A DNA stretch of 63,977 nt, filler included, from Chiloscyllium plagiosum (lineage: Eukaryota), in the NCBI RefSeq assembly GCF_004010195.1. It is 8 parts of 8 records of this genome, joined end to end, with 100 filler letters (N's around TTAATTAATTAA, not from the genome) between each part and the next. Parts side by side here need not be neighbours in the genome. Positions count along the whole stretch, not along the records: positions 27,125 to 44,794 come from NW_025213736.1; 7 more parts are not named here. One strand, 5' to 3'. Positions 1 to 63,977 of the stretch are shown piece after piece. The notes under the pieces are model-generated. The model was given only the letters and a program-made list of their open reading frames with translations. It made no database searches and was not told the DNA's origin. Within the stretch, counting starts at the first letter, position 1. Each line of letters starts with the position of its first letter. The translations under genes were made by a program, and so were the position numbers.

Positions 1-167
1 TGGAACCTGCAACAAAGTCCTCTAACCATATCTCTGAAATGGCCACAACATTGAAATCCCAGATACCAACCCATGCTACAAGTTCACCCACCTTATTCCG
101 GATGCTCCTGGCATTGAAGTACACACACTTCAAACCAACATCCTGATTGCTGGTGCCCTCTCATGAC

Positions 168-640
168 CTTGCAAGGATGTTGCCAGGGTTGGAGGTTTTG
201 AGCTACAGGGAGAAGCTGAATAGACTGGGGCTATTTTCCCTGGAGCATTGGAGGCTGAGGGATGACTTTATAGAGGTTTATAAAATCTTGAGTGATATAG
301 ATAAGGTGAAGAGTCAAGATCTTTTGCCCGGGGTATGTGAGTCCAAAACTAGAGGGCATAGGTTTAAGGTGAGAGAGGAAGGATTTGGTAGGGATCTAAG
401 GAGCAACGTTTTCATGCGGAGGGTGGTACGTGTATGGAATAAGCTGCCAGAGGAAGTGGTGGAGGTTGGTACAATTACAACATTTAAAAGGCACCTGGAT
501 GTGTATATGAATCGGAAGGGATTAGAGGGATATGGGCCAATTCCTGGCAAATGGGACTAGATTAATTTCGGATAACTGATTGGCATGGATGAGTTGAACC
601 AAAGGGTCTATTTCCGTGCCGAATGACTCTCTGACTAAGT
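168..640 (+). mobile_element. CR1-clade LINE 3' fragment (ORF2 C-terminus plus 3' UTR)
   Basis: ORF 147..560 reads LSYREKLNRLGLFSLE...TRGHRFKV...F..RVVRVWNKLPEEVVE...FKRHLD, the conserved CR1 ORF2 C-terminus; ends in TGACTCT-type tail. Boundaries approximate. Confidence 0.9.
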
Positions 641-1179
641 CTCTGGTTTAAATAGACAAAGCTTCTGAGACAGAAGTGACAGTGCTCCCACTGACCAGGT
701 TCCAGTTTGTACAGGGCTCTGCTCTCAGCTGGATGGTTGGGAGTTGGAGCTGATTTTAAGCTGTATATTGGAGAGGAATAAGCAACCTTTTTGATCAAAG
801 CCTCCAGAAATGTGAAGGTGACATTTATAAGCAATTCAGAGCAATGATCTACTCAGTTAGTTTGACTCCTGGGGCCTGCTGAGTACAAAAACTCAGCATT
901 TAGGGATTGCTGAGAAATATCTTCATTGACTTGGACATTAATTGTACTTTTCAGGTTCCACAGTTTAATGAAGAGTCCAGAAGATTATAGCTTTGGGTTA
1001 TTTCCCGATCTCATTGTTGCTGTCTACAAGGCTGTGAAGGACACAGAGTGGAAGAAGTACTTTCCAAAAGAATAGAGGCTGCTCCTGTCTTCAAAGGGTT
1101 GCCATCTCTTGAGTGGATATGAGACAGAACCACATGCATGCTTCAGGGCTAGAATGGAAAGCAGGAACTTAAATTTGTA

Positions 1180-1510
1180 TCATAGAATCCCTATAATGTG
1201 GAAGTAGGCCATTCATCCCATCGAGTTCATACTGCCCCTCCGAAGGGCATTCCACCCAGCCACCTATTCTATCCCTGTATTTTCCAATGGCTAATCCACC
1301 TAGCGTGCACATCCCTGGACACTATGGGCAATTTAGTATGGCCAATTTATCCAGCCTGCAGATCTTTGGACTGTGGGAGGAAATCAGACCACCCGACAGA
1401 AACCCACACAGACTCAGTGAGAATGTGCAGACTCCACACAGACCTGCCAGAGGTGGGTCCCTGGCGCTGTGAGGCAGCAGTGCTAACCACTGAGCCATCG
1501 TACCACGCCA
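1180..1510 (-). mobile_element. HE1/V-SINE tRNA-derived SINE
   Basis: Reverse strand has GGCTCAGTGGTTAGCACTGCTGCCTCACAGCGCCAGGGACC head and TGTGTGGAGT.TGCACATTCTC V-domain core. Boundaries approximate. Confidence 0.85.
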
Positions 1511-1789
1511 AATGTATGGCACTTTTTGTCACCTGAGGATGTCCCAAAGCATTTTACTACCAGAGCTGAGGGCTTGAACCATGAATAAGGTTACATTTGT
1601 GCCACACAACTGCCAGGCAATGACTGTCTCCAACAAAAGAGAATGTAACAATCTCCCCTTGATGTTCAGTGGCTGTGTGATGTGTGCACACATTGCCTTT
1701 AAGAAAATCCACCCCTGTGTATGTACAGTGTTGCACTCTACCTACCAGTTAGTCATCTGTGAGCCTGCAAGCTGCACACACCGAGATCA

Positions 1790-2130
1790 ATTCACAGAAT
1801 CCCTACAGTGTGGAAACATGCCACCTGGCCCAACATGCCCAGACCAAATCTTCCAAGTGCATCACACAACTCACCTCATTACTTTACATTTTCCCTGACT
1901 ACTGCACCTAACCCACACATCCCTGAACACCATGGATAATTTAGCTTGGCCAATTCTCCCAACCTGCACATCTTTGCACCATAGCAGGAAACCAGAGCAC
2001 CCGGAGGAAACCCACACTGTCACAGGGAGAATGTGCAAACTCCACACAGACAATCGCCTGAGGCTGGTATTGAACCCAGGTCCCTGGTGCTGTGAGACAG
2101 CAGTGCTAACCACTGAGCCAACATGCCGAA
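1790..2130 (-). mobile_element. HE1/V-SINE tRNA-derived SINE
   Basis: Same head and GGGTTTCCTCCGGGTGCTCTGGTTTCCT core on the minus strand. Boundaries approximate. Confidence 0.85.
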
Positions 2131-3774
2131 CATTATTGCTTGCTGTAATATCTGCTTCATGACTTGTAACATGTTTTTTTGTTTTAAATAAATCAACTCA
2201 CAGAGTTAATGGATTGATTATGGGACCATTATCTTTAACATGTCCTGGTGAAAAGCAGGAGAAAACACTGCGCAGATGAAGCATATTGTACAAGTAGCTT
2301 AATCTGCAGGTGGAAAATATAAACTACATTCTCTGATCGTGTGAAAGTGTATGAGGCAATAAATGGGCAAGGAACAAAAGTAGACCACTCGGCCCTTTGA
2401 ACCCGCTCCCCCATTCAATAAGATTATGGTTGATCTGATTTTAACCTCAACTCTACATTCTCTGATAATGTTTCATCCCTTCAGTCATCAAGAATCTATC
2501 TATGGTCATGGCAGATCATTGAGCACTATACTGTAATCCCTCCCTAGCCCATATGGCTTGAATCTTTAGCCACAAGAGCTATCTCTACCTCCTTGAAAAC
2601 ATAATGTTTTGGCCTCAACCACTTTCTGTGACAGAGAATTCCACAGGCTCACCACTCTCTAGGTGAAAACATTTTTCCTCATCTCTGTCCTATAGGGTTT
2701 ACCCCTTAACCTTAAACTATGAGCCTGGTTCTGGACTTCCCCACCATTGGGAACATCCTTCCTCCATCTAACTTGTCTCGTCCAGTTCCAATTTTACAGC
2801 TTTCTCCAAGATTCCCTTCCTTCATTCTTCTAAACTCCAATGAACACAATCCCCACCAACTCAACCTCTCCTTATACGTCAGGCCTGCCAACACAGAACT
2901 CAAATGGCATTCAGTAATTAATATTAATCAGCCCATTGTGGAAGACAGACTTTGAAGGTCAGGGTTATAAGACAATCTTTGCCAGTTCTAAAATTCAGGT
3001 TTCTGTTGCAGTAATCTCAATGGAATCATTGGATACAATCTTACAACAGCAGAAAGATGGGAGGTGTAGATGGAGGATGCAGACAGTGGTGTAGACAGTG
3101 GGTGTAGATGGTGGTGTAGATGGTAGTGTAGACATGAGCAAGACTTTGTGTGGTGACCAATTGGTGGCTGTGTGGAATCACAAAGAGAGCAGCCAGTGAG
3201 CCTGACACAGTCAGGGACACCCTCTGGTGCTGAAGGCCATGTTGCTGCTGGCAAAGGTCGTATTTCAACTGGAACTGCACTCCCTCCCTACACACTCCCC
3301 TCTTGTCCCCACATGCCTCACTACAACCCCTGGAGATCCCAGCCAGCACCTTGTGCCCTCGCTCAGTCTCCATTGACCTTGTCTCCATTAGCCTTGACCT
3401 CCTTCCAAGCACCTACTTGGGCTTCACTGAAACTTGAGCCATTTTCTCTGAGCTTAGATCATGTATTTGCCATCTTGTGACTGCCTCATCTAGTCACCAT
3501 TAACCTGCACTGCCCTCTCAGCATGGAGCGTAGATTGATTCAGCGCAGAAAAGGTCCTTTGGCCAATTGAGCCTACACTGACATAACTACCACTAAAGGC
3601 ACTCTAATTCCAATTTCCTGCACTTATCCCAAATCCTTGAATGTTATGATATTTAAAGATTGTGAGGTTTCCAGCATCCACTACCTTCCCTGACAGAGGG
3701 TTGTGTGTTTATAGTTTGTATCACATCAGGCTCACGGAACTTAACAAAAGCTCAACTCTTTGGGCCTTTTGTAT

Positions 3775-4100
3775 GGGTGGCGTGGTGGCTCAGTGGTTAG
3801 CACTGCTGTCTCACAGCATCAGGCACCAGGTTCAATTCCAGCCCCAGGTGGCTGTTTGTGTGGAGTTTGCACATTCTCTCTGTGTTGGTGTGGGTTTCCT
3901 CGGTGTGCTCCAGTTTCCTCCCACAATCCAAAGATGTGCAGGTTAGACTGAATTGGCCATGTTACAATTGCCATAGTGTTCAGGAATGTGTCGGTTAGGT
4001 GCCTTAGTTTGGGGAATGGGTCTAGGTGAGTCTCTCTTCGGAGGGTCGCTGTGGACTTGTTGGGCCAAATGGCCTGTTTCCACACTGTTGGGATTCTGTG
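3775..4100 (+). mobile_element. HE1/V-SINE, near full length
   Basis: A box TGGCTCAGTGG, B box GGTTCAATTCC, V-domain core, and CR1-like tail GGGCCAAATGGCCTGTTTCCACACTG. Confidence 0.9.
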
Positions 4101-4336
4101 ACAGTCCATTCCAGATTCCCACCACCCGCTGAGTGAAAACATTATTTCCCAAATCTCATTTGTGATGTTTGTAGTGAAATCCTTCAAACCATTCATTTTG
4201 TCTCATGTTGTTTACCTCTTGAGCTCCTTGTTCAATAAATGTTTTATTCCTTTTGACAAAATATGAATTCCCGGACAGGGGCTGTTAGCCTTGTCCAATC
4301 AGGGAGCCCTGGCTGACAGATTAAAAAGGGGAGGGT

Positions 4337-4900
4337 TCACTGGCCACTCGGGTGTTTTCCTATCTTCCAGGTGGTGGAAATTGAATAAAGATTCATGCAC
4401 CTTATGTCTCTCACTGTGTCTCACACCTACACACACACACCATGGGTGGTGGGGCAAAAAATAAGCACTACCGCAGTTAGGCAGTAGTGTGGGGGTTAAA
4501 AGGAGAAAAAAAAGTGTAAGAAAAAAGAATATAAACAGGAGGGTTGATCACACAAACAAAAAAAAACAGCAATGTTAAGGGCACTGCTTGTCACTGGCCA
4601 CTCGGGTGTTTTACTAAAAAAAGAAAAAGAAAAAAATAAATAAAAAGGGGAGTGTTCACTGGCCACTCGGGTGTTTTCCTATCTTCCAGGTGGTGGAAAT
4701 TGAATAAAGATTTGTGCACCTTGTGTCTCTACTATGTCTCAACCTGCACACACACACCATGGGTGCTGGGGAAAAAATAAGCGCTCCCGCAGTTAGGCGT
4801 TAGTGTGGGGGTTAAATAAAAACAAAATAGACAGAAGATTACATGGGTGCCGGGGAAAAATAAATACTTACTGCAGTCAAGCAGTAGTGTGGGGTTAAGC
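4337..4900 (+). repeat. Clustered copies of a ~170-260 bp retroposon 3' module
   Basis: CACTGGCCACTCGGGTGTTTT at ~4338, ~4593 and ~4657; CATGGGTG..GGGGAAAAAATAA...TAGTGTGGGG three times, each followed by A-rich tracts; related copy at 22096-22356. Confidence 0.7.
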
Positions 4901-5678
4901 AAAAAAAAACAAGAGTGTTCTGATATCCTGTTCACTCTGAGAGCTGGCTCTAAGGGAGCTGGACCAGTGTGTGTGTGCAAGGACTCTCCTCCTTGATTGT
5001 GTCTGAGAGGAAGGGGACTGTCCCTAGACCAGCTGCACCACAAAAAAAATTAAAAGGGGAGAGTCAGAAGTACTGATACTCTGGTACCTGACTCTGAATA
5101 ACAACCTGCCAACCATCCTCCTCCTTCTGTCACCCTCAATCTCCCCATGCTTACTCTTGATGCCCCTTCAATCCAGCTTGTGCTGCCTTTGGGAGAGGTT
5201 GGCCTTTCGTCCACCACCCAGGAACGTGGTCATCATCCCAGAGAAACATAGTCCCACTCATTACAGACAGAGACGACTGACAGTGTGATTAACCTGAGGG
5301 TCACTACAGCTGAGGCAGGGGGAGAGAAGGTGGCACTTTCATGGTGGCAGCACCCTTCATTAATCCACTGCAACCCTCTTGGAATTCAAGAATTCAACCT
5401 CTCTTGTTCAGACAACTCCCCTCCCTGTAACGTAATATTGCTGCATCTAGTTTAGGGCTAATTGACAATTGAAATATGACTATGGCTAGTCAGTGTTGGC
5501 GGGCAGGCAGCCACTACTGCAATGACCCCAGCTCCAGAATATCCCCTTGTAATCGGGCAACACATTAGGGAACACAGTGTGCACTGCCTCTGAAATCCCT
5601 CCCTTACTGAGAATACACTCTCACCTTTCTCAGCTACCATCTCAATTTAGTATAAATTCTGTGTCCAATGATCCAGCC

Positions 5679-5762
5679 CCACTGATGAAGGAGCAGCGCT
5701 CCGAAAGCCTGTACTTCCAAAGAAGCCTGTTTGACTCTAACCTGGTGTCGTGTGAATTTTAA
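5679..5762 (+). mobile_element. Penelope-like terminal repeat fragment with degenerate hammerhead motif
   Basis: CTGATGA-A-GGAGC-AGC-GCTCC-GAAA followed by GCCT instead of GCTA/GCTT; downstream sequence matches 16981-17030. Confidence 0.7.
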
Positions 5763-6423
5763 TAAAGATTGAATTGTTTTTCATCTGAGATTTGGGAAGA
5801 TTAAAGCCTCAACTTCAATACCCATCACAAAGCCCATTCTCTGTCTATCACTCAGAGACAAATGCCTTAGCGACACCTACAGGCAGCACAGAGTGACACA
5901 CACACTCAGTGCGATACCTACAGGCAGTACAGAATAGCACGCACACACTTCATGCTGCCTGGAGGTGTCTCTCTGAATAACACACCTACACTCGGAGTGA
6001 CATCTACAGGCAGCATTATGTAGTACACTCGCACTCAGAGGGACACAGCCTGCAGTGTTAGCAATTGGCCTAAGATCATTTCAGGTACTATCCAGCATGC
6101 AGCAGAGAGTGCACAGTGCAATCCCAGCAACTGGGCCTGGACCAACAGAGTGAAGGGGAATGCCTTAGATTGTAATCATTGAGTCCCAACAGATTTCAGT
6201 TTCTGTTCTGTTTGGAATCTTGTAACCTCCCCAGATTCCAGATCGAAGGGATCATTTGAAAGTGATTGATGATTGGCTGTCAGTCTATACTACAACAGAT
6301 ACCTTATTGATTGACAGGCCAAACAGCCAATTGTGACAATGTCATGCTGAAATGCAGCCAATCCGCTGAACGGAGTGGTCCATTTCCAAAACACACAGAG
6401 ACAGAAGCGAAATCTTCTTCACC

Positions 6424-6429
6424 TTTATT
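6424..6429 (-). promoter_or_regulatory. Probable polyadenylation signal of the kappa C exon
   Basis: AATAAA on the minus strand followed by GT-rich sequence; same position as 22051-22056 in the paralog. Confidence 0.65.
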
Positions 6430-6869
6430 CCCTTTTCCAGATTGACATTGGCAGAAAACAGACTGCAATTAACAGCCCAGACAGAGGAAGCTGCTCAAAT
6501 TCACAGCCAGAATGGAGCTTGAGGAAAACACTTGTGGAGATTTTCTCAATAACATGAGAATCTTGTCCCTTTAAACAGTGATAAAAACCTTAAATTGGAG
6601 CTGTGGCTGAGCAGGAAGGAGATCTGGTTTACTGAAGCAGAAACTTCTGAGGTTCACATTGTTTTGTACAGCTGACAATCTTTAGCAACTTGAAGAGATT
6701 TTATTTGGCATCACAAATCACCCCTGTTCCCCTCAAACACTCACAGGACAAGAACAGCATGAGGTTTGACACACTGTAAAGCTCTATCTACACTGTCCCA
6801 ATGACCAGCCTGAACTTCTGAACCTCAGAAATGCCTCTGAGAAGCCCTGAAAAGGAAAAGAATTGAAAT

Positions 6870-7285
6870 TTAATGCTCATAATGATCTTTGTCCTGCCAG
6901 CTCAGCCCTGTCCTATTTAAAGTTGTCTCTCCTCTGTGGACTGTCTCAAACACTCTACACACATTCTGATCTCCTGATGCTCTTTTGATGAGGGGAGAGG
7001 GGAGGGTCACGTGGGTGAGGGCACAGGAGAAGCGAGCATTGGACTCCCAGTCAGACCCAGAGAGGGTCAGCAGGCTGCTGACACTGTAGGTGCTGTCCGA
7101 AGCTCGCAGGTAGTTGCTGGTCTGAACCCCGTCCGAAATGACTGCACCATCCTTCTTCCACTGCACCTCCAGCTCATCGGGATAGAAGTGATTGGCAAGG
7201 CACACCAGGGTGGCAGTGCCCTTGGCATTGACCTGCTCTGGGGAGAGGGGCAGCAGGGTCAGCTTGGGCTGAGAGTTCTCACGGC
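6870..7285 (-). pseudogene. IGKC: Ig light chain kappa (NS4/type III) constant exon with +2 frameshift near the 3' end
   Basis: Acceptor tctttcag|GCCGTGAG; RENSQPKLTLLPLSPEQV...TATLVCLANHFYPDELEVQWKKDG...FSCALTHVTL. ATC AAAAGAGC versus AGC AAG AGC in the paralog replaces SIRRSECV* with a longer tail. May be a homopolymer assembly error. Confidence 0.85.
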
Positions 7286-8419
7286 CTGAAAGACAAGAGA
7301 AACAATTTTAATCCCTGCCAGTTTCAACTTTCAGAATATTCACTGGGAAAATGTTTGAACATTTGTAGCCAATACTTAACAAACCCAACGAAAGAACAGA
7401 CATTGTTTAAATTGCTTCTTGGGATGTGGGTGTCACTGGCAGGGCCAGCATTTATTGCTCATCCCTAATTGCCCCTGAGAAGGTGATGGTGAAAGAGAAG
7501 GGACAGTTTTGGACCATAATTTAGGAAATGAATGTGGGCAGCTGGAAGGGCGATCAATGGGGGAGCATTTCAGTGACGGGGATCAGAACTCAGTGAGATT
7601 GAGAGGAGGGATGGAAATGGAGAACCATGGAGCAAGTGTAAAAGTTTTCATTTGGGAACAAACCATTTTACTGAACATAGAAGATAGAAGAATACAGCGC
7701 AGTACAGGCCCTTTGGCCTTCGATGTTGCGCCGATCCAAGCCCACCTAACCTACACTAGCCNNNNNNNNNNNNNNNNNNNNNNNNNNNNNNNNNNNNNNN
7801 NNNNNNNNNNNNNNNNNNNNNNNNNNNNNNAAAGCAAAGAGCTGACAGGATGAAATGGAATAATAGAATTTACAGTACAGAAGGAGGCTATTCAACCCAT
7901 CATGTCTGTGCTGGCTCTGGAAATAGCTATCCAGCTAGTCACACTCGCCAGTCCGATCTCTGTTGCTCTCTAACTTCATTCATTTGCAATATGCACGTTG
8001 AAACCTCCAACAGAATCCACCTCCACCATCCTGTCAGGCAGCATGTTCCAAATCCTAACAACTCCCTCATCTCACTCCAAGCTGTCTTGTTGACCATCTT
8101 GAAATTGTTGCCTCTAGTTACAGACATACCAACTCATGGAAACAAAATATACTCCTTAACCCCGTCAAAAATTGTTCAAAACAGTGAACAACTCTATAAT
8201 ATTATCTCTTAATCTTCTCTGCTCAGAGGGGAATAAGCCCAATCTCTCTAAACTTTCCTTGTATCTAAAATCACTCATTCCTGGTATCATTTCGATAAAA
8301 CTCCTTTGATCTCTCTCCAAGGTTTTAATATGGCTCTTTGCTTTTTTGCTTCCTTGCCTTTTTACTCTGTGCTGTATTTTAAAACCCAAGGATTCTGTAA
8401 GTTTATAACTAAAAATACA

Positions 8420-9260
8420 ATAAGGGGTTAGAAGATGAAATATGAAAGTTTGCCAGCCAGTAATATAAAAGAAGATTGCAAGACTGTTTTTTTTTGTCGA
8501 AATATAAAAGCTAAGAGGAAGGCAAGACTGGATGTTGGACTGCTGGAAACTGAGGCTGGAGACATACTAATGGGGAACAAGGAAATGGCAGAGGATCCGA
8601 ATAGTGACTTTACATCAGTCTTCACAGTAGAAGACACTAGTAGTATACCAGAACTTAAAGAGATTCAGGGGCAGAGATGAGAGTAATGGTGATCACTGAG
8701 GAGAAGGTGTTGGGGAAGCTGAAAGTTCTGAGATGGATAAATCAGCCAGATTGGATAGACTACACCACAGAGTTTGAAGGAGATAGCTGAGCAGATTGTG
8801 GAAGCATTGATGGTGATCTTTCAGGAATCACTGGAGTCAGGGAGAGTCCAAGAGGACTGTAAAATGGTTAATGTAACGCCCCTGTTTCAGAAAGGAGGGA
8901 GGCAGAAGATGGGAAATTATAGGCTGGTTAGTCTGACCTCAGTCTTTAGTCAGATTGTAGACTTCAGTTTAAGGATGAGATTGCAGGGGAGTTGGAAGTG
9001 CATGGTCAAGTCGGGCTGCGTCAGCATGGCTTCATCAAGGGGAGGCCTGACAAATCTGTTCGAATTCTTGGAGGAAGGAATGAACAAGAAGATGTTTCCA
9101 ACAGGGGAAGAGACTAGGACCTGACAGCACAGCCTCAGAGTGAAGGGAAGACCCTTTTGAACTGAGATAAGGAGGAATTCCATCTGCCATAGGGTTGTGA
9201 ATCTGTGGAACTCACTGCTGCAGAAGGCTAGGGAGGCCATGTCATTGTACTTCAAACAGA
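8420..9260 (+). mobile_element. Degenerate CR1 LINE ORF2 fragments
   Basis: Peptides IFQESLESGRV..D..MVNVTPLFQKGGRQKMGNYRLVSLTSV and FTSVFTVED are typical of CR1 ORF2; frameshifted and internally deleted. Confidence 0.85.
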
Positions 9261-9264
9261 GGTA

Positions 9265-10844
9265 GCTAGGATCTGAATGCTTCCCACCATGAGAGCACGA
9301 AGTGTGGTCAGTGATAGCAGTTGGAGATCCAGGTTTCGGAGCTTGAGCAGCAGCTGGTGTCAGTGCGGAGCGTCCGTGAGGCTGAGAGCTCCGTGGAGAA
9401 ACGTTTCTAGATGTGGTCACTCTGCAGCTTCAGAGTATGCAGGGAGAGAGGGAATGGGGGAGCAGCAGACAGTCCAAAAGGACCAGGCAGCTAGTACAGG
9501 AATCCCCTGAGTGCATCCCACTCTCCAACCAGGATTCAGTTTGGAATCCTGATGAGAATGATGGTTCATCTGGGGAGTGCAGCCAGAGACAAGTCCCTGG
9601 CACCATGGGGGGGCTCAGCTGTACAGGGGGGACACAAGGAAGACTGGAAGAGTGATAGTGAGAGGAGATTCGAGAGTGAGGGCAATCGATAGGTATTTCT
9701 GCAGCTGCAGATGGGAATCCAGGATGGTGTGCTGTCTCCCTGGTGCCAGGGTCAAGGATGTCACTGAGCAGCTGCAGAGTACCCTGAGGGGAGAGGGGGA
9801 ATAGGCACCAGTCGTGGCCCACATCGGTCCCAGTGACAGAGGGAGAAAAGGGATGGTCCTGCAGTCTGAATTTAAGGAGCTCAGGAGGGAATTAGCAGCA
9901 GGAACTATAACGTAGGAATCTCCGGATTACTCCCAGTGCCCCACACAAGTGAGAAGAGGAACGGGAGGGTAATACAGGTGAATGTGGGGCTTGAAAGAGG
10001 ATCCAGGAGGGAGGGCTTCAGATTCTTGGGACATTGGGACTGGGTCTGGGGGAGATGGGGACCTGGACAGACCAGACAGTGTTGCTCCTGAACAGAGCTG
10101 GCACTGAGCTCTTTTGGAATGATTTACTAGTTGGAGAGGGTTTAAACTAACTTGGCAGGACTGTGGGAGCCGGGGGAATATCTGAGAGGAGCACCAAGGT
10201 CCACAGAATCCTCAGTGCAGTCAATAAGTCACCACCCAGCGGGAAGGATGTGGAGGAATACAAATGCAAGAGACCTGAGAGTGTGATGGAGTCGTTTTAA
10301 TGTGGGGGAAAGGGGGGATTTAATTTCTGAATATAGACTGGGTTAGTAGCAGTGTAACAGGCAGAGAGGGGCCAGAGTTGTGAGAGTGTGTTCAGGTGAA
10401 GTTTCAAGTGGCATCGTGGACAGTGAAGAAGGCTGTCTCAGAATATAATATGACCTTGACCAACTGGGCCAGTGGGCTGAGGAATGGCAGATGGAGTTTA
10501 ATTCAGATAAATGTGAGACCTGTATTTTGGTAAGACACAGGAGATGGGTGAGATCCTAAACAAATATTTCAGGTCAGTATTTATTGTGGAGAAGGGCATG
10601 AAAGCTCAGGATTTTGAAAAATAGTGATGTCTTGAAAAGAGTCCACAGACAAATGAGGAGATGCTAAAGGTCATATAAAGGTTGATAAATCCCGAGGACC
10701 TGATCAGGTGTACCCCAGAACATTTTGGGAAATGAAGGAAAGATTGTTGAGCCCCTTACTGAGATATTTTCATCATCGACAAGCATAGGTAAGGTGCTGG
10801 AGAACCAGAGAGTTGGCTAATGTTATGCCATTATTTAAGAAAGA
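9265..10844 (+). mobile_element. Degenerate CR1 LINE ORF1 (SGNH esterase-like) and partial ORF2
   Basis: VIVRGDSRVRAIDRYFC...SRMVCCLPGARVKDV resembles the GDS and CLPGA blocks of CR1 ORF1; later GQWAEEWQMEFN and ANVMPLFKK fragments. Confidence 0.8.
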
Positions 10845-10944
10845 NNNNNNNNNNNNNNNNNNNNNNNNNNNNNNNNNNNNNNNNNNNNTTAATTAATTAA
10901 NNNNNNNNNNNNNNNNNNNNNNNNNNNNNNNNNNNNNNNNNNNN
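10845..10944. other. Artificial contig linker (first of seven)
   Basis: N44-TTAATTAATTAA-N44, which has stops in all six frames. Identical linkers at 18563-18662, 27025-27124, 44795-44894, 52426-52525, 54597-54696 and 62013-62112. Confidence 0.98.
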
Positions 10945-10997
10945 CATTCAGTTCCCTCCCCCACCCTCTCTCAGTTCCCTCCCCCACCCTCTCTCAC

Positions 10998-11267
10998 CCA
11001 CACTCAGTTCCCTCTGTACGTACTCCAGGTAGTTCCTGAGCCACTTGACGCACTCCACCTCTGGGAAATGCTTCCACCGATGGTTGTTGACATGCTCCCG
11101 GTCCCACCTGTTTTTGGTGCTTTCCCCCCAGGGGGTGGGTGTCACGCACACCATGCGACCTTTGTCGAAGCTCAGGAAATCCTGGCCGTCCCACCCGCAC
11201 TGACTGAACCCACGTGTCGTCCCATCATCCCCCAGGTCACAGCCCATCATCTGGTATGTATGGATCC
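10998..11267 (-). CDS. MHC class I heavy chain alpha2 domain exon (nonclassical-like, possibly pseudogene)
   Basis: 270-nt phase-1 exon, ttgacag|GGATC...GTGG|gtgag; GIHTYQMMGCDL...WDGQDFLSFDK...TKNRWD...ECVKWLRNYLEY with the canonical Cys101/Cys164 equivalents. Confidence 0.9.
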
Positions 11268-11279
11268 CTGTCAATCAGA

Positions 11280-11613
11280 GGTTAGATCAGATGGACTGTG
11301 AGAACGTTTTCCCTCGGATGGCAATGGCTAACACGAGGGGGCATAGCTTTAAATTGAGGGGGCGATAGATATAGCACAGATGTCGGAGGTAGTTGCTTTA
11401 CTCAGAGAGTAGTGGGGGCTTGGCCGACCTGCCTGCAACAGTAATAGATTCGCCAACTTTAAGGGCATTTGAATGGTCATTAGATAACCATTGGGATGAG
11501 AACGGAATAGTGTAGGATAGACAGACTTCAGATTGGTTTCACAGGTTGGTGCAACATCGAGGGCCGAAGGACCTGCACTGAACTGTAATGTTCTATGTTC
11601 TATGTAACACAAG
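11280..11613 (+). mobile_element. 5'-truncated CR1 3' end inserted antisense at the MHC alpha2 splice acceptor
   Basis: TRGH-encoding segment and (GTTCTAT)n tail; flanked by the 12-bp direct repeat CTGTCAATCAGA at 11268-11279 and 11614-11625. Confidence 0.9.
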
Positions 11614-11760
11614 CTGTCAATCAGACAGAACAAATACAGATAATCAGGCTCAGATACAATGGAGGGTTCAGCCCATTGCCACCAGTGTCTGGCTCCCAGA
11701 TCCCCAGTCCAATCCTGGTTTCTCCCCATTCCTTCAGGACGAGGCCCATCAGGGACTCAC

Positions 11761-12021
11761 CGCCTGTCTGGTTGGTTCGGTACATGAGCTTTGGAATATC
11801 GGTTTGGAAATACAGCTCCTGTTCCTGTACCAACATCGTCTTCCATTCCCAGGCATCCTGACCGTCGCTCTCCACCATCCACTGCTCCCGGGGGATCAGT
11901 TCCTTCCGATCACTTTTGTATTTAACAAACTGGACCCCGTCCACATACCCGACAATCGTAAACTCCAAGAAGCCAGGAATCGGAGTCACACCGGTGAAGA
12001 AATACTGGAGAGTGTGGGAGG
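11761..12021 (-). CDS. MHC class I heavy chain alpha1 domain exon
   Basis: 261-nt phase-1 exon, cctgttccag|CCTCCCAC...GGCG|gtgagt; SHTLQYFFTGVTPIPGFLEFTIVGYVDGVQFV...PREQWM...RTNQTG with the conserved N86 glycosylation site. Confidence 0.92.
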
Positions 12022-12100
12022 CTGGAACAGGAGAGAGGAAGTGAGAGATCAGAGTAAGACAGCAACCCCACAGAAATGTCAGGATATGAAACCCAGAATA

Positions 12101-12512
12101 TCAATCCTGCCCACAGCTTAATTTAGTCCCAGTTGCCAGCACTTGGCGCATATCCCTCTGAACCTTCCTATTCATATACCCATCTAGATGCCTTTTAAAT
12201 GTTGTAACTGTACCAGCCTCCACCACTTCCTCTGGCAGTACATTCCATACACGCACCACCATCTGTGTGAAAAAGTTGCCTCTTAGGTCCCTTTTAAATC
12301 TTTCCTCTCTCACCTTAAACCTGTGCCCTCTAGTTCTGGACTCCCCCACCCCAGGAAAAAGATCTTGTCTATTTATCCTATCCATGCCCCTCATGATTTT
12401 ATAAACCTCGGTAAGGTCAGCCCTCAGCCTCTGACACTCCAGGGAAAACAGCCCCAGCCTATTCAGTCTCTCCCTGTAGCTCAAACCCTCCAACCCTGGC
12501 AACATCCTTGTA
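12101..12512 (-). mobile_element. CR1 LINE 3' ORF2 fragment
   Basis: MLPGLEGLSYRERLNRLGLFSLE...TRGHRFKV...WNVLPEEVVEAGT..FKRHLD. Confidence 0.92.
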
Positions 12513-12524
12513 AATCTGTTTTAT

Positions 12525-12855
12525 TCCCTCATTGGATGAGGGTGTCGGTGGTCAGGGCAGCATTTATTGCCCATCCCTAATTGCCTTGAGGGCAGTTAAG
12601 AGTCAACCACATGGCTGTGGGAATGGAGTCGCATGTAGGCCAGACCAGGTAAGGATGACAGTTTCCTTCCCTAAAAGACATTAGTGAACCAGATGGGTTT
12701 TTCCAACAATCGAAAAGGGATTCATGGTCATCGCTAGTCTCTTAATTTCAGACATTTACCGGATTCAAATCTCACTATCTGCTGTGGCGGCATTCTAACC
12801 CAGGTCCCCAGAACGTGGGGATTGACAGTCCAACGATAATACCAGCCATTGCCTC
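12525..12855 (-). mobile_element. Deu-domain-type SINE (SacSINE1-like)
   Basis: CAGCATTTATTGCCCATCCCTAATTGCC and TTCCTTCCCTAAAAGACATTAGTGAACCAGATGGG blocks recur at 26305-26600; family name is from recall. Boundaries approximate. Confidence 0.6.
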
Positions 12856-14765
12856 CTGTCAAGCTTCACAACATCCAATAGCAGAGAGACCAGAATTGAA
12901 CAGCATATTCCAAAAGTGGCCCAACCAACATCCTGTACAGCTGCAACATGACCTCCCAACTTCTTGTATTCAATGCTCTGACCAATGAAGGCAAGCGTAC
13001 CAAACGCATTCTTTAGCACCCAGAATGGCAAAAGGTTATTCACAAAGCCCTAACCGAACAGGGATGAGAGCTCCACCAATGACCCAAATCCTGTGAACAC
13101 CAACCCTGGTCCCTGCCATTAATACTCAGCATTCCAACATTAGAACTAGGGGACATCATCTGAGAATTAGGGCCAGACCATTTAGGAGAGATGTTAGAAA
13201 GCATTTCTGCACACAAAGGGTGGGAGATGTTTGGAACTTCTTCTATGTATGGTAGTGAGTGTAAGGTCAGTTGTTAATTTGAAATCTGATAGGGAGATAA
13301 TATTTTGTTTATCAAACATGCAGTATTAAGGGATATAGACCAATGACAGGTATCAGGAGTTAGGCCACAGATCTGCCATGATCTGACGTAATGGTGGAAC
13401 AGGCTTGAGGAGCTGAATGTGTTCCTAAGTCTCCTTTTAGTGTCCTCTTCTCCAAGGAGAATAGCCCCAGCTTCTCCAAGTCATTAAAATCCCTGGAAAC
13501 ATATTTTTAAATCTTTTCTGCATGCTCCCCAATACTTTCACATCTCTCTTGAGATGCCTGGAATTGATCTCCTGTATCTCCAGCTTGTGTTGAACTTGTG
13601 CTTAATGCACATTTAGCATGATGTCCTTCCCTTTTGCACTTTAGCTTTTATTTATCAGGTCAGATTGGGTTTATATTCATTGGAGTTAATCTCAAAGATT
13701 GAGACGAGATCATATTGAAATGGCGATGTTGCTGAGGAGGCTTGGCAGAGTAGATGCTGAGAGGGTGTTTCCTCTTGAGGGGATTTTCCATTTAAGACTG
13801 AGACTAAGACAGGTCAAAAATGCCTGCAATTCTCTTTGCCAGAGAGCTAGATCAATGAATACATACAAGGATGAGTTTGACAGATTTAGGATCTACAAAG
13901 GAATCGATGATTCTGGGGAGTAGGGAGGTAAATGGAGTTCAGACCTCAGTCAGGTTGGCTATGATCTCATTGAATGACAGAATAGGGCCAAAGGGATGAA
14001 TGGCCTATCCCCATTCTTATTTCTGATGTCCTTATGTTGGAAAGCAGGGACTGAAAGTTAGAGGATGAATACAATAAAGGGATTAAGAAAAAGTTGATGG
14101 AATGTTGTTGGCCTTTATCTTGAAGATTGGGACACAAAATTTAATTTTGATCTGGAGTAACTGCATTCAGTTCTGTGCCCCTCACCTCAGGAAGGGGAGT
14201 GCAGCACACATTTGCCAGAATGATATCAGAGTGGAAAGGGTGAAGTTAGGCAAACTTCAGTTTGCAGGACAGAAGGAAGATCCAGTTGAGGTGCTGAAGA
14301 TCATACAAGGTTTAAACTGCATCAATTCAGATCCCCTGGTGTGGGAGCGAAGAACAGGAGGGGATAGTCTTAAAATTAAAACTCAGTTTGTTCCAGCATG
14401 ACGTCAGTAAGTACTTCAAAGGTAGGATTCATTGAGAAAGTGAAACTTTGAGATTATATTGACATGGTGGAGTGGCCAGATAGGTGGCAGATAGGATTCA
14501 ATGTGGAGATATATGATAGGTGACATAGTTCGATACAAAGAACATGAGACAGAACATAAAGGGTACGACTCTAAAGGTAATGTGCAGGAGCAAAGAGGAC
14601 TGAGTGGACATATACACAAGCCAATAAAGGTGGAACAATAGGTAGATGAGCCATTATTAAAAATATTCAGTGTTTTAGATTTCGTAAATAAGGGCACAGA
14701 GCACAACAGCAGGGAGGGTATGACAAACTTACATGAGACACTGATTAGACTTCAACTGAGTACTG

Positions 14766-14998
14766 TGATGTGGAGGTGCCAGTGTTGGACTGGTTTGGGC
14801 AAACTTGGAAGTCACAAGACACCAAGTTATAGTCCAACAGGTTTATTTGAAATCACAAGCTTTTCGAGCACTGCTCCTTTGTCAGGCAACATGCCTAATG
14901 AAAGCTTGTGGTTTCAAATAAACCACTTGGGCTATAACCTGGAGTCGGGTGACTTCCGAGTTTGCCCACACCAGTCCAACACTGGCACCTCCACATCA
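14766..14998. repeat. Fold-back element made of two inverted Penelope-like termini
   Basis: Left arm TGATGTGGAGGTGCCAGTGTTGGACTGG...AAATCACAAGCTTT; right arm AAAGCTTGTGGTTTCAAATAAACC...CCAGTCCAACACTGGCACCTCCACATCA is its reverse complement; ~100-bp arms. Confidence 0.85.
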
Positions 14999-15629
14999 TG
15001 GCTACCATTGGTACCACAAACCTCTGGTTCAAAGTGCAGAGGATCTCCAAGTAGATCAACACAGACATCACATTTTGACAGAGGTGCAAGAGAGCAGACA
15101 AGATCCCGAAAGGACGACAGATCATAAACCTACTCAAGTTGATCTTACACACAGATTACACTGAGAGACTCTGCCACCACACTTCTCTCACACACTCCTC
15201 AAACATCAGCTCTACAGGAGAAAACGAAACCTGGAAATCGAGATGAAGTCCCTATTCTCAGCTGGTGCTCAGATCTCAGTGGACCAGCTACGAGACACTG
15301 CCAAGCAGACCTGACCTGCTGTGCTTTTCCAGTGCCACACACTCGACTCTGATCTCCAGCATCTGCAGCCCTCACTTTCTCCCTATGGTTAATACACTAG
15401 TGCAACTTACTGGCAGAGACTCTCTCACACAAAGAAACCAGAACGAACAGTCCAATCATTCTTGATTCACTGAACCAATTGGATCAGATATTTTGCGACA
15501 AATAATTTGCCAATAATCTTTCCACTGCCAGTCCTGGGAGCTGTGTCCCGGGAGAATGAAACTGAACCCAGTCCCAAGTTAAAAATCACATAACACCAGG
15601 TTATCGTCCAACAGGTTTAATTGGAAGCA

Positions 15630-15664
15630 CACTAGCTTTCGGAGTGACCCTCCTTCATCAGGTG
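15630..15664 (-). ncRNA. Minimal type I hammerhead ribozyme motif
   Basis: Minus strand CAC-CTGATGA-A-GGAG-GGTCA-CTCC-GAAA-GC-TA-GTG: intact catalytic boxes, stem II, and CAC/GTG stem I. Confidence 0.75.
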
Positions 15665-16947
15665 ATAGTGGAAGGCTCAATCCTAACACACAGAATTTAT
15701 AGCAAAAATTTACAGTGTGATGTAACTGAAATTATACATTGAAAAATTGATTGTCTGTTTAGCCTTTCACCTGTTGGAATACAGTGATAGTTTCACTTCT
15801 TTCATGTGTAAATCACAAAACCTTTTTTTAAAAAAGTTGCATTCTCAGGTTAGCTGTTAAAAATAGTGATAGCTAGACAATATGTTGAAGGTGTTTGCCC
15901 CCTGTGTTCTCTGTCTATGCCATGATGTTTAGATTGATTCTAATCTAAAAAGTGAGATAACGGAGTTTTACATAAATTCATGCAGTTTTTGAGCTCAGAG
16001 TTCTACACGAATGCATGCAGTTTTTGAGCAAAGTACAATGTAACCCTGAAAGTACAAATTCACCCCACAAAATGTGTGTATGCATGTGGGTCTTTGTCTG
16101 TCTGCGTGTGTGTGTCTGTCTGGGTTGGGGGTTGTGAGTGTGAGAAAGTGTGTGTGTGTAGTGAGTGCAGAGTGTCTTAAGTCTGTGAGCATGTGGGATT
16201 GTGTGTGTCTGTAAGGGTGTGTGTGGGTGTCTGTGTGCGCGTCTGTGTGTATGTGTGTCCATGTGTAAGTGTGTATAGGAGTGCCTGTGTGTGTGTGTAT
16301 AGTGCAATGGTGGTCACCTGTAATGTGACATGAATCCAAGGTCCCGGTTGAGGCCCTCCCTATGGGTACCGAACTTAGCTATCAGCCTCTGCTCAGCCAC
16401 TTTTCTCTGCTGCCTGTCCCGAAGTCCACCTTGGAGGATGGTCACCCGAAGGTCCGAGGCTGAATGTCCTGGACCACTGAAGAGTTCCCCAACTGGGAGG
16501 GCACCCTCCTGTCTGTTAATTGTTGTACGGTGCCCATTCATCTGTTGTCGTAGCCTTTGCTCGGTTTCCCCAATGTACAATGCCACCGGGCATCCTTGCC
16601 TGCAACGTATAAGATAGACAACATTGGCTGAGTCACATGAGTACCTGCCACGTACAAGGTGGGAGGTGTTCCCACACGTAATGGTGGTATCTCTGTCCAC
16701 ACTCTGACACGTCTTGCAGCGCCTACCGCGACAGGGTTGTATGGAGTTGTCCTGAGAGCCGGGCAGCTTGCTACGATCTGTTTGAGGTTTGGCGGTTGTT
16801 TAAAGGCAAGTAGTGGAGGTGTGGGGAAGACCTTGGTGAGGTGCTTATTCTCATTGATAATGTGTTAACAATCAACTTTTCAATGTATAATTTCAGTTAC
16901 ATCACACTGTAAATTTTGCTATAAATTAGAATTGAGCTCTCAACGAC

Positions 16948-16982
16948 CACCTGATGAAGGAGCGTCGCTCCGAAAGCTAGTG
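16948..16982 (+). ncRNA. Minimal type I hammerhead ribozyme motif
   Basis: CAC-CTGATGA-A-GGAGC-GTC-GCTCC-GAAA-GC-TA-GTG: perfect 5-bp stem II, palindromic AGCT at stem III, predicted cleavage after UA. Confidence 0.8.
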
Positions 16983-17550
16983 TGCTTCCAATTAAACCTG
17001 TTGGACTATAACCTGGTGTTGTGTGATTTTGAACTTTGTATACCCCAGTCCAACACCGGCATATCCAAATCAGAACCCAGTTCCGGTTTACTCAGGCACC
17101 TTCACACTGATTGGGTCAATGCCATTTTGGGTCCAATCAGAATAAAACGACACAGAGAGTCATCAAACTCCGCTAGAACAGACTCAAAACAAGTTGAAAC
17201 AAATCACACAACACTCGCAGACTCTCCCAGAGATAAACATCGCGAAAGAGTCACACTGGGTTCCGGACGTTAGTAATCAAACAACACAAGGTTATTTGGA
17301 AGGATGAGCTTGTTGGACTCAACCTGTTGTTGTGTGATTATTTTTAACTTTGTCCGCCCCAGCACAAAAACCGGCAGCCCCACATCATGGCAGCAGAACG
17401 GCCACTCTTTTACCTGACCGCAGATACTGTCCCACCCTCGGGGGGGGGCGCGGTTTCCAATGTGTGTCAGATTTCCAGTAGATATACTGGACCGCTGCAT
17501 ATCAGCAGCTGCCAGGAGGATGGGCAGAGGCGATATGTAAAACGCAGAAA

Positions 17551-18193
17551 GAGGCCATTCCACCCCTCGGTACTGTCACACAGCAGTAGCAATAGGCCAT
17601 TCTGCCCCTCAACGCTGTCACACAGCAGGACGAAGAGGCCGTTCAGTCCCTCGATACTGTCACACAGCAGGAGGAAGATGCTGTTCAGTCCATCGACACA
17701 GCCACTTAGCAGGAGCAAGAGGCCATTCAGCCCCTCGATACTGTCACACAGCAGAAGGAAGAGGCCGTTCTATCCATCGATACTGTCACACAGCAGGAGT
17801 AGTAGGCTATTCTGCCCCTCGATACTGTCACACAGCAGGAGCAAGAGGCCATTCAGCCCCTCGATACTGTCACACAGCAGGAGCAAGAGGCCATTCCACC
17901 CCTCCATACTGTTACACAGCAGAAGGAAGAGGCCGTTCTGCCCATCGATACTGTCACACAGCAGGAGCAAGAGGCCATTCCACCCCTCGGTACTGTCACA
18001 CAGCAGAAGGAAGAGGTCATTCAGTCCCTCGACACTATCACACAGCAGAAGGAAGAGGCCATTCAGTCCCTCAATACTGTCACACATCAGGAGCAAGAGG
18101 CCGTTCAGCCCCTCGATACTGTCACACAGCAGGCGCAAGAGGCCATTCAGCACCTCGATGCTGTCACACAGCAGGAGCAAGAGTCCGTTCAGC
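17551..18193. repeat. 42-bp minisatellite, about 15 copies
   Basis: Unit TACTGTCACACAGCAGGAGCAAGAGGCCATTCAGCCCCTCGA; translates as the 14-aa repeat ILSHSRSKRPFSPS. Confidence 0.95.
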
Positions 18194-18562
18194 ACGGAAA
18201 CAGACCCTTCGGTCCAACCTGTCCATGCCGACCAGATATCCCAACCCAATCTAGTCCGACCTGCCAGCACCCGACCCATATCCCTCCAAACCCATCCTGT
18301 TCATATACCCATCCAAATGCCTCTTAAATGTTGTAATTGCACCAGCCTCCTGTGGTAGCTCATCCCATACACGTACCACCCTCGGCGTGAAAAAGTTGCC
18401 CCTTAGGTCTCTTTTATATCTTTCCCCTCTCACCCTAAACTTATGCCCTCTAGTTCTGGACTCCCTGACCCCAGGGAAAAGACTTTGTCTATTTATCCTA
18501 TCCATGCCCCTCATAATTTTGTAAACCTCTATAAGGTCACCCCTCAGTCTCCGACGCTCCAG
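18190..18562 (-). mobile_element. CR1 LINE 3' end
   Basis: MRGMDRINRQSLFPGVRESRTRGHKFRV...RVWDELP...FKRHLD plus the 3' UTR. Confidence 0.9.
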
Positions 18563-19589
18563 NNNNNNNNNNNNNNNNNNNNNNNNNNNNNNNNNNNNNN
18601 NNNNNNTTAATTAATTAANNNNNNNNNNNNNNNNNNNNNNNNNNNNNNNNNNNNNNNNNNNNGCAGTGACCCTGTCTGACCCCACGACATTGAGACTCTT
18701 TGCAGCCTCACCCTTGACCCTCAGCCCAGCAGTATGCAGCAAGGTTCGAAATGTAATCTAGAACCTTTTACACAGACACCCCAATGTGACTCTTTCCCGA
18801 AGTGTGTGGATCTGAGTCTGCTCCAATGTTCTTGGAAAAAGTTCTCCTGATCTGTGGGTGATCGGAGGTTTGTTAAAGAGGTATCGAGCTCCATCCCACT
18901 TTCCAGCTCTTGCTCCATAGCTTTGGAGGTTTCGCTGTTTGAAGTGAATATCCAAGTGTTTTTTCAATGTGATGAGTGTTTCTGCCTCTCCCACCCTTTC
19001 AGACAGTGAGTCCCAGATCCCACCAGCCTCTGGGTGAAAGCAAATACCCTCAACTCCCCTATAATCCTGCCCCCAACTGATTTCAATCTCTCCCCATGGT
19101 TGTTGCCCTCTGTGCTGGTGGAAATCAGTCCTTCCTACCCACTCTGTCCAGGCCCCTCATCATTTTACACACCACCATCAAATCTCCCCTCAGCCAACTG
19201 TGTTCCAAAGAAAACACTCCCAGCCAAACCAATCATTCGTCAAAGCTCAAAGTCCCCATTCCAGACAAACTCCTCGTCTGTCCCCATCTCTAATGGAATC
19301 ACATCCTTCCTGTAATGTGGTGACCAGAACCATACACTGTTCTCTCACTGTGCTCTAACTGGGGTTTTATACAATTCCAGAATAAACAAACTCCTTGCTT
19401 TCACAGTCAACCAAGGTGATGGTCTAATGGTATTATTGCTGACCTGTTAACCCAGAGATCCAGATAATGTTCTGGGGCCCAGGGTTAGAATCCAGCAGAT
19501 GGTAGCATTCAAATTCAATCAAAAAAATCTGCAATTAAGAGTCTAATGATGACCATGAAACCATTGTTGATTGTCAGGAAAAAGCCATC

Positions 19590-19900
19590 TAGATTAGATT
19601 ACATTACAGTGTGGAAACAGGCCCTTCGGCCCAACAAGTCCACACCGACCCGCCAAGCGCAACCTACCCATACCCCTACATTTACCCCTTACCTAACACT
19701 ACGGGCAATTTAGCATGACCTATTCACCTGACCTGCACATCTTTGGACTGTCGGAGGAAACCGGAGCACCCGGAGGAAACCCACGCAGACACGGGGAGAA
19801 CGTGCAAACTCCACACAGTCAGTCGCCTGAGGCGGGAATTGAACCCGGGTCTCAGGTGCTGTGAGGCAGCAATGCTAACCACTGTGCCACCATGCTGCCC
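19590..19900 (-). mobile_element. Full-length HE1/V-SINE nested in a Deu-type SINE (~19410-20070, + strand)
   Basis: Minus-strand A box TGGCACAGTGG, B box GGTTCAATTCC and (TCTAA)n tail; the host SINE sequence resumes on both sides. Confidence 0.85.
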
Positions 19901-21197
19901 ACAAATCTGATTCATTAATGTCCTTTCGGGAAAGAAACTGCCGTCCGTATCATGTGACCTCAAACCCAGAGCAATGTGGTTGACTCTAAACTGCCCTCTG
20001 GGTGATTAGCGATGGGCAATACATGCTGCTGATCCAGCGATTGCCCTCATTCCATCAAGGGAAAATGAAAAACAGTTTATCCCATTTGTCTTCTTACCAC
20101 CTTACTGACCTGCATTAAACACCATTGCCACATCTTCCGCCTCCACCCACATTTGACTTCCAGCTTCAAACTGATGAGAGACATTTCTTCATTATCTGAG
20201 AGATAGAAACATCCAAACTAGGAGCAGCAATAAGCCATTCGGCCCCTCAAGTCTTCTCCACCAATCAATATGATCATGGCTGATCATCCAACACAGTTCC
20301 CTGCTCCTGCTTTCTCCCCACATTCTTTGATCCCTTTAATCCGAAGAACTATATCTAATTCTTTATTGAACACATACTGCATCTAATTCCACCATGCTGG
20401 TAAAATGGATGAGAATTATTGAGTTGTGGTTTTTTGACCAGTATGGACACAATAGGCTGATGGGCCTTTTGGGTGTCTCTGACTCTATGACTCTATTATA
20501 TTATATTATGAATAACTGAGTACCAAGAACTGACACGTGTGGTATCCTAAGTTGTAACTACCTGTCATTCAGAAAAAAACTTTCTGTCTGTCTACCAACC
20601 AATTCCCAATCCATGTCAGTACATGACCCCAATCCTCTTGTTCATTCAGTCTAGATCTGGGAGTCCCACCCTTACTCATTGTGGGAACAGATTCTGAACG
20701 ATCTCTATCTCGTCCTTCGAAGGCTCCCACTGCCTCGACACTGATTTCCGATCATGTCGCTGGTTCCAATCCACTTTTACCAAAACACCACACAGTTGAG
20801 TAAAATGAAAACTTTTACACTTGCTCCATGGTTCTCCATTTCCATCCCTACTCTCAAGCTCACTGAGTTCTGATCACTGGCACTGAAATGCTCCCCCATT
20901 GATAGCCCTTCCAGCTGCCCACATTCATTTTATAAACAATGGCCCCAAACTGTCCCTTCTCTCTCTGCTGCTTCACCATCACCTTCTCAGGAGCAATTAG
21001 GGATGGACAATAAATGCTGGCCCTGCCAGTGACACTCACATCCCACGAAGCAATTTGAACAATGCCTGGTCGTTTGTTGGGTTTATTCTGTATTGACTAC
21101 AAATGTTCAAAAAGATTGAATGGCCAGTGAATATTGGGAGGTTTGAATTCCCTTCCAGTGGTAGGAATTAAAATTGTTTTTTTCTCTTGTCTTTCAG

Positions 21198-21526
21198 GCC
21201 GTGAGAACTCTCAGCCCAAGCTGACCCTGCTGCCCCCCTCCCCAGAGCAGGTCAATGCCAAGGGCACTGCCACCCTGGTGTGCCTTGCCAATCACTTCTA
21301 TCCCGATGAGCTGGAGGTGCAGTGGAAGAAGGACGGTGCAGTCATTTCGGACGGGGTTCAGACCAGCAACTACCTGCGAGCTTTGGACAGCACCTACAGT
21401 GTCAGCAGCCTGCTGACCCTCTCTGGGTCTGACTGGGAGTCCAACGCTCGCTTCTCCTGTGCCCTCACCCACGTGACTCTCTCCTCTCCCGTTAGCAAGA
21501 GCATCAGGAGATCAGAATGTGTGTAG
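21198..21526 (+). CDS. IGKC: Ig light chain kappa (NS4/type III) constant exon, intact
   Basis: Acceptor tctttcag|GCCGTGAG; RENSQPKLTLLPPSPEQVNAKGTATLVCLANHFYPDELEVQWKKDG...FSCALTHVTLSSPVSKSIRRSECV*; both intradomain Cys, the core Trp and the penultimate interchain Cys are present. No V or J seen in this contig. Confidence 0.95.
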
Positions 21527-22050
21527 AGTGTTTGAGACAGTCCACAGAGGAGACACAACTTAAAACAGAACAGGGCTGAGCTGGCAGGGCAAAGGTCATT
21601 GTCAGCACTGAATTTCAATTCTCTTCCTTTTCAGGACTGGCTCAGAGACACTTCTGAGGTTCAGGAGTTAAGGCAGGTTATTGGGAAGGTTAAAGAGAGT
21701 TTTATGCTGTGTCAAATCTCATGTTGTCCTTGTCCTGGGAGTGTATGATGGGAACAGTGTTGTCTTGTGATGCCAAGTAAAAACTTTCAAAGATGCTGAA
21801 GACTGTCAGCTGTACAAAACAATGTGAACCTCAGAAGTCTCTGCTTCAGTAAACCAGATCTCCTTCCTGCTCAGCCGTCAGTTCCATTTTAAGGTTTTGT
21901 CACTGTTTAAAGGGACAGGATTCTCATGTTATTGAGAAAATCTCCACAAGTGTTTTCCTCAAGCTCCATTGTGGCTGTGATTTGTGCAGCTTCCTCTGTC
22001 TGGGCTGTTAATTGCAGTCTGTTTTCTGTTAATGTCAATCTGGAAAAGGG

Positions 22051-22056
22051 AATAAA
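22051..22056 (+). promoter_or_regulatory. Probable polyadenylation signal of the kappa C exon
   Basis: AATAAA ~525 nt after the stop codon, conserved in the paralog, followed by a TCTCTGTG-rich tract. Confidence 0.65.
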
Positions 22057-22095
22057 GATGAAGAAGGTTCAGTCTCTGTCTCTGTGTACTTTGGA

Positions 22096-22356
22096 TTTTT
22101 TTTAAGAGGATATCTGACACTCCTGTTCTTTTATTTTATAACACCCCCACACTATCGCCTAACTGTAGTACTGCTTATATTTTCCCCAGCACCCATGTTG
22201 CGTGTATGCAGGTGTGGGATACAGTGAAAGACACAAGGTGTACAAATCTTTATTCAATTTCCACCAAGAGAAAGAAAGGAAACAGCCAAGTGGCCAGTGA
22301 CAAGCAATGTCCTTCTTCGAGGGCAATGCTACATGATCAAACAGTGAAGGGGAGGG
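22096..22356 (-). mobile_element. Polyadenylated retroposon insertion with 14-bp target site duplication
   Basis: Absent from the paralog (6380-6395); flanked by CTGTGTAC(T/A)TTGGA at 22082-22095 and 22357-22370; T-run at 22096 is a minus-strand poly(A). Confidence 0.85.
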
Positions 22357-23409
22357 CTGTGTACATTGGAAATGGACTGCTGCCCTGAGCTGATTGGCTG
22401 CATTTCAGCAGGTTATTGTCACAATTGGCTACTTTGCCTGTCAATCAATTACATGTCTGTTGTTGGTGATACTGACAGCCAATCAGCAATCACTTTTAAA
22501 TGATCCATTTGATCTGGAATCTGTCAAGGTTACAAACAGAACAGAAACTGAAAGCTGTTGGGACTCAATAATTCCAATCTGAGGCATTCCCTCCTCACTC
22601 TGTTGGTCCAGACGCAGCTGGTGGGATTGCACTGTGCACTCTGTTGTATGCCTGGTAGCACCTGAAATGATGTTCAGCCTATCACAGATACTGCCGGCTG
22701 TGCGTTTCTGTAAGTGTGAGTGCATTACTTAATGCTGCTTGTACATGTCTCTTTGAGGTATGAGTATGAGTATGAGTATGAGTGTGTTACACAGACAGAT
22801 ACCTACAGACAGCACTGAGTAACACACCCACATTCAGAGAGACACCTACAGGCAGCATGGAGTGTGAGCATTTTACACAGTGCTGCCTGTCTCTCTGACT
22901 GTGTGTGTTACTTAGTGCAGCCTGTTGGTGTCTCTCTGAGGTATTTGTCTCTTAGCGGTGGATACAGAATGGGCTTTGTGCTGGAGATTAAAGATTAGGC
23001 TTTAAATCTTCTCAAATCATGAATGAAAAACAGTTCAGCTGATTCAGTCTGAGATGGCAGCTCATTGAGATGGCCAAATTTCCTCAGCTGCCTGAGGAGA
23101 GACACTGACTGGCAGCACTGTGTGACCTGCTCACACTCAGAGAGACACCTACAGGCAGCATGGGGTGTGAGCATATTACTCAGTACTGTCTGGCTCTCTC
23201 AGTGTGTGTGTTATTCTGTTCTGATCGTCGGTATCTCACTGAGTGTGAGTATGCTACTCTGTGATGCCTGTAGGTGACTCTGAGGTATTTGTCTCTTGGC
23301 GGTGGATAGAGAATGGGTTTTGTGATGGGGATTGAAGATGAGGCTTTAATCTTCTCAAATCTCAGATGAAAAACAATTCAGTTTGAGATGGTACCTCAGT
23401 GAGATGGCT

Positions 23410-23530
23410 AAAGTTAAAAATTACACAACACCAGGTTAGAGTCCAATAGGTTTATTTGGAAGTACAAGCTTTCGGAGTGCTGCTCCTTCATCTGGTAGCT
23501 AGCAGGGCAGGATCATAGTTCACAGAATTT
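23410..23530 (-). mobile_element. Penelope-like terminal fragment with degenerate hammerhead motif
   Basis: Minus strand CCAGATGA-A-GGAGC-AGC-ACTCC-GAAAGCTTG; paralogous position to 5679-5762. Confidence 0.65.
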
Positions 23531-26500
23531 ACCGTGAAATTGAGATGGTAGCTGAGAAAGGTGAATCCTGAGAGTGTATTCTCAGTAAGGGAGGGACTTC
23601 AGAGTCAGTGCACACTGTGTTCCCTAATGTATTTCCCGATTACAAGGGGATTTTCTGGAGCCAGGGTCATTACAGTAGTGGCTGCCTGCTCAGCTGATGC
23701 TGGTGAGCCATAGTCATATTTCGATGGTCAATTAGCCCTAAACTAAATGCAGCAATATTACCTTACAGGGAGGGGAGCTGTCTGAATGAGGGAGGTTAAA
23801 CTCTTGCAGCCCCAAGAGGCCCAAACTCACACATTCCTGAACACAATGGGCAATTTTAACATGACCAATTCACCTAACCTGCACATGTTCGGAATGTGGG
23901 AGGAAACCCACACAGACACGGAGAATGTGCAAACTGTGCAGAAGCAGTCACCTGGGGCTGGAATCGACCCAGGTCCCTAGTGCTGTGAAGCAGCAGTGCT
24001 AACCACTGAGCTACCTTGCCATCCATTAAAAAAAGCCCAAAGAGTTGAGCTTTTGTTAATCTCCATGAGCCTGAGGTGATATAAACTATAAACACACAAC
24101 CCTCTGCCAGGGAAGGTCGTGGAGGGTGGAAACCTCACAATCTTTAAATAGAATAACATTTAAGGATCTGGAACAAGTGCAGGAAATTGGGATTAGAGTG
24201 CCTTTCGTGGTAGCTATGTTGGTGCAGACTCAATGGGCCAAAGGGCCTTTTCTGCGCTGTGTCAATCTATGCTTCATGCTGAGAGGACAGTGCAAGTTAA
24301 TGGTGACTAGGTTAGGCTGTTCCAAGATGGCAAACTCATCATCAAGGATCAGAGGAAATGGCTCAAGCTTCAGTGAAGGCCCAAGTAGGTGCTTGGCAGG
24401 AGGGTCAAGGCTAATGGAGACAAGGTCAATGGAGACTGAGCGAGGGCACAGGGTGCTGGCTGGCATCTCCAGGAGTTGTAATGAGGCATGTGGGGACAAG
24501 AGGGGAGTGTGGAGGGAGGGAGTGCAGTTCCAGATGAAATGCGACCTTTACCAGCAGCAACGTGACCTTCAGCACCAGGGGGTGTCCCTGACTGTGTCGG
24601 GCTCACTGGCTGCTCTTTGTGTGATTCCACACAGCCACTTGTCTGGTCAACATGCAAAGCCTTGCTTGTGTCTACACTACCATCTACACCACCGTCTGCA
24701 CCCACTGTCTGCACCCAGCATTCACAGCCATTGTCTGCACCCTCCATTTACACCTCCCATATTTCTGCTGTTGTAAGATTGTATCCAATAATTCCATTGA
24801 GATTACTGCAACAGAAACCTGAATTTCAGAATTAGCAATGATTATCTTCAAACCCTGACCTTCAAAGTCTGTGTTCCACAATGAGCTGATTAATATTAAT
24901 TACTGAATGCCATTTGATTTCTGTGATGGCAGGCCTGACGAGAGGTTGAGTTGGTAAGGATTGTGTTCACTGGAGTTGAGAAGAATGAAGAAAGGGAATC
25001 TTGGAGAAAGCTATAAAATTGGAACCAGACAAGACAAATGGAGTTTGGATGTTCCCACTGGTGAGAAGTTCAGAACCAGGGCTCATAGTTTAAGGTTGAG
25101 GGGTAAACCCTATAGGACAGAGACGAGGAAAAATGTCTTCACCCAGAGAGTGGTGATCCTGTGGAATTCTCTGTCACAGAAAGTGGTTGATGCCAAAACA
25201 TTATGTTTTCAAGAAGGAGGTAGAGATAGCTCTTGTGGCTAAAGAATCAAGGGATATGGGAGTAGAGAGGGATTACAGTATAGTGCTCAATGATCAGCCA
25301 CAATAATTTTGAATGGCAGAGCAGGCGGGAGGGGCTGAATGGCCTACTCATGCTCCTATCCTCTATGTTTGTATGGAGCATAAAATAGATTGCCAGGTGG
25401 AGATCACTCTGTCAGATGGGTAAGTATCCATTCACAGATTCTACCAACACCACTACCATTCCATTTTAATTGGGCCCACTCCCTCTCTTCCTACGTCTTT
25501 GTTATTTGACCAGTGACCACACCTCCCCACCACCATGTCCCACACACATCACCCCCCCAGCCCTGGCGGGAGCTGTGCTTGTTACCCATTGCTTGTTTTA
25601 ACTTACTAATTGGGTGATGTGATGGTGAAGTTTTCAAAGGCTGGAAGAGCTGAATTCTTATCGCCCCTTGATTTTGTTGTGTGCCTCGATAAAAATATGG
25701 GCGACATAACACAGCTGCCTCACAGAAGGAAGGAGCCAGATTCGAGAGACATACAGCACAGACATAGGCCCTTCGGCCCACCATATCAATGCTGACCAAC
25801 AACCACCAAACTACACTAATCCCATTTACCTGCAGTTGTGTGGAGCCGACTATGCTCTGGCAATTTAAGGGCTCATCCAAATGTTTTTTAAAGGTTGTGA
25901 GATTTTCAGCCTGCACCACCCTCTCAGGCAGTATGTTCCATATACCTACCACACGCTGGGTCAAAAAATACTTTCACCTTAATCTTATGACCCCTGGTCT
26001 TAAACAGATCTGGGTGAGGAATGGAGGCTGCAGAACAGTGTGAGAGGTCAGGAGTGGAGAGAGGGAGAACAGTTTGAGCGTGAGAAATGGAGGCTGGAGC
26101 AGGAAGACACTTGTGTTCTGGAAAGCATTACATATAGGGAAGAGATCCAAGAGCTGGTAGGAATAGTCTCCATGCTTCCTAACAGTAGCTTTATGGTGGG
26201 AAAGAGAATAAATCAGGAGATAATGAGGGCCTGGAATTAAGGCTGCTCATTCATTACAAATGACTTTAATCCTTATGTCGATTGTTTATAGCCAGAATTT
26301 TCTTTTTAATTCATTCACAGGATGAGGGCGTCACTGACTCAGACAGCATTTATTGCCCACCCCTAATTGCCCCAGAGGGCAGTTAACAGTCATCCACATT
26401 GTTGTAGGATTGGATTCCCATGTAGGCCAGACCAGGGAAGGATGGCAGTTCCCTTCCCTAAAGGACATTAGTGAACCAGATGGGCTTTCCTGACAATCGA

Positions 26501-27203
26501 CATGAATTCATGGTCATCATTAGGCTCCTCACTGCAGATTTTTAAAATTGATTTCAAATTCCCCCATCTGCCACGGTGGGATTTGAGCCTGTGTCCCCGG
26601 AACCATATATAGGTCTCTGTGCATTAATCACAGAAGGTCAGTATGTAGATACAGCAAGTCATCAGGAAAGCTCATAGAACGCTATGGTGTGTTGTGAGGG
26701 GAAACTGAATGCAAGACTTCATTGAAACATGCAAGATCCTGAGGGGCCTTGACCGAGTGGATGTGGAAAGGAAGTTTCCTCTTGTGGGAGAGTCCAGAAC
26801 CAGGGATCACAGTTTAAAATTAAGGGAGAGACCATTCAAAACAGAGACTTGGAAACATGTTTTTAATCTCAAAGGTTGCCAGTCTTTGGAATTCCCTTCC
26901 TTAAAGGGCAGTGGATGCAGAATCTTTAGATATTTTTAAGGCAGAGGTCGATAGATTCTTGATGACTGAAGGGATGGAACATTATTGGAGAATGTAAAGT
27001 TGAGGTTTAAATCAGATCAACCACNNNNNNNNNNNNNNNNNNNNNNNNNNNNNNNNNNNNNNNNNNNNTTAATTAATTAANNNNNNNNNNNNNNNNNNNN
27101 NNNNNNNNNNNNNNNNNNNNNNNNCCTGCACTCAGTGCTCTGACCAATGAAGGTACATGTGCCAAACCCTTTCAATACACTCGGTGCTTGAGGCAATGCT
27201 TTC

Positions 27204-27418
27204 AAGAATCTATGAGTCTGAACCCTCAGGGTCCTCAGTGTTCAACATCACTACCCTGTGCCCTAACATTAACTCTGTAAGAATCTATGAGTCTGGACCC
27301 TCAGGGTCCTCACACTACCCTGTGCCCTAACATTAACTCTGTAAGAATCTATGAGTCTGGACCCTCAGGGCCCTGTGTTTAACATCACTACCCAGTGCCC
27401 TACCATTAACTCTATAAG
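27204..27418. repeat. Tandem triplication of a ~65-75 bp unit
   Basis: AAGAATCTATGAGTCTG(A/G)ACCCTCAGGG...CACTACCC.GTGCCCTA.CATTAACTCT.T three times; single copy at ~50466-50540. Confidence 0.9.
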
Positions 27419-27886
27419 TTGTGACCTGATTTGTCTTCTCAAAAAGCAACACGTCGTATTCATTTAAATTAAACTCCATCTGCCACTTCTCAGCCCATTG
27501 GCCCAGTTGTTCAAGATCTCATTGTACGTTTAGATAACTTTCACTGCCAGTTATACCACCAATGTTGGCGTTACGTGCAAACTTACAAACCATGCCCCAT
27601 TCAATGTTTTCATGGCTTTCAACCAATATTGTACCCTGTTTGCCTTTCTCCCACATATCCGTAGCATTTTTTTAAGGATTGAAGAAATCTATCTCCTTAT
27701 TGAAATCATTTAATGTTTTGTCCTCAATCAATTTCTGTGGTGGAGAATTCCAAATGTTCACCATTCTTTTGCTGAACAGTAAACAATCAGGTTCAATGTT
27801 ATCGGGGTGTTGTCAAGACTGGTCAGCAGCAAGATTAATGATGATCCCATGAATGGAATTGCCTTCTAGAGGGGCCGAGGTGCCTT

Positions 27887-28072
27887 AGAACATAGAACAT
27901 AGAAGAATACAGCGCAGTACAAGCCCTTCGGCCCTCGATGTTGCGCCTACCCAAGCCCACCCAACCTACACTAGCCCACTATCCTCCATATGCCTATCCA
28001 ATGCCCGCTTAAATGCCAATAATGAGAGAGTGTCCACCACTGCTACTGGCAGGGCATTCCATGAACTCACGA
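27887..28072 (-). mobile_element. Short CR1 3' tail insertion specific to this IgM cluster
   Basis: (AGAACAT)n tail; absent from the paralog at ~51005; CCTT on both sides. Confidence 0.8.
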
Positions 28073-31000
28073 CCTTCTTCAGCTTCCATTTTGCATGCTG
28101 ACATGTCCCTTCGGCAGCATGTTCCAAAATTGTGATCCATGAGGATAAGGGCGTACATGTTTGTAAATGCTTCTCCTGAAAGCTTTCCTCCAAATCAGAC
28201 TTTAACTTGGCTCTCAACTAGTTCCCTGCCCGTTTCCTCTTCCTCAATCACAGCCATGGGGCTCACTTCCTAACAGCGCTGTGAATGTGCTAATACNNNN
28301 NNNNNNNNTGACACTTCCACCTGTCTAGACACCTGTCTAGAGATTCAAACAACCACTGGAAGAATTGAAAATTATTTGAGGCACGTGGTTTCCTTTTGTG
28401 TGATTTGACTGTGTTTTCACTGAATGAACAGAGCTATTTCTTAATCATACAATAGGAATGAAGCTTCCCTAATTTTTAGCAAGGCGATCACACATTATAT
28501 TTCTTTATTCCAGGGAAATATAGTGTTAAATTAATGAAATATGATGATTGGGATGTTTCAATTGGAAATTATCAGAGATTTAAAGTTTACTTTCTTGAGC
28601 AATTAACTCCAGCCTCATTGTGTCATAGTACTCACAGGAATGTCTTTCAGAAATGGTGTCTCCCTTTGTTATGGGCAGTCGAATCAGTAAATATGGGATA
28701 GGTTTTTGCTTGTTAATCAAAGCTGTTGAAGAGTTTTAGCTAAAGGGAGACCTGTGGATTTAGCTCACAGATGCACCATGATCTAAGTAAGTGGTGGAAG
28801 AGCTCGAGGGGCTGAGTGCCCTCCTCTTGCTCCTACCTTCCTATCATTGTGTCATTCATTAAGCTAGCACTGGCGGTGAACACTTTTTATTAAAATATTT
28901 CAATAACTTAATTGTTTCACACATGCTTTAAAAAAACAAACTTCTGTTGATTATTTGGAACCGGATCATTGGCATTCTCTATTTGAGTGATCAAAAGGAC
29001 TTCCACCCACTTACAGCAGCCACTGCACTCTGGAGTGTGTTGTTACTTCATAATAGTTTCTTGTGAAACTACAGCTCGAGATCTGGGCGCTCAAATTCAA
29101 TGATTCTCTGATATTTAATATCTCTGAACATTCGCAATCTGTTCAAATGCATCTTTTCTCTGAAGAACGTGTTTAATCGAACAGAACTTTTTTCAATGAA
29201 ACAACAAACTTTAAATGTTAGAAAACCAAAATAAAAGACAGAAATTTCTGAAGAAACTCAGCAGGTCTAGCAGCTCCTATGGAGAGAAGGCAAGGTTAAC
29301 CTTTCGCATCCAGAGACCCCCTCTTCAGCAAATTGTTTTCATGTTTTTGGCGCAAGAGCTCACACCTGTTGAGATAAACAGTGATTACGTTGGCTTGACT
29401 CCTGTTGGAAAAATGAATTCTTAGCAGAGGTACTGGATGGTCTGACATAGCAATTGAAGACCAACTGAAAAGCTATCACCATCTGCTGCAAGTGTTGGAT
29501 TCAGCAGAACCCCCATCGTACTGAACAATCAGATTCAGCCACAGCACTAGTTTAATATAAAGTAAAACAGCCTAAGCATAATCTCATCAAATATGCTTCG
29601 AAAATGATTCATTCTGGATTAGTTATAAATGATATTGTTCGAACAGTATGTCAAAAGATGGGATTTCTTTGAGCACATTCTCCATTAACCCCATCTAGCG
29701 ATGCCCAAAAGCTTGTGAACAAATATTGATCTGGAAAAAGCTGCTAACCACCAAAATTCTGTTTAATATCTAAGAGACACAAGTCAGGACAGCGATTGAA
29801 TAGATTTCACTGGCCTCTGTGAGTGGAATTCCAACAAACAGCCAAACATTTCAATCTGCTTTCTTGCACTGAATTAACCTGATAAGAGATGGTATAATAT
29901 AGCTCTCTAACAGGTTGTAAGTGAACACAGGCCACCTGGTACAGAATCAGGGACCCTACTACAACTTCACAACAGACCTGAACACAATGAGCTCGACACT
30001 ATCACGGAGAACACAGCCCACCTGTTTTGACAGTACATAAACCATGTTAGTTATTAACACCTTCCAACAATCGGGGATTGTTCCAGAATGTTTGTACAAT
30101 GAAAGTAACATTTCAACATTTATCCAAGAATACTTTGACAGCAGCTCCAAATTGTTCACACTCTATGGGAACTACAGAGAAATAAAACTAGGAATTTCAT
30201 TGCCATCAATTCACTGTCACTGGATTTCAACCGAGATATCCCTTCCTCTTTCACCTGTGAATGTTGCTGCACCAGACGGTCTACGTAGTTTGAAAAAGAT
30301 TAAAATGATTTGAAGTGTAATATGACCGTTGCCAGTGACATTAAAAGCTGATAATAGGTTTTCAAATAATAAGATGCAAAAAGAATTCTGATTCTACATT
30401 GTGCCACGAAACATGTCCTGCACAACTGAGGCGCAAAGAAAATATACAACATATTTCCCTCTGCCTCACTCAATCAAATATCTATTGTTGCCAACAACCA
30501 ATGTCAAAACGCTTGCTATCTGCCTTTTGTTCCTGAAACGTTTGTTCTGATTGGAACAACTTAGTCAGGGCTCTCAATTCTGAGGCACCTAATCGAATAT
30601 TGTATTTCTGGCAGATAAAAGTGCTTTTGAAGCTCGAGATGAAATTGAACTGTCTGAGATTCAGGAATCCGAACTGGACAATTTACAAGTGCTCAGGACC
30701 GTTGACAAGTGAGTCAGAGATAGCACTGAAACAAACTGTACAACAGACTTAATGCTAGAGGATACATTGCTCAACTCCTCACGTCAAATATATTCACTGT
30801 AATTGAACATTCATCAGAATGTGAACGAGAATGTGTTCACAATGAACATAAATAACCACTGAGTTAATAAACTTAATAAGTCGTTGCATTTAACAAAATT
30901 ATTGAGGTGGGAAATATCACACAGATCTGGAGGAAATGGATTCTTGTCTAAATTATTTTTTACATATTCTTAAAACGTTCCTTGAACTGTGGAGATTTTG

Positions 31001-31180
31001 CATGCACTGCATAAAGTCAATACTGCATTCCAGTGTGGAAAGCATTTCTGTTGAAGGAACTAGGGCAAGGTCATTTTCTTGTTAACTGCTTTTAATAAAC
31101 AAAAATGTTTAAAAAGGTATGAATTGAAAACATGCTTCTGTCTGGAGTTGCCCGCTTTAGCGGATGTCTAAGTAAATGTG

Positions 31181-32053
31181 GGCACTGCTGCCTCACAGAT
31201 CCAGGTACCCAGGCTCGGTTCCAGCCTCGGGTGACTGCCTATGTGGAGTTTACACAATCTCCCCTGTGACTGTGTGGATTTCCTCCCACAATCCAAAGAA
31301 GTGCATGTCAGGTGAACTGGTCATGCTATATTGTCTATAGTGTTAGGTGCATTAGTCAGGGGTAAATATAGGGTAGGGGAATGGGTCTTTGTGGGTTACT
31401 CTTCAGAGGGTCGGTGTGGACTTGTTGGGCCAAATGGCCCGATACATACTGCAGGAAATCTAATCTAAATGTTTGTCACACTAAACTAATGTGAGCAGAT
31501 TCCTTCCGATCGCTACATTGCAATAAATCTGTCAAGTCTATTAATTAAAATAAATATTACTCTATTTTCAGTGTCTGAATAAACAATGTGATCTGTTATC
31601 GTCTAGTTCATGTCTTCTGCAAATTTGTGAAATCTGCATACGTCTGAACACTTCGATGTAAATTGAATTCTCTGTGTTTGCAGCAAGTACTCCCATGATT
31701 TTAAGAGTAGAGTTCCTACAGTATGGAAACAGGCCATTTGGCCCAACAATTCCACACTGACCCTCTGGACAGTAAGTAGCCCAGCCAGACCCATTCACCC
31801 TAAGTTATATTTACAACTGACTAATGCACCCTAACCTACACATCACTGAACACTATGGCTGTGCTAAATTGCAAACTCACCTGACCTGCACATCTTTTGG
31901 ACTGTGGTAGGAAGCCAGAGCGCCCGAAGGAAACCCACGCAGACACAGGGAGAATGTGCTAACTCCACACAGGCAGTCACCCGAAGGTGGAATCGAATTT
32001 GGGACCCTGGCGCTGTGAGGAAGCAGTGCCAACCACTGAGCCACCATGCTGCC
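31181..32053. mobile_element. Convergent pair of HE1/V-SINEs in the JH-C-mu intron
   Basis: Plus copy ~31181-31470 and minus copy ~31715-32053; the same pair is at ~55437-55725 and ~55970-56308. Confidence 0.85.
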
Positions 32054-33605
32054 CTGCGAGTTCTGAGTGGAATATTTTAATTAATTTGAAATTTGGCCTT
32101 GGTCACATAATTCACTATAGCAGTTGTTTCCGAAAGAATGACTCTTCAGTTGATATTTTGTTGTAAAATGTAACTATTTATTTAAAATGCACAGATTGGG
32201 AACACCTAAAGCACTGTGCAGATTAAATAATTCAGTTAATGTTTTATTTTTATCCTGCAAATCCAGTTTAATCAGGGACATAACAATTAATTAACTCAAG
32301 TTACGTGTGAAACTGATCAAAGCAGTGAAACTGACCTGTTCTTCATAGAATTGAGCAGAATTTCCAAATGGTCTTTGCCAATGATCTTTTCCAGCCAGAA
32401 AAATATGTATGTAGTGTACAGCGGAATTGAAAGCTGTTTCTTGATCAATTATAACACAGTCGTGGCATTTTTGCTCAAGAGCAAGAACTATTAGAAGTTT
32501 AGACTTTTGAAATTCTATTTATATTTCTCTATGACTTGTAAACTGTTTAAAGACAGACCTTGTGACTGAACTAGATAGTGGAGTTCTGAATGTGGATTGT
32601 AAAGCATGGATTAGATTAATCCTTAATTATTACTTTTAAGTAAAAATGGCGCCCGAAGGTATCTGTTTTCCCTTCATTTCCAAAACCTTTGCGATTTGCC
32701 TTTCACTTAATAATAGGTTTTATGAAATTTCAACTCGCATGCTGATTGCATTGAATGAGGAACCTGCAGCGATTCACTGTCGCCAACCGTGTTAACATTG
32801 CGAAAACAATGTAGAAACCAAAAATGGTTTCCCAAATTTAATGTTACCCAAGCACAGTCCCTCCTCAACAGATCAACGATCACCAGATCACAACACGGTG
32901 TGTTTGCAGCAGAACTAGCTCTGCAAACATTTTCAACAGAACCAAGAACATGATGTAACCTCACCAAAAAAATCCAAATTGAAGTCGAACAAAGCTGCTC
33001 AGAATCAAGCAAACTAATGATTAAATTGAATAGAAATAACAAATCATAACAGCAACCTTGTTTGTGAGGGGACTTAACACTTAAAGCTGTAACGTTTCTG
33101 GCAACAGTTCAATTTATTTCCAACCTGTACACCCTTCTTGATCGTGACAATCTTGTGCAGCGCACTGAATGGACAAATATTACCACATTATAATTTTAAG
33201 TTAGTTTCAATTACATAATCTGATCAATTCTGCAGTTTCAGATTTTAGTCCCAGTTTTTTATTTTGAATGAGGCTACTCAAAACAAAATTTAGTTAGTTT
33301 ACAATTAGAACTGAGTTTTTTTTATAAGTCAATGCATTAAAAACTCGTTTTTTTTCATTTCTCACACTTGCGGGTTTCTGCCTTAAATTGTTTTTCAGAC
33401 CGTTACAAATGGATGTAATGTTTTCAATCAAGCAGAGAAAAATGTGTCATATAAGTTTAACAAATGCAGAAATGATTCATGTAAAACAAAAGAACTTCAC
33501 AAATATTGGTAATGAAAAGTAATCCAGAGAGTCAATCTCCTCACCAGAAAGAAAACACCAATTCAGAAAGCATGAAAACGCAGATCAATTTCACAAACTG
33601 AATAA

Positions 33606-33900
33606 GAATCCAATCAACTCAATTCAACAGAATCAAGGAAAATAAAATCAGAATCCAATCAACTCAAAACAACAGATTTGAATGAATTATAATCAGAATC
33701 CAAACAATTCAATTCAACAGAATCAAATAAAACAATTTTCAAAGCCAATCAACACAATTCAACAAAACTAAGTAAAAACAAAGTCAGAATCCAAACAACT
33801 CAGTTCAAACCGATCAACTAAAACAAAGCCAAAATCCAATCAACTCAATTCAACAGAATCAAGTAAAACAAACTCAGAATCTAATCAACAGAATGCAATA
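33606..33900. repeat. 45-bp imperfect tandem repeat (about 6.5 copies) downstream of JH
   Basis: GAATCCAATCAACTCAATTCAACAGAATCAAG.AAAA.AAA.TCA units starting near 33606, 33651, 33696, 33741, 33787, 33832, 33877. Confidence 0.85.
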
Positions 33901-34406
33901 TAGCACCGCAAGAAAATTTTATGACAGTTTCTAACCTGCTTGTCATCAACAAAATTAACAAAATAAATGAGAAAATATAATCAGGCTAAGAACATATATT
34001 CAAGAAATGAATAATGATATTTTAGCATATTTTAATCATGTTTGGTAATATCTCGAACATCTTTGAATTCTTAGCGTTTGTTGTTGATAATAAAACTCAC
34101 AGTCAGGGTCTCACTGACATTAAACATTATTTATAGCTGACTGATTAAGAGACATTAGGTGTTTCAAGTAACCCAGCCACACAGAATGCCCATCTGACCA
34201 AAAAAAGAGATACACCGAGCAACTGACTCCATCATCCCCATTGTAACTATTTGCTGAGCCTTAACTGAAGTCTATAATCAGTCTGAACAAAAATCAATCC
34301 GAACCAAACCAAACTCAGCATAGAATCTGAGTTTCATTTAATTCAGAAATTAGTCACATGAATAGAAAGTTTTTAAAAAATCACTAAGAAAGTTCAAAGT
34401 TCTTAC

Positions 34407-34471
34407 CTGAAGTCACTGTCACCATGGTCCCTTGGCCCCAGTAATCAAGACCCCAGTACCCACTGTCGTAT
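34407..34471 (-). other. Pre-joined IgH D1-D2-J segment (open frame YDSGYWGLDYWGQGTMVTVTS)
   Basis: ATACGACAGTGGGT (D1) + ACTGGGGT (D2-like) + CTTGATTACTGGGGCCAAGGGACCATGGTGACAGTGACTTCAG|gtaaga; the internal RSSs and intervening DNA seen in the paralog are absent. Confidence 0.92.
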
Positions 34472-34499
34472 CACAATGATGTAGACCAGTACACTCATT
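34472..34499 (+). promoter_or_regulatory. 12-RSS on the 5' side of the joined DDJ
   Basis: CACAATG, 12-nt spacer ATGTAGACCAGT, nonamer ACACTCATT. Confidence 0.85.
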
Positions 34500-34859
34500 C
34501 TCTGTTGTTTACTCGAGGTCTCAATTTTCATTTGAAAGAGCCATTTAGTTCTGATCATGTTTAGAATTAATGCCATAGTCGACGTAACAATTAGCAGTGA
34601 TTTCCTGAGCTGTCAGATATACTAAAACTAACATTTTGTCAGAGCATTTAATTAATGGAAGTGTTAGCAGTACATATGACATGCCCAAAACATTGTCCCA
34701 TTGTGTCACCAGTTTGCTAGTTTAAATGGTACATTTCCTCTTTGATAGTTTTGTAAGAGGCAGCCTGAGGTCTGCTTCAGATTGCAGTTGGTATAATTGC
34801 ATTTAAAACTCGTACTGACCGTCAGTTTATGATGGAATTGACAAAATGTTCCCTCGAGC

Positions 34860-34898
34860 TGTTTTTGAATGGGTCCAGCCCTGGTTCCTCTCGCTGTG
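34860..34898 (-). promoter_or_regulatory. 23-RSS 3' of the VH stub
   Basis: CACAGCG, 23-nt spacer, TCAAAAACA. Confidence 0.9.
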
Positions 34899-34919
34899 GT
34901 CTCACCTCCGACTGGACAC
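34899..34919 (-). pseudogene. VH exon stub (21 nt; V domain deleted)
   Basis: tttaaag|GT GTC CAG TCG GAG GTG AGA C then the heptamer; the paralogous exon (59996-60300) is 305 nt. Confidence 0.9.
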
Positions 34920-35047
34920 CTTTAAAAAAGAAAACAAATAAACCATGAGCATTAATGCTGATGACATGATGGCTGAGTCTTTTACATTCCAGCGGTAGAC
35001 TAACATTGAGACAGTAACAAAGAGAGACTTGAACAAAAAACACTCAC

Positions 35048-35096
35048 ATGATAACAAAGTCAGTAACAAACTGAGAAAAATTGTCGACACAATCAT
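35048..35096 (-). CDS. IgH V leader exon ([16 protein letters not shown])
   Basis: ATG at 35096, hydrophobic signal peptide, phase-1 donor T|gtgagt; TATAAA at 35184-35189. Confidence 0.9.
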
Positions 35097-37366
35097 TCTG
35101 ATAAATTGTGGGAAACGGTTCTGCTAAGATCTTTCGAAACAGAGCCGACCCAGGAGTGTTGAATTACGGTCCAGTGCCAAAGGTTTATATGGCCATCGGA
35201 AGGGGCAGGCTTACAGCTTCCGCATGTTGGATTCCTGCTGGAGGCTGAGACTGGATCCTGGTATCAGCTTGCATAGCCCGAACACATGGGATCATGTATT
35301 TACATGAGCTTTTGCTTAAACATGGACACATACACATCTTGGGATATTTCTTTTGCTGAATAGCTTCTTTGGAAGTAAATCTAAGTAGCTTCAGGTCTGT
35401 TTCACATGATAGTTGCATGTATTTTGTTTAAAAAAAACAAATTCAACTGGAAGTTAGCTCCCTTTATTTCTACATTCATTCACAAGCAGATAAAACTAAA
35501 ATGAAAGTTCAAACATATTACTAGCTAATAAAACAGTTGAGCTTTTCTTCTCTGGATATTGCAAGTCTCTGTCGCACTACAAAATAACATGTAATTCATA
35601 TGAACCATTTCAAAATTCAATTTAGTCAACTGAATACAGAGCGTGTCCAAAGTGATTATATTTAGAATATTCAATTAGAAATTAACTCCCTGTAATCCTA
35701 CATTCCACCACAAGCAGATAAAGCTAAAAAGAACTTCAATAATATTATTAGCCAACAAAATGAATGTCTTTATTTTTGCTGTCACTCAAAGTCTCTCTCT
35801 CATTACAAAATAACATATCATTTCTAATCTGCGTTTCTAAATTCAGTTTAGGCAACCTAATATGGAGCAAATCTAAAGTGATTATGTTCAGAATGTGAGT
35901 GTATGTCACTAAACAGTTTGGACCCGGAGATTAGAAGCACCTCCTTACATTGCAGGATGTCTCTCTTTGCATCTTTTTTTTCAAATTGCTCCGACACTAA
36001 AATGCACAGTAAAGGAAAGTTGTGTGCTTGAGAAACAAAATGTGAGTCCGCAGTGATACATAACACCGAGGTAAACTTTTGAAAGAGCATCTAATGAACT
36101 AGAACAAGAGAGTCCATAACTTTTTTTTTAAACCGTCAACGTCTAAACCATTGCAGGTAACTGTCTGGGTACACCAGGAATGTTTGGTTAAATTAGAGAG
36201 TATTACAGTATTAATTACCACGAATGTAGGTTATAAACAGTACATTCCTCTGCTCACTGATAGCTCTGACAGGGCAGTTAACTCATAAAAATCAGCAAAA
36301 ATTCACGGTTACACTACACCAGTATTAACCATGTATAAAGGGCCCACTCAGTTTTAATGAGATACATGAATCAGAGAATGGTGTAACAAGTGATGTGAGT
36401 ATGAAACAATTCAATTTTGTTAATTTACTTTGAGATGATAACAAATGTTACTGCAATGTGGGATTTTAGATCCATTAACTTCATATTCAGGAGCTTTAAA
36501 GATACTCAGTAAACAGGCTGAACTAACCAGAACGTCACTGAATTCAATGTTTTGTTTTCTGATAGTCATACAGTGAATGCTGTATTCAGTGACTTTCCTT
36601 TTAAAAGAAGAAATGCTAAGTGAAATGTATCCAATGTGAGTAAATGGGAAAATATAGCATGTTTCGTAGGATTTTACTTTAGTTGAGTCATTTTCCCTTT
36701 AATCGGTCAGATAGAATAGTTGGCAGCAATTAAGCTGACTGCAGAAAAGGTCCTTGAGTTCCCAGTTTCATTTACTGGAAGCAGGTGGAGTTTCTGCAGT
36801 GGTTCAAAGATATTCTGTCTCACTGTTGACCAGTTGGTGGAAAGCCAACTGCAAAACATAACCACCGCCTCCGCAGAAACAAATCGACTCAGCAACAATG
36901 CTGGAGAAAAGTTTATTTTTCAGTTATGTAACTTGGAGAACTAGTCACTCCTCTCATTGAAGGAAATATTCGCAGAGTCTCCGACACAACCTTAACATCA
37001 ACAGTTCATTCAAGGATCACTACAGCACTGTTTAATATTGAGAAAAACTGATCAATAGTCACAGAGTCATGTAGTGATACAGCATGGTTACAGACCCTTC
37101 GGTACAACCAGTCCATGCCAGTCATAATCCCAAAGTAAACTAAGCCCACCTGTGTTTACTTGGCCCATATCCATCCAAACATTTGATATTCATTTACTTA
37201 TCCAAATGTCTTCCAAAGGTTGTAAGTATCCACCGCCAGATCGTCTCACACACAAACCATTCTCTGTGTAAAAAGTTGTCTCTGACAGCCTTTTTAAAAT
37301 TTTTCTCCTCTCATTGTAAAAACATGTTCCCTATTGTTGAAATCCCTCACCATAGGGAAAATACGG

Positions 37367-39388
37367 CAATCTCTTCGTCAAAAATTGAAAACAAACCCAG
37401 CTCCCAACATTTACAAAATATCACAATGGATCTTCCTCGAGTCCAAAAAAGATTGTCCCCTTTAATCAATGATTTGTAAAATTTACTCACGTATCTACTG
37501 TGATAGACGTTTTCAAACAACTTCTGAAGTGCAAATGGTTCACATCAATCGGATTAAATTAACATTTCGTGCGCTACCCCACACACACAAAAAAACAAGT
37601 TTGTAAACATGATTTGCTCTGAGGAAGTCTACGATGGATTCTTTTATCAAACAAAATCATTTCCAATATTGTGAGCGCTCGTCTATCTTCTGTGCAATGG
37701 TCTGAATTTTAAGTTGAGTCTGACTGCAGATGAAACTGGCTGATCTGGGTAAAAATACAGTTTGTGCCTTTCACATTGTTAATGCATATTGCTGACTTTA
37801 GTTGAATAAAGAGATGTCGTCCCAGGCATCATCTGGCACCATTAATTAGACCATTAATTTCCACATCGCTAGCTGTGGGGTCAGATGGAGTTTATTGATA
37901 TGTGATATTTTTGAAACGAAAGCTTCTTACATTCCCAGTATGAATTATGTCAATTAGAGCCATTCACCTTTCCACTCATGGCTTTATAAACTTATATGAG
38001 GTCACACCCCGAACTCTCAACCTCCAGTGAGAAAAGTTCCAGTCTATCTGGATTTCCAACGGTGACTGTTCCCTCACATTCTGCTGTTTAAGATCCTCCT
38101 GCCACCCCAAGTCTACAGACAGTGTCCCTTGATACTAGTTCAAAGAAATGAAAGGAACTTGTCCCACCATATTTTTCAATTTTCTTTGGCTTCAAACACC
38201 ATAAAAAATAAATGTTCGTGTCATTGCTCATTTATGGGAGAATTACGTTTACACAATATCTGCTGAAATACCTGCAGTACCATCCTGAATCTGGTTCGCA
38301 GGTTCACCTGTTGTTCACAAAAGCAACCAGACATCAGGGAACAATAAACATCGCCCACACCCAACCCTCCACCATTCCCCTCTGTACTTTGCACTTTGTG
38401 AAATCCGTGTTGTCAATAATCAGTTAAAAGAAAGTTTTTTTTTTAAACTTTCTTGATTCATGTTGCTGATCTTGGCTGAATAAAGGTATGTTGCTGTCAG
38501 CTTTTCTGGGGAACATGTCTGCATTTTTTTCATGTCAGTTTACAATGATATTAAGTCAAGAATAGTCAAAATATCCTGAGAAACAATGTTTAGAAATGGG
38601 CCTATTAGCTCCTCTGGGATGTACCAACTGTTTGCATATTGATACAGGTCTGCCCCTACTTTTTCCCCATAAGCTAGGATTTACAGCATTGGAGATCATA
38701 TCTATGTTGATAATGGATTAGACCCTACAAAATGTTCCCGAATGTTTACAGTGCTATCACCTGCAGGGTTATGGACAACATGCTATAAAGTGGGTGTTCG
38801 CTGGAAGGCTCTGTCTTCACGTGATACAGGTGCGATGGGGAAGTGATCTCTCTCTGTCGTGAACACTACTCGAAGTTCATCTTTCCTACTTTGTCTCGTT
38901 CAGAGACTCTAATTCACATGATTCATACCGAAAATATTCCAAGCATTCATTTCAATGAGATCAATACACTCCACGTGATAGTCTGGCTAGTGATGTGGAA
39001 ATCAATGGTCTAATTAATGGTGCCAGACGATGCCTGGGACAACATCACTTTATTCAACTAAAGTCAGCAATATACATTAACAATGTGAAAGGCACAAACT
39101 GTACTTTTACCCAGATCAGCCAGTTTCATCTGCAGTCAGACACAAAATTCAGACAATTGCACAGAAGATAGACGAACCCTCACAACATTGGAAATGATTT
39201 TGTTTGATAAAACAGTCCATCATAGGCACTTCAAGTTATTTGAAAACGTCCTTCACAACAGATATGTGAGTAAATTTTAGAAATCATTGATCAAAGGGAC
39301 AATTTTTTTTGGATTCAAGGAAGATCCAGAGTGATATTTTGTAAATGTTTGGAGCTGTGATTGCTTTAAATTATTAACTAAGATATTG
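37367..39388. repeat. Long inverted repeat (arms 37367-37873 and 38986-39388)
   Basis: For example TCTGACTGCAGATGAAACTGGCTGATCTGGGTAAAA versus TTTTACCCAGATCAGCCAGTTTCATCTGCAGTCAGA; the right arm lacks ~100 bp present in the left arm. Confidence 0.9.
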
Positions 39389-39914
39389 ACACACAGTGCA
39401 CAACTTCACAATTTGCTGCAAATGAAACCATTGTGAATCATCGCCTGATGGTTCAGAATTTAACAAGGACCTAGCAAGGTTCGTGAATGGACCAACGAAT
39501 GATTCATGAAATTTAACAAAAGCATTTCTGAAATGATTAATTTAGAAAGGAAGATTGTAGAGACACAAATTCACATCTCTGTTTGCATTTCAATATAATA
39601 TAAATTACTTTTCTATTATATCCTCAAATACTTGTGTGTTTGTTCATATTTAATACTCTATCTTGTTCCAGTGTTAAGATAGTTTCTTTATTTATTTCAC
39701 TCAAGACTGTATACGTATTTTTGCCTCAGTATTGACCAAACTCGGATTGGTGCCAGCTTATATCACTTGAGCTGCTTTTTCAGGAAGTGAATCTCTCCAC
39801 CTGTTATGTCAAAATAATCTGTTCATGCTTAGATCAAAATAAATCCTGTTAATATCATCCCAAATTCAGGCTCGGTTATTTTGTATTTATTCATTGGAAA
39901 TGAACAGAATTTTA

Positions 39915-41000
39915 CCGGCCTGTTCTTGGTGGAGTGGGAGAGGGAGTTAAAGTGGTCAGCCACGGGTTCGTGGGGTTGGTTGGCACTGGTGTCCCAGAGA
40001 TGTTCTCTGAAATGATCCGCAAGTTAGTGTCCTGTCTCTCTGATGTAGAGGAGACCACATCAGGTGGAACAGACACGATGGATGACATTTGTGGAAGTAT
40101 AGATAAATTTCTCTGGGATGTGGTAGGATCATTTGGGGCCTTGTCGGAGGTGAGGGGGGAGGTGTGGGCTGGTGAAGGGGCATGGGCCTGACGAGGGAGT
40201 CGCGGAGGGAATGGTGTCTCCGGAATGCAGATAGGGGTAGGGAGGGAAATATACCCCGAGTGATGTGTTCTGTTTACAGGTGGTGGAAGCAGCGGAGGAT
40301 GATATGATGTATGCGAGGTTGGTGCGGTGGAAGATGAGGACCAGGAGGGCTCCCTGTTGCGATTAGAGGGATGGGGTTCAAGGGCATCGTCGACCACAAG
40401 GAAGGGGAAATTGCAGTCTTTGAAAAAGGAGGTTATCTGGGATGTTTTATGGTGGAACTGGTCCTCCTGGGAGCAGGTGCGGTGGAGGCAGAGGAATTGA
40501 CAATAAGGGATGGCATTTTTACAGGAGGTCAGGTGGGAGGAGTGTAGCCCAGGTAGCTGTGGGAGTCAGTTGGCTTGCAGTTAATGTTTAGTCGGTCACT
40601 GGAGATAGAGGTGGAGAGGTCTAGGAAAGGGAGGGAAGTGTCCGAGATGGTCCCTGTGAAGTTTAGGTCAGGGTTGAAGGTTTTAGTAAACTTGATGAAC
40701 TGTTCAACCTCCAAGTGGTAGCAAGAGGTGGCGTTGATACAGTCATCAATGTATCGGTGGTAAAGGTGGGCAATGGTACCAGTGTAGCTGTGGAATATTG
40801 ACTGTTCCACATATCTGACGAAGAGGCAGGCATAGCTGGGGTCCATACAGGTGTCCATGGCTACCCCTTTGGTTTGGAGGAAGTGGGTGGATTGAAAGGA
40901 AATGGAGTTGAGGTTGAGCATGTACTATTTGGGTTGGCGTGACAGGAAGAAACGGAGGGCTTCGAGGCCGACATCATGGCGTTTGGATGTGTACAGGGCC
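39915..41000 (-). mobile_element. Degenerate Penelope-like element (RT and GIY-YIG remnants)
   Basis: HFLQTKGVAM.T.M.PSYACLF..YVE...RYIDDC...LPFLDL...KPTDSHSYL; frameshifted endonuclease region toward 39915. Confidence 0.85.
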
Positions 41001-42799
41001 TGGACATTCTGTTCATTCTGGGGCTTATCAATAGCTTGCAGTTATTATGGAACTGCAAGGGCAATGGCTGGAAACTCGGAGAAACCAATGTTTAAGTCCT
41101 CTGCTTGAAGGGAAATTTTGACCAGAACATTTAAACACCACAAAGCTCACTGCAGGAAATGCCAGGGCTGCAACTTTTGATAATATTTGAAACTTTGTTA
41201 AAAATAGAGATTTTTAGTCATAGTTTCTGAAATAATCAAGAAAATAATTAACCGTTAGAACAAGCTCTTTCAAAGAGAGAGGATTTGCAAGGTTTGAAAC
41301 CACACAGTGCAGTGGTTTATTTGAATTCAATCTCGGTCAGAGTTAGATACAGCCAAGGTGATCTCTCCATATATTGATTCTGTTAATCTGACACACCAAC
41401 ATACCTGTCTGTATTATTTGTTTAGTTGATCAAAATTTAGGAAACAGATCAAACAGAATGTATTCGGCTGGGAAGGTGATGGATACAGAAGACAGAATCA
41501 AAAACTGGGAATATTAATTCTGAAGAGAGAGTAACAAGTAGTACAAGATCAAAGACATGACAAGGCGCAAGTCGATATATCCCAGACGTTAGTGAATCGA
41601 ATGAGCTTGTTAGATGGTCGAGAGACTCGTCCAATGACGTCCTGGAATCAGACCGTGAAACAGAGATCGAAAGGTCGATTTGCAAATGTCACTTCAATGT
41701 AATCGCTTCACACTCTGTGTCCTGATATAGGCCACATTGGCAGATGTTTCCGCCAGATTGCATCCCCTGAGTTTATTTTCTGATCAGAAGTGAGATGTGT
41801 GGCTTGCTGCTGGCACATAGAAACCGGACGTTGCGCGCCAGCTGAGAATGATAATACTTTCCGTATTATCAGCACAAACAGTCTTCCTACCTCTGAGGGT
41901 GAACATACACTGACAGTGTCAAGAACGAACGGGCAGATTGTTGTTGGTCTCAACATTGTATTCAATTCCATTCCCATTTTCCAGAATGAAACAGAAGAGA
42001 CACAAGATTATTTCAGCTAGAGTAAATTATCTGTCAGAGAGATAATAGCTATCATCGGGTGAAAGGAGCTAAATGACAATATGTAGTTTCGCTCATAAAC
42101 CTATGTTTAAAAATAGAAAGCTTGAGGGAAGCTAATAAATCAGCATTCATTAAAAGTTGGAATTGTAAGGTTTCAGCAATAAAATTCAGCATGGCTTTGG
42201 TGGAAGTGGTTGATTCTGTTTTCCGGAGAGGCAATGAGATGTGACATCGGGTGTAAAAAGTGGATGTAATCCTTCTTGCATTCAATAAAGATTTTGACCA
42301 GATCTTGCGTCTTCAATATGGTAAGGGTTCATGGGATCTGGTGCAGTTTGGCAAATGCATGGAAGGTTTATTTGTTGGCAGAAGGTAATGGTCGAAGGCA
42401 GTCATTGTGAAGACAGCTTGTGTCCAGTGGCTTACTATATGATTTGGTGCTGGATCATTTGCTGTTTGCAGCGTATATGAAAGATCTAGTCAAGAATGTA
42501 GCAATTTTGATCAATAAGTTCAAAGATGAGGTGAAAAATGTTTGCTTTTACAATTAATGAAGAAAAATCCAGTGTGACATCAATGGCCTTGCCTGTCGGA
42601 GAGAAGAATTGAAAACAGAACATTATAACCTAAAGTCTGTGAAGTAAAGCATTTTCGAGACTAACAATTGAAGCGAATATACCATGCATTGTTGGGATCG
42701 ACACAATACAAAGGATAAGCGATCTTCTGTTGTGAACATCCACATCATGGAGTGCGGGTTGGACTTATCGTCTGGAGATATTGTGACTAGACCATTAAT

Positions 42800-44350
42800 T
42801 CAGGAAACAGGGGTCTGAGCCCGCAGTGCTGCCACATCGAGTTGTGAATTAAAGTTGATAATTAAACAACTCATTGAAGGAATAAGCTCCACAGATATTC
42901 CCTTGCTCTGCTTTGGAGAGCACAACACATCAGCGCAAACGTTAAGGCTGAAGCATTCACAGCAATCTTCAGCCAGAAGTGCCAATTGTCTGATCCATCT
43001 CGGCATCTTCCATAGATCACCAATATCACAGATACCTGTCAGCAGGGAATTCGCTTCTCTCCATGTGAAATCAAGGCACTGTTGGGTGGGGTGGGGGGGG
43101 GGGGGGGGGTGAGGGCGGGGGCGCAGGGGTTACTGGAAATGCTATGGAGCCTGACAAAATTCTAGCAATAATTCTGATGACTTGTGCTCGCCAAGCTCTC
43201 CCGGTACAGCTAAAACACTGGCATGGACAATGTGGAAAATAGGCCAGGCACGTCCTGTGCACAGAAAATAGGTCAAACCACCCTGGCGAATTACTGCCCC
43301 ATCAGTCCATGCTCAATCATGAGTTAGATGTAGGAAGATGATATCGTGACATAAAATGTGGGTTACGCAAGGCCTACTCAGCTCATGTCTGAATTACAGA
43401 CTTGATTTAAACATGGACAGAACTGAATTCCAGAAATGAGGGGAGAGTGACAGCCCTTCACATTAAGGTCACATTCGACAGACTGTGATATTACGGAGTC
43501 GTAACAAAACTGGATTCAATGGGTAGTAGGCGGCAAACTACCTGCTGCCTGCAGTCATATCTCACACATTGGAAGATGGCTCTGCTTGTTAGAGGGCAGT
43601 CGTCTCAGCCAAAGCAAATCTCTGTTGGAGTTCCGAAAGAAAGTGTCCTTGGCCGAATCATGTTCAGCTGCTTCAGCAATGACCTTCCCTCCATCAGAAG
43701 ATCAGAAGTGAAATCTGCATTAATCTAGCACTTTTTTGTGACTCCTCAGTCCACATTCAAACGCAACAAAATCTGGACAATATCCCGACTTGAGCTGACA
43801 AGAGGCACATAGCATTCACACCACAAAACTGCGAGACAATGACCATTGGCACTAAGAGACAATCTAACCAAAACCCCTTGATATTCAATAGTGTTACCAT
43901 CACTGAATCCCTCACCATCGACACCCTGGGTTTTATTGTTCATTAGAAATTGAGCTGGACACTCCATATAAATACAATGGTTGTACGAGCAGGCCAGAGG
44001 CTAGGAATACGACAGCGAGTAACTCACCCTCCTGACTCGCAAAGCCAATTGACTGTCAAAGAGACAGAAGTCAGGAGGCTAATAGCACAGCTCACCCCTT
44101 GACTGGATAGGCGCAGCTTCAACTGCACTCAAGAAGCTTGGCATTGTCCAGGACAAAAAAATCCCACTTGATCAGTAGCACATCCACAAGCGTCCATTGC
44201 CTCCAAATCTGATTCTTAGTACCTGCCATATGCACTATTTAAAATACAACACTGCAGTAACTTAGCCATTTCCTCAGACAGTACCTTCCCACTACCACTT
44301 GCATCTCGAAGGACAGGAGCAACAGATACATGGGAACAGCACCACTGTAA
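42800..44350 (+). mobile_element. Degenerate non-LTR retrotransposon RT region (CR1/L2 group)
   Basis: QSYL...VGVPKESVLGRIMFSCFSNDLP resembles the GVPQGSVLGP motif; NYCPIS upstream. Boundaries approximate. Confidence 0.7.
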
Positions 44351-44894
44351 GCTCCTCTCGAAAACACTGGCATCTTGACATGGAAATATTCATGGATCCT
44401 TTACTGTAATTGGGTCAAGATCTGGAATTCCCTTCCTCAGGCCACTTTGGAACATGTTACTTCAGAAAGGCAGCTTACTGCCATCTGCTGAAGGACATCT
44501 ACGGACAACTAAAAGCAACCACCATGTTCCACGAGTCAATAAAAAAATCGTTGAAGCTAACATGACAGTTTGATAAAGTGGTTGAGGAGGCATTATGAAT
44601 ATGTAATAAGCAATCAAAAGGTTTGGAGTAAAGTTCCAGAATCAGTCCCTACCATGGTAGCTTCAATTAATAAAAGAGTATGAAATGAAAATGCTGGAAT
44701 AATGAACGATAATGGCAGACCTACCAAAGGTTTGAAGCATGTTACATGGTTCAGTCTTGTCCTTCAGAGGAGGACGTCTGACCTTCCTACCTGGNNNNNN
44801 NNNNNNNNNNNNNNNNNNNNNNNNNNNNNNNNNNNNNNTTAATTAATTAANNNNNNNNNNNNNNNNNNNNNNNNNNNNNNNNNNNNNNNNNNNN

Positions 44895-47020
44895 GTCGAC
44901 CCAGTGGGTAAAACACCAATGGTGGAGCACTTTGCAGACAGTGATCGTAAATCAGTTGGATTTCAGATTGTACTGCAAAGGAATAGAAATTGGCCCAAAG
45001 TTCTGAAAAGGGGAAGGACAATTTTAGTAAGATCAGGTAATGACTTGACCAGAGTGGACTGGAAGCTGACACTTATTGGTAAATCTGAGTCAGAGCAGTG
45101 TGACACATTTAAGAAAGAGATAGGAAAATCACAGGGAGGTCATTTCCCAGGAAGCCACTGCGTGGTACCAAGAATGCAGCGGGCTCTGGACACCAAAGGG
45201 CATGGAGGGTGAGATAAAGAGAAACAAGGGAGGCTTCCGGTCTACACTGAAATCTCAAAACAATAGAAATTAGTATGGAGTACAAGGGGGAGTTTGAAAG
45301 ACAAAGGAATGAGAAGAGCAAAAGGGACCATGAGAAAATAATAGGAGTCAAAATAAAGGAAAATATTTTTAAAAGTTACAGGCTCATTCATAATAAAAGA
45401 ATTATTCGGGAAACATTAAGTGTTATTACTGGAGTGGAGCCGAAGCATTGGGTTGTGGTCAAAACGAATGTGTGGTGTCAGTGTTCACTAGTAAGACGGA
45501 CAATGTGGGGACCGAAATCATGGAGACGTGTTGTGATGTAGGTTTCAGAATTTCGGACACATGACGTGATGTTCTGTTTTGTCTTGCTGAATGAAAAGTG
45601 GTTATATTTCCAGGGCAGATGAAAAGTATACCAAGCGGTTGAGCGATGCAAAGGATGAAATGGTTGGGTTTCTGACAATAATTTAGAATTCCTGTCTGGC
45701 CACAGCAGTTGTGCCAAGTGAGTGTAGATCAGCCAACATTGCACTGTTATGCAGAACGAAGGAAGGGATAAATAATGAAAACACAGATCTGTCAAGCTAG
45801 TCTCAGTGGTAGGGAAACTATTGAGAAGTGAAATTAGTCTTCATTTGGAAGATAAATCTACAATTTTCACCACGGTTTTATTGAGAGGAAGTCATGTGTA
45901 ACAATTTGATAGCAGTTTTCAGAGAGATAACTCGATGTCCAGATGATAGCAATAATCAGAGCCAATGGGATCCGAGTTAATTTGACAGATTGGATCTAGA
46001 ACTGGCTGAGTGGTGGGAGCAGGGGATAACAGTCATCGGGTGTCTGCGTGACTGGAAATCTATGTCTCCTGGTGTTCTGTAGGGATTGGTGTTGATTTCC
46101 TTGCTATTTCTCTTACAGACCAATGATTGAGACTCAAATTTAGGAGGATTAACCAGTGAATTCACAGATGAAATGAAAACTGTCGTGTGGGTAAGTCATG
46201 AGCATAATGGCTTTAGAATGCAGGAGGATATAAAAGGGTTGGTTGTTTGTGAAGAGAAGTTGCAAATGGAAATTATTCTGGATAAATGTAAGGTGATGTA
46301 ATTCGGCAGACGAATCTGTGAGGTATGACATTTTGAATGGTGGAACCCTGGAAAGGACTGAGGATCTTTGGTGTACGTACCCAAACATCCCCGATAGTAC
46401 TATGTTGTCTGAATAAAGAGGCTAAGAAGGTGTGAGGATATTTGCTTTTATTATCCGAGACATTGTCAATGAAGAGTAGGGAGATGATACTGGAACTTAA
46501 TAGAACACTGCTTAGGCCATACTGAAGCATTGTGTGCATGTTATCGAAGGAATGTGATTACACTGAAGGCAGTATTGATGAGATTTGCCAGGATCTTGCC
46601 TGGGTTGGAGGGTTTTAGTTATGAAACTAAATTAGATAGACAGGGGTTTTCCTTGGAGCAGAGGAAAATTAGGGAGAAGATCATCATGATATCTAGAATT
46701 ATTTTAGGCATAGACAGGGTAAACTGGATGAAACCTTTCCCCTTAATGGAGAGATCAATGCCTAAGGGGCACAGGGTGAAGGTAAGGCAAGGAGGTTCCA
46801 AGTGGATCTCAAGGGAAAACAAAATCAAACAGAGGGTGGTCTTAGCCTGTAGCCCCTCGTAATAAGTATGAAGTATTGAGATGCATCCTTGCAAAGGCAA
46901 GTCATACAAGGCAATGGGTCAAGTGCTGGCACATGAGATTGGAATAGTTCGGTGGCTGTTATTGATAGGCGTGAACTGGATGGATCAAAGGGCCTTTTTC
47001 CTGTGCTGTATAAGGTGATT
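44895..47020 (+). mobile_element. Old, degenerate CR1 LINE ORF2
   Basis: DLTRVDW, SVKLVSVVGKL and RFARILPGLEGFSYETKLDR fragments with many stops. Boundaries approximate. Confidence 0.75.
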
Positions 47021-47099
47021 CTGTGAAAACGGTTATAAATAATGCCTTCTTCATATTAATCCCAGATGCTCTGTTTATCTCAGTTCCAACAACACGTAC

Positions 47100-47405
47100 C
47101 TGGACATGGCATTTCTTTTCTCTTGTGTGACCCGCTGTGTTGAACCTCACAGGAGATTTTGCTGGGGCAACCTACCGCTGACTCGGGCAAGGTTAACTGG
47201 CTGCTCAGTTTGTAGGTTCCCTTCTTGTTTCTCACTGATGGGTAAGTCTTTAATCCAGTCGTGATTAGCTCCCCACCTTTCTTCCAGATTACCTTGGTGA
47301 CGTCAGGGGAATAGTCTATCGCCAAACAACCAAAGATCACAGAACCGGTGTTGTGCTCCTGACAGGAGGAGACCAGGCCATAAAGCGTGGGAGGAGATGG
47401 TGTCT
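47100..47405 (-). CDS. IGHM: IgM heavy chain C-mu-1 exon
   Basis: 306-nt phase-1 exon, ctattgcag|AGACACC...CCAG|gtacgt; [42 protein letters not shown]...[17 protein letters not shown]...CEVQHSGS...MPCP. Confidence 0.93.
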
Positions 47406-47754
47406 CTGCAATAGAATGACCAATTGAGCATGTTAGGTTCTGTTCATTTGACCTTATCAGTTACTCAAATGTATCCTCAGCTGTAAACGTTTGCCAGTAT
47501 GCTCCCGCTGATGTCGACAGCATAACTGGAGTTTGTTTTTGTTTCCTACCAGTTGCTGATCATGATCATTGGTTCCCTCTTTAGAAACATGCCCTCGACC
47601 TTGACCATTGCCATGTAATTTAGAAAGAAGAACATCCTGATCCCACCCCAGTAACTGTTTGAAGATCTCACCAACTGACACTTTCACTGGATTGCTGTGA
47701 AGAGCAGAGAAGTTTCACAAACTACAAACCAAGGAAATGCAGATTCATCGAAAT

Positions 47755-48066
47755 TCTACAGTGTGTGCAAACAGGCCATTTGGCCCAACAAGTCCACACC
47801 CATCCTCTGAAAAGTAACGCATCGAGACCCATTCCCCTACCCTATTATATACAGTAAACCCTGACTAATGCACCTAACCTCCCAATCACTGAACACAACA
47901 TTTGCAATTCTCCCAGCTTGCACATCTTTGGACTGTGGGAGGAAACGCACACAGACATGGGGAGAAGGTGCCAACTTCACACAGAGAGACACCCGAGGCT
48001 GGAATGGAACCCGAGTCCCTAGCACGGTGAGGCAGCAGCACTAACCACGGAACCAGCGTGCTGCCC
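47755..48066 (-). mobile_element. HE1/V-SINE
   Basis: Minus-strand GTGGTTAGTGCTGCTGCCTCAC head and CCCACAGTCCAAAGATGTGC core. Confidence 0.8.
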
Positions 48067-48899
48067 CACTAGGTACCGTGCTGCTGGAAATACCCAACAG
48101 CTGGCAGTACCCCCGGAGAGAAGTCAGAGTGAATCATAGAACATAGAACATTGCAGTGCAATACAGGCCCTTCGGCCCTCGATGTTGCGCTGCCCTGACA
48201 TACTAACCTGAAGCCCATCCCACCTCCACTATTCCATGAACGTCCATATGCCTGCCAATGGCGACTTAAATGTACTGAAACTTGGCGAATCTACTACCGT
48301 TGCAGGCAAAGCGTTCCATACCCTTACTACGCAATGAGTAAAGAAACTCCCTCTGACATCTATCTTATACCTATCTCCCCTCAATTTAAAGTTGTGTCCC
48401 CTCGTGTTTGCCGTCCCCATACTTGGAGATCAGGTCCAGTGAGCCTTCCTCACTTATCAATGCAAGGCAGAATGTTCTCTCTGGGAGGAAGGTCACTGCA
48501 GCAGCCGCACAGACAGGAGCTGAGCACTGGGACTAGGAGGATGGCTGTCACGGCTGAACTCATGCCAATTGTCTGGAAGTTGAAACATCTAATTTACAAT
48601 TATCTGAATTCTGGAGGCCTCTAAAAAATGGAGAACCATTAAGGTTCAGAGACTTTGGAGTATTACATTTGAGTATTTACGTAAATATGATTTGAGAAAT
48701 GAGCAAGTAATGTTAAACTTTAATAAATATCAACCTGATACACAGTTCACCATCAAACCTCATCTTTCAGACTAACCACTGCACTTATTCTGTCTAGACC
48801 TAAATTTCCACTCAAATTGAGAAACCCTACCCTGCTATATACCCATTCATGCCCGGAACACACAATCCCTATCACACGAAACGCATCCAAGGCAATCCA

Positions 48900-49573
48900 T
48901 ATCGGGAGTGTAGCTGAGCAGAGAGATCTCGGTGTCCATGTCCATAGATCCCTAAAGGTTGGCAGCCAGTTTGATAGAGTTGTTTAGAAAGCATACTTTG
49001 TGTTGGCTTTCATCGATAGAGGGACTGAGTTTCAGAACCACAAGGTTAGGCTGCAGCTGTACAAAACTTTGGTGTGGCCGCACTTGGAGTATTGTGTACC
49101 GTTCTGGTCACCACATTATAGAAAGAATGTGGAAGGTTTGGAAGAGTTCAGAGGAGCTTTACCAGGATGTAGTTTGGTATGGCGGGAAGGTTTAATGAGG
49201 AAAAGATGAGGGTCTTGAGGCTGTTTTTGTTTGAGAGAAGAAGGTTGAAAGGTGACTTAATTGATACATAAAAGAAAAACAGAGGATGGACAGTGAAAGT
49301 CTTTTTCCTTGAATAGTGATGGTTAGCAGGAGAGGACATAGATGACAGATGTCAGAGGTTGTTTCTTTACTCAGAGAGTAGTAGGGCCATGGAACGCACT
49401 GCCTGCAACAATAGGACACTTGCCAACTTTAAGGGCATTTAAAAAATCATTGGATAAACGTATGGATGAAAATGGAATAGTGTAGGATAGATAGGCTTCA
49501 CATTGGTTCCACAGGTCAGCGCAACATCGAGGGCTGAAGGGCCTGTACTGCACTGTAATGTTCTATGTTCTAT
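48900..49573 (+). mobile_element. CR1 LINE 3' fragment
   Basis: LAFI.RG.EF...LQLYKTLVWPHLEYCVPFWSPHYRK and a (GTTCTAT)n tail. Confidence 0.9.
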
Positions 49574-52500
49574 ATTCCAGATGGACATGTGATCTCAATT
49601 CCTTTCAGTAATTTACACTCCTGCCACCCTGCACCTGGCCCATGGTGAATCTGGCCCTGACTGGACCTGGCACCATCATTTTCACAACCTCTGGCAAAAG
49701 CCTGTGCACATTGTATCCTAGCTCCTTTCGCATCTGTCCTTTACAACCCACCATTTTGCCAGACTCCGAGCTTTGCATTTTGACAACACGTCCACCTGTC
49801 ACTTCATTACAGTGACCTTCCACCCCCGAAACATCCTGGCACTCTGCCCACCTCTGTACTTACCAGCCTGGCATCCGGCTCACCTCTCCATAAACCAGCC
49901 TGGCAAAGACAGACCTCCTGCATTTCAGCTCAAACTACCCCTCACCTACCAAACACAATTCGAACAAATTATCCTGTGACCAATACCATTTACCTTGATG
50001 CCACCTTGCCAGACAGAGTGCATGCAAGCTTACCCAGCAGCCAGCCAATACCTCACAGCCTACCAGCCCAAACTCTCCCACATGCCCAATCTAGCCCCTC
50101 ACTTGCTCACCACCTTCCAACTTTGAGCATACTCCACCATAAAGTCAGTGAGTCATAAAGTCATACAGCACAGAAACAGTTTATTTGGTCCAGCTCATCC
50201 ATGCTGACCAGAGTTCCCAAATGAAACTAATTCCACTTGCCTGCCTTTGGCCCATATCCATCCAGACCTATCCAGTTCCTGTAGCTGTTCAAATGGCTTC
50301 CAAATGTTGGACCTATCTCTGCATTTACCACTTCCTCTGGCAGTTCATTCTAATGTTTTGGACAGTTACAACATGAAGCCCTAACTCCTGCACTCAGTGC
50401 ACTGACCAATGAAGATACATGTGCCAAACACCTTCAACACACTAGGTACTTGAGACAACGCTTTCAAGCATCTATGAGTCTGAACCCTCAGGGTCCTCAG
50501 TGTTCAACATCACTACCCAGTGCCCTAACATTAACTCTGTAAGTCGTGACCTGATTTGTCTTCTCAAAAAGCAACACGTCGTATTCATTTAAATTAAATT
50601 CCATCTGCCACTGCTCAGCCCATTGGCCCAGCTGATCAAGATCTCATTGCACGTTTAGATAACTTTTACTGCCAATTATACCACCAATGTTGGTGTTACG
50701 TTCAAACTTACAAACCATGCCCATTCAATGTTTTCATGGCTTTCAACCAATATTGTAGCCTGTTTCCCTTTCTCCCACATATCTGTAGCATTTTATAAGG
50801 ATTGCAGGAATCTATCTCCTTATTGAAATCATTTCATGTTTTGTCCTCAATCAATTCCTGTGGTGGAGAATTCCAAAGGTTCACCATTCTTTTGCTGAAC
50901 AGTAAACAATCAGGTTCAATGTTATCGGTGTGTTGGGAAGACTGGTGAGCAGCAAGATTAATGATCATCCCATGAATGGAATAGCCTTCGAGAGGGGCCG
51001 AGGTGTCTTCTTCAGCTTCCATTTTGCAGGCTGACATGTCCCTTCGGCAGCATGTTCCAAAATTGTGATACTTAAGCATAAGGGCGCATATGCATGTAAA
51101 TGCTTCACCTGAAAGCTTTCCTCCAAATCAGACTTCAACTTGACTCGCAACTATTTCCCTGCCCGTTTCCTCTTCCTCGATCACGGCCATGGGACTCACT
51201 TCCTAACAGCGCTGTGAATGTGCTAATACCACACAAACTTCAGCAATTCAAATAGACTGATGATAACTGGTTTCTCAAGGCGATATAAAAAGTCTGACAC
51301 TTTCACACCTGTCTAGAGATTCAAACAACCATTGGAAGTTTTTGAAAATTATTTGAGGCACTTGTGTGTCCACACAAGATGACATGGTTTCCTTTTGTGT
51401 GATTTGACTGTGTTTTCACTGAATGAACAGAGCTATTTCTGAATCATATAATATGAATGAAGCTTCCCTCATTTTAGCAAGGCAATCACATATTATATTT
51501 CTTTATTCCAGGGAAGTATAGTGTTAAATTAAAGACATATGATGATTGGGATGTTTCAATTGGAAATTTTCAGAGATTTAAAGTTTAGTTTCATGAGCAA
51601 TTAATTCCAGCCTCATTGTGTCACAGTACTCACAGGAATGTCTTTCAGAAATGTTGTCTCCCTTTGTTATGGGCAGTCGAATCAGTAAATCTGGGATAGT
51701 CTTTGCTTGTTAATCAAAGATGTTAAAGAGTTTTAGCCAAAGGGAGGCCTGTGGATTTAGCTCACAGATGCTCCATGATCTAAGTAAGTAGTGGAACAGC
51801 TCGAATGACCTATCATTGTGTCATTCATTAAGCTAGCACTGGCGGTGAACACTTTTTACTAAAATATTTCAACAAATTAATTGTTTCACACATGCTTTAA
51901 AAAAAAACTTCTGTTGATTATTTGGAACGGGATCATTGACATTCTCTATTTGAGTGATCAAAATAACTTCCACCCAATTACAGCAGCCACTACGCTTTGG
52001 GGTGTGTTGTTACTTCATAATACTTTCTTGTGAAACTACAGCTCGAGATCAGGGCGGTCAAATTCAATGATTCTCTGATATTTAATATCTCTGAACATTC
52101 GCAATTTGTTCAAATGCATCTTTTCTCTGAAGAACGTGTTTAATCGAACATAACTTTTTTCAATGAAACAACAAACTTTAAATGCTAGAAAACCAAAATA
52201 AAGACAGAAATTTCTGAAGAAACCCAGCATGTCGAGCAGCTCCTGTGGATAGAAGGCAAGGTTAACCTTTCGCATCCAGAGACCCCCTTTTCACCAAATT
52301 GTTTTCATGTTTTTGGCACAAGAGCTCACACCTGTTGAGATAAACAGTGGTTACGTTGGCTTGACTCCTGTTGGAAAAAGAATTCTTAGCATAGGTACTG
52401 GATGGTCTGAGATAGCAATTGAAGANNNNNNNNNNNNNNNNNNNNNNNNNNNNNNNNNNNNNNNNNNNNTTAATTAATTAANNNNNNNNNNNNNNNNNNN

Positions 52501-53824
52501 NNNNNNNNNNNNNNNNNNNNNNNNNGTGCTTTTCCAGCATCATTCTGATCTAAACTCTGTATTGGCCGAACAGCCTTATTCTGATCCTCTATCTTATAAT
52601 GTTGGGGTCTCAAAATGACGTGGTTAAAATATGCAGTGACCCTTACTTGAAAATAAATCAAAATGCGTTCAATGCTTCATTCCCTGCTCAGGAATGACCG
52701 GTTGGCTTTGGACATTGTACGACATCAATTTTTATCTGGTATTGAGCTCTTTAACTTCATTTATGGGATCAGACCACACACCAAGTGGGTATCACATTTG
52801 ATGAACTGGGATAAACGTGATCTCACTGAGCTGCTTTAAGATGCTCTCTGTAATTAGTGGATGCGGGAGAAGAACAAATTCTGGTAAGAATGCTACAATA
52901 GGGATGAATGAACTAGGAACTCGAGACATGCTGATTTGGCCTGGTTTGGGGTGGCGATGTTTACGCAGTGAGTAGTGGATGTCTATAAAATTCGTGTACA
53001 TTTCCATCACAGTTGTAGATTAATTTAAGACGCTTTTGTTTGTTTTTTTTCTCCCCTGCTCTATGAAGAAATTAAAAAATGCAGCTTGGTAAATAAAGTG
53101 AAAGTACAGACCAGTTCTGAACTAACTGAATAGAGGGAAATACTTAAGGGGATGGGTGTCCTTCTCGATATCCAATGCTGTACTCAATGTCTTGTTTTCA
53201 GATCTACTCCAAACACAGCCCACGAGGACCAATGACATAAATTAGAGAATGACATCACACCAATAACGCAAAGTATTTTTGATCACATTAAATATAATGA
53301 ATAGAATTTCCATGGCTGTTCACCGCTCCTGTAACACTTTAGAACTCTGCAAAGAGAATAATTATTATTTATTATAATCTGTCCAAAATTTGGGATGTGA
53401 TTTGGCAGTCAGTGTGACCAGCAGCACTTGCACCTAAAGGTTATGAACATGGAAATGAACTCATTATATTCAGATTACTCTTGTCACAAGTATCAATGGA
53501 TGGTCTTAAGTGAGAGACAAACTCCGAAAGAAAGATAATTCCATGGGTTACATGATGGTATCTTCGATGATTTTACTTTTTTCACAGGTTTCACTTGTTA
53601 CAAAGCCAGTGTTCTTTCGGAATAATTACACAGGGTATGTTATAGGTAATCACAAATGTTTCACAGATCAAAATACATCAACAATAGTAAGCATCGTTTC
53701 AGCAATAGTTGGAGTTGCCATTTTGAAGGTGGTGTCTTCACCCTCTGAAGGAGTAATCTGAAGATTGGCTGTTTGTATCAGAAAGGGGCATTTTTCATTG
53801 ACTTTGATTTTTGTTTCATCGAAG

Positions 53825-54130
53825 ATACCGAGTGCCACCCTAACACCGTTAAAATCCTCCCTCCGGCAGTAGAACAAGTCTTACTGGAGGCGACGGTGAC
53901 GTTAACCTGCGTTGTGTCCAATCTTCCTTCTGGAGTCAATGTGACCTGGAAACAAGAAAAGAAGCCTCTGAAATCAGAGATTGCTGAGCAGCCTGGACAG
54001 AATCCCGACAGCGTGATCAGCAAATTAGACATTTCTACTGAAGCCTGGCTGAGTGGCGTTACTTTTGAATGTGTGGTGTACCATCAGAATCTACCGACTC
54101 CGCTGAGAGACTCCATCCACAAGGAGAAAG
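53825..54130 (+). CDS. IGHM: IgM heavy chain C-mu-3 exon
   Basis: 306-nt phase-1 exon, catcgaag|ATACC...AAAG|gtgagc; [25 protein letters not shown]...[15 protein letters not shown]...[32 protein letters not shown]. Confidence 0.92.
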
Positions 54131-57100
54131 GTGAGCGGTGAGATTAAAGCACAAAGGATCCCATGTGTAATCCAGATCCAGTTACATCAATGGCAGGCTT
54201 TGATTGGAAATGAATCAACACCGTTGGGAGCATTAATGATGCATCTGAAGGCAGGATAGCTAAGTAGCTGATTCAGAAAAAGATGGACCAAAGGATATTG
54301 TATTCTGATTAAGGCAGATAAGGTGGGAAGAAGCCTGGGTTGTGACGTCACCATCAGCAATGACAAATGGACAGAATGTCCTCGTTGTGGGCTGGAAACA
54401 TGGAGGCAACTTTCACATTAAACCTTCCTTTCTTTACTGAACTGTATGCGTACCATTCTGCTCCTTTAGAAAACGAAAGTAAATAAATCCAAAATTAAAC
54501 ATGGCGTATTTTAATATTTAGTGAAATTGTGATATTGGTTCAGGATTTTTTTGGTTGATTTACATTTGTCTCAAATATTCTGCAGTGATTAATCCGNNNN
54601 NNNNNNNNNNNNNNNNNNNNNNNNNNNNNNNNNNNNNNNNTTAATTAATTAANNNNNNNNNNNNNNNNNNNNNNNNNNNNNNNNNNNNNNNNNNNNCTCA
54701 ATCAAATATCTCTTGTTGCCAACAACCAATTTCAAAACTCTTGCTATCTGCCTTTTGTTCCTGAAACGTTCGTTCTGATTGGAACAACTTAGTCAGGGCT
54801 CTCAATTCTGAGGCACCTAATCGAATATTGTATTTCTGGCAGATAAAAGTGGTTTTGAAGCGCGAGATGAAATTGAACTGTCTGAGATTCAGGTATCCGA
54901 ACTGGACAATTTACAAATGGTCAGGACCATTGACAAGTTAGTCAGACATAGCACTGAAATAAACTGCACAACAGACTTAATCCTAGAGGATAGATTGCTC
55001 AACTCCTCACGTCAAATATATTCACTGTAATTGAACATTCATCAGAGGAACTAACCAGAGGATTAATGTGAACGAGAATGTGTTCACAATGAACATAAAT
55101 AACCACTGAGTTAATAAACTTAATAAGTCATTGTATTTAACAAAATTATTGAGGTGGGAAATATCGCCAATTAAAGCACAGATCCGGAGGAAATGGATTA
55201 TTCTCTAAATTGTTTTTACATATTCTTAAAACGTTCCTTGAACTGTGGAGATTTTTCATGCACTGCATAAAGTCAATACTGCATTCCAGTGTGGAAAGCA
55301 TTTCTTTTGAAGGAATTAGGGCAAGGTCATTTTTTTGTTAACTGCTTTTAATGAACTAAAATGTTTAAAAAGGTATGAATTGAAGACATGCTTCTGTCTG
55401 GAGTTGCCCGCTTTAGCGGATGTCTAAGTAAATGTGGGCACTGCTGCCTCACAGATCCAGGGACCCTGGCTCGGTTCCAGCCTCGGGTGACTGCCTGTGT
55501 GGAGTTTACACAATCTCTCCTGTGTCTGTGTGGGTTTCCTCCCACAATCCAAAGATGTGCATGTCAGGTGAACTGGTCATGCTATATCGTCCATAGTGTT
55601 AGGTGCATTAGTGAGGGGTAATTATAGGTTAGGGGAATGGGTCTGGGTGGGTTACTCTTCAGAGGGTCGGTGTGGACTTGTTGGGCCAAATGGCCCGATA
55701 CATACTGCAGGAAATCTAATCTAAATGATTGTCACACTTAACTAATGTGAGCAGATTCCTTCCGATCGCTACATTGCAATAAATCGGTCAAGTATATTAA
55801 TTAAAATAAATATTACTCTATTTTAAGTGTCTGAATAAACAATGTGCTCTGTTGTCCTCTAGTTCATGTCTTGTGCAAATTTGTGAACTCTGCATCCGTC
55901 TGAACACATCGATGTAAAATGAATTCTCTGCGTTTGCAGCAAGTACTCCCATGGTTTTAAAAGTAGGGTTCCTACAGTATAGAAACAGGCCATTTGGCCC
56001 AACAATTCCACACTGACCCTCTGAACAGTAAGTAGCCCAGCCTGACCCATTCCCCCTAATTTATATTTACCCCTGACTAATGCACCATAACCTACACATC
56101 CCTGAACACTGTGTGCAATTTAGCACAGCCAATCACCTGACCTGCACATCTTTTGGACTGTGGGAGGAAACCAGAGAGCCCGAAGGAAACCCACGCAGAT
56201 ACAGGGAGAATGTGCTAACTCCACACAGGCAGTCACCCGAGGGTGGAATCGAATTTGGGACCCTGGCATTGTGAGGCAGAAGTGCCAACCACTGAGACAC
56301 CATGCTGTCATGCGAGTTCATGAGTGGATTATTTTAATTCATTCGAAATTTGGCCTTGGTCACATAATTCACTACAGCAGTTGTTTCGAAAGAATGACCC
56401 CTCAGTTGATATTTTGTTGGAAAATGTAACTATTTATTTAAAATGCACAGATTGGGAACACCTAAAGCACTGTGCAGATTAAATAATTCAGTTAATGTTT
56501 TATTTTTATCCTGTAAATCCAGTTTAATCAGGGACATAACAATGAATTAACTCAAGTTACGTGTGAAACTGATCAAAGCAGTGAAACTGACCTGTTCTTC
56601 ATAGAATTCAGCAGAATTTCCAAATGGTCTTTGCCAATGATCTTTTCCAGCCAGAAAAATATGTATGTAGTGTACAGCGGAATTGAAAGGTGTTTCTTGA
56701 TCAATTATAACACAGTCATGGCATTTTTGCTCAAGAGCAAGAACTATTAAAACATTACACTTTTGAAATTCTATTTATATTTCTCTATGACTTGTAAACT
56801 GTTTAAAGACAGACCTTGTGATTGAACTAGATCGTGGAGTTCTGAATGTGGATTGTAAAGCATGGATTAGATTAATCCTTAATTATTACTTTAAAGTAAA
56901 AATGGCGCCCGAAGGTGTCTGTTTTCCCTTCATTTCTAAAACCTTTGCGATTTGCCTTTCACTTACTAATAGGTTTTATGAAATTTCACCTCGCATGCTG
57001 CCTGCATTGAATGAGGAACCTGGAGCGGTTCACTGTCACCAACCGTGTTAACATTGCAAAAACAATGTAGAAACCAAAAACAGTTTCCCAAATATAACAT

Positions 57101-57930
57101 ATTTAATGTTACCCAAGCACGGTCCCTCCTCAACAGATCAACGATCACCAGATCACAACACGGTGTGTTTGCAGCAGAACTAGCTCTGCAAACATTTTCA
57201 ACAGAACCAAGAACATGATGTAACCTCACAAAAAAAAAACAAATTGAAGTCTAACAAACCTGCTCAGAATCCAGCAAACTAATGATTAAATTGAATAGGA
57301 ATAACAAGTCATAACAGCAGCCTTGTTTGTGAGGGGACTTAACACTTAAAGCTGTAACGTTTCTGGCAACAGTTCAACTTATTTCCAACATGCACACACT
57401 TCTTGATCGTGACAATTTTGTGCAGCGCACAGTAGTGCGGTTGAAGGCATATATTGATTAATCACTTCATGGTCAAAACAAAATTACTGAATGGACAAAT
57501 ATTACCACATTATAATTTTAAATTAGTATCAATTACATAATCTGATCAATTCTGTAGTTTGAGATTTTAGTCCCAAATTTTATTTTGAATGAGGCTACTC
57601 AAAACACAATTCAGTTAGCTTACAATTAGAACTGAGTTTTTTTTAAAAATGTCAATGCATTAAAAACTCGTTTTTCTTTCATTTGTCACACTTCCGGGTT
57701 TCTGCCTTAAATTGTTTTTCAGACCGTTAAACATGGATGTAATGTTTTCAATCAAGCAGAGAAAAATGTGTCATATAAGTTTAACAAATGCAGAAATGAT
57801 TCATGAAAAACAAAAGAACTTCACAAATATTGGTAATGAAAAGTAATCCAGAGAGACAATCTCCTCACCAGAAAGAAAACACCGATTACAGAAAGCATGA
57901 AAATGCAGATCAATTTCACAAACTGAATAA

Positions 57931-58225
57931 GAATTCAATCAAGTCAATTCAACAGATTCAAGGAAAAAAAAACAGAATCCAATCAACTCAAAACAACAGA
58001 TTTGAATGAAACATAATCACAATCCAACCAATTCAATTCAACAGAATCAAATAAAACAATTTCAAAAACCAATCAACACAATTCAACAAAACCAAGTAAA
58101 AACAAAGTCAGAATCTAATCAACACAGTTCAACTGAATCAACTGAAGCAAAGCCAAAATCCAATCAAATCAATTCAACAGAATCAAGTAAAACAAACTCA
58201 GAATCTAATCAACAGAATGCAATAT
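57931..58225. repeat. 45-bp imperfect tandem repeat downstream of JH (paralog of 33606-33900)
   Basis: Same GAATC.AATCAA...AATTCAACAGAATCAA units. Confidence 0.85.
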
Positions 58226-58730
58226 AGCACCGCAAGAAAATTTTATGACAGGTTCTAACCTGCTTGTCATCAACAAAATTATCAAAATAAATGTGAAAAC
58301 AGAATCATGGTAAGAACATATATTAAAGAAATGAATAATGATATTTTAGCGTATTTTAATCATGTTTGGTAATATCTCGAACATCTTTGAATTCTTAGCG
58401 TTTGTTGTTGATAATAAAACTCACAGTCAGGATGTCACTGACATTAAATGTTATTTATCGCTGACTGATTTAGAGACATTAGGTGTTTCAAGTAACCCAG
58501 CCACACAGAATGCCCATCTGATCAAAAAAAGAGATACACCGAACAACTGACTCCATCATCACCATTGTAACTATTTGCTGAGCCTTAACTGAAGTCTATA
58601 ATCAGTCTGAACAAAAATCAATCCGAACCAAACCAAACTCAGCACAGAATCTGAGTTTCATTTAATTCAGAAATTAGTCACATGAATAGAAAGTTTTTAA
58701 AAAGTCAGAAAGAAAGTTCAAGTGTCTTAC

Positions 58731-58778
58731 CTGAAGTCACAGTCACCATGGTCCCTTGGCCCCAGTAGCCAAGGTAGT
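58731..58778 (-). CDS. IGHJ: IgH JH segment (YLGYWGQGTMVTVTS), unrearranged
   Basis: WGxG motif, donor G|gtaaga; RSS at 58779-58817 (CACAGTG, 23 nt, ACAATAACT). Confidence 0.95.
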
Positions 58779-59172
58779 CACAGTGTTACATTCTCAGGAC
58801 TGGGTCACACAATAACTAGCTCTGCATAAAACAAATCAAAAATCTACCATCATTTTAAATTTTCAGAACCACAGGCAAAATAAAGTCACGATAAATCTTC
58901 ATCACATAATTGCGCTAGTGAATTCTGATCATTCTTAATAAACTTTAATGCTGTTTTATACTTCACAGAGTAACACATGAGCTGATTCTCAAAATCCAAA
59001 ACTGGTCTATCAATAATTACCCAACACATCTACAAATTAAATAGTGATACTGGCATAAAACCCCACAGAACTAATACTGCACTGAAGGTTAAGACGGTTT
59101 GTAGAAGTAATCACTGACTAGTTTCAAACAATGGAGGCTGAATAGGTTTTTGTATTGATCATAATTGCCGTG

Positions 59173-59187
59173 TTATTCCAGTTATAT
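59173..59187 (-). CDS. IgH D2 segment ATATAACTGGAATAA with 12/12 RSS
   Basis: 3' RSS CACGGCA-12-ACAAAAACC (59145-59172); 5' RSS CACTGTG-12-TCAAATACT (59188-59215). Confidence 0.9.
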
Positions 59188-59555
59188 CACTGTGAGACAC
59201 GTTGTGTCAAATACTATGACAGACTGTAAACTGTAAAATTCAGATAATTTCTTCACTTCCTAGAAAGCAGTGATTCAGACTCCTCTAAAAATGATTTGGT
59301 GCATTATTTCAGGTTTTACTATTCATTGTATTTTGAAAGCTTGGAATACTTTTCCAGGTTCGGTCTGCATTTAACTTGACAATCAACACGAAGAAAGTAG
59401 AACCAAATTATACATTTGTACAAACTAGCACTACTGGATTACATTTAAATTACATCTCACATTATTTCTTGCTCCTGCCATGGTAGAAATCACCAATTGA
59501 GATAAACACTTGTCAGTGGTTATTGTATGAGGATGTCGCTGTGCACAACACTGTG

Positions 59556-59569
59556 ACCCACTGTAGTAT
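59556..59569 (-). CDS. IgH D1 segment ATACTACAGTGGGT with 12/22 RSS
   Basis: 3' RSS CACAGTG-22-ACAATAACC (59518-59555); 5' RSS CACAATA-12-ACACTCATT (59570-59597). Confidence 0.92.
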
Positions 59570-59995
59570 CACAATAATGTAGACCAGTACACTCATTCTC
59601 TGTTCTTTACTCCAGGTCTCAGTTTTCATTTAAAAGAGTCATTTAGTACTGATCATGTTTAGAATGAATGCCATAGTTGACATAACAATTAGCAGTGATT
59701 TTCTGAGTTGTCAGATATATTAAAACGAACATTTTGTCCGAGCATTTAATTGATGGAAGTGTTAGCAGTACATATGTGATGCCCAAAACATTGTCCCATT
59801 GTGTCACCAGTTTGCTAGTTTAAATGGTACATTACCTCTTTGATAGTTTTGTAAGAGGCAGCCTGAGGTCTGCTTCAGATTGCAGTTGGTATAATTGCAT
59901 TTAAAACTCGTACTGACCGTCAGTTTATGATGGAATTGACAAAATGTTCCCTCGAGCTGTTTTTGAATGGGTCCAGCCTGGTTCCTCTCGCTGTG

Positions 59996-60300
59996 GTATC
60001 TTGCACAGTAATAGATGGCGGTGTCTTCGATCTTCAGGTACCCCATGTCCAACGCGAAAATGTTGTTTGAATTGTCTTTGGACGCAGTAAATCGACCCTT
60101 AATGGCTGGTGCATAGTTACTGCTGGATGGACTATAGTACCAAAGCAGCCACTCCGGACCCTGTCCGGGCACCTGTCGCACCCAGTGCATGTAGCTGCTG
60201 CTAAGATCGAACCCGCTGGTTTTGCAGGTCAGTTTCAGGCTGCCTGCGGGACGGCCAGTCTCTGCCTCTGGCTGGGTCAAAACAATCTCCGATTGAACAC
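59996..60300 (-). CDS. IGHV: IgM VH exon, unrearranged, open frame
   Basis: [47 protein letters not shown]...KGRFTASKD...[10 protein letters not shown]; RSS CACAGCG-22-TCAAAAACA at 59958-59995. Confidence 0.97.
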
Positions 60301-60424
60301 CTTTAAAAAAGAAAACAAATAAACCATGAGCATTAATGCTGATGAAATGATGGCTGAGTGTTTTACATTCCTGCGGTAGACTAACATTGAGACAGTCACA
60401 GAGACTTGAACAAAAAACACTCAC

Positions 60425-60473
60425 ATGATAGGAAAGTCAGTAACAGACTGAGAAAAATTGTCGACACAGTCAT
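60425..60473 (-). CDS. IgH V leader exon ([16 protein letters not shown])
   Basis: ATG at 60473, donor T|gtgagt, TATAAA at 60533-60538. Confidence 0.92.
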
Positions 60474-63468
60474 TCTGATAACTTGTGGGAAGCGGTTCTG
60501 TCAAGATCTTTCTAAACAAAGCCTGCCCAGGATTTATATGGCCATCGGAAGGGGCAGGCTTACAGCTTCCGCATGTTGGTTTCCTGCGGGAGGCTGAGAC
60601 TGGACCTTCGTATCAGCTTATACAGCCCGAACACATTGGATCATGTGTTTACATGAGGTTCTGCTTAAACATGGACACATACACATCTTCGGATATTGGT
60701 TTTGCTGAATAGCTTCTTTGGAAGTAAATTTGAGTAGCTTCGGGTCTGTTTCACATGATAGTTGCATGTATTTTGTTTATAAAAAACAAATTCAACTGGA
60801 AGTTAGCTCCCTTTATTTCTACATTCATTCACAACCAGATAAAACTAAAATTAAAGTTCAAACATATTACTAGCTAATAAAACAGTTGAGTTTTTCTTCT
60901 CTGGATACTGCAAGTCTCTGTCGCACTATAAAATAACATGTAATTCATACTAAACATTTCAAAATTCAATTTAGGCAACTGAATACAGAGCGTGTCCAAA
61001 GTTTTAGAATATGCAATTAGAAGTTAACTCCCTTTAATCCTACATTCCACCACAAGCAGATAAAGCTAAAAAGAACTTCAATAATACTATTAGCCAACAA
61101 AATGAATGATTTTATTTTTGCTGTCACTCAATGTCTCTCTCACATTACAAAATAACATATCATTTCTAATCTGCGTTTCTAAATTCAGTTTAGGCAATCT
61201 AATATGGAGCATGTCTAAAGTGATTATGTTCAGAATGTGAGTGTATGTCACTAAGCAGTTTGGACCCGAACATTAGAAGCACCTCCTTACATTGCAGAAT
61301 GTCTCTCCTTGCATCTTTTTTTTTCAAATTGCTCCGACACTAAAATTCATAGTAAAGGAAAGCTGTGTGTTTGAGAAAAAAATGAGTCCGCAATGATACA
61401 TAACACCTAAGTAAACTTTTGAAAGAGCATCTAATGAACTAGAACAAGACAGTCCATAAGTTTTTTTTAAATCCTCAACGTCTAAACCATTGCATGTAAC
61501 AATCTGGGTACATCAGGAATGTTTGGTTAAATTAGAGAGTATTACAGTAATAATTACCACGAATGTAGGTTATAAACAGTACATTTCTCCGCTCACTGAT
61601 AGCTCTGACAGGGCAGTTAACTCATAAAAATCAGCAAAAATTCGCTGTTACACTATACCAGTGTTAACCATGTTTCAAGGGCCCACTCAGTTTTAATGAG
61701 ATGCAGGAATCAGAGAATGGTAACAAGTGATGTGAGTCTGAACCAAATCAATTTTGTTAATTTACTTTGAGATGATAACAAATGTTAATGCAATGTGGGA
61801 TTTTGGATCCATTAACTTCATATTCAGGAGCTTTAAAGATACTCAGTAAACAGACTGAACTAACCAGAACGTCACTGCATTCAATGTTCTGTTTTCTGAT
61901 AGTCATACAGTGAATGCTGTATCCAGTGACTTTCCTCTTAAAGGGAGAAATGCCAAGTGAAATGCATCCATTGTGAGTAAATGGGAAAATATAGTTTGTT
62001 TGGTAGGATTTTNNNNNNNNNNNNNNNNNNNNNNNNNNNNNNNNNNNNNNNNNNNNTTAATTAATTAANNNNNNNNNNNNNNNNNNNNNNNNNNNNNNNN
62101 NNNNNNNNNNNNGTATGTAAGAGTGTGTGACAGTTCATCTGTGTGCGCGTTTATGTGTGTGCATAAGCATGTGTCTTTAGGTGAGAGCCTGTGTATGTGT
62201 TTTTATGTGTGTATTTGTGAGCATTTCTCTGTAACTGTTTCAGCTCTTATACTAGACTGTAATTTGTATTATTGGTCCAGTTTTTATGGATTGGCAACAT
62301 TTATATCTGACCCTGATGTTGTCAGGAACATTTCTGATCGTCGTGGAGAGATAGATGCTTTAGAACATAGAACAATACAGCGCAGAACAGGCCCTTCGGC
62401 CCTCGATGTGAGCAACTCTTGTGTTACAGCGAAAGAATTTCTGTCTCTGAGACCAGAGACCTGATCTCAAATCCCCACTGCTCCAGATATGCAGAATTGC
62501 ATTTCTGAACATGCTGATTACAAAATATCTACAAATGTTCTGTACGTGAAGCAAAATTATGTCAGATGTTCGAATACCAGAATTTATCCCATGTGCTCCA
62601 GAAAACTGAGACAAAACTATGGATTACAAACTGGGATGATGTAAATACCAGTTTTGGATTAAGGGGAGTCAATGTTAACAAACGATTAATAGGGTCAATC
62701 GAATTCGGCAGACACAAATGTATTATTTTATATGGAAACATGGAATCTTCGGACAGTAATTAAGAAGCTGGCTGTTACTGTCAGCAACTGGGTTACATTG
62801 CAGAGGACTTCTGTCTTGAAAACTCTGCAGAGTGAGTATGGCTACAGACCATTAATAATTCCCCTCTCCCCCTACCTCGGCTCAACAACAATAACCTTCC
62901 TCTCGGGTCACCCTGGTGTGCAAATAAAGATGCATTCTTTCAACCACTGCACTGGTACAAGATCCCTCCTTCCACAGAATGAAGGGTTATATTCATCTGA
63001 CTCTGCACTGTTTGCGATTGGCATTTTCCAATCAAAACTAATGCCAAATGTCTCTTAAGATTGCGGTTGCAATTGTTGCATTGTGGCAGTTTAAAGCCGA
63101 CATGAATTTTGTGAGAATGTGCAATCGGGGAATCAGGAAAACAAAGTTCAAATTTCGTGGTCTTTACTTGAGAGAAATTGGGCATTTTCAGATTTCGTTT
63201 TAATGGAATTTAAGATGGTTAAGGTACTTTGCAGAATCTGGCATTGAGTGAGCTTTACTCTGCCTCCGATCCTAAGTTTACCTGAGCAGGGGACATTAAC
63301 TGCACAAGACACGAGTCCTAGACCTGTTAATAATCCAACTTAACTTTACAGGTGGAATATAAGTAAAAATGGGAAGCACAATTAATTAAACGGTTGTATA
63401 TTTACATCACAATTTGAGGAAAAAGCTTTATTACTTTTGTTGAATTATTAAAAGCAACTTTGAGTTTT

Positions 63469-63860
63469 TTATTGACATGAATTAATAGTGTCCATCAGTG
63501 CAAGTGAAATGTTCACAAAACTCGGTTTACCGCTGGATTTATCGACTGTTCTGTTGATGATCTTCAATGGAATCGCTTCATGTCCCACCACACAGGAGTA
63601 AGAAGCACCGCTGGCCCACTCCTCTGCTGTAATGGATAACAGGCTGTACATGAAGAAGGAGGTGTTCTCGCTCTCCGCCATCACCTCGGTGTTCTTGTAG
63701 TTACTGGGATTCACTGGCTTGTCATTGTTTGTCCACTTGATGAAGATCTCTCGGGGGTAGAAGCCTCTCACTAAACAGGTGAGGGAGAGAAACCTCTGAG
63801 CGGAAACGTCTTCTGTTGGTGGCAGTAGGATAGACACTGATGGCTCCAGTAGCTTTTCTC
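63469..63860 (-). CDS. IGHM: IgM heavy chain C-mu-4 exon with secretory tailpiece
   Basis: Acceptor cttcag|GAGAAAAG; PSVSILLPP...[19 protein letters not shown]...[12 protein letters not shown]...[24 protein letters not shown]; tailpiece N-glycan site (NIS), penultimate Cys, and internal membrane-form donor G|GTAAA at 63531. Confidence 0.96.
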
Positions 63861-63977
63861 CTGAAGAATATTTGAAACAAATATAAATCAACTATAAAAA
63901 TCCAGAATCAATATTGCAATTTCACTACATATTAAAATATGCCAGTTTTTAAATTACACTCTCATTTTCTAAACCAG

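What the first reader, a model, noticed from the sequence alone, without database searches (positions are those of the whole stretch)
34407..35190. IgM cluster with no V domain but retained recombination signals: leader + 21-nt V stub + RSS pair + in-frame pre-joined DDJ
Seen: the paralog at 58731-60540 aligns on both sides, but here the V exon is 21 nt instead of 305 nt and encodes only VQS-EV-R before the heptamer. TATA box, leader, both leader-intron splice sites, V 23-RSS, D1 12-RSS (CACAATG, closer to consensus than the paralog's CACAATA) and J donor are all intact, and the DDJ is an open frame. Established: shark IgH genes are V-D-D-J-C miniloci, RAG obeys the 12/23 rule, and germline-joined clusters exist. 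Inference: one RAG event with junctional diversity could give leader-EVR-(N)-YDSGYWGLDYWGQGTMVTVTS-C-mu in about one join in three. That would be a mu chain carrying only a CDR3/FR4 peptide, like D-mu or heavy-chain-disease proteins. The DDJ could alternatively accept V segments from other clusters. I know of no description of this configuration, but a recent pseudogene is equally plausible.
Basis: partly seen in the sequence, partly recalled or inferred. Interest (0 to 1): 0.85.

Follow-up and report, generated by a model that had tools for sequence, protein, structure and literature searches.

The report
Shark antibody gene missing its V exon
A shark-type antibody heavy-chain mini-gene has lost nearly its whole variable exon but keeps its recombination signals and a pre-fused D-D-J piece; it is most likely a dead gene copy, not a new kind of antibody.

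Summary
The described anatomy is really in the sequence, on the minus strand. It reads TATA-like box, 49-nt leader exon, 128-nt GT..AG intron, 21-nt V remnant, and a 23-spacer RSS (heptamer 6/7, nonamer 7/9). Then come 427 nt to a 12-spacer RSS (good heptamer, nonamer only 4/9), a fused D1-(7 nt)-J of 65 nt, and a phase-1 splice donor.

Contigs of related clusters in three public runs leave the window exactly at 34903|34904, running into FR3 and FR1 of a full V exon. They also leave at 34458 and 34450, running into the D1 3' and J RSS heptamers. The V deletion and the D-D-J fusion are therefore real differences from the canonical cluster.

No run held this locus itself, with a best word share of 0.30. 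Germline origin, rearrangement and expression are untested. No C exon or Ig-like frame lies in the 17.7-kb piece.

Best reading: a defective minilocus, meaning a RAG-type D-D-J join plus an unrelated blunt V deletion (0.6). Rivals are a somatic or low-coverage contig (0.2) and a functional V-less or acceptor unit (0.1). It is a curiosity of moderate interest.

The parts
35184..35190 (-). TATA-like box (ATATAAA), 88 nt upstream of the ATG
   Evidence: Read directly. No perfect octamer nearby.
35048..35096 (-). Leader exon, 49 nt: ATG plus 16 codons plus 1 nt (phase 1), hydrophobic signal peptide, donor CAT|GTGAGT
34920..35047 (-). Leader intron, 128 nt, GT..AG with a T-rich tract before the AG
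   Evidence: Related contigs cover its 3' part and diverge at 34938 (table 7).
34899..34919 (-). V-exon remnant, 21 nt: the end of the signal peptide, the first 5 nt of FR1 and the last 5 nt of the V coding end. The deletion joint lies between 34904 and 34903. The joint reads GAG|GTGAGA, which resembles a 5' splice site.
   Evidence: Loose ends at 34903 and 34904 in X1, X5 and X15 run into FR3 and FR1 of a full V (table 7).
34860..34898 (-). V 23-RSS: heptamer CACAGCG (34898-34892), 23-nt spacer, nonamer TCAAAAACA (34868-34860)
   Evidence: This stretch is shared with the related contigs up to 34903 (record 21).
34500..34859 (-). V-to-D1 intersegment. The V coding end to the D1 coding start is 427 nt in all.
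   Evidence: Related contigs at 95-99% identity cover it (records 15, 20, 21). About 400 bp is the norm in nurse shark (PMC2435157).
34472..34499 (-). D1 5' 12-RSS: nonamer AATGAGTGT (4/9), 12-nt spacer, heptamer CATTGTG
   Evidence: It was not picked up by the RSS scan because of the weak nonamer.
34458..34471 (-). D1 coding segment, 14 nt, apparently untrimmed
   Evidence: Related contigs (X1, X15) continue past 34458 into a CACAGTG heptamer, the D1 3' RSS that is absent here (table 7).
34451..34457 (-). 7 nt between D1 and J: a D2 remnant or non-templated letters. Which of the two was not decided.
   Evidence: Bounded by the two loose-end places 34458 and 34450. No D2 sequence of a relative was available.
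34407..34450 (-). J remainder, 44 nt, ending in the W-G-x-G motif, FR4 and a phase-1 donor CAG|GTAAGA. It is 4 nt shorter at its 5' end than the J of the related contig.
   Evidence: The X15 loose end behind 34450 shows 4 further coding letters and then the J RSS heptamer. Frame.
32600..34406 (-). Start of the J-to-C intron, holding a 45-nt tandem array at 33601-33898
   Evidence: Related contigs tile 32655-34436 at 95-99% identity (records 9-14). Tandem array. No C exon down to 27125.

Best explanation
This is the 5' half of a cartilaginous-fish heavy-chain minilocus (leader-V-D1-D2-J type, probably IgM) that carries two independent lesions relative to its canonical relatives.

1. D1, a 7-nt D2 or N remnant, and J are fused. 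Both inner RSS pairs are lost and 4 nt are trimmed from J. This is the footprint of RAG-type joining, as in the known germline-joined shark Ig genes.
2. A blunt internal deletion removed the V exon from the sixth base of FR1 to five bases before the V coding end. No microhomology and no CAC-type signal lies at the 5' edge, so ordinary break repair is more likely than RAG.

No V domain can be encoded, so the locus cannot make an antigen-binding heavy chain. It is best read as a young pseudogene whose promoter-proximal parts, RSSs and J have not yet decayed.

What it could still do is inferred, not shown:
- It could give sterile transcripts.
- A leader-to-C splice would be in phase, like the V-less IgW transcripts.
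- In lymphocytes it could undergo a stub-to-DDJ join that is in frame about one time in three.
For: The deletion edges are exact. Related contigs in 3 of 3 contig runs (X1, X5, X15) leave the window at 34903 into letters that translate as the FR3 end (..EDTAIYYCA). In X1 and X5 they leave at 34904 into FR1 (..[10 protein letters not shown]) (table 7; translated by eye).

The fusion edges are exact too. At 34458 the relatives continue into a CACAGTG heptamer. At 34450 they continue into 4 coding letters plus the J heptamer.

The letters on either side of the deletion share no base with the deleted ends in those relatives.

The intersegment is 427 nt, against the roughly 400-bp norm (PMC2435157).

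Germline-joined VD-J, VD-DJ and VDJ clusters, and their origin by RAG in germ cells with little N addition, are established (PMC5192425; PMC2193156). Pseudogene clusters exist in nurse shark (PMC2435157).

No Ig-like frame lies anywhere else in the piece. Pfam gave 0 hits for 10 of 10 ORFs tried.
Against: Apart from the V deletion, no second lesion is visible. The leader, both intron splice sites, the 23-RSS, the 12-RSS heptamer, the J frame and the donor are all intact, which a long-dead gene would not show. The deletion is therefore recent, or something keeps these parts.

Germline status is not shown. No public run held this locus. The best word share was 0.30, and at many places every laid contig differs from the window.

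The C exons were not seen, so 'otherwise intact' cannot be claimed either.

The 7 nt between D1 and J could be N letters, which would favour a somatic join.
Confidence: 0.6

Rival explanations
1. The contig does not represent the germline. It is a low-coverage or single-molecule contig from a lymphocyte (thymocyte or B-lineage cell), or an assembly error. The D-D-J join, and perhaps the V deletion, would then be somatic or artefactual.
For: V-DDJ is a documented somatic two-step intermediate in nurse-shark lymphocytes. It is prominent in Group 5 loci, and most IgH loci are partly rearranged in thymocytes (PMC2435157).

The piece is only 17,670 bases and is one of several short pieces. No public run held more than 0.30 of the words. 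No contig bridging the deletion joint was listed.
Against: A collapse artefact needs a repeat at the edges, and there is none at 34903|34904. A joint of this kind must exist in at least some reads to be assembled.

One cell's unique junction rarely reaches a consensus assembly. The flanks also differ from the related contigs at many places over 4.8 kb. One search lists 40 such places and leaves 47 more unlisted, as expected of a distinct locus or species rather than a somatic variant of a sampled cluster.

D1 is untrimmed, and at most 7 letters could be N.
Confidence: 0.2
2. The locus is used. It may make a V-less mu chain after a stub-to-DDJ join or by leader-to-C splicing. Or it may serve as a ready D-D-J-C acceptor for V segments of other clusters, or as a regulatory or decoy RAG substrate.
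For: The promoter-proximal TATA, leader, splice sites, a 12/23-compatible RSS pair and an open J frame all survive. Of 99 trim-only joins, 33 are in frame and stop-free.

The leader donor and J donor share phase 1, so leader-to-C splicing would be in frame. V-less IgW with the leader spliced to the first C exon is known in spiny dogfish and nurse shark, and V-less secreted IgD in catfish (PMC5192425). Ig V segments trans-rearrange to TCR-delta in sharks (PMC12227049).
Against: There is no RNA, protein or rearrangement evidence at all. The raw RNA run laid 0 reads, which is no test.

The D1 nonamer is 4/9. There is no octamer and no C exon in the piece.

Inter-cluster joining is very rare in nurse shark (PMC2435157).

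The deletion joint creates a splice-donor-like site. If used, it would put leader plus 14 nt in phase 0, out of frame with a phase-1 C acceptor (inference).

From general knowledge, a mu chain without a V domain but with its first C domain would be expected to be retained in the ER.
Confidence: 0.1
3. Both lesions are products of RAG activity in germ cells. The V deletion would be a cut at the cryptic heptamer near the V end (TACTGTG, 3 nt upstream of the 3' edge), joined to a second cut near the start of FR1.
For: The 3' edge lies 3 nt downstream of the embedded heptamer-like TACTGTG seen in the related contigs (loose end at 34903). This is the site class used in VH replacement (general knowledge). 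The D-D-J join shows that RAG-type joining acted on this locus.
Against: The first 30 letters of FR1 in the related contigs hold no CAC-type heptamer that could pair with it (loose end at 34904). RAG cleavage needs two signals.
Confidence: 0.07

Closest known systems
Germline-joined (partly or fully pre-rearranged) Ig clusters of sharks, skates and ratfish
   Same: Coding segments are fused with loss of the intervening RSS pairs and with trimming at the joint, inside a cluster that otherwise looks like its split relatives (PMC5192425; PMC2193156).
   Different: The germline types named in the texts I read are VD-J, VD-DJ, VDD and VDJ. A germline V-DDJ was not mentioned there. Here the V is also almost wholly deleted, and germline origin is not shown.
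V-DDJ two-step somatic intermediate of nurse-shark IgH rearrangement
   Same: It has the same configuration: D1, D2 and J joined, V still apart, and the V 23-RSS and D1 12-RSS left facing each other across about 400 bp (PMC2435157).
   Different: That is a per-cell somatic product with a full V. Here it stands in a genome assembly and the V exon is a 21-nt stub.
IgM pseudogene clusters of nurse shark (Groups 6, 7, 8 and G2C)
   Same: It is a member of the heavy-chain cluster family that cannot give a functional chain (PMC2435157, passages).
   Different: I could not read what lesions those pseudogenes carry. The primary paper (Lee et al. 2008) was not held. A clean V-exon deletion with all signals kept may or may not be among them.
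V-less Ig heavy-chain transcripts (IgW delta-V of spiny dogfish and nurse shark; secreted V-less IgD of catfish)
   Same: These are heavy chains made without a V domain, from a leader spliced to the first C exon. The phases here would allow the same splice (PMC5192425).
   Different: Those arise by RNA splicing from loci with a V, or from a dedicated leader, and they are observed as RNA. Here the V is missing in the DNA and no RNA is known.
Mouse D-mu protein and human heavy-chain-disease proteins (recalled general knowledge, no call)
   Same: Both are truncated heavy chains carrying little or no V domain ahead of the C region.
   Different: D-mu starts from a D-segment promoter and ATG. Heavy-chain-disease chains arise by somatic deletion in a clone and usually also lack the first C domain. 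Neither is an inherited V-less locus with RSSs.

Membership tests
Cartilaginous-fish IgH minilocus (cluster) | Split leader followed by a V exon that encodes a V domain | tested here: not met
   The leader and intron are present, but the V exon is 21 nt and encodes no domain. No V-like frame lies elsewhere in the piece.
Cartilaginous-fish IgH minilocus (cluster) | V 23-RSS facing a D 12-RSS about 400 bp downstream, followed by a J with a splice donor, all on one strand | tested here: met
   23-RSS at 34898-34860, 12-RSS at 34499-34472, 427 nt between the coding ends, and a J donor at 34407|34406. The D1 nonamer is weak (4/9).
Cartilaginous-fish IgH minilocus (cluster) | Sequence kinship with canonical clusters on both sides | tested here: met
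   Contigs at 95-99% identity cover all 30 bins of 32600-37400 in X1 and X5. They carry a full V, a D1 3' RSS and a J RSS where the window lacks them.
Cartilaginous-fish IgH minilocus (cluster) | Linked C-mu exons downstream of J | tested here: inconclusive
   No Ig-like open frame lies in the 7.28 kb from J to the piece's edge. The C exons may lie beyond the edge, so the isotype is inferred.
Germline-joined shark Ig gene | Fused segments with RAG-type junction features (loss of RSS pairs, trimming, little N) | tested here: met
   Both inner RSS pairs are absent, J is 4 nt shorter than in the relative, D1 is whole, and 7 nt are unassigned.
Germline-joined shark Ig gene | Present in non-lymphoid (germline) DNA and shared among individuals | not testable with these tools
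   No run held the locus, with a best share of 0.30. The single read-laying run showed only relatives.
Ig pseudogene | A lesion that precludes a functional chain | tested here: met
   Loss of the V domain. An untrimmed join is out of frame and hits a stop.
V-less Ig heavy chain (IgW delta-V / catfish IgD type) | Observed transcript with the leader spliced in frame to the first C exon | not tested
   Only phase compatibility could be shown: the leader exon is 49 nt (phase 1) and the J donor is phase 1. No C exon and no RNA were available.
D-mu-type truncated mu chain | DJ-C transcript translated from an upstream ATG in the D reading frame | tested here: not met
   In the J frame a TGA, formed by the heptamer's last two letters and the first D1 letter, stands directly upstream of the D-D-J. 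No ATG lies in it. Any product would have to use the V leader.

The most novel reading that the evidence does not exclude
This would be an inherited heavy-chain cluster that has lost its V domain but is kept as a working RAG substrate. Its single remaining 12/23 join would give a leader-(2-3 residues)-CDR3/FR4-C-mu chain. Alternatively the pre-built D-D-J-C would capture V segments from elsewhere. Either way it would be a natural V-less or acceptor minilocus in the oldest lineage with V(D)J recombination.
Probability: 0.08. Interest if true: 0.75.

Novelty: new variant of a known kind. Interest (0 to 1): 0.35.

Why it matters
If germline, it adds a configuration (V apart, D-D-J fused) to the list of pre-joined shark heavy-chain genes. 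That would be a further footprint of RAG acting in germ cells.

It is also a natural minimal substrate: two RSSs, 427 bp apart, with almost no V coding flank. It could be used to ask whether a shark minilocus still opens, transcribes and recombines without its V exon, and whether a V-less mu chain is tolerated or counter-selected.

If it is only a dead copy or a somatic or assembly product, it matters mainly as a caution for annotating Ig clusters on short unplaced contigs.

Tried and rejected
Independent reads
- The look-up of sequencing runs gave no run with more than 0.30 of the words.
The raw RNA run X22 laid 0 reads, which is no test. The output lists no contig bridging 34903|34904, but 1279 pieces were not shown, so presence or absence of the joint in those runs is unknown.

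Other searches for the joint
- A 73-aa frame that crosses the joint found no candidate in the protein collection. Relatives with a full V would fall outside the length limits, so this blank says little.
- A 24-nt string across the joint had 0 exact matches in metagenome contigs, as expected for animal DNA.

Annotation of the piece
- Rfam gave 0 matches.
- Pfam gave 0 families for 10 ORFs. One of them is a reverse-transcriptase-like frame with a Y-I-D-D motif.
- Motif scans for C1-set and V-set frames found none.
- Octamer-like sites were at chance level.
- No signal-joint-like heptamer pair turned up.

Rejected readings
- A spliced-out or retro-processed V was rejected: the deleted stretch would begin TG and end AA in the relatives, not GT..AG.
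- Slippage or collapse between repeats was rejected: there is no shared base at the edges.
- RAG at both edges was kept only as a weak rival.

Species and literature
- The species could not be named. Run organisms are coded, and a peptide word search in papers gave 0.
- Eight paper searches found no description of a V-deleted IgM cluster with kept RSSs in the held library. 'V-DDJ' occurs in one paper only, as a somatic form.
- Subscription papers (Kokubu 1988, Lee 2008, Hsu 2016) were not held. Supplements were closed and may list such loci.
- Papers seen: PMC2435157, PMC5192425, PMC2193156 and PMC12227049 as found passages only; PMC2191167 as abstract and references only.
Full report
**What is there.** The finding lies on the minus strand of a 17,670-base piece (27125-44794; 12 N at 28297-28308). 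Read 5' to 3' on that strand, the parts are:

- a TATA-like ATATAAA at 35190-35184
- a 49-nt leader exon at 35096-35048, which starts with ATG, encodes a hydrophobic signal peptide and ends in phase 1 at a CAT|GTGAGT donor
- a 128-nt intron at 35047-34920 with a T-rich tract and AG
- a second exon of only 21 nt at 34919-34899
- directly after it, a heptamer CACAGCG, a spacer of exactly 23 nt and a nonamer TCAAAAACA, together 34898-34860
- 427 nt after the V coding end, a 12-spacer signal at 34499-34472, whose heptamer is good but whose nonamer matches only 4 of 9
- a 65-nt coding stretch at 34471-34407 that ends in the J motif and a phase-1 donor CAG|GTAAGA

Only the J frame of that stretch is open. 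In that frame a TGA, built from the end of the heptamer and the first coding letter, stands directly upstream.

In an RSS scan of the whole piece, the V signal is the only minus-strand hit with a 7/9 nonamer. Loose hits numbered 27, against 9.0 +/- 3.5 in 200 shuffles.

**Comparison with canonical clusters.** No public run held this locus, and the best run held 0.30 of 122 sampled words. I used the single read-laying run on 32600-37400 with three contig runs and one raw RNA run.

The contigs laid at 95-99% identity. At many listed places every contig differs from the window, so they are paralogous clusters or clusters of related species, not this locus. That makes them a useful outgroup. Four edges stand out:

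- At 34903, contigs of X1, X5 and X15 leave the window and run on into letters that I translate as the end of FR3 (..EDTAIYYCA).
- At 34904, contigs of X1 and X5 arrive from letters that translate as the start of FR1 (..[10 protein letters not shown]).
- At 34458, contigs of X1 and X15 continue into a CACAGTG heptamer, the 3' signal of D1.
- At 34450, X15 continues into four more coding letters and the J heptamer.

Three conclusions follow.

- The V exon is deleted from the sixth base of FR1 to five bases before the V coding end, with the joint at 34904|34903.
- D1 (14 nt) is whole.
- J has lost 4 nt, and 7 nt between D1 and J are either a D2 remnant or non-templated. I had no D2 of a relative to decide which.

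The 427-nt interval fits the roughly 400-bp intersegment norm of nurse-shark clusters. A V-DDJ of about 0.8 kb from intron to J is the size class reported there (PMC2435157, passages).

**What could not be shown.**

- Nothing tests whether the two junctions exist in germline DNA of the source animal. The output lists no bridging contig but hides 1279 pieces.
- The raw RNA run laid no read at all, which the tool itself marks as no test.
- No C exon or other Ig-like frame lies in the 7.28 kb from J to the edge, or anywhere else in the piece. Pfam found nothing in 10 ORFs. 'IgM' is thus an inference from the J and from the V ends of relatives, and the state of the C exons is unknown.
- The protein collection held nothing like the frame across the joint.
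- The joint's 24-mer is absent from the metagenome contigs. Both of these blanks are weak.

**How it most likely arose and works.** The D-D-J fusion has the hallmarks of RAG joining: both inner signal pairs are gone and a coding end is trimmed.

Shark and skate genomes are known to carry clusters joined in the germline as VD-J, VD-DJ or VDJ. These are ascribed to RAG activity in germ cells with little N addition (PMC5192425; PMC2193156). V-DDJ itself is described only as a somatic two-step intermediate, prominent in nurse-shark Group 5 loci and in thymocytes (PMC2435157).

The V deletion looks like a different event. The edges share no base with the deleted ends, so slippage or collapse is unlikely. 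The deleted stretch is not GT..AG. The first 30 bases of FR1 in the relatives hold no CAC signal.

The 3' edge does lie 3 nt past the embedded TACTGTG that VH replacement uses in mammals (recalled). I therefore keep a RAG origin of the deletion only as a weak rival.

Without a V domain the locus cannot make an antigen-binding chain. I read it as a young pseudogene (0.6).

**What it could still do (inference).**

- An untrimmed stub-to-DDJ join is out of frame and meets a stop.
- The leader donor and J donor share phase 1. A direct leader-to-C splice would therefore be in frame, as in the V-less IgW transcripts of dogfish and nurse shark and the V-less IgD of catfish (PMC5192425).
- The deletion joint itself reads GAG|GTGAGA, which matches the donor consensus (recalled) at 7 of 9. 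In the relatives the same place reads GAG|GTTGTT. If this site were used, leader plus 14 nt would end in phase 0, out of frame with a phase-1 C acceptor.
- The joined exon model was used only inside one script to count frames. No search was made with it.

**Rivals.**

- *A somatic or low-coverage contig, or an assembly error (0.2).* The piece is short, V-DDJ is a common lymphocyte intermediate, and no independent read support exists. Against it, there is no repeat at the joint, and the flanks differ from all sampled relatives at many places.
- *A functional V-less or acceptor unit (0.1).* Every part except V is intact. But there is no expression evidence, the D1 nonamer is weak, there is no octamer, inter-cluster joining is very rare (PMC2435157), and a V-less mu with its first C domain would be expected to be retained (recalled).
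- *RAG-made deletion (0.07).*

**Novelty and verdict.** Eight searches of the held library found no description of a heavy-chain cluster with the V exon deleted but both signals and a fused D-D-J kept. Key subscription papers and all supplements were out of reach.

I rate it a new variant of a known kind, combining germline-joined and pseudogene Ig clusters. Interest is 0.35. The bold reading, an inherited and working V-less or acceptor minilocus, keeps about 0.08.

Noticed in passing
window 34899-34908 (minus strand): The deletion joint creates a sequence like a strong 5' splice site (GAG|GTGAGA, 7 of 9 to the recalled consensus), where related clusters read GAG|GTTGTT. If used, it would make a 14-nt micro-exon that is out of phase with the C exon.
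   Followed up: partly
window 33601-33898: An A-rich 45-nt tandem array sits in the presumed J-C intron, about 0.5-0.8 kb downstream of J. It has 6.4 copies at 74% match and also reads as a 136-nt period. Related contigs cover it too, so it is a shared feature of the cluster family.
   Followed up: no
window 37367-39388: A large inverted repeat lies upstream of the cluster. Its arms are up to 160 nt at 95% complementarity, with further arm pieces at 82-96 nt, and 1.1-1.8 kb lie between them. It may be a foldback or terminal-inverted-repeat element.
   Followed up: no
window 40532-40924 (minus strand), and 39915-40565: An open frame carries a Y-I-D-D motif like a reverse transcriptase, next to a 217-aa proline- and serine-rich frame. 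The region has GC 0.51 and GC skew 0.44. Pfam gave no hit at E 0.01.
   Followed up: partly
window 27125-28217: The downstream end of the piece holds 64-nt tandem repeats (27249-27374). It also holds minus-strand frames that look to me like the C-terminal part of a LINE polymerase (27518 and 27969-28217). Pfam found nothing for the latter. The piece may end inside a repeat.
   Followed up: partly
window 35441-35894: A tandem duplication of about 228 nt (two copies, 75-82% alike) lies 250-700 nt upstream of the TATA-like box.
   Followed up: no
window 32600-37400, runs X1 and X5: Contig word depths of hundreds to thousands stand in runs of only 1.5-2.3 thousand million letters. The whole 4.8 kb is covered by 95-99% relatives. 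The region is therefore highly multi-copy, or those runs are enriched for it or are RNA. I could not tell which.
   Followed up: no
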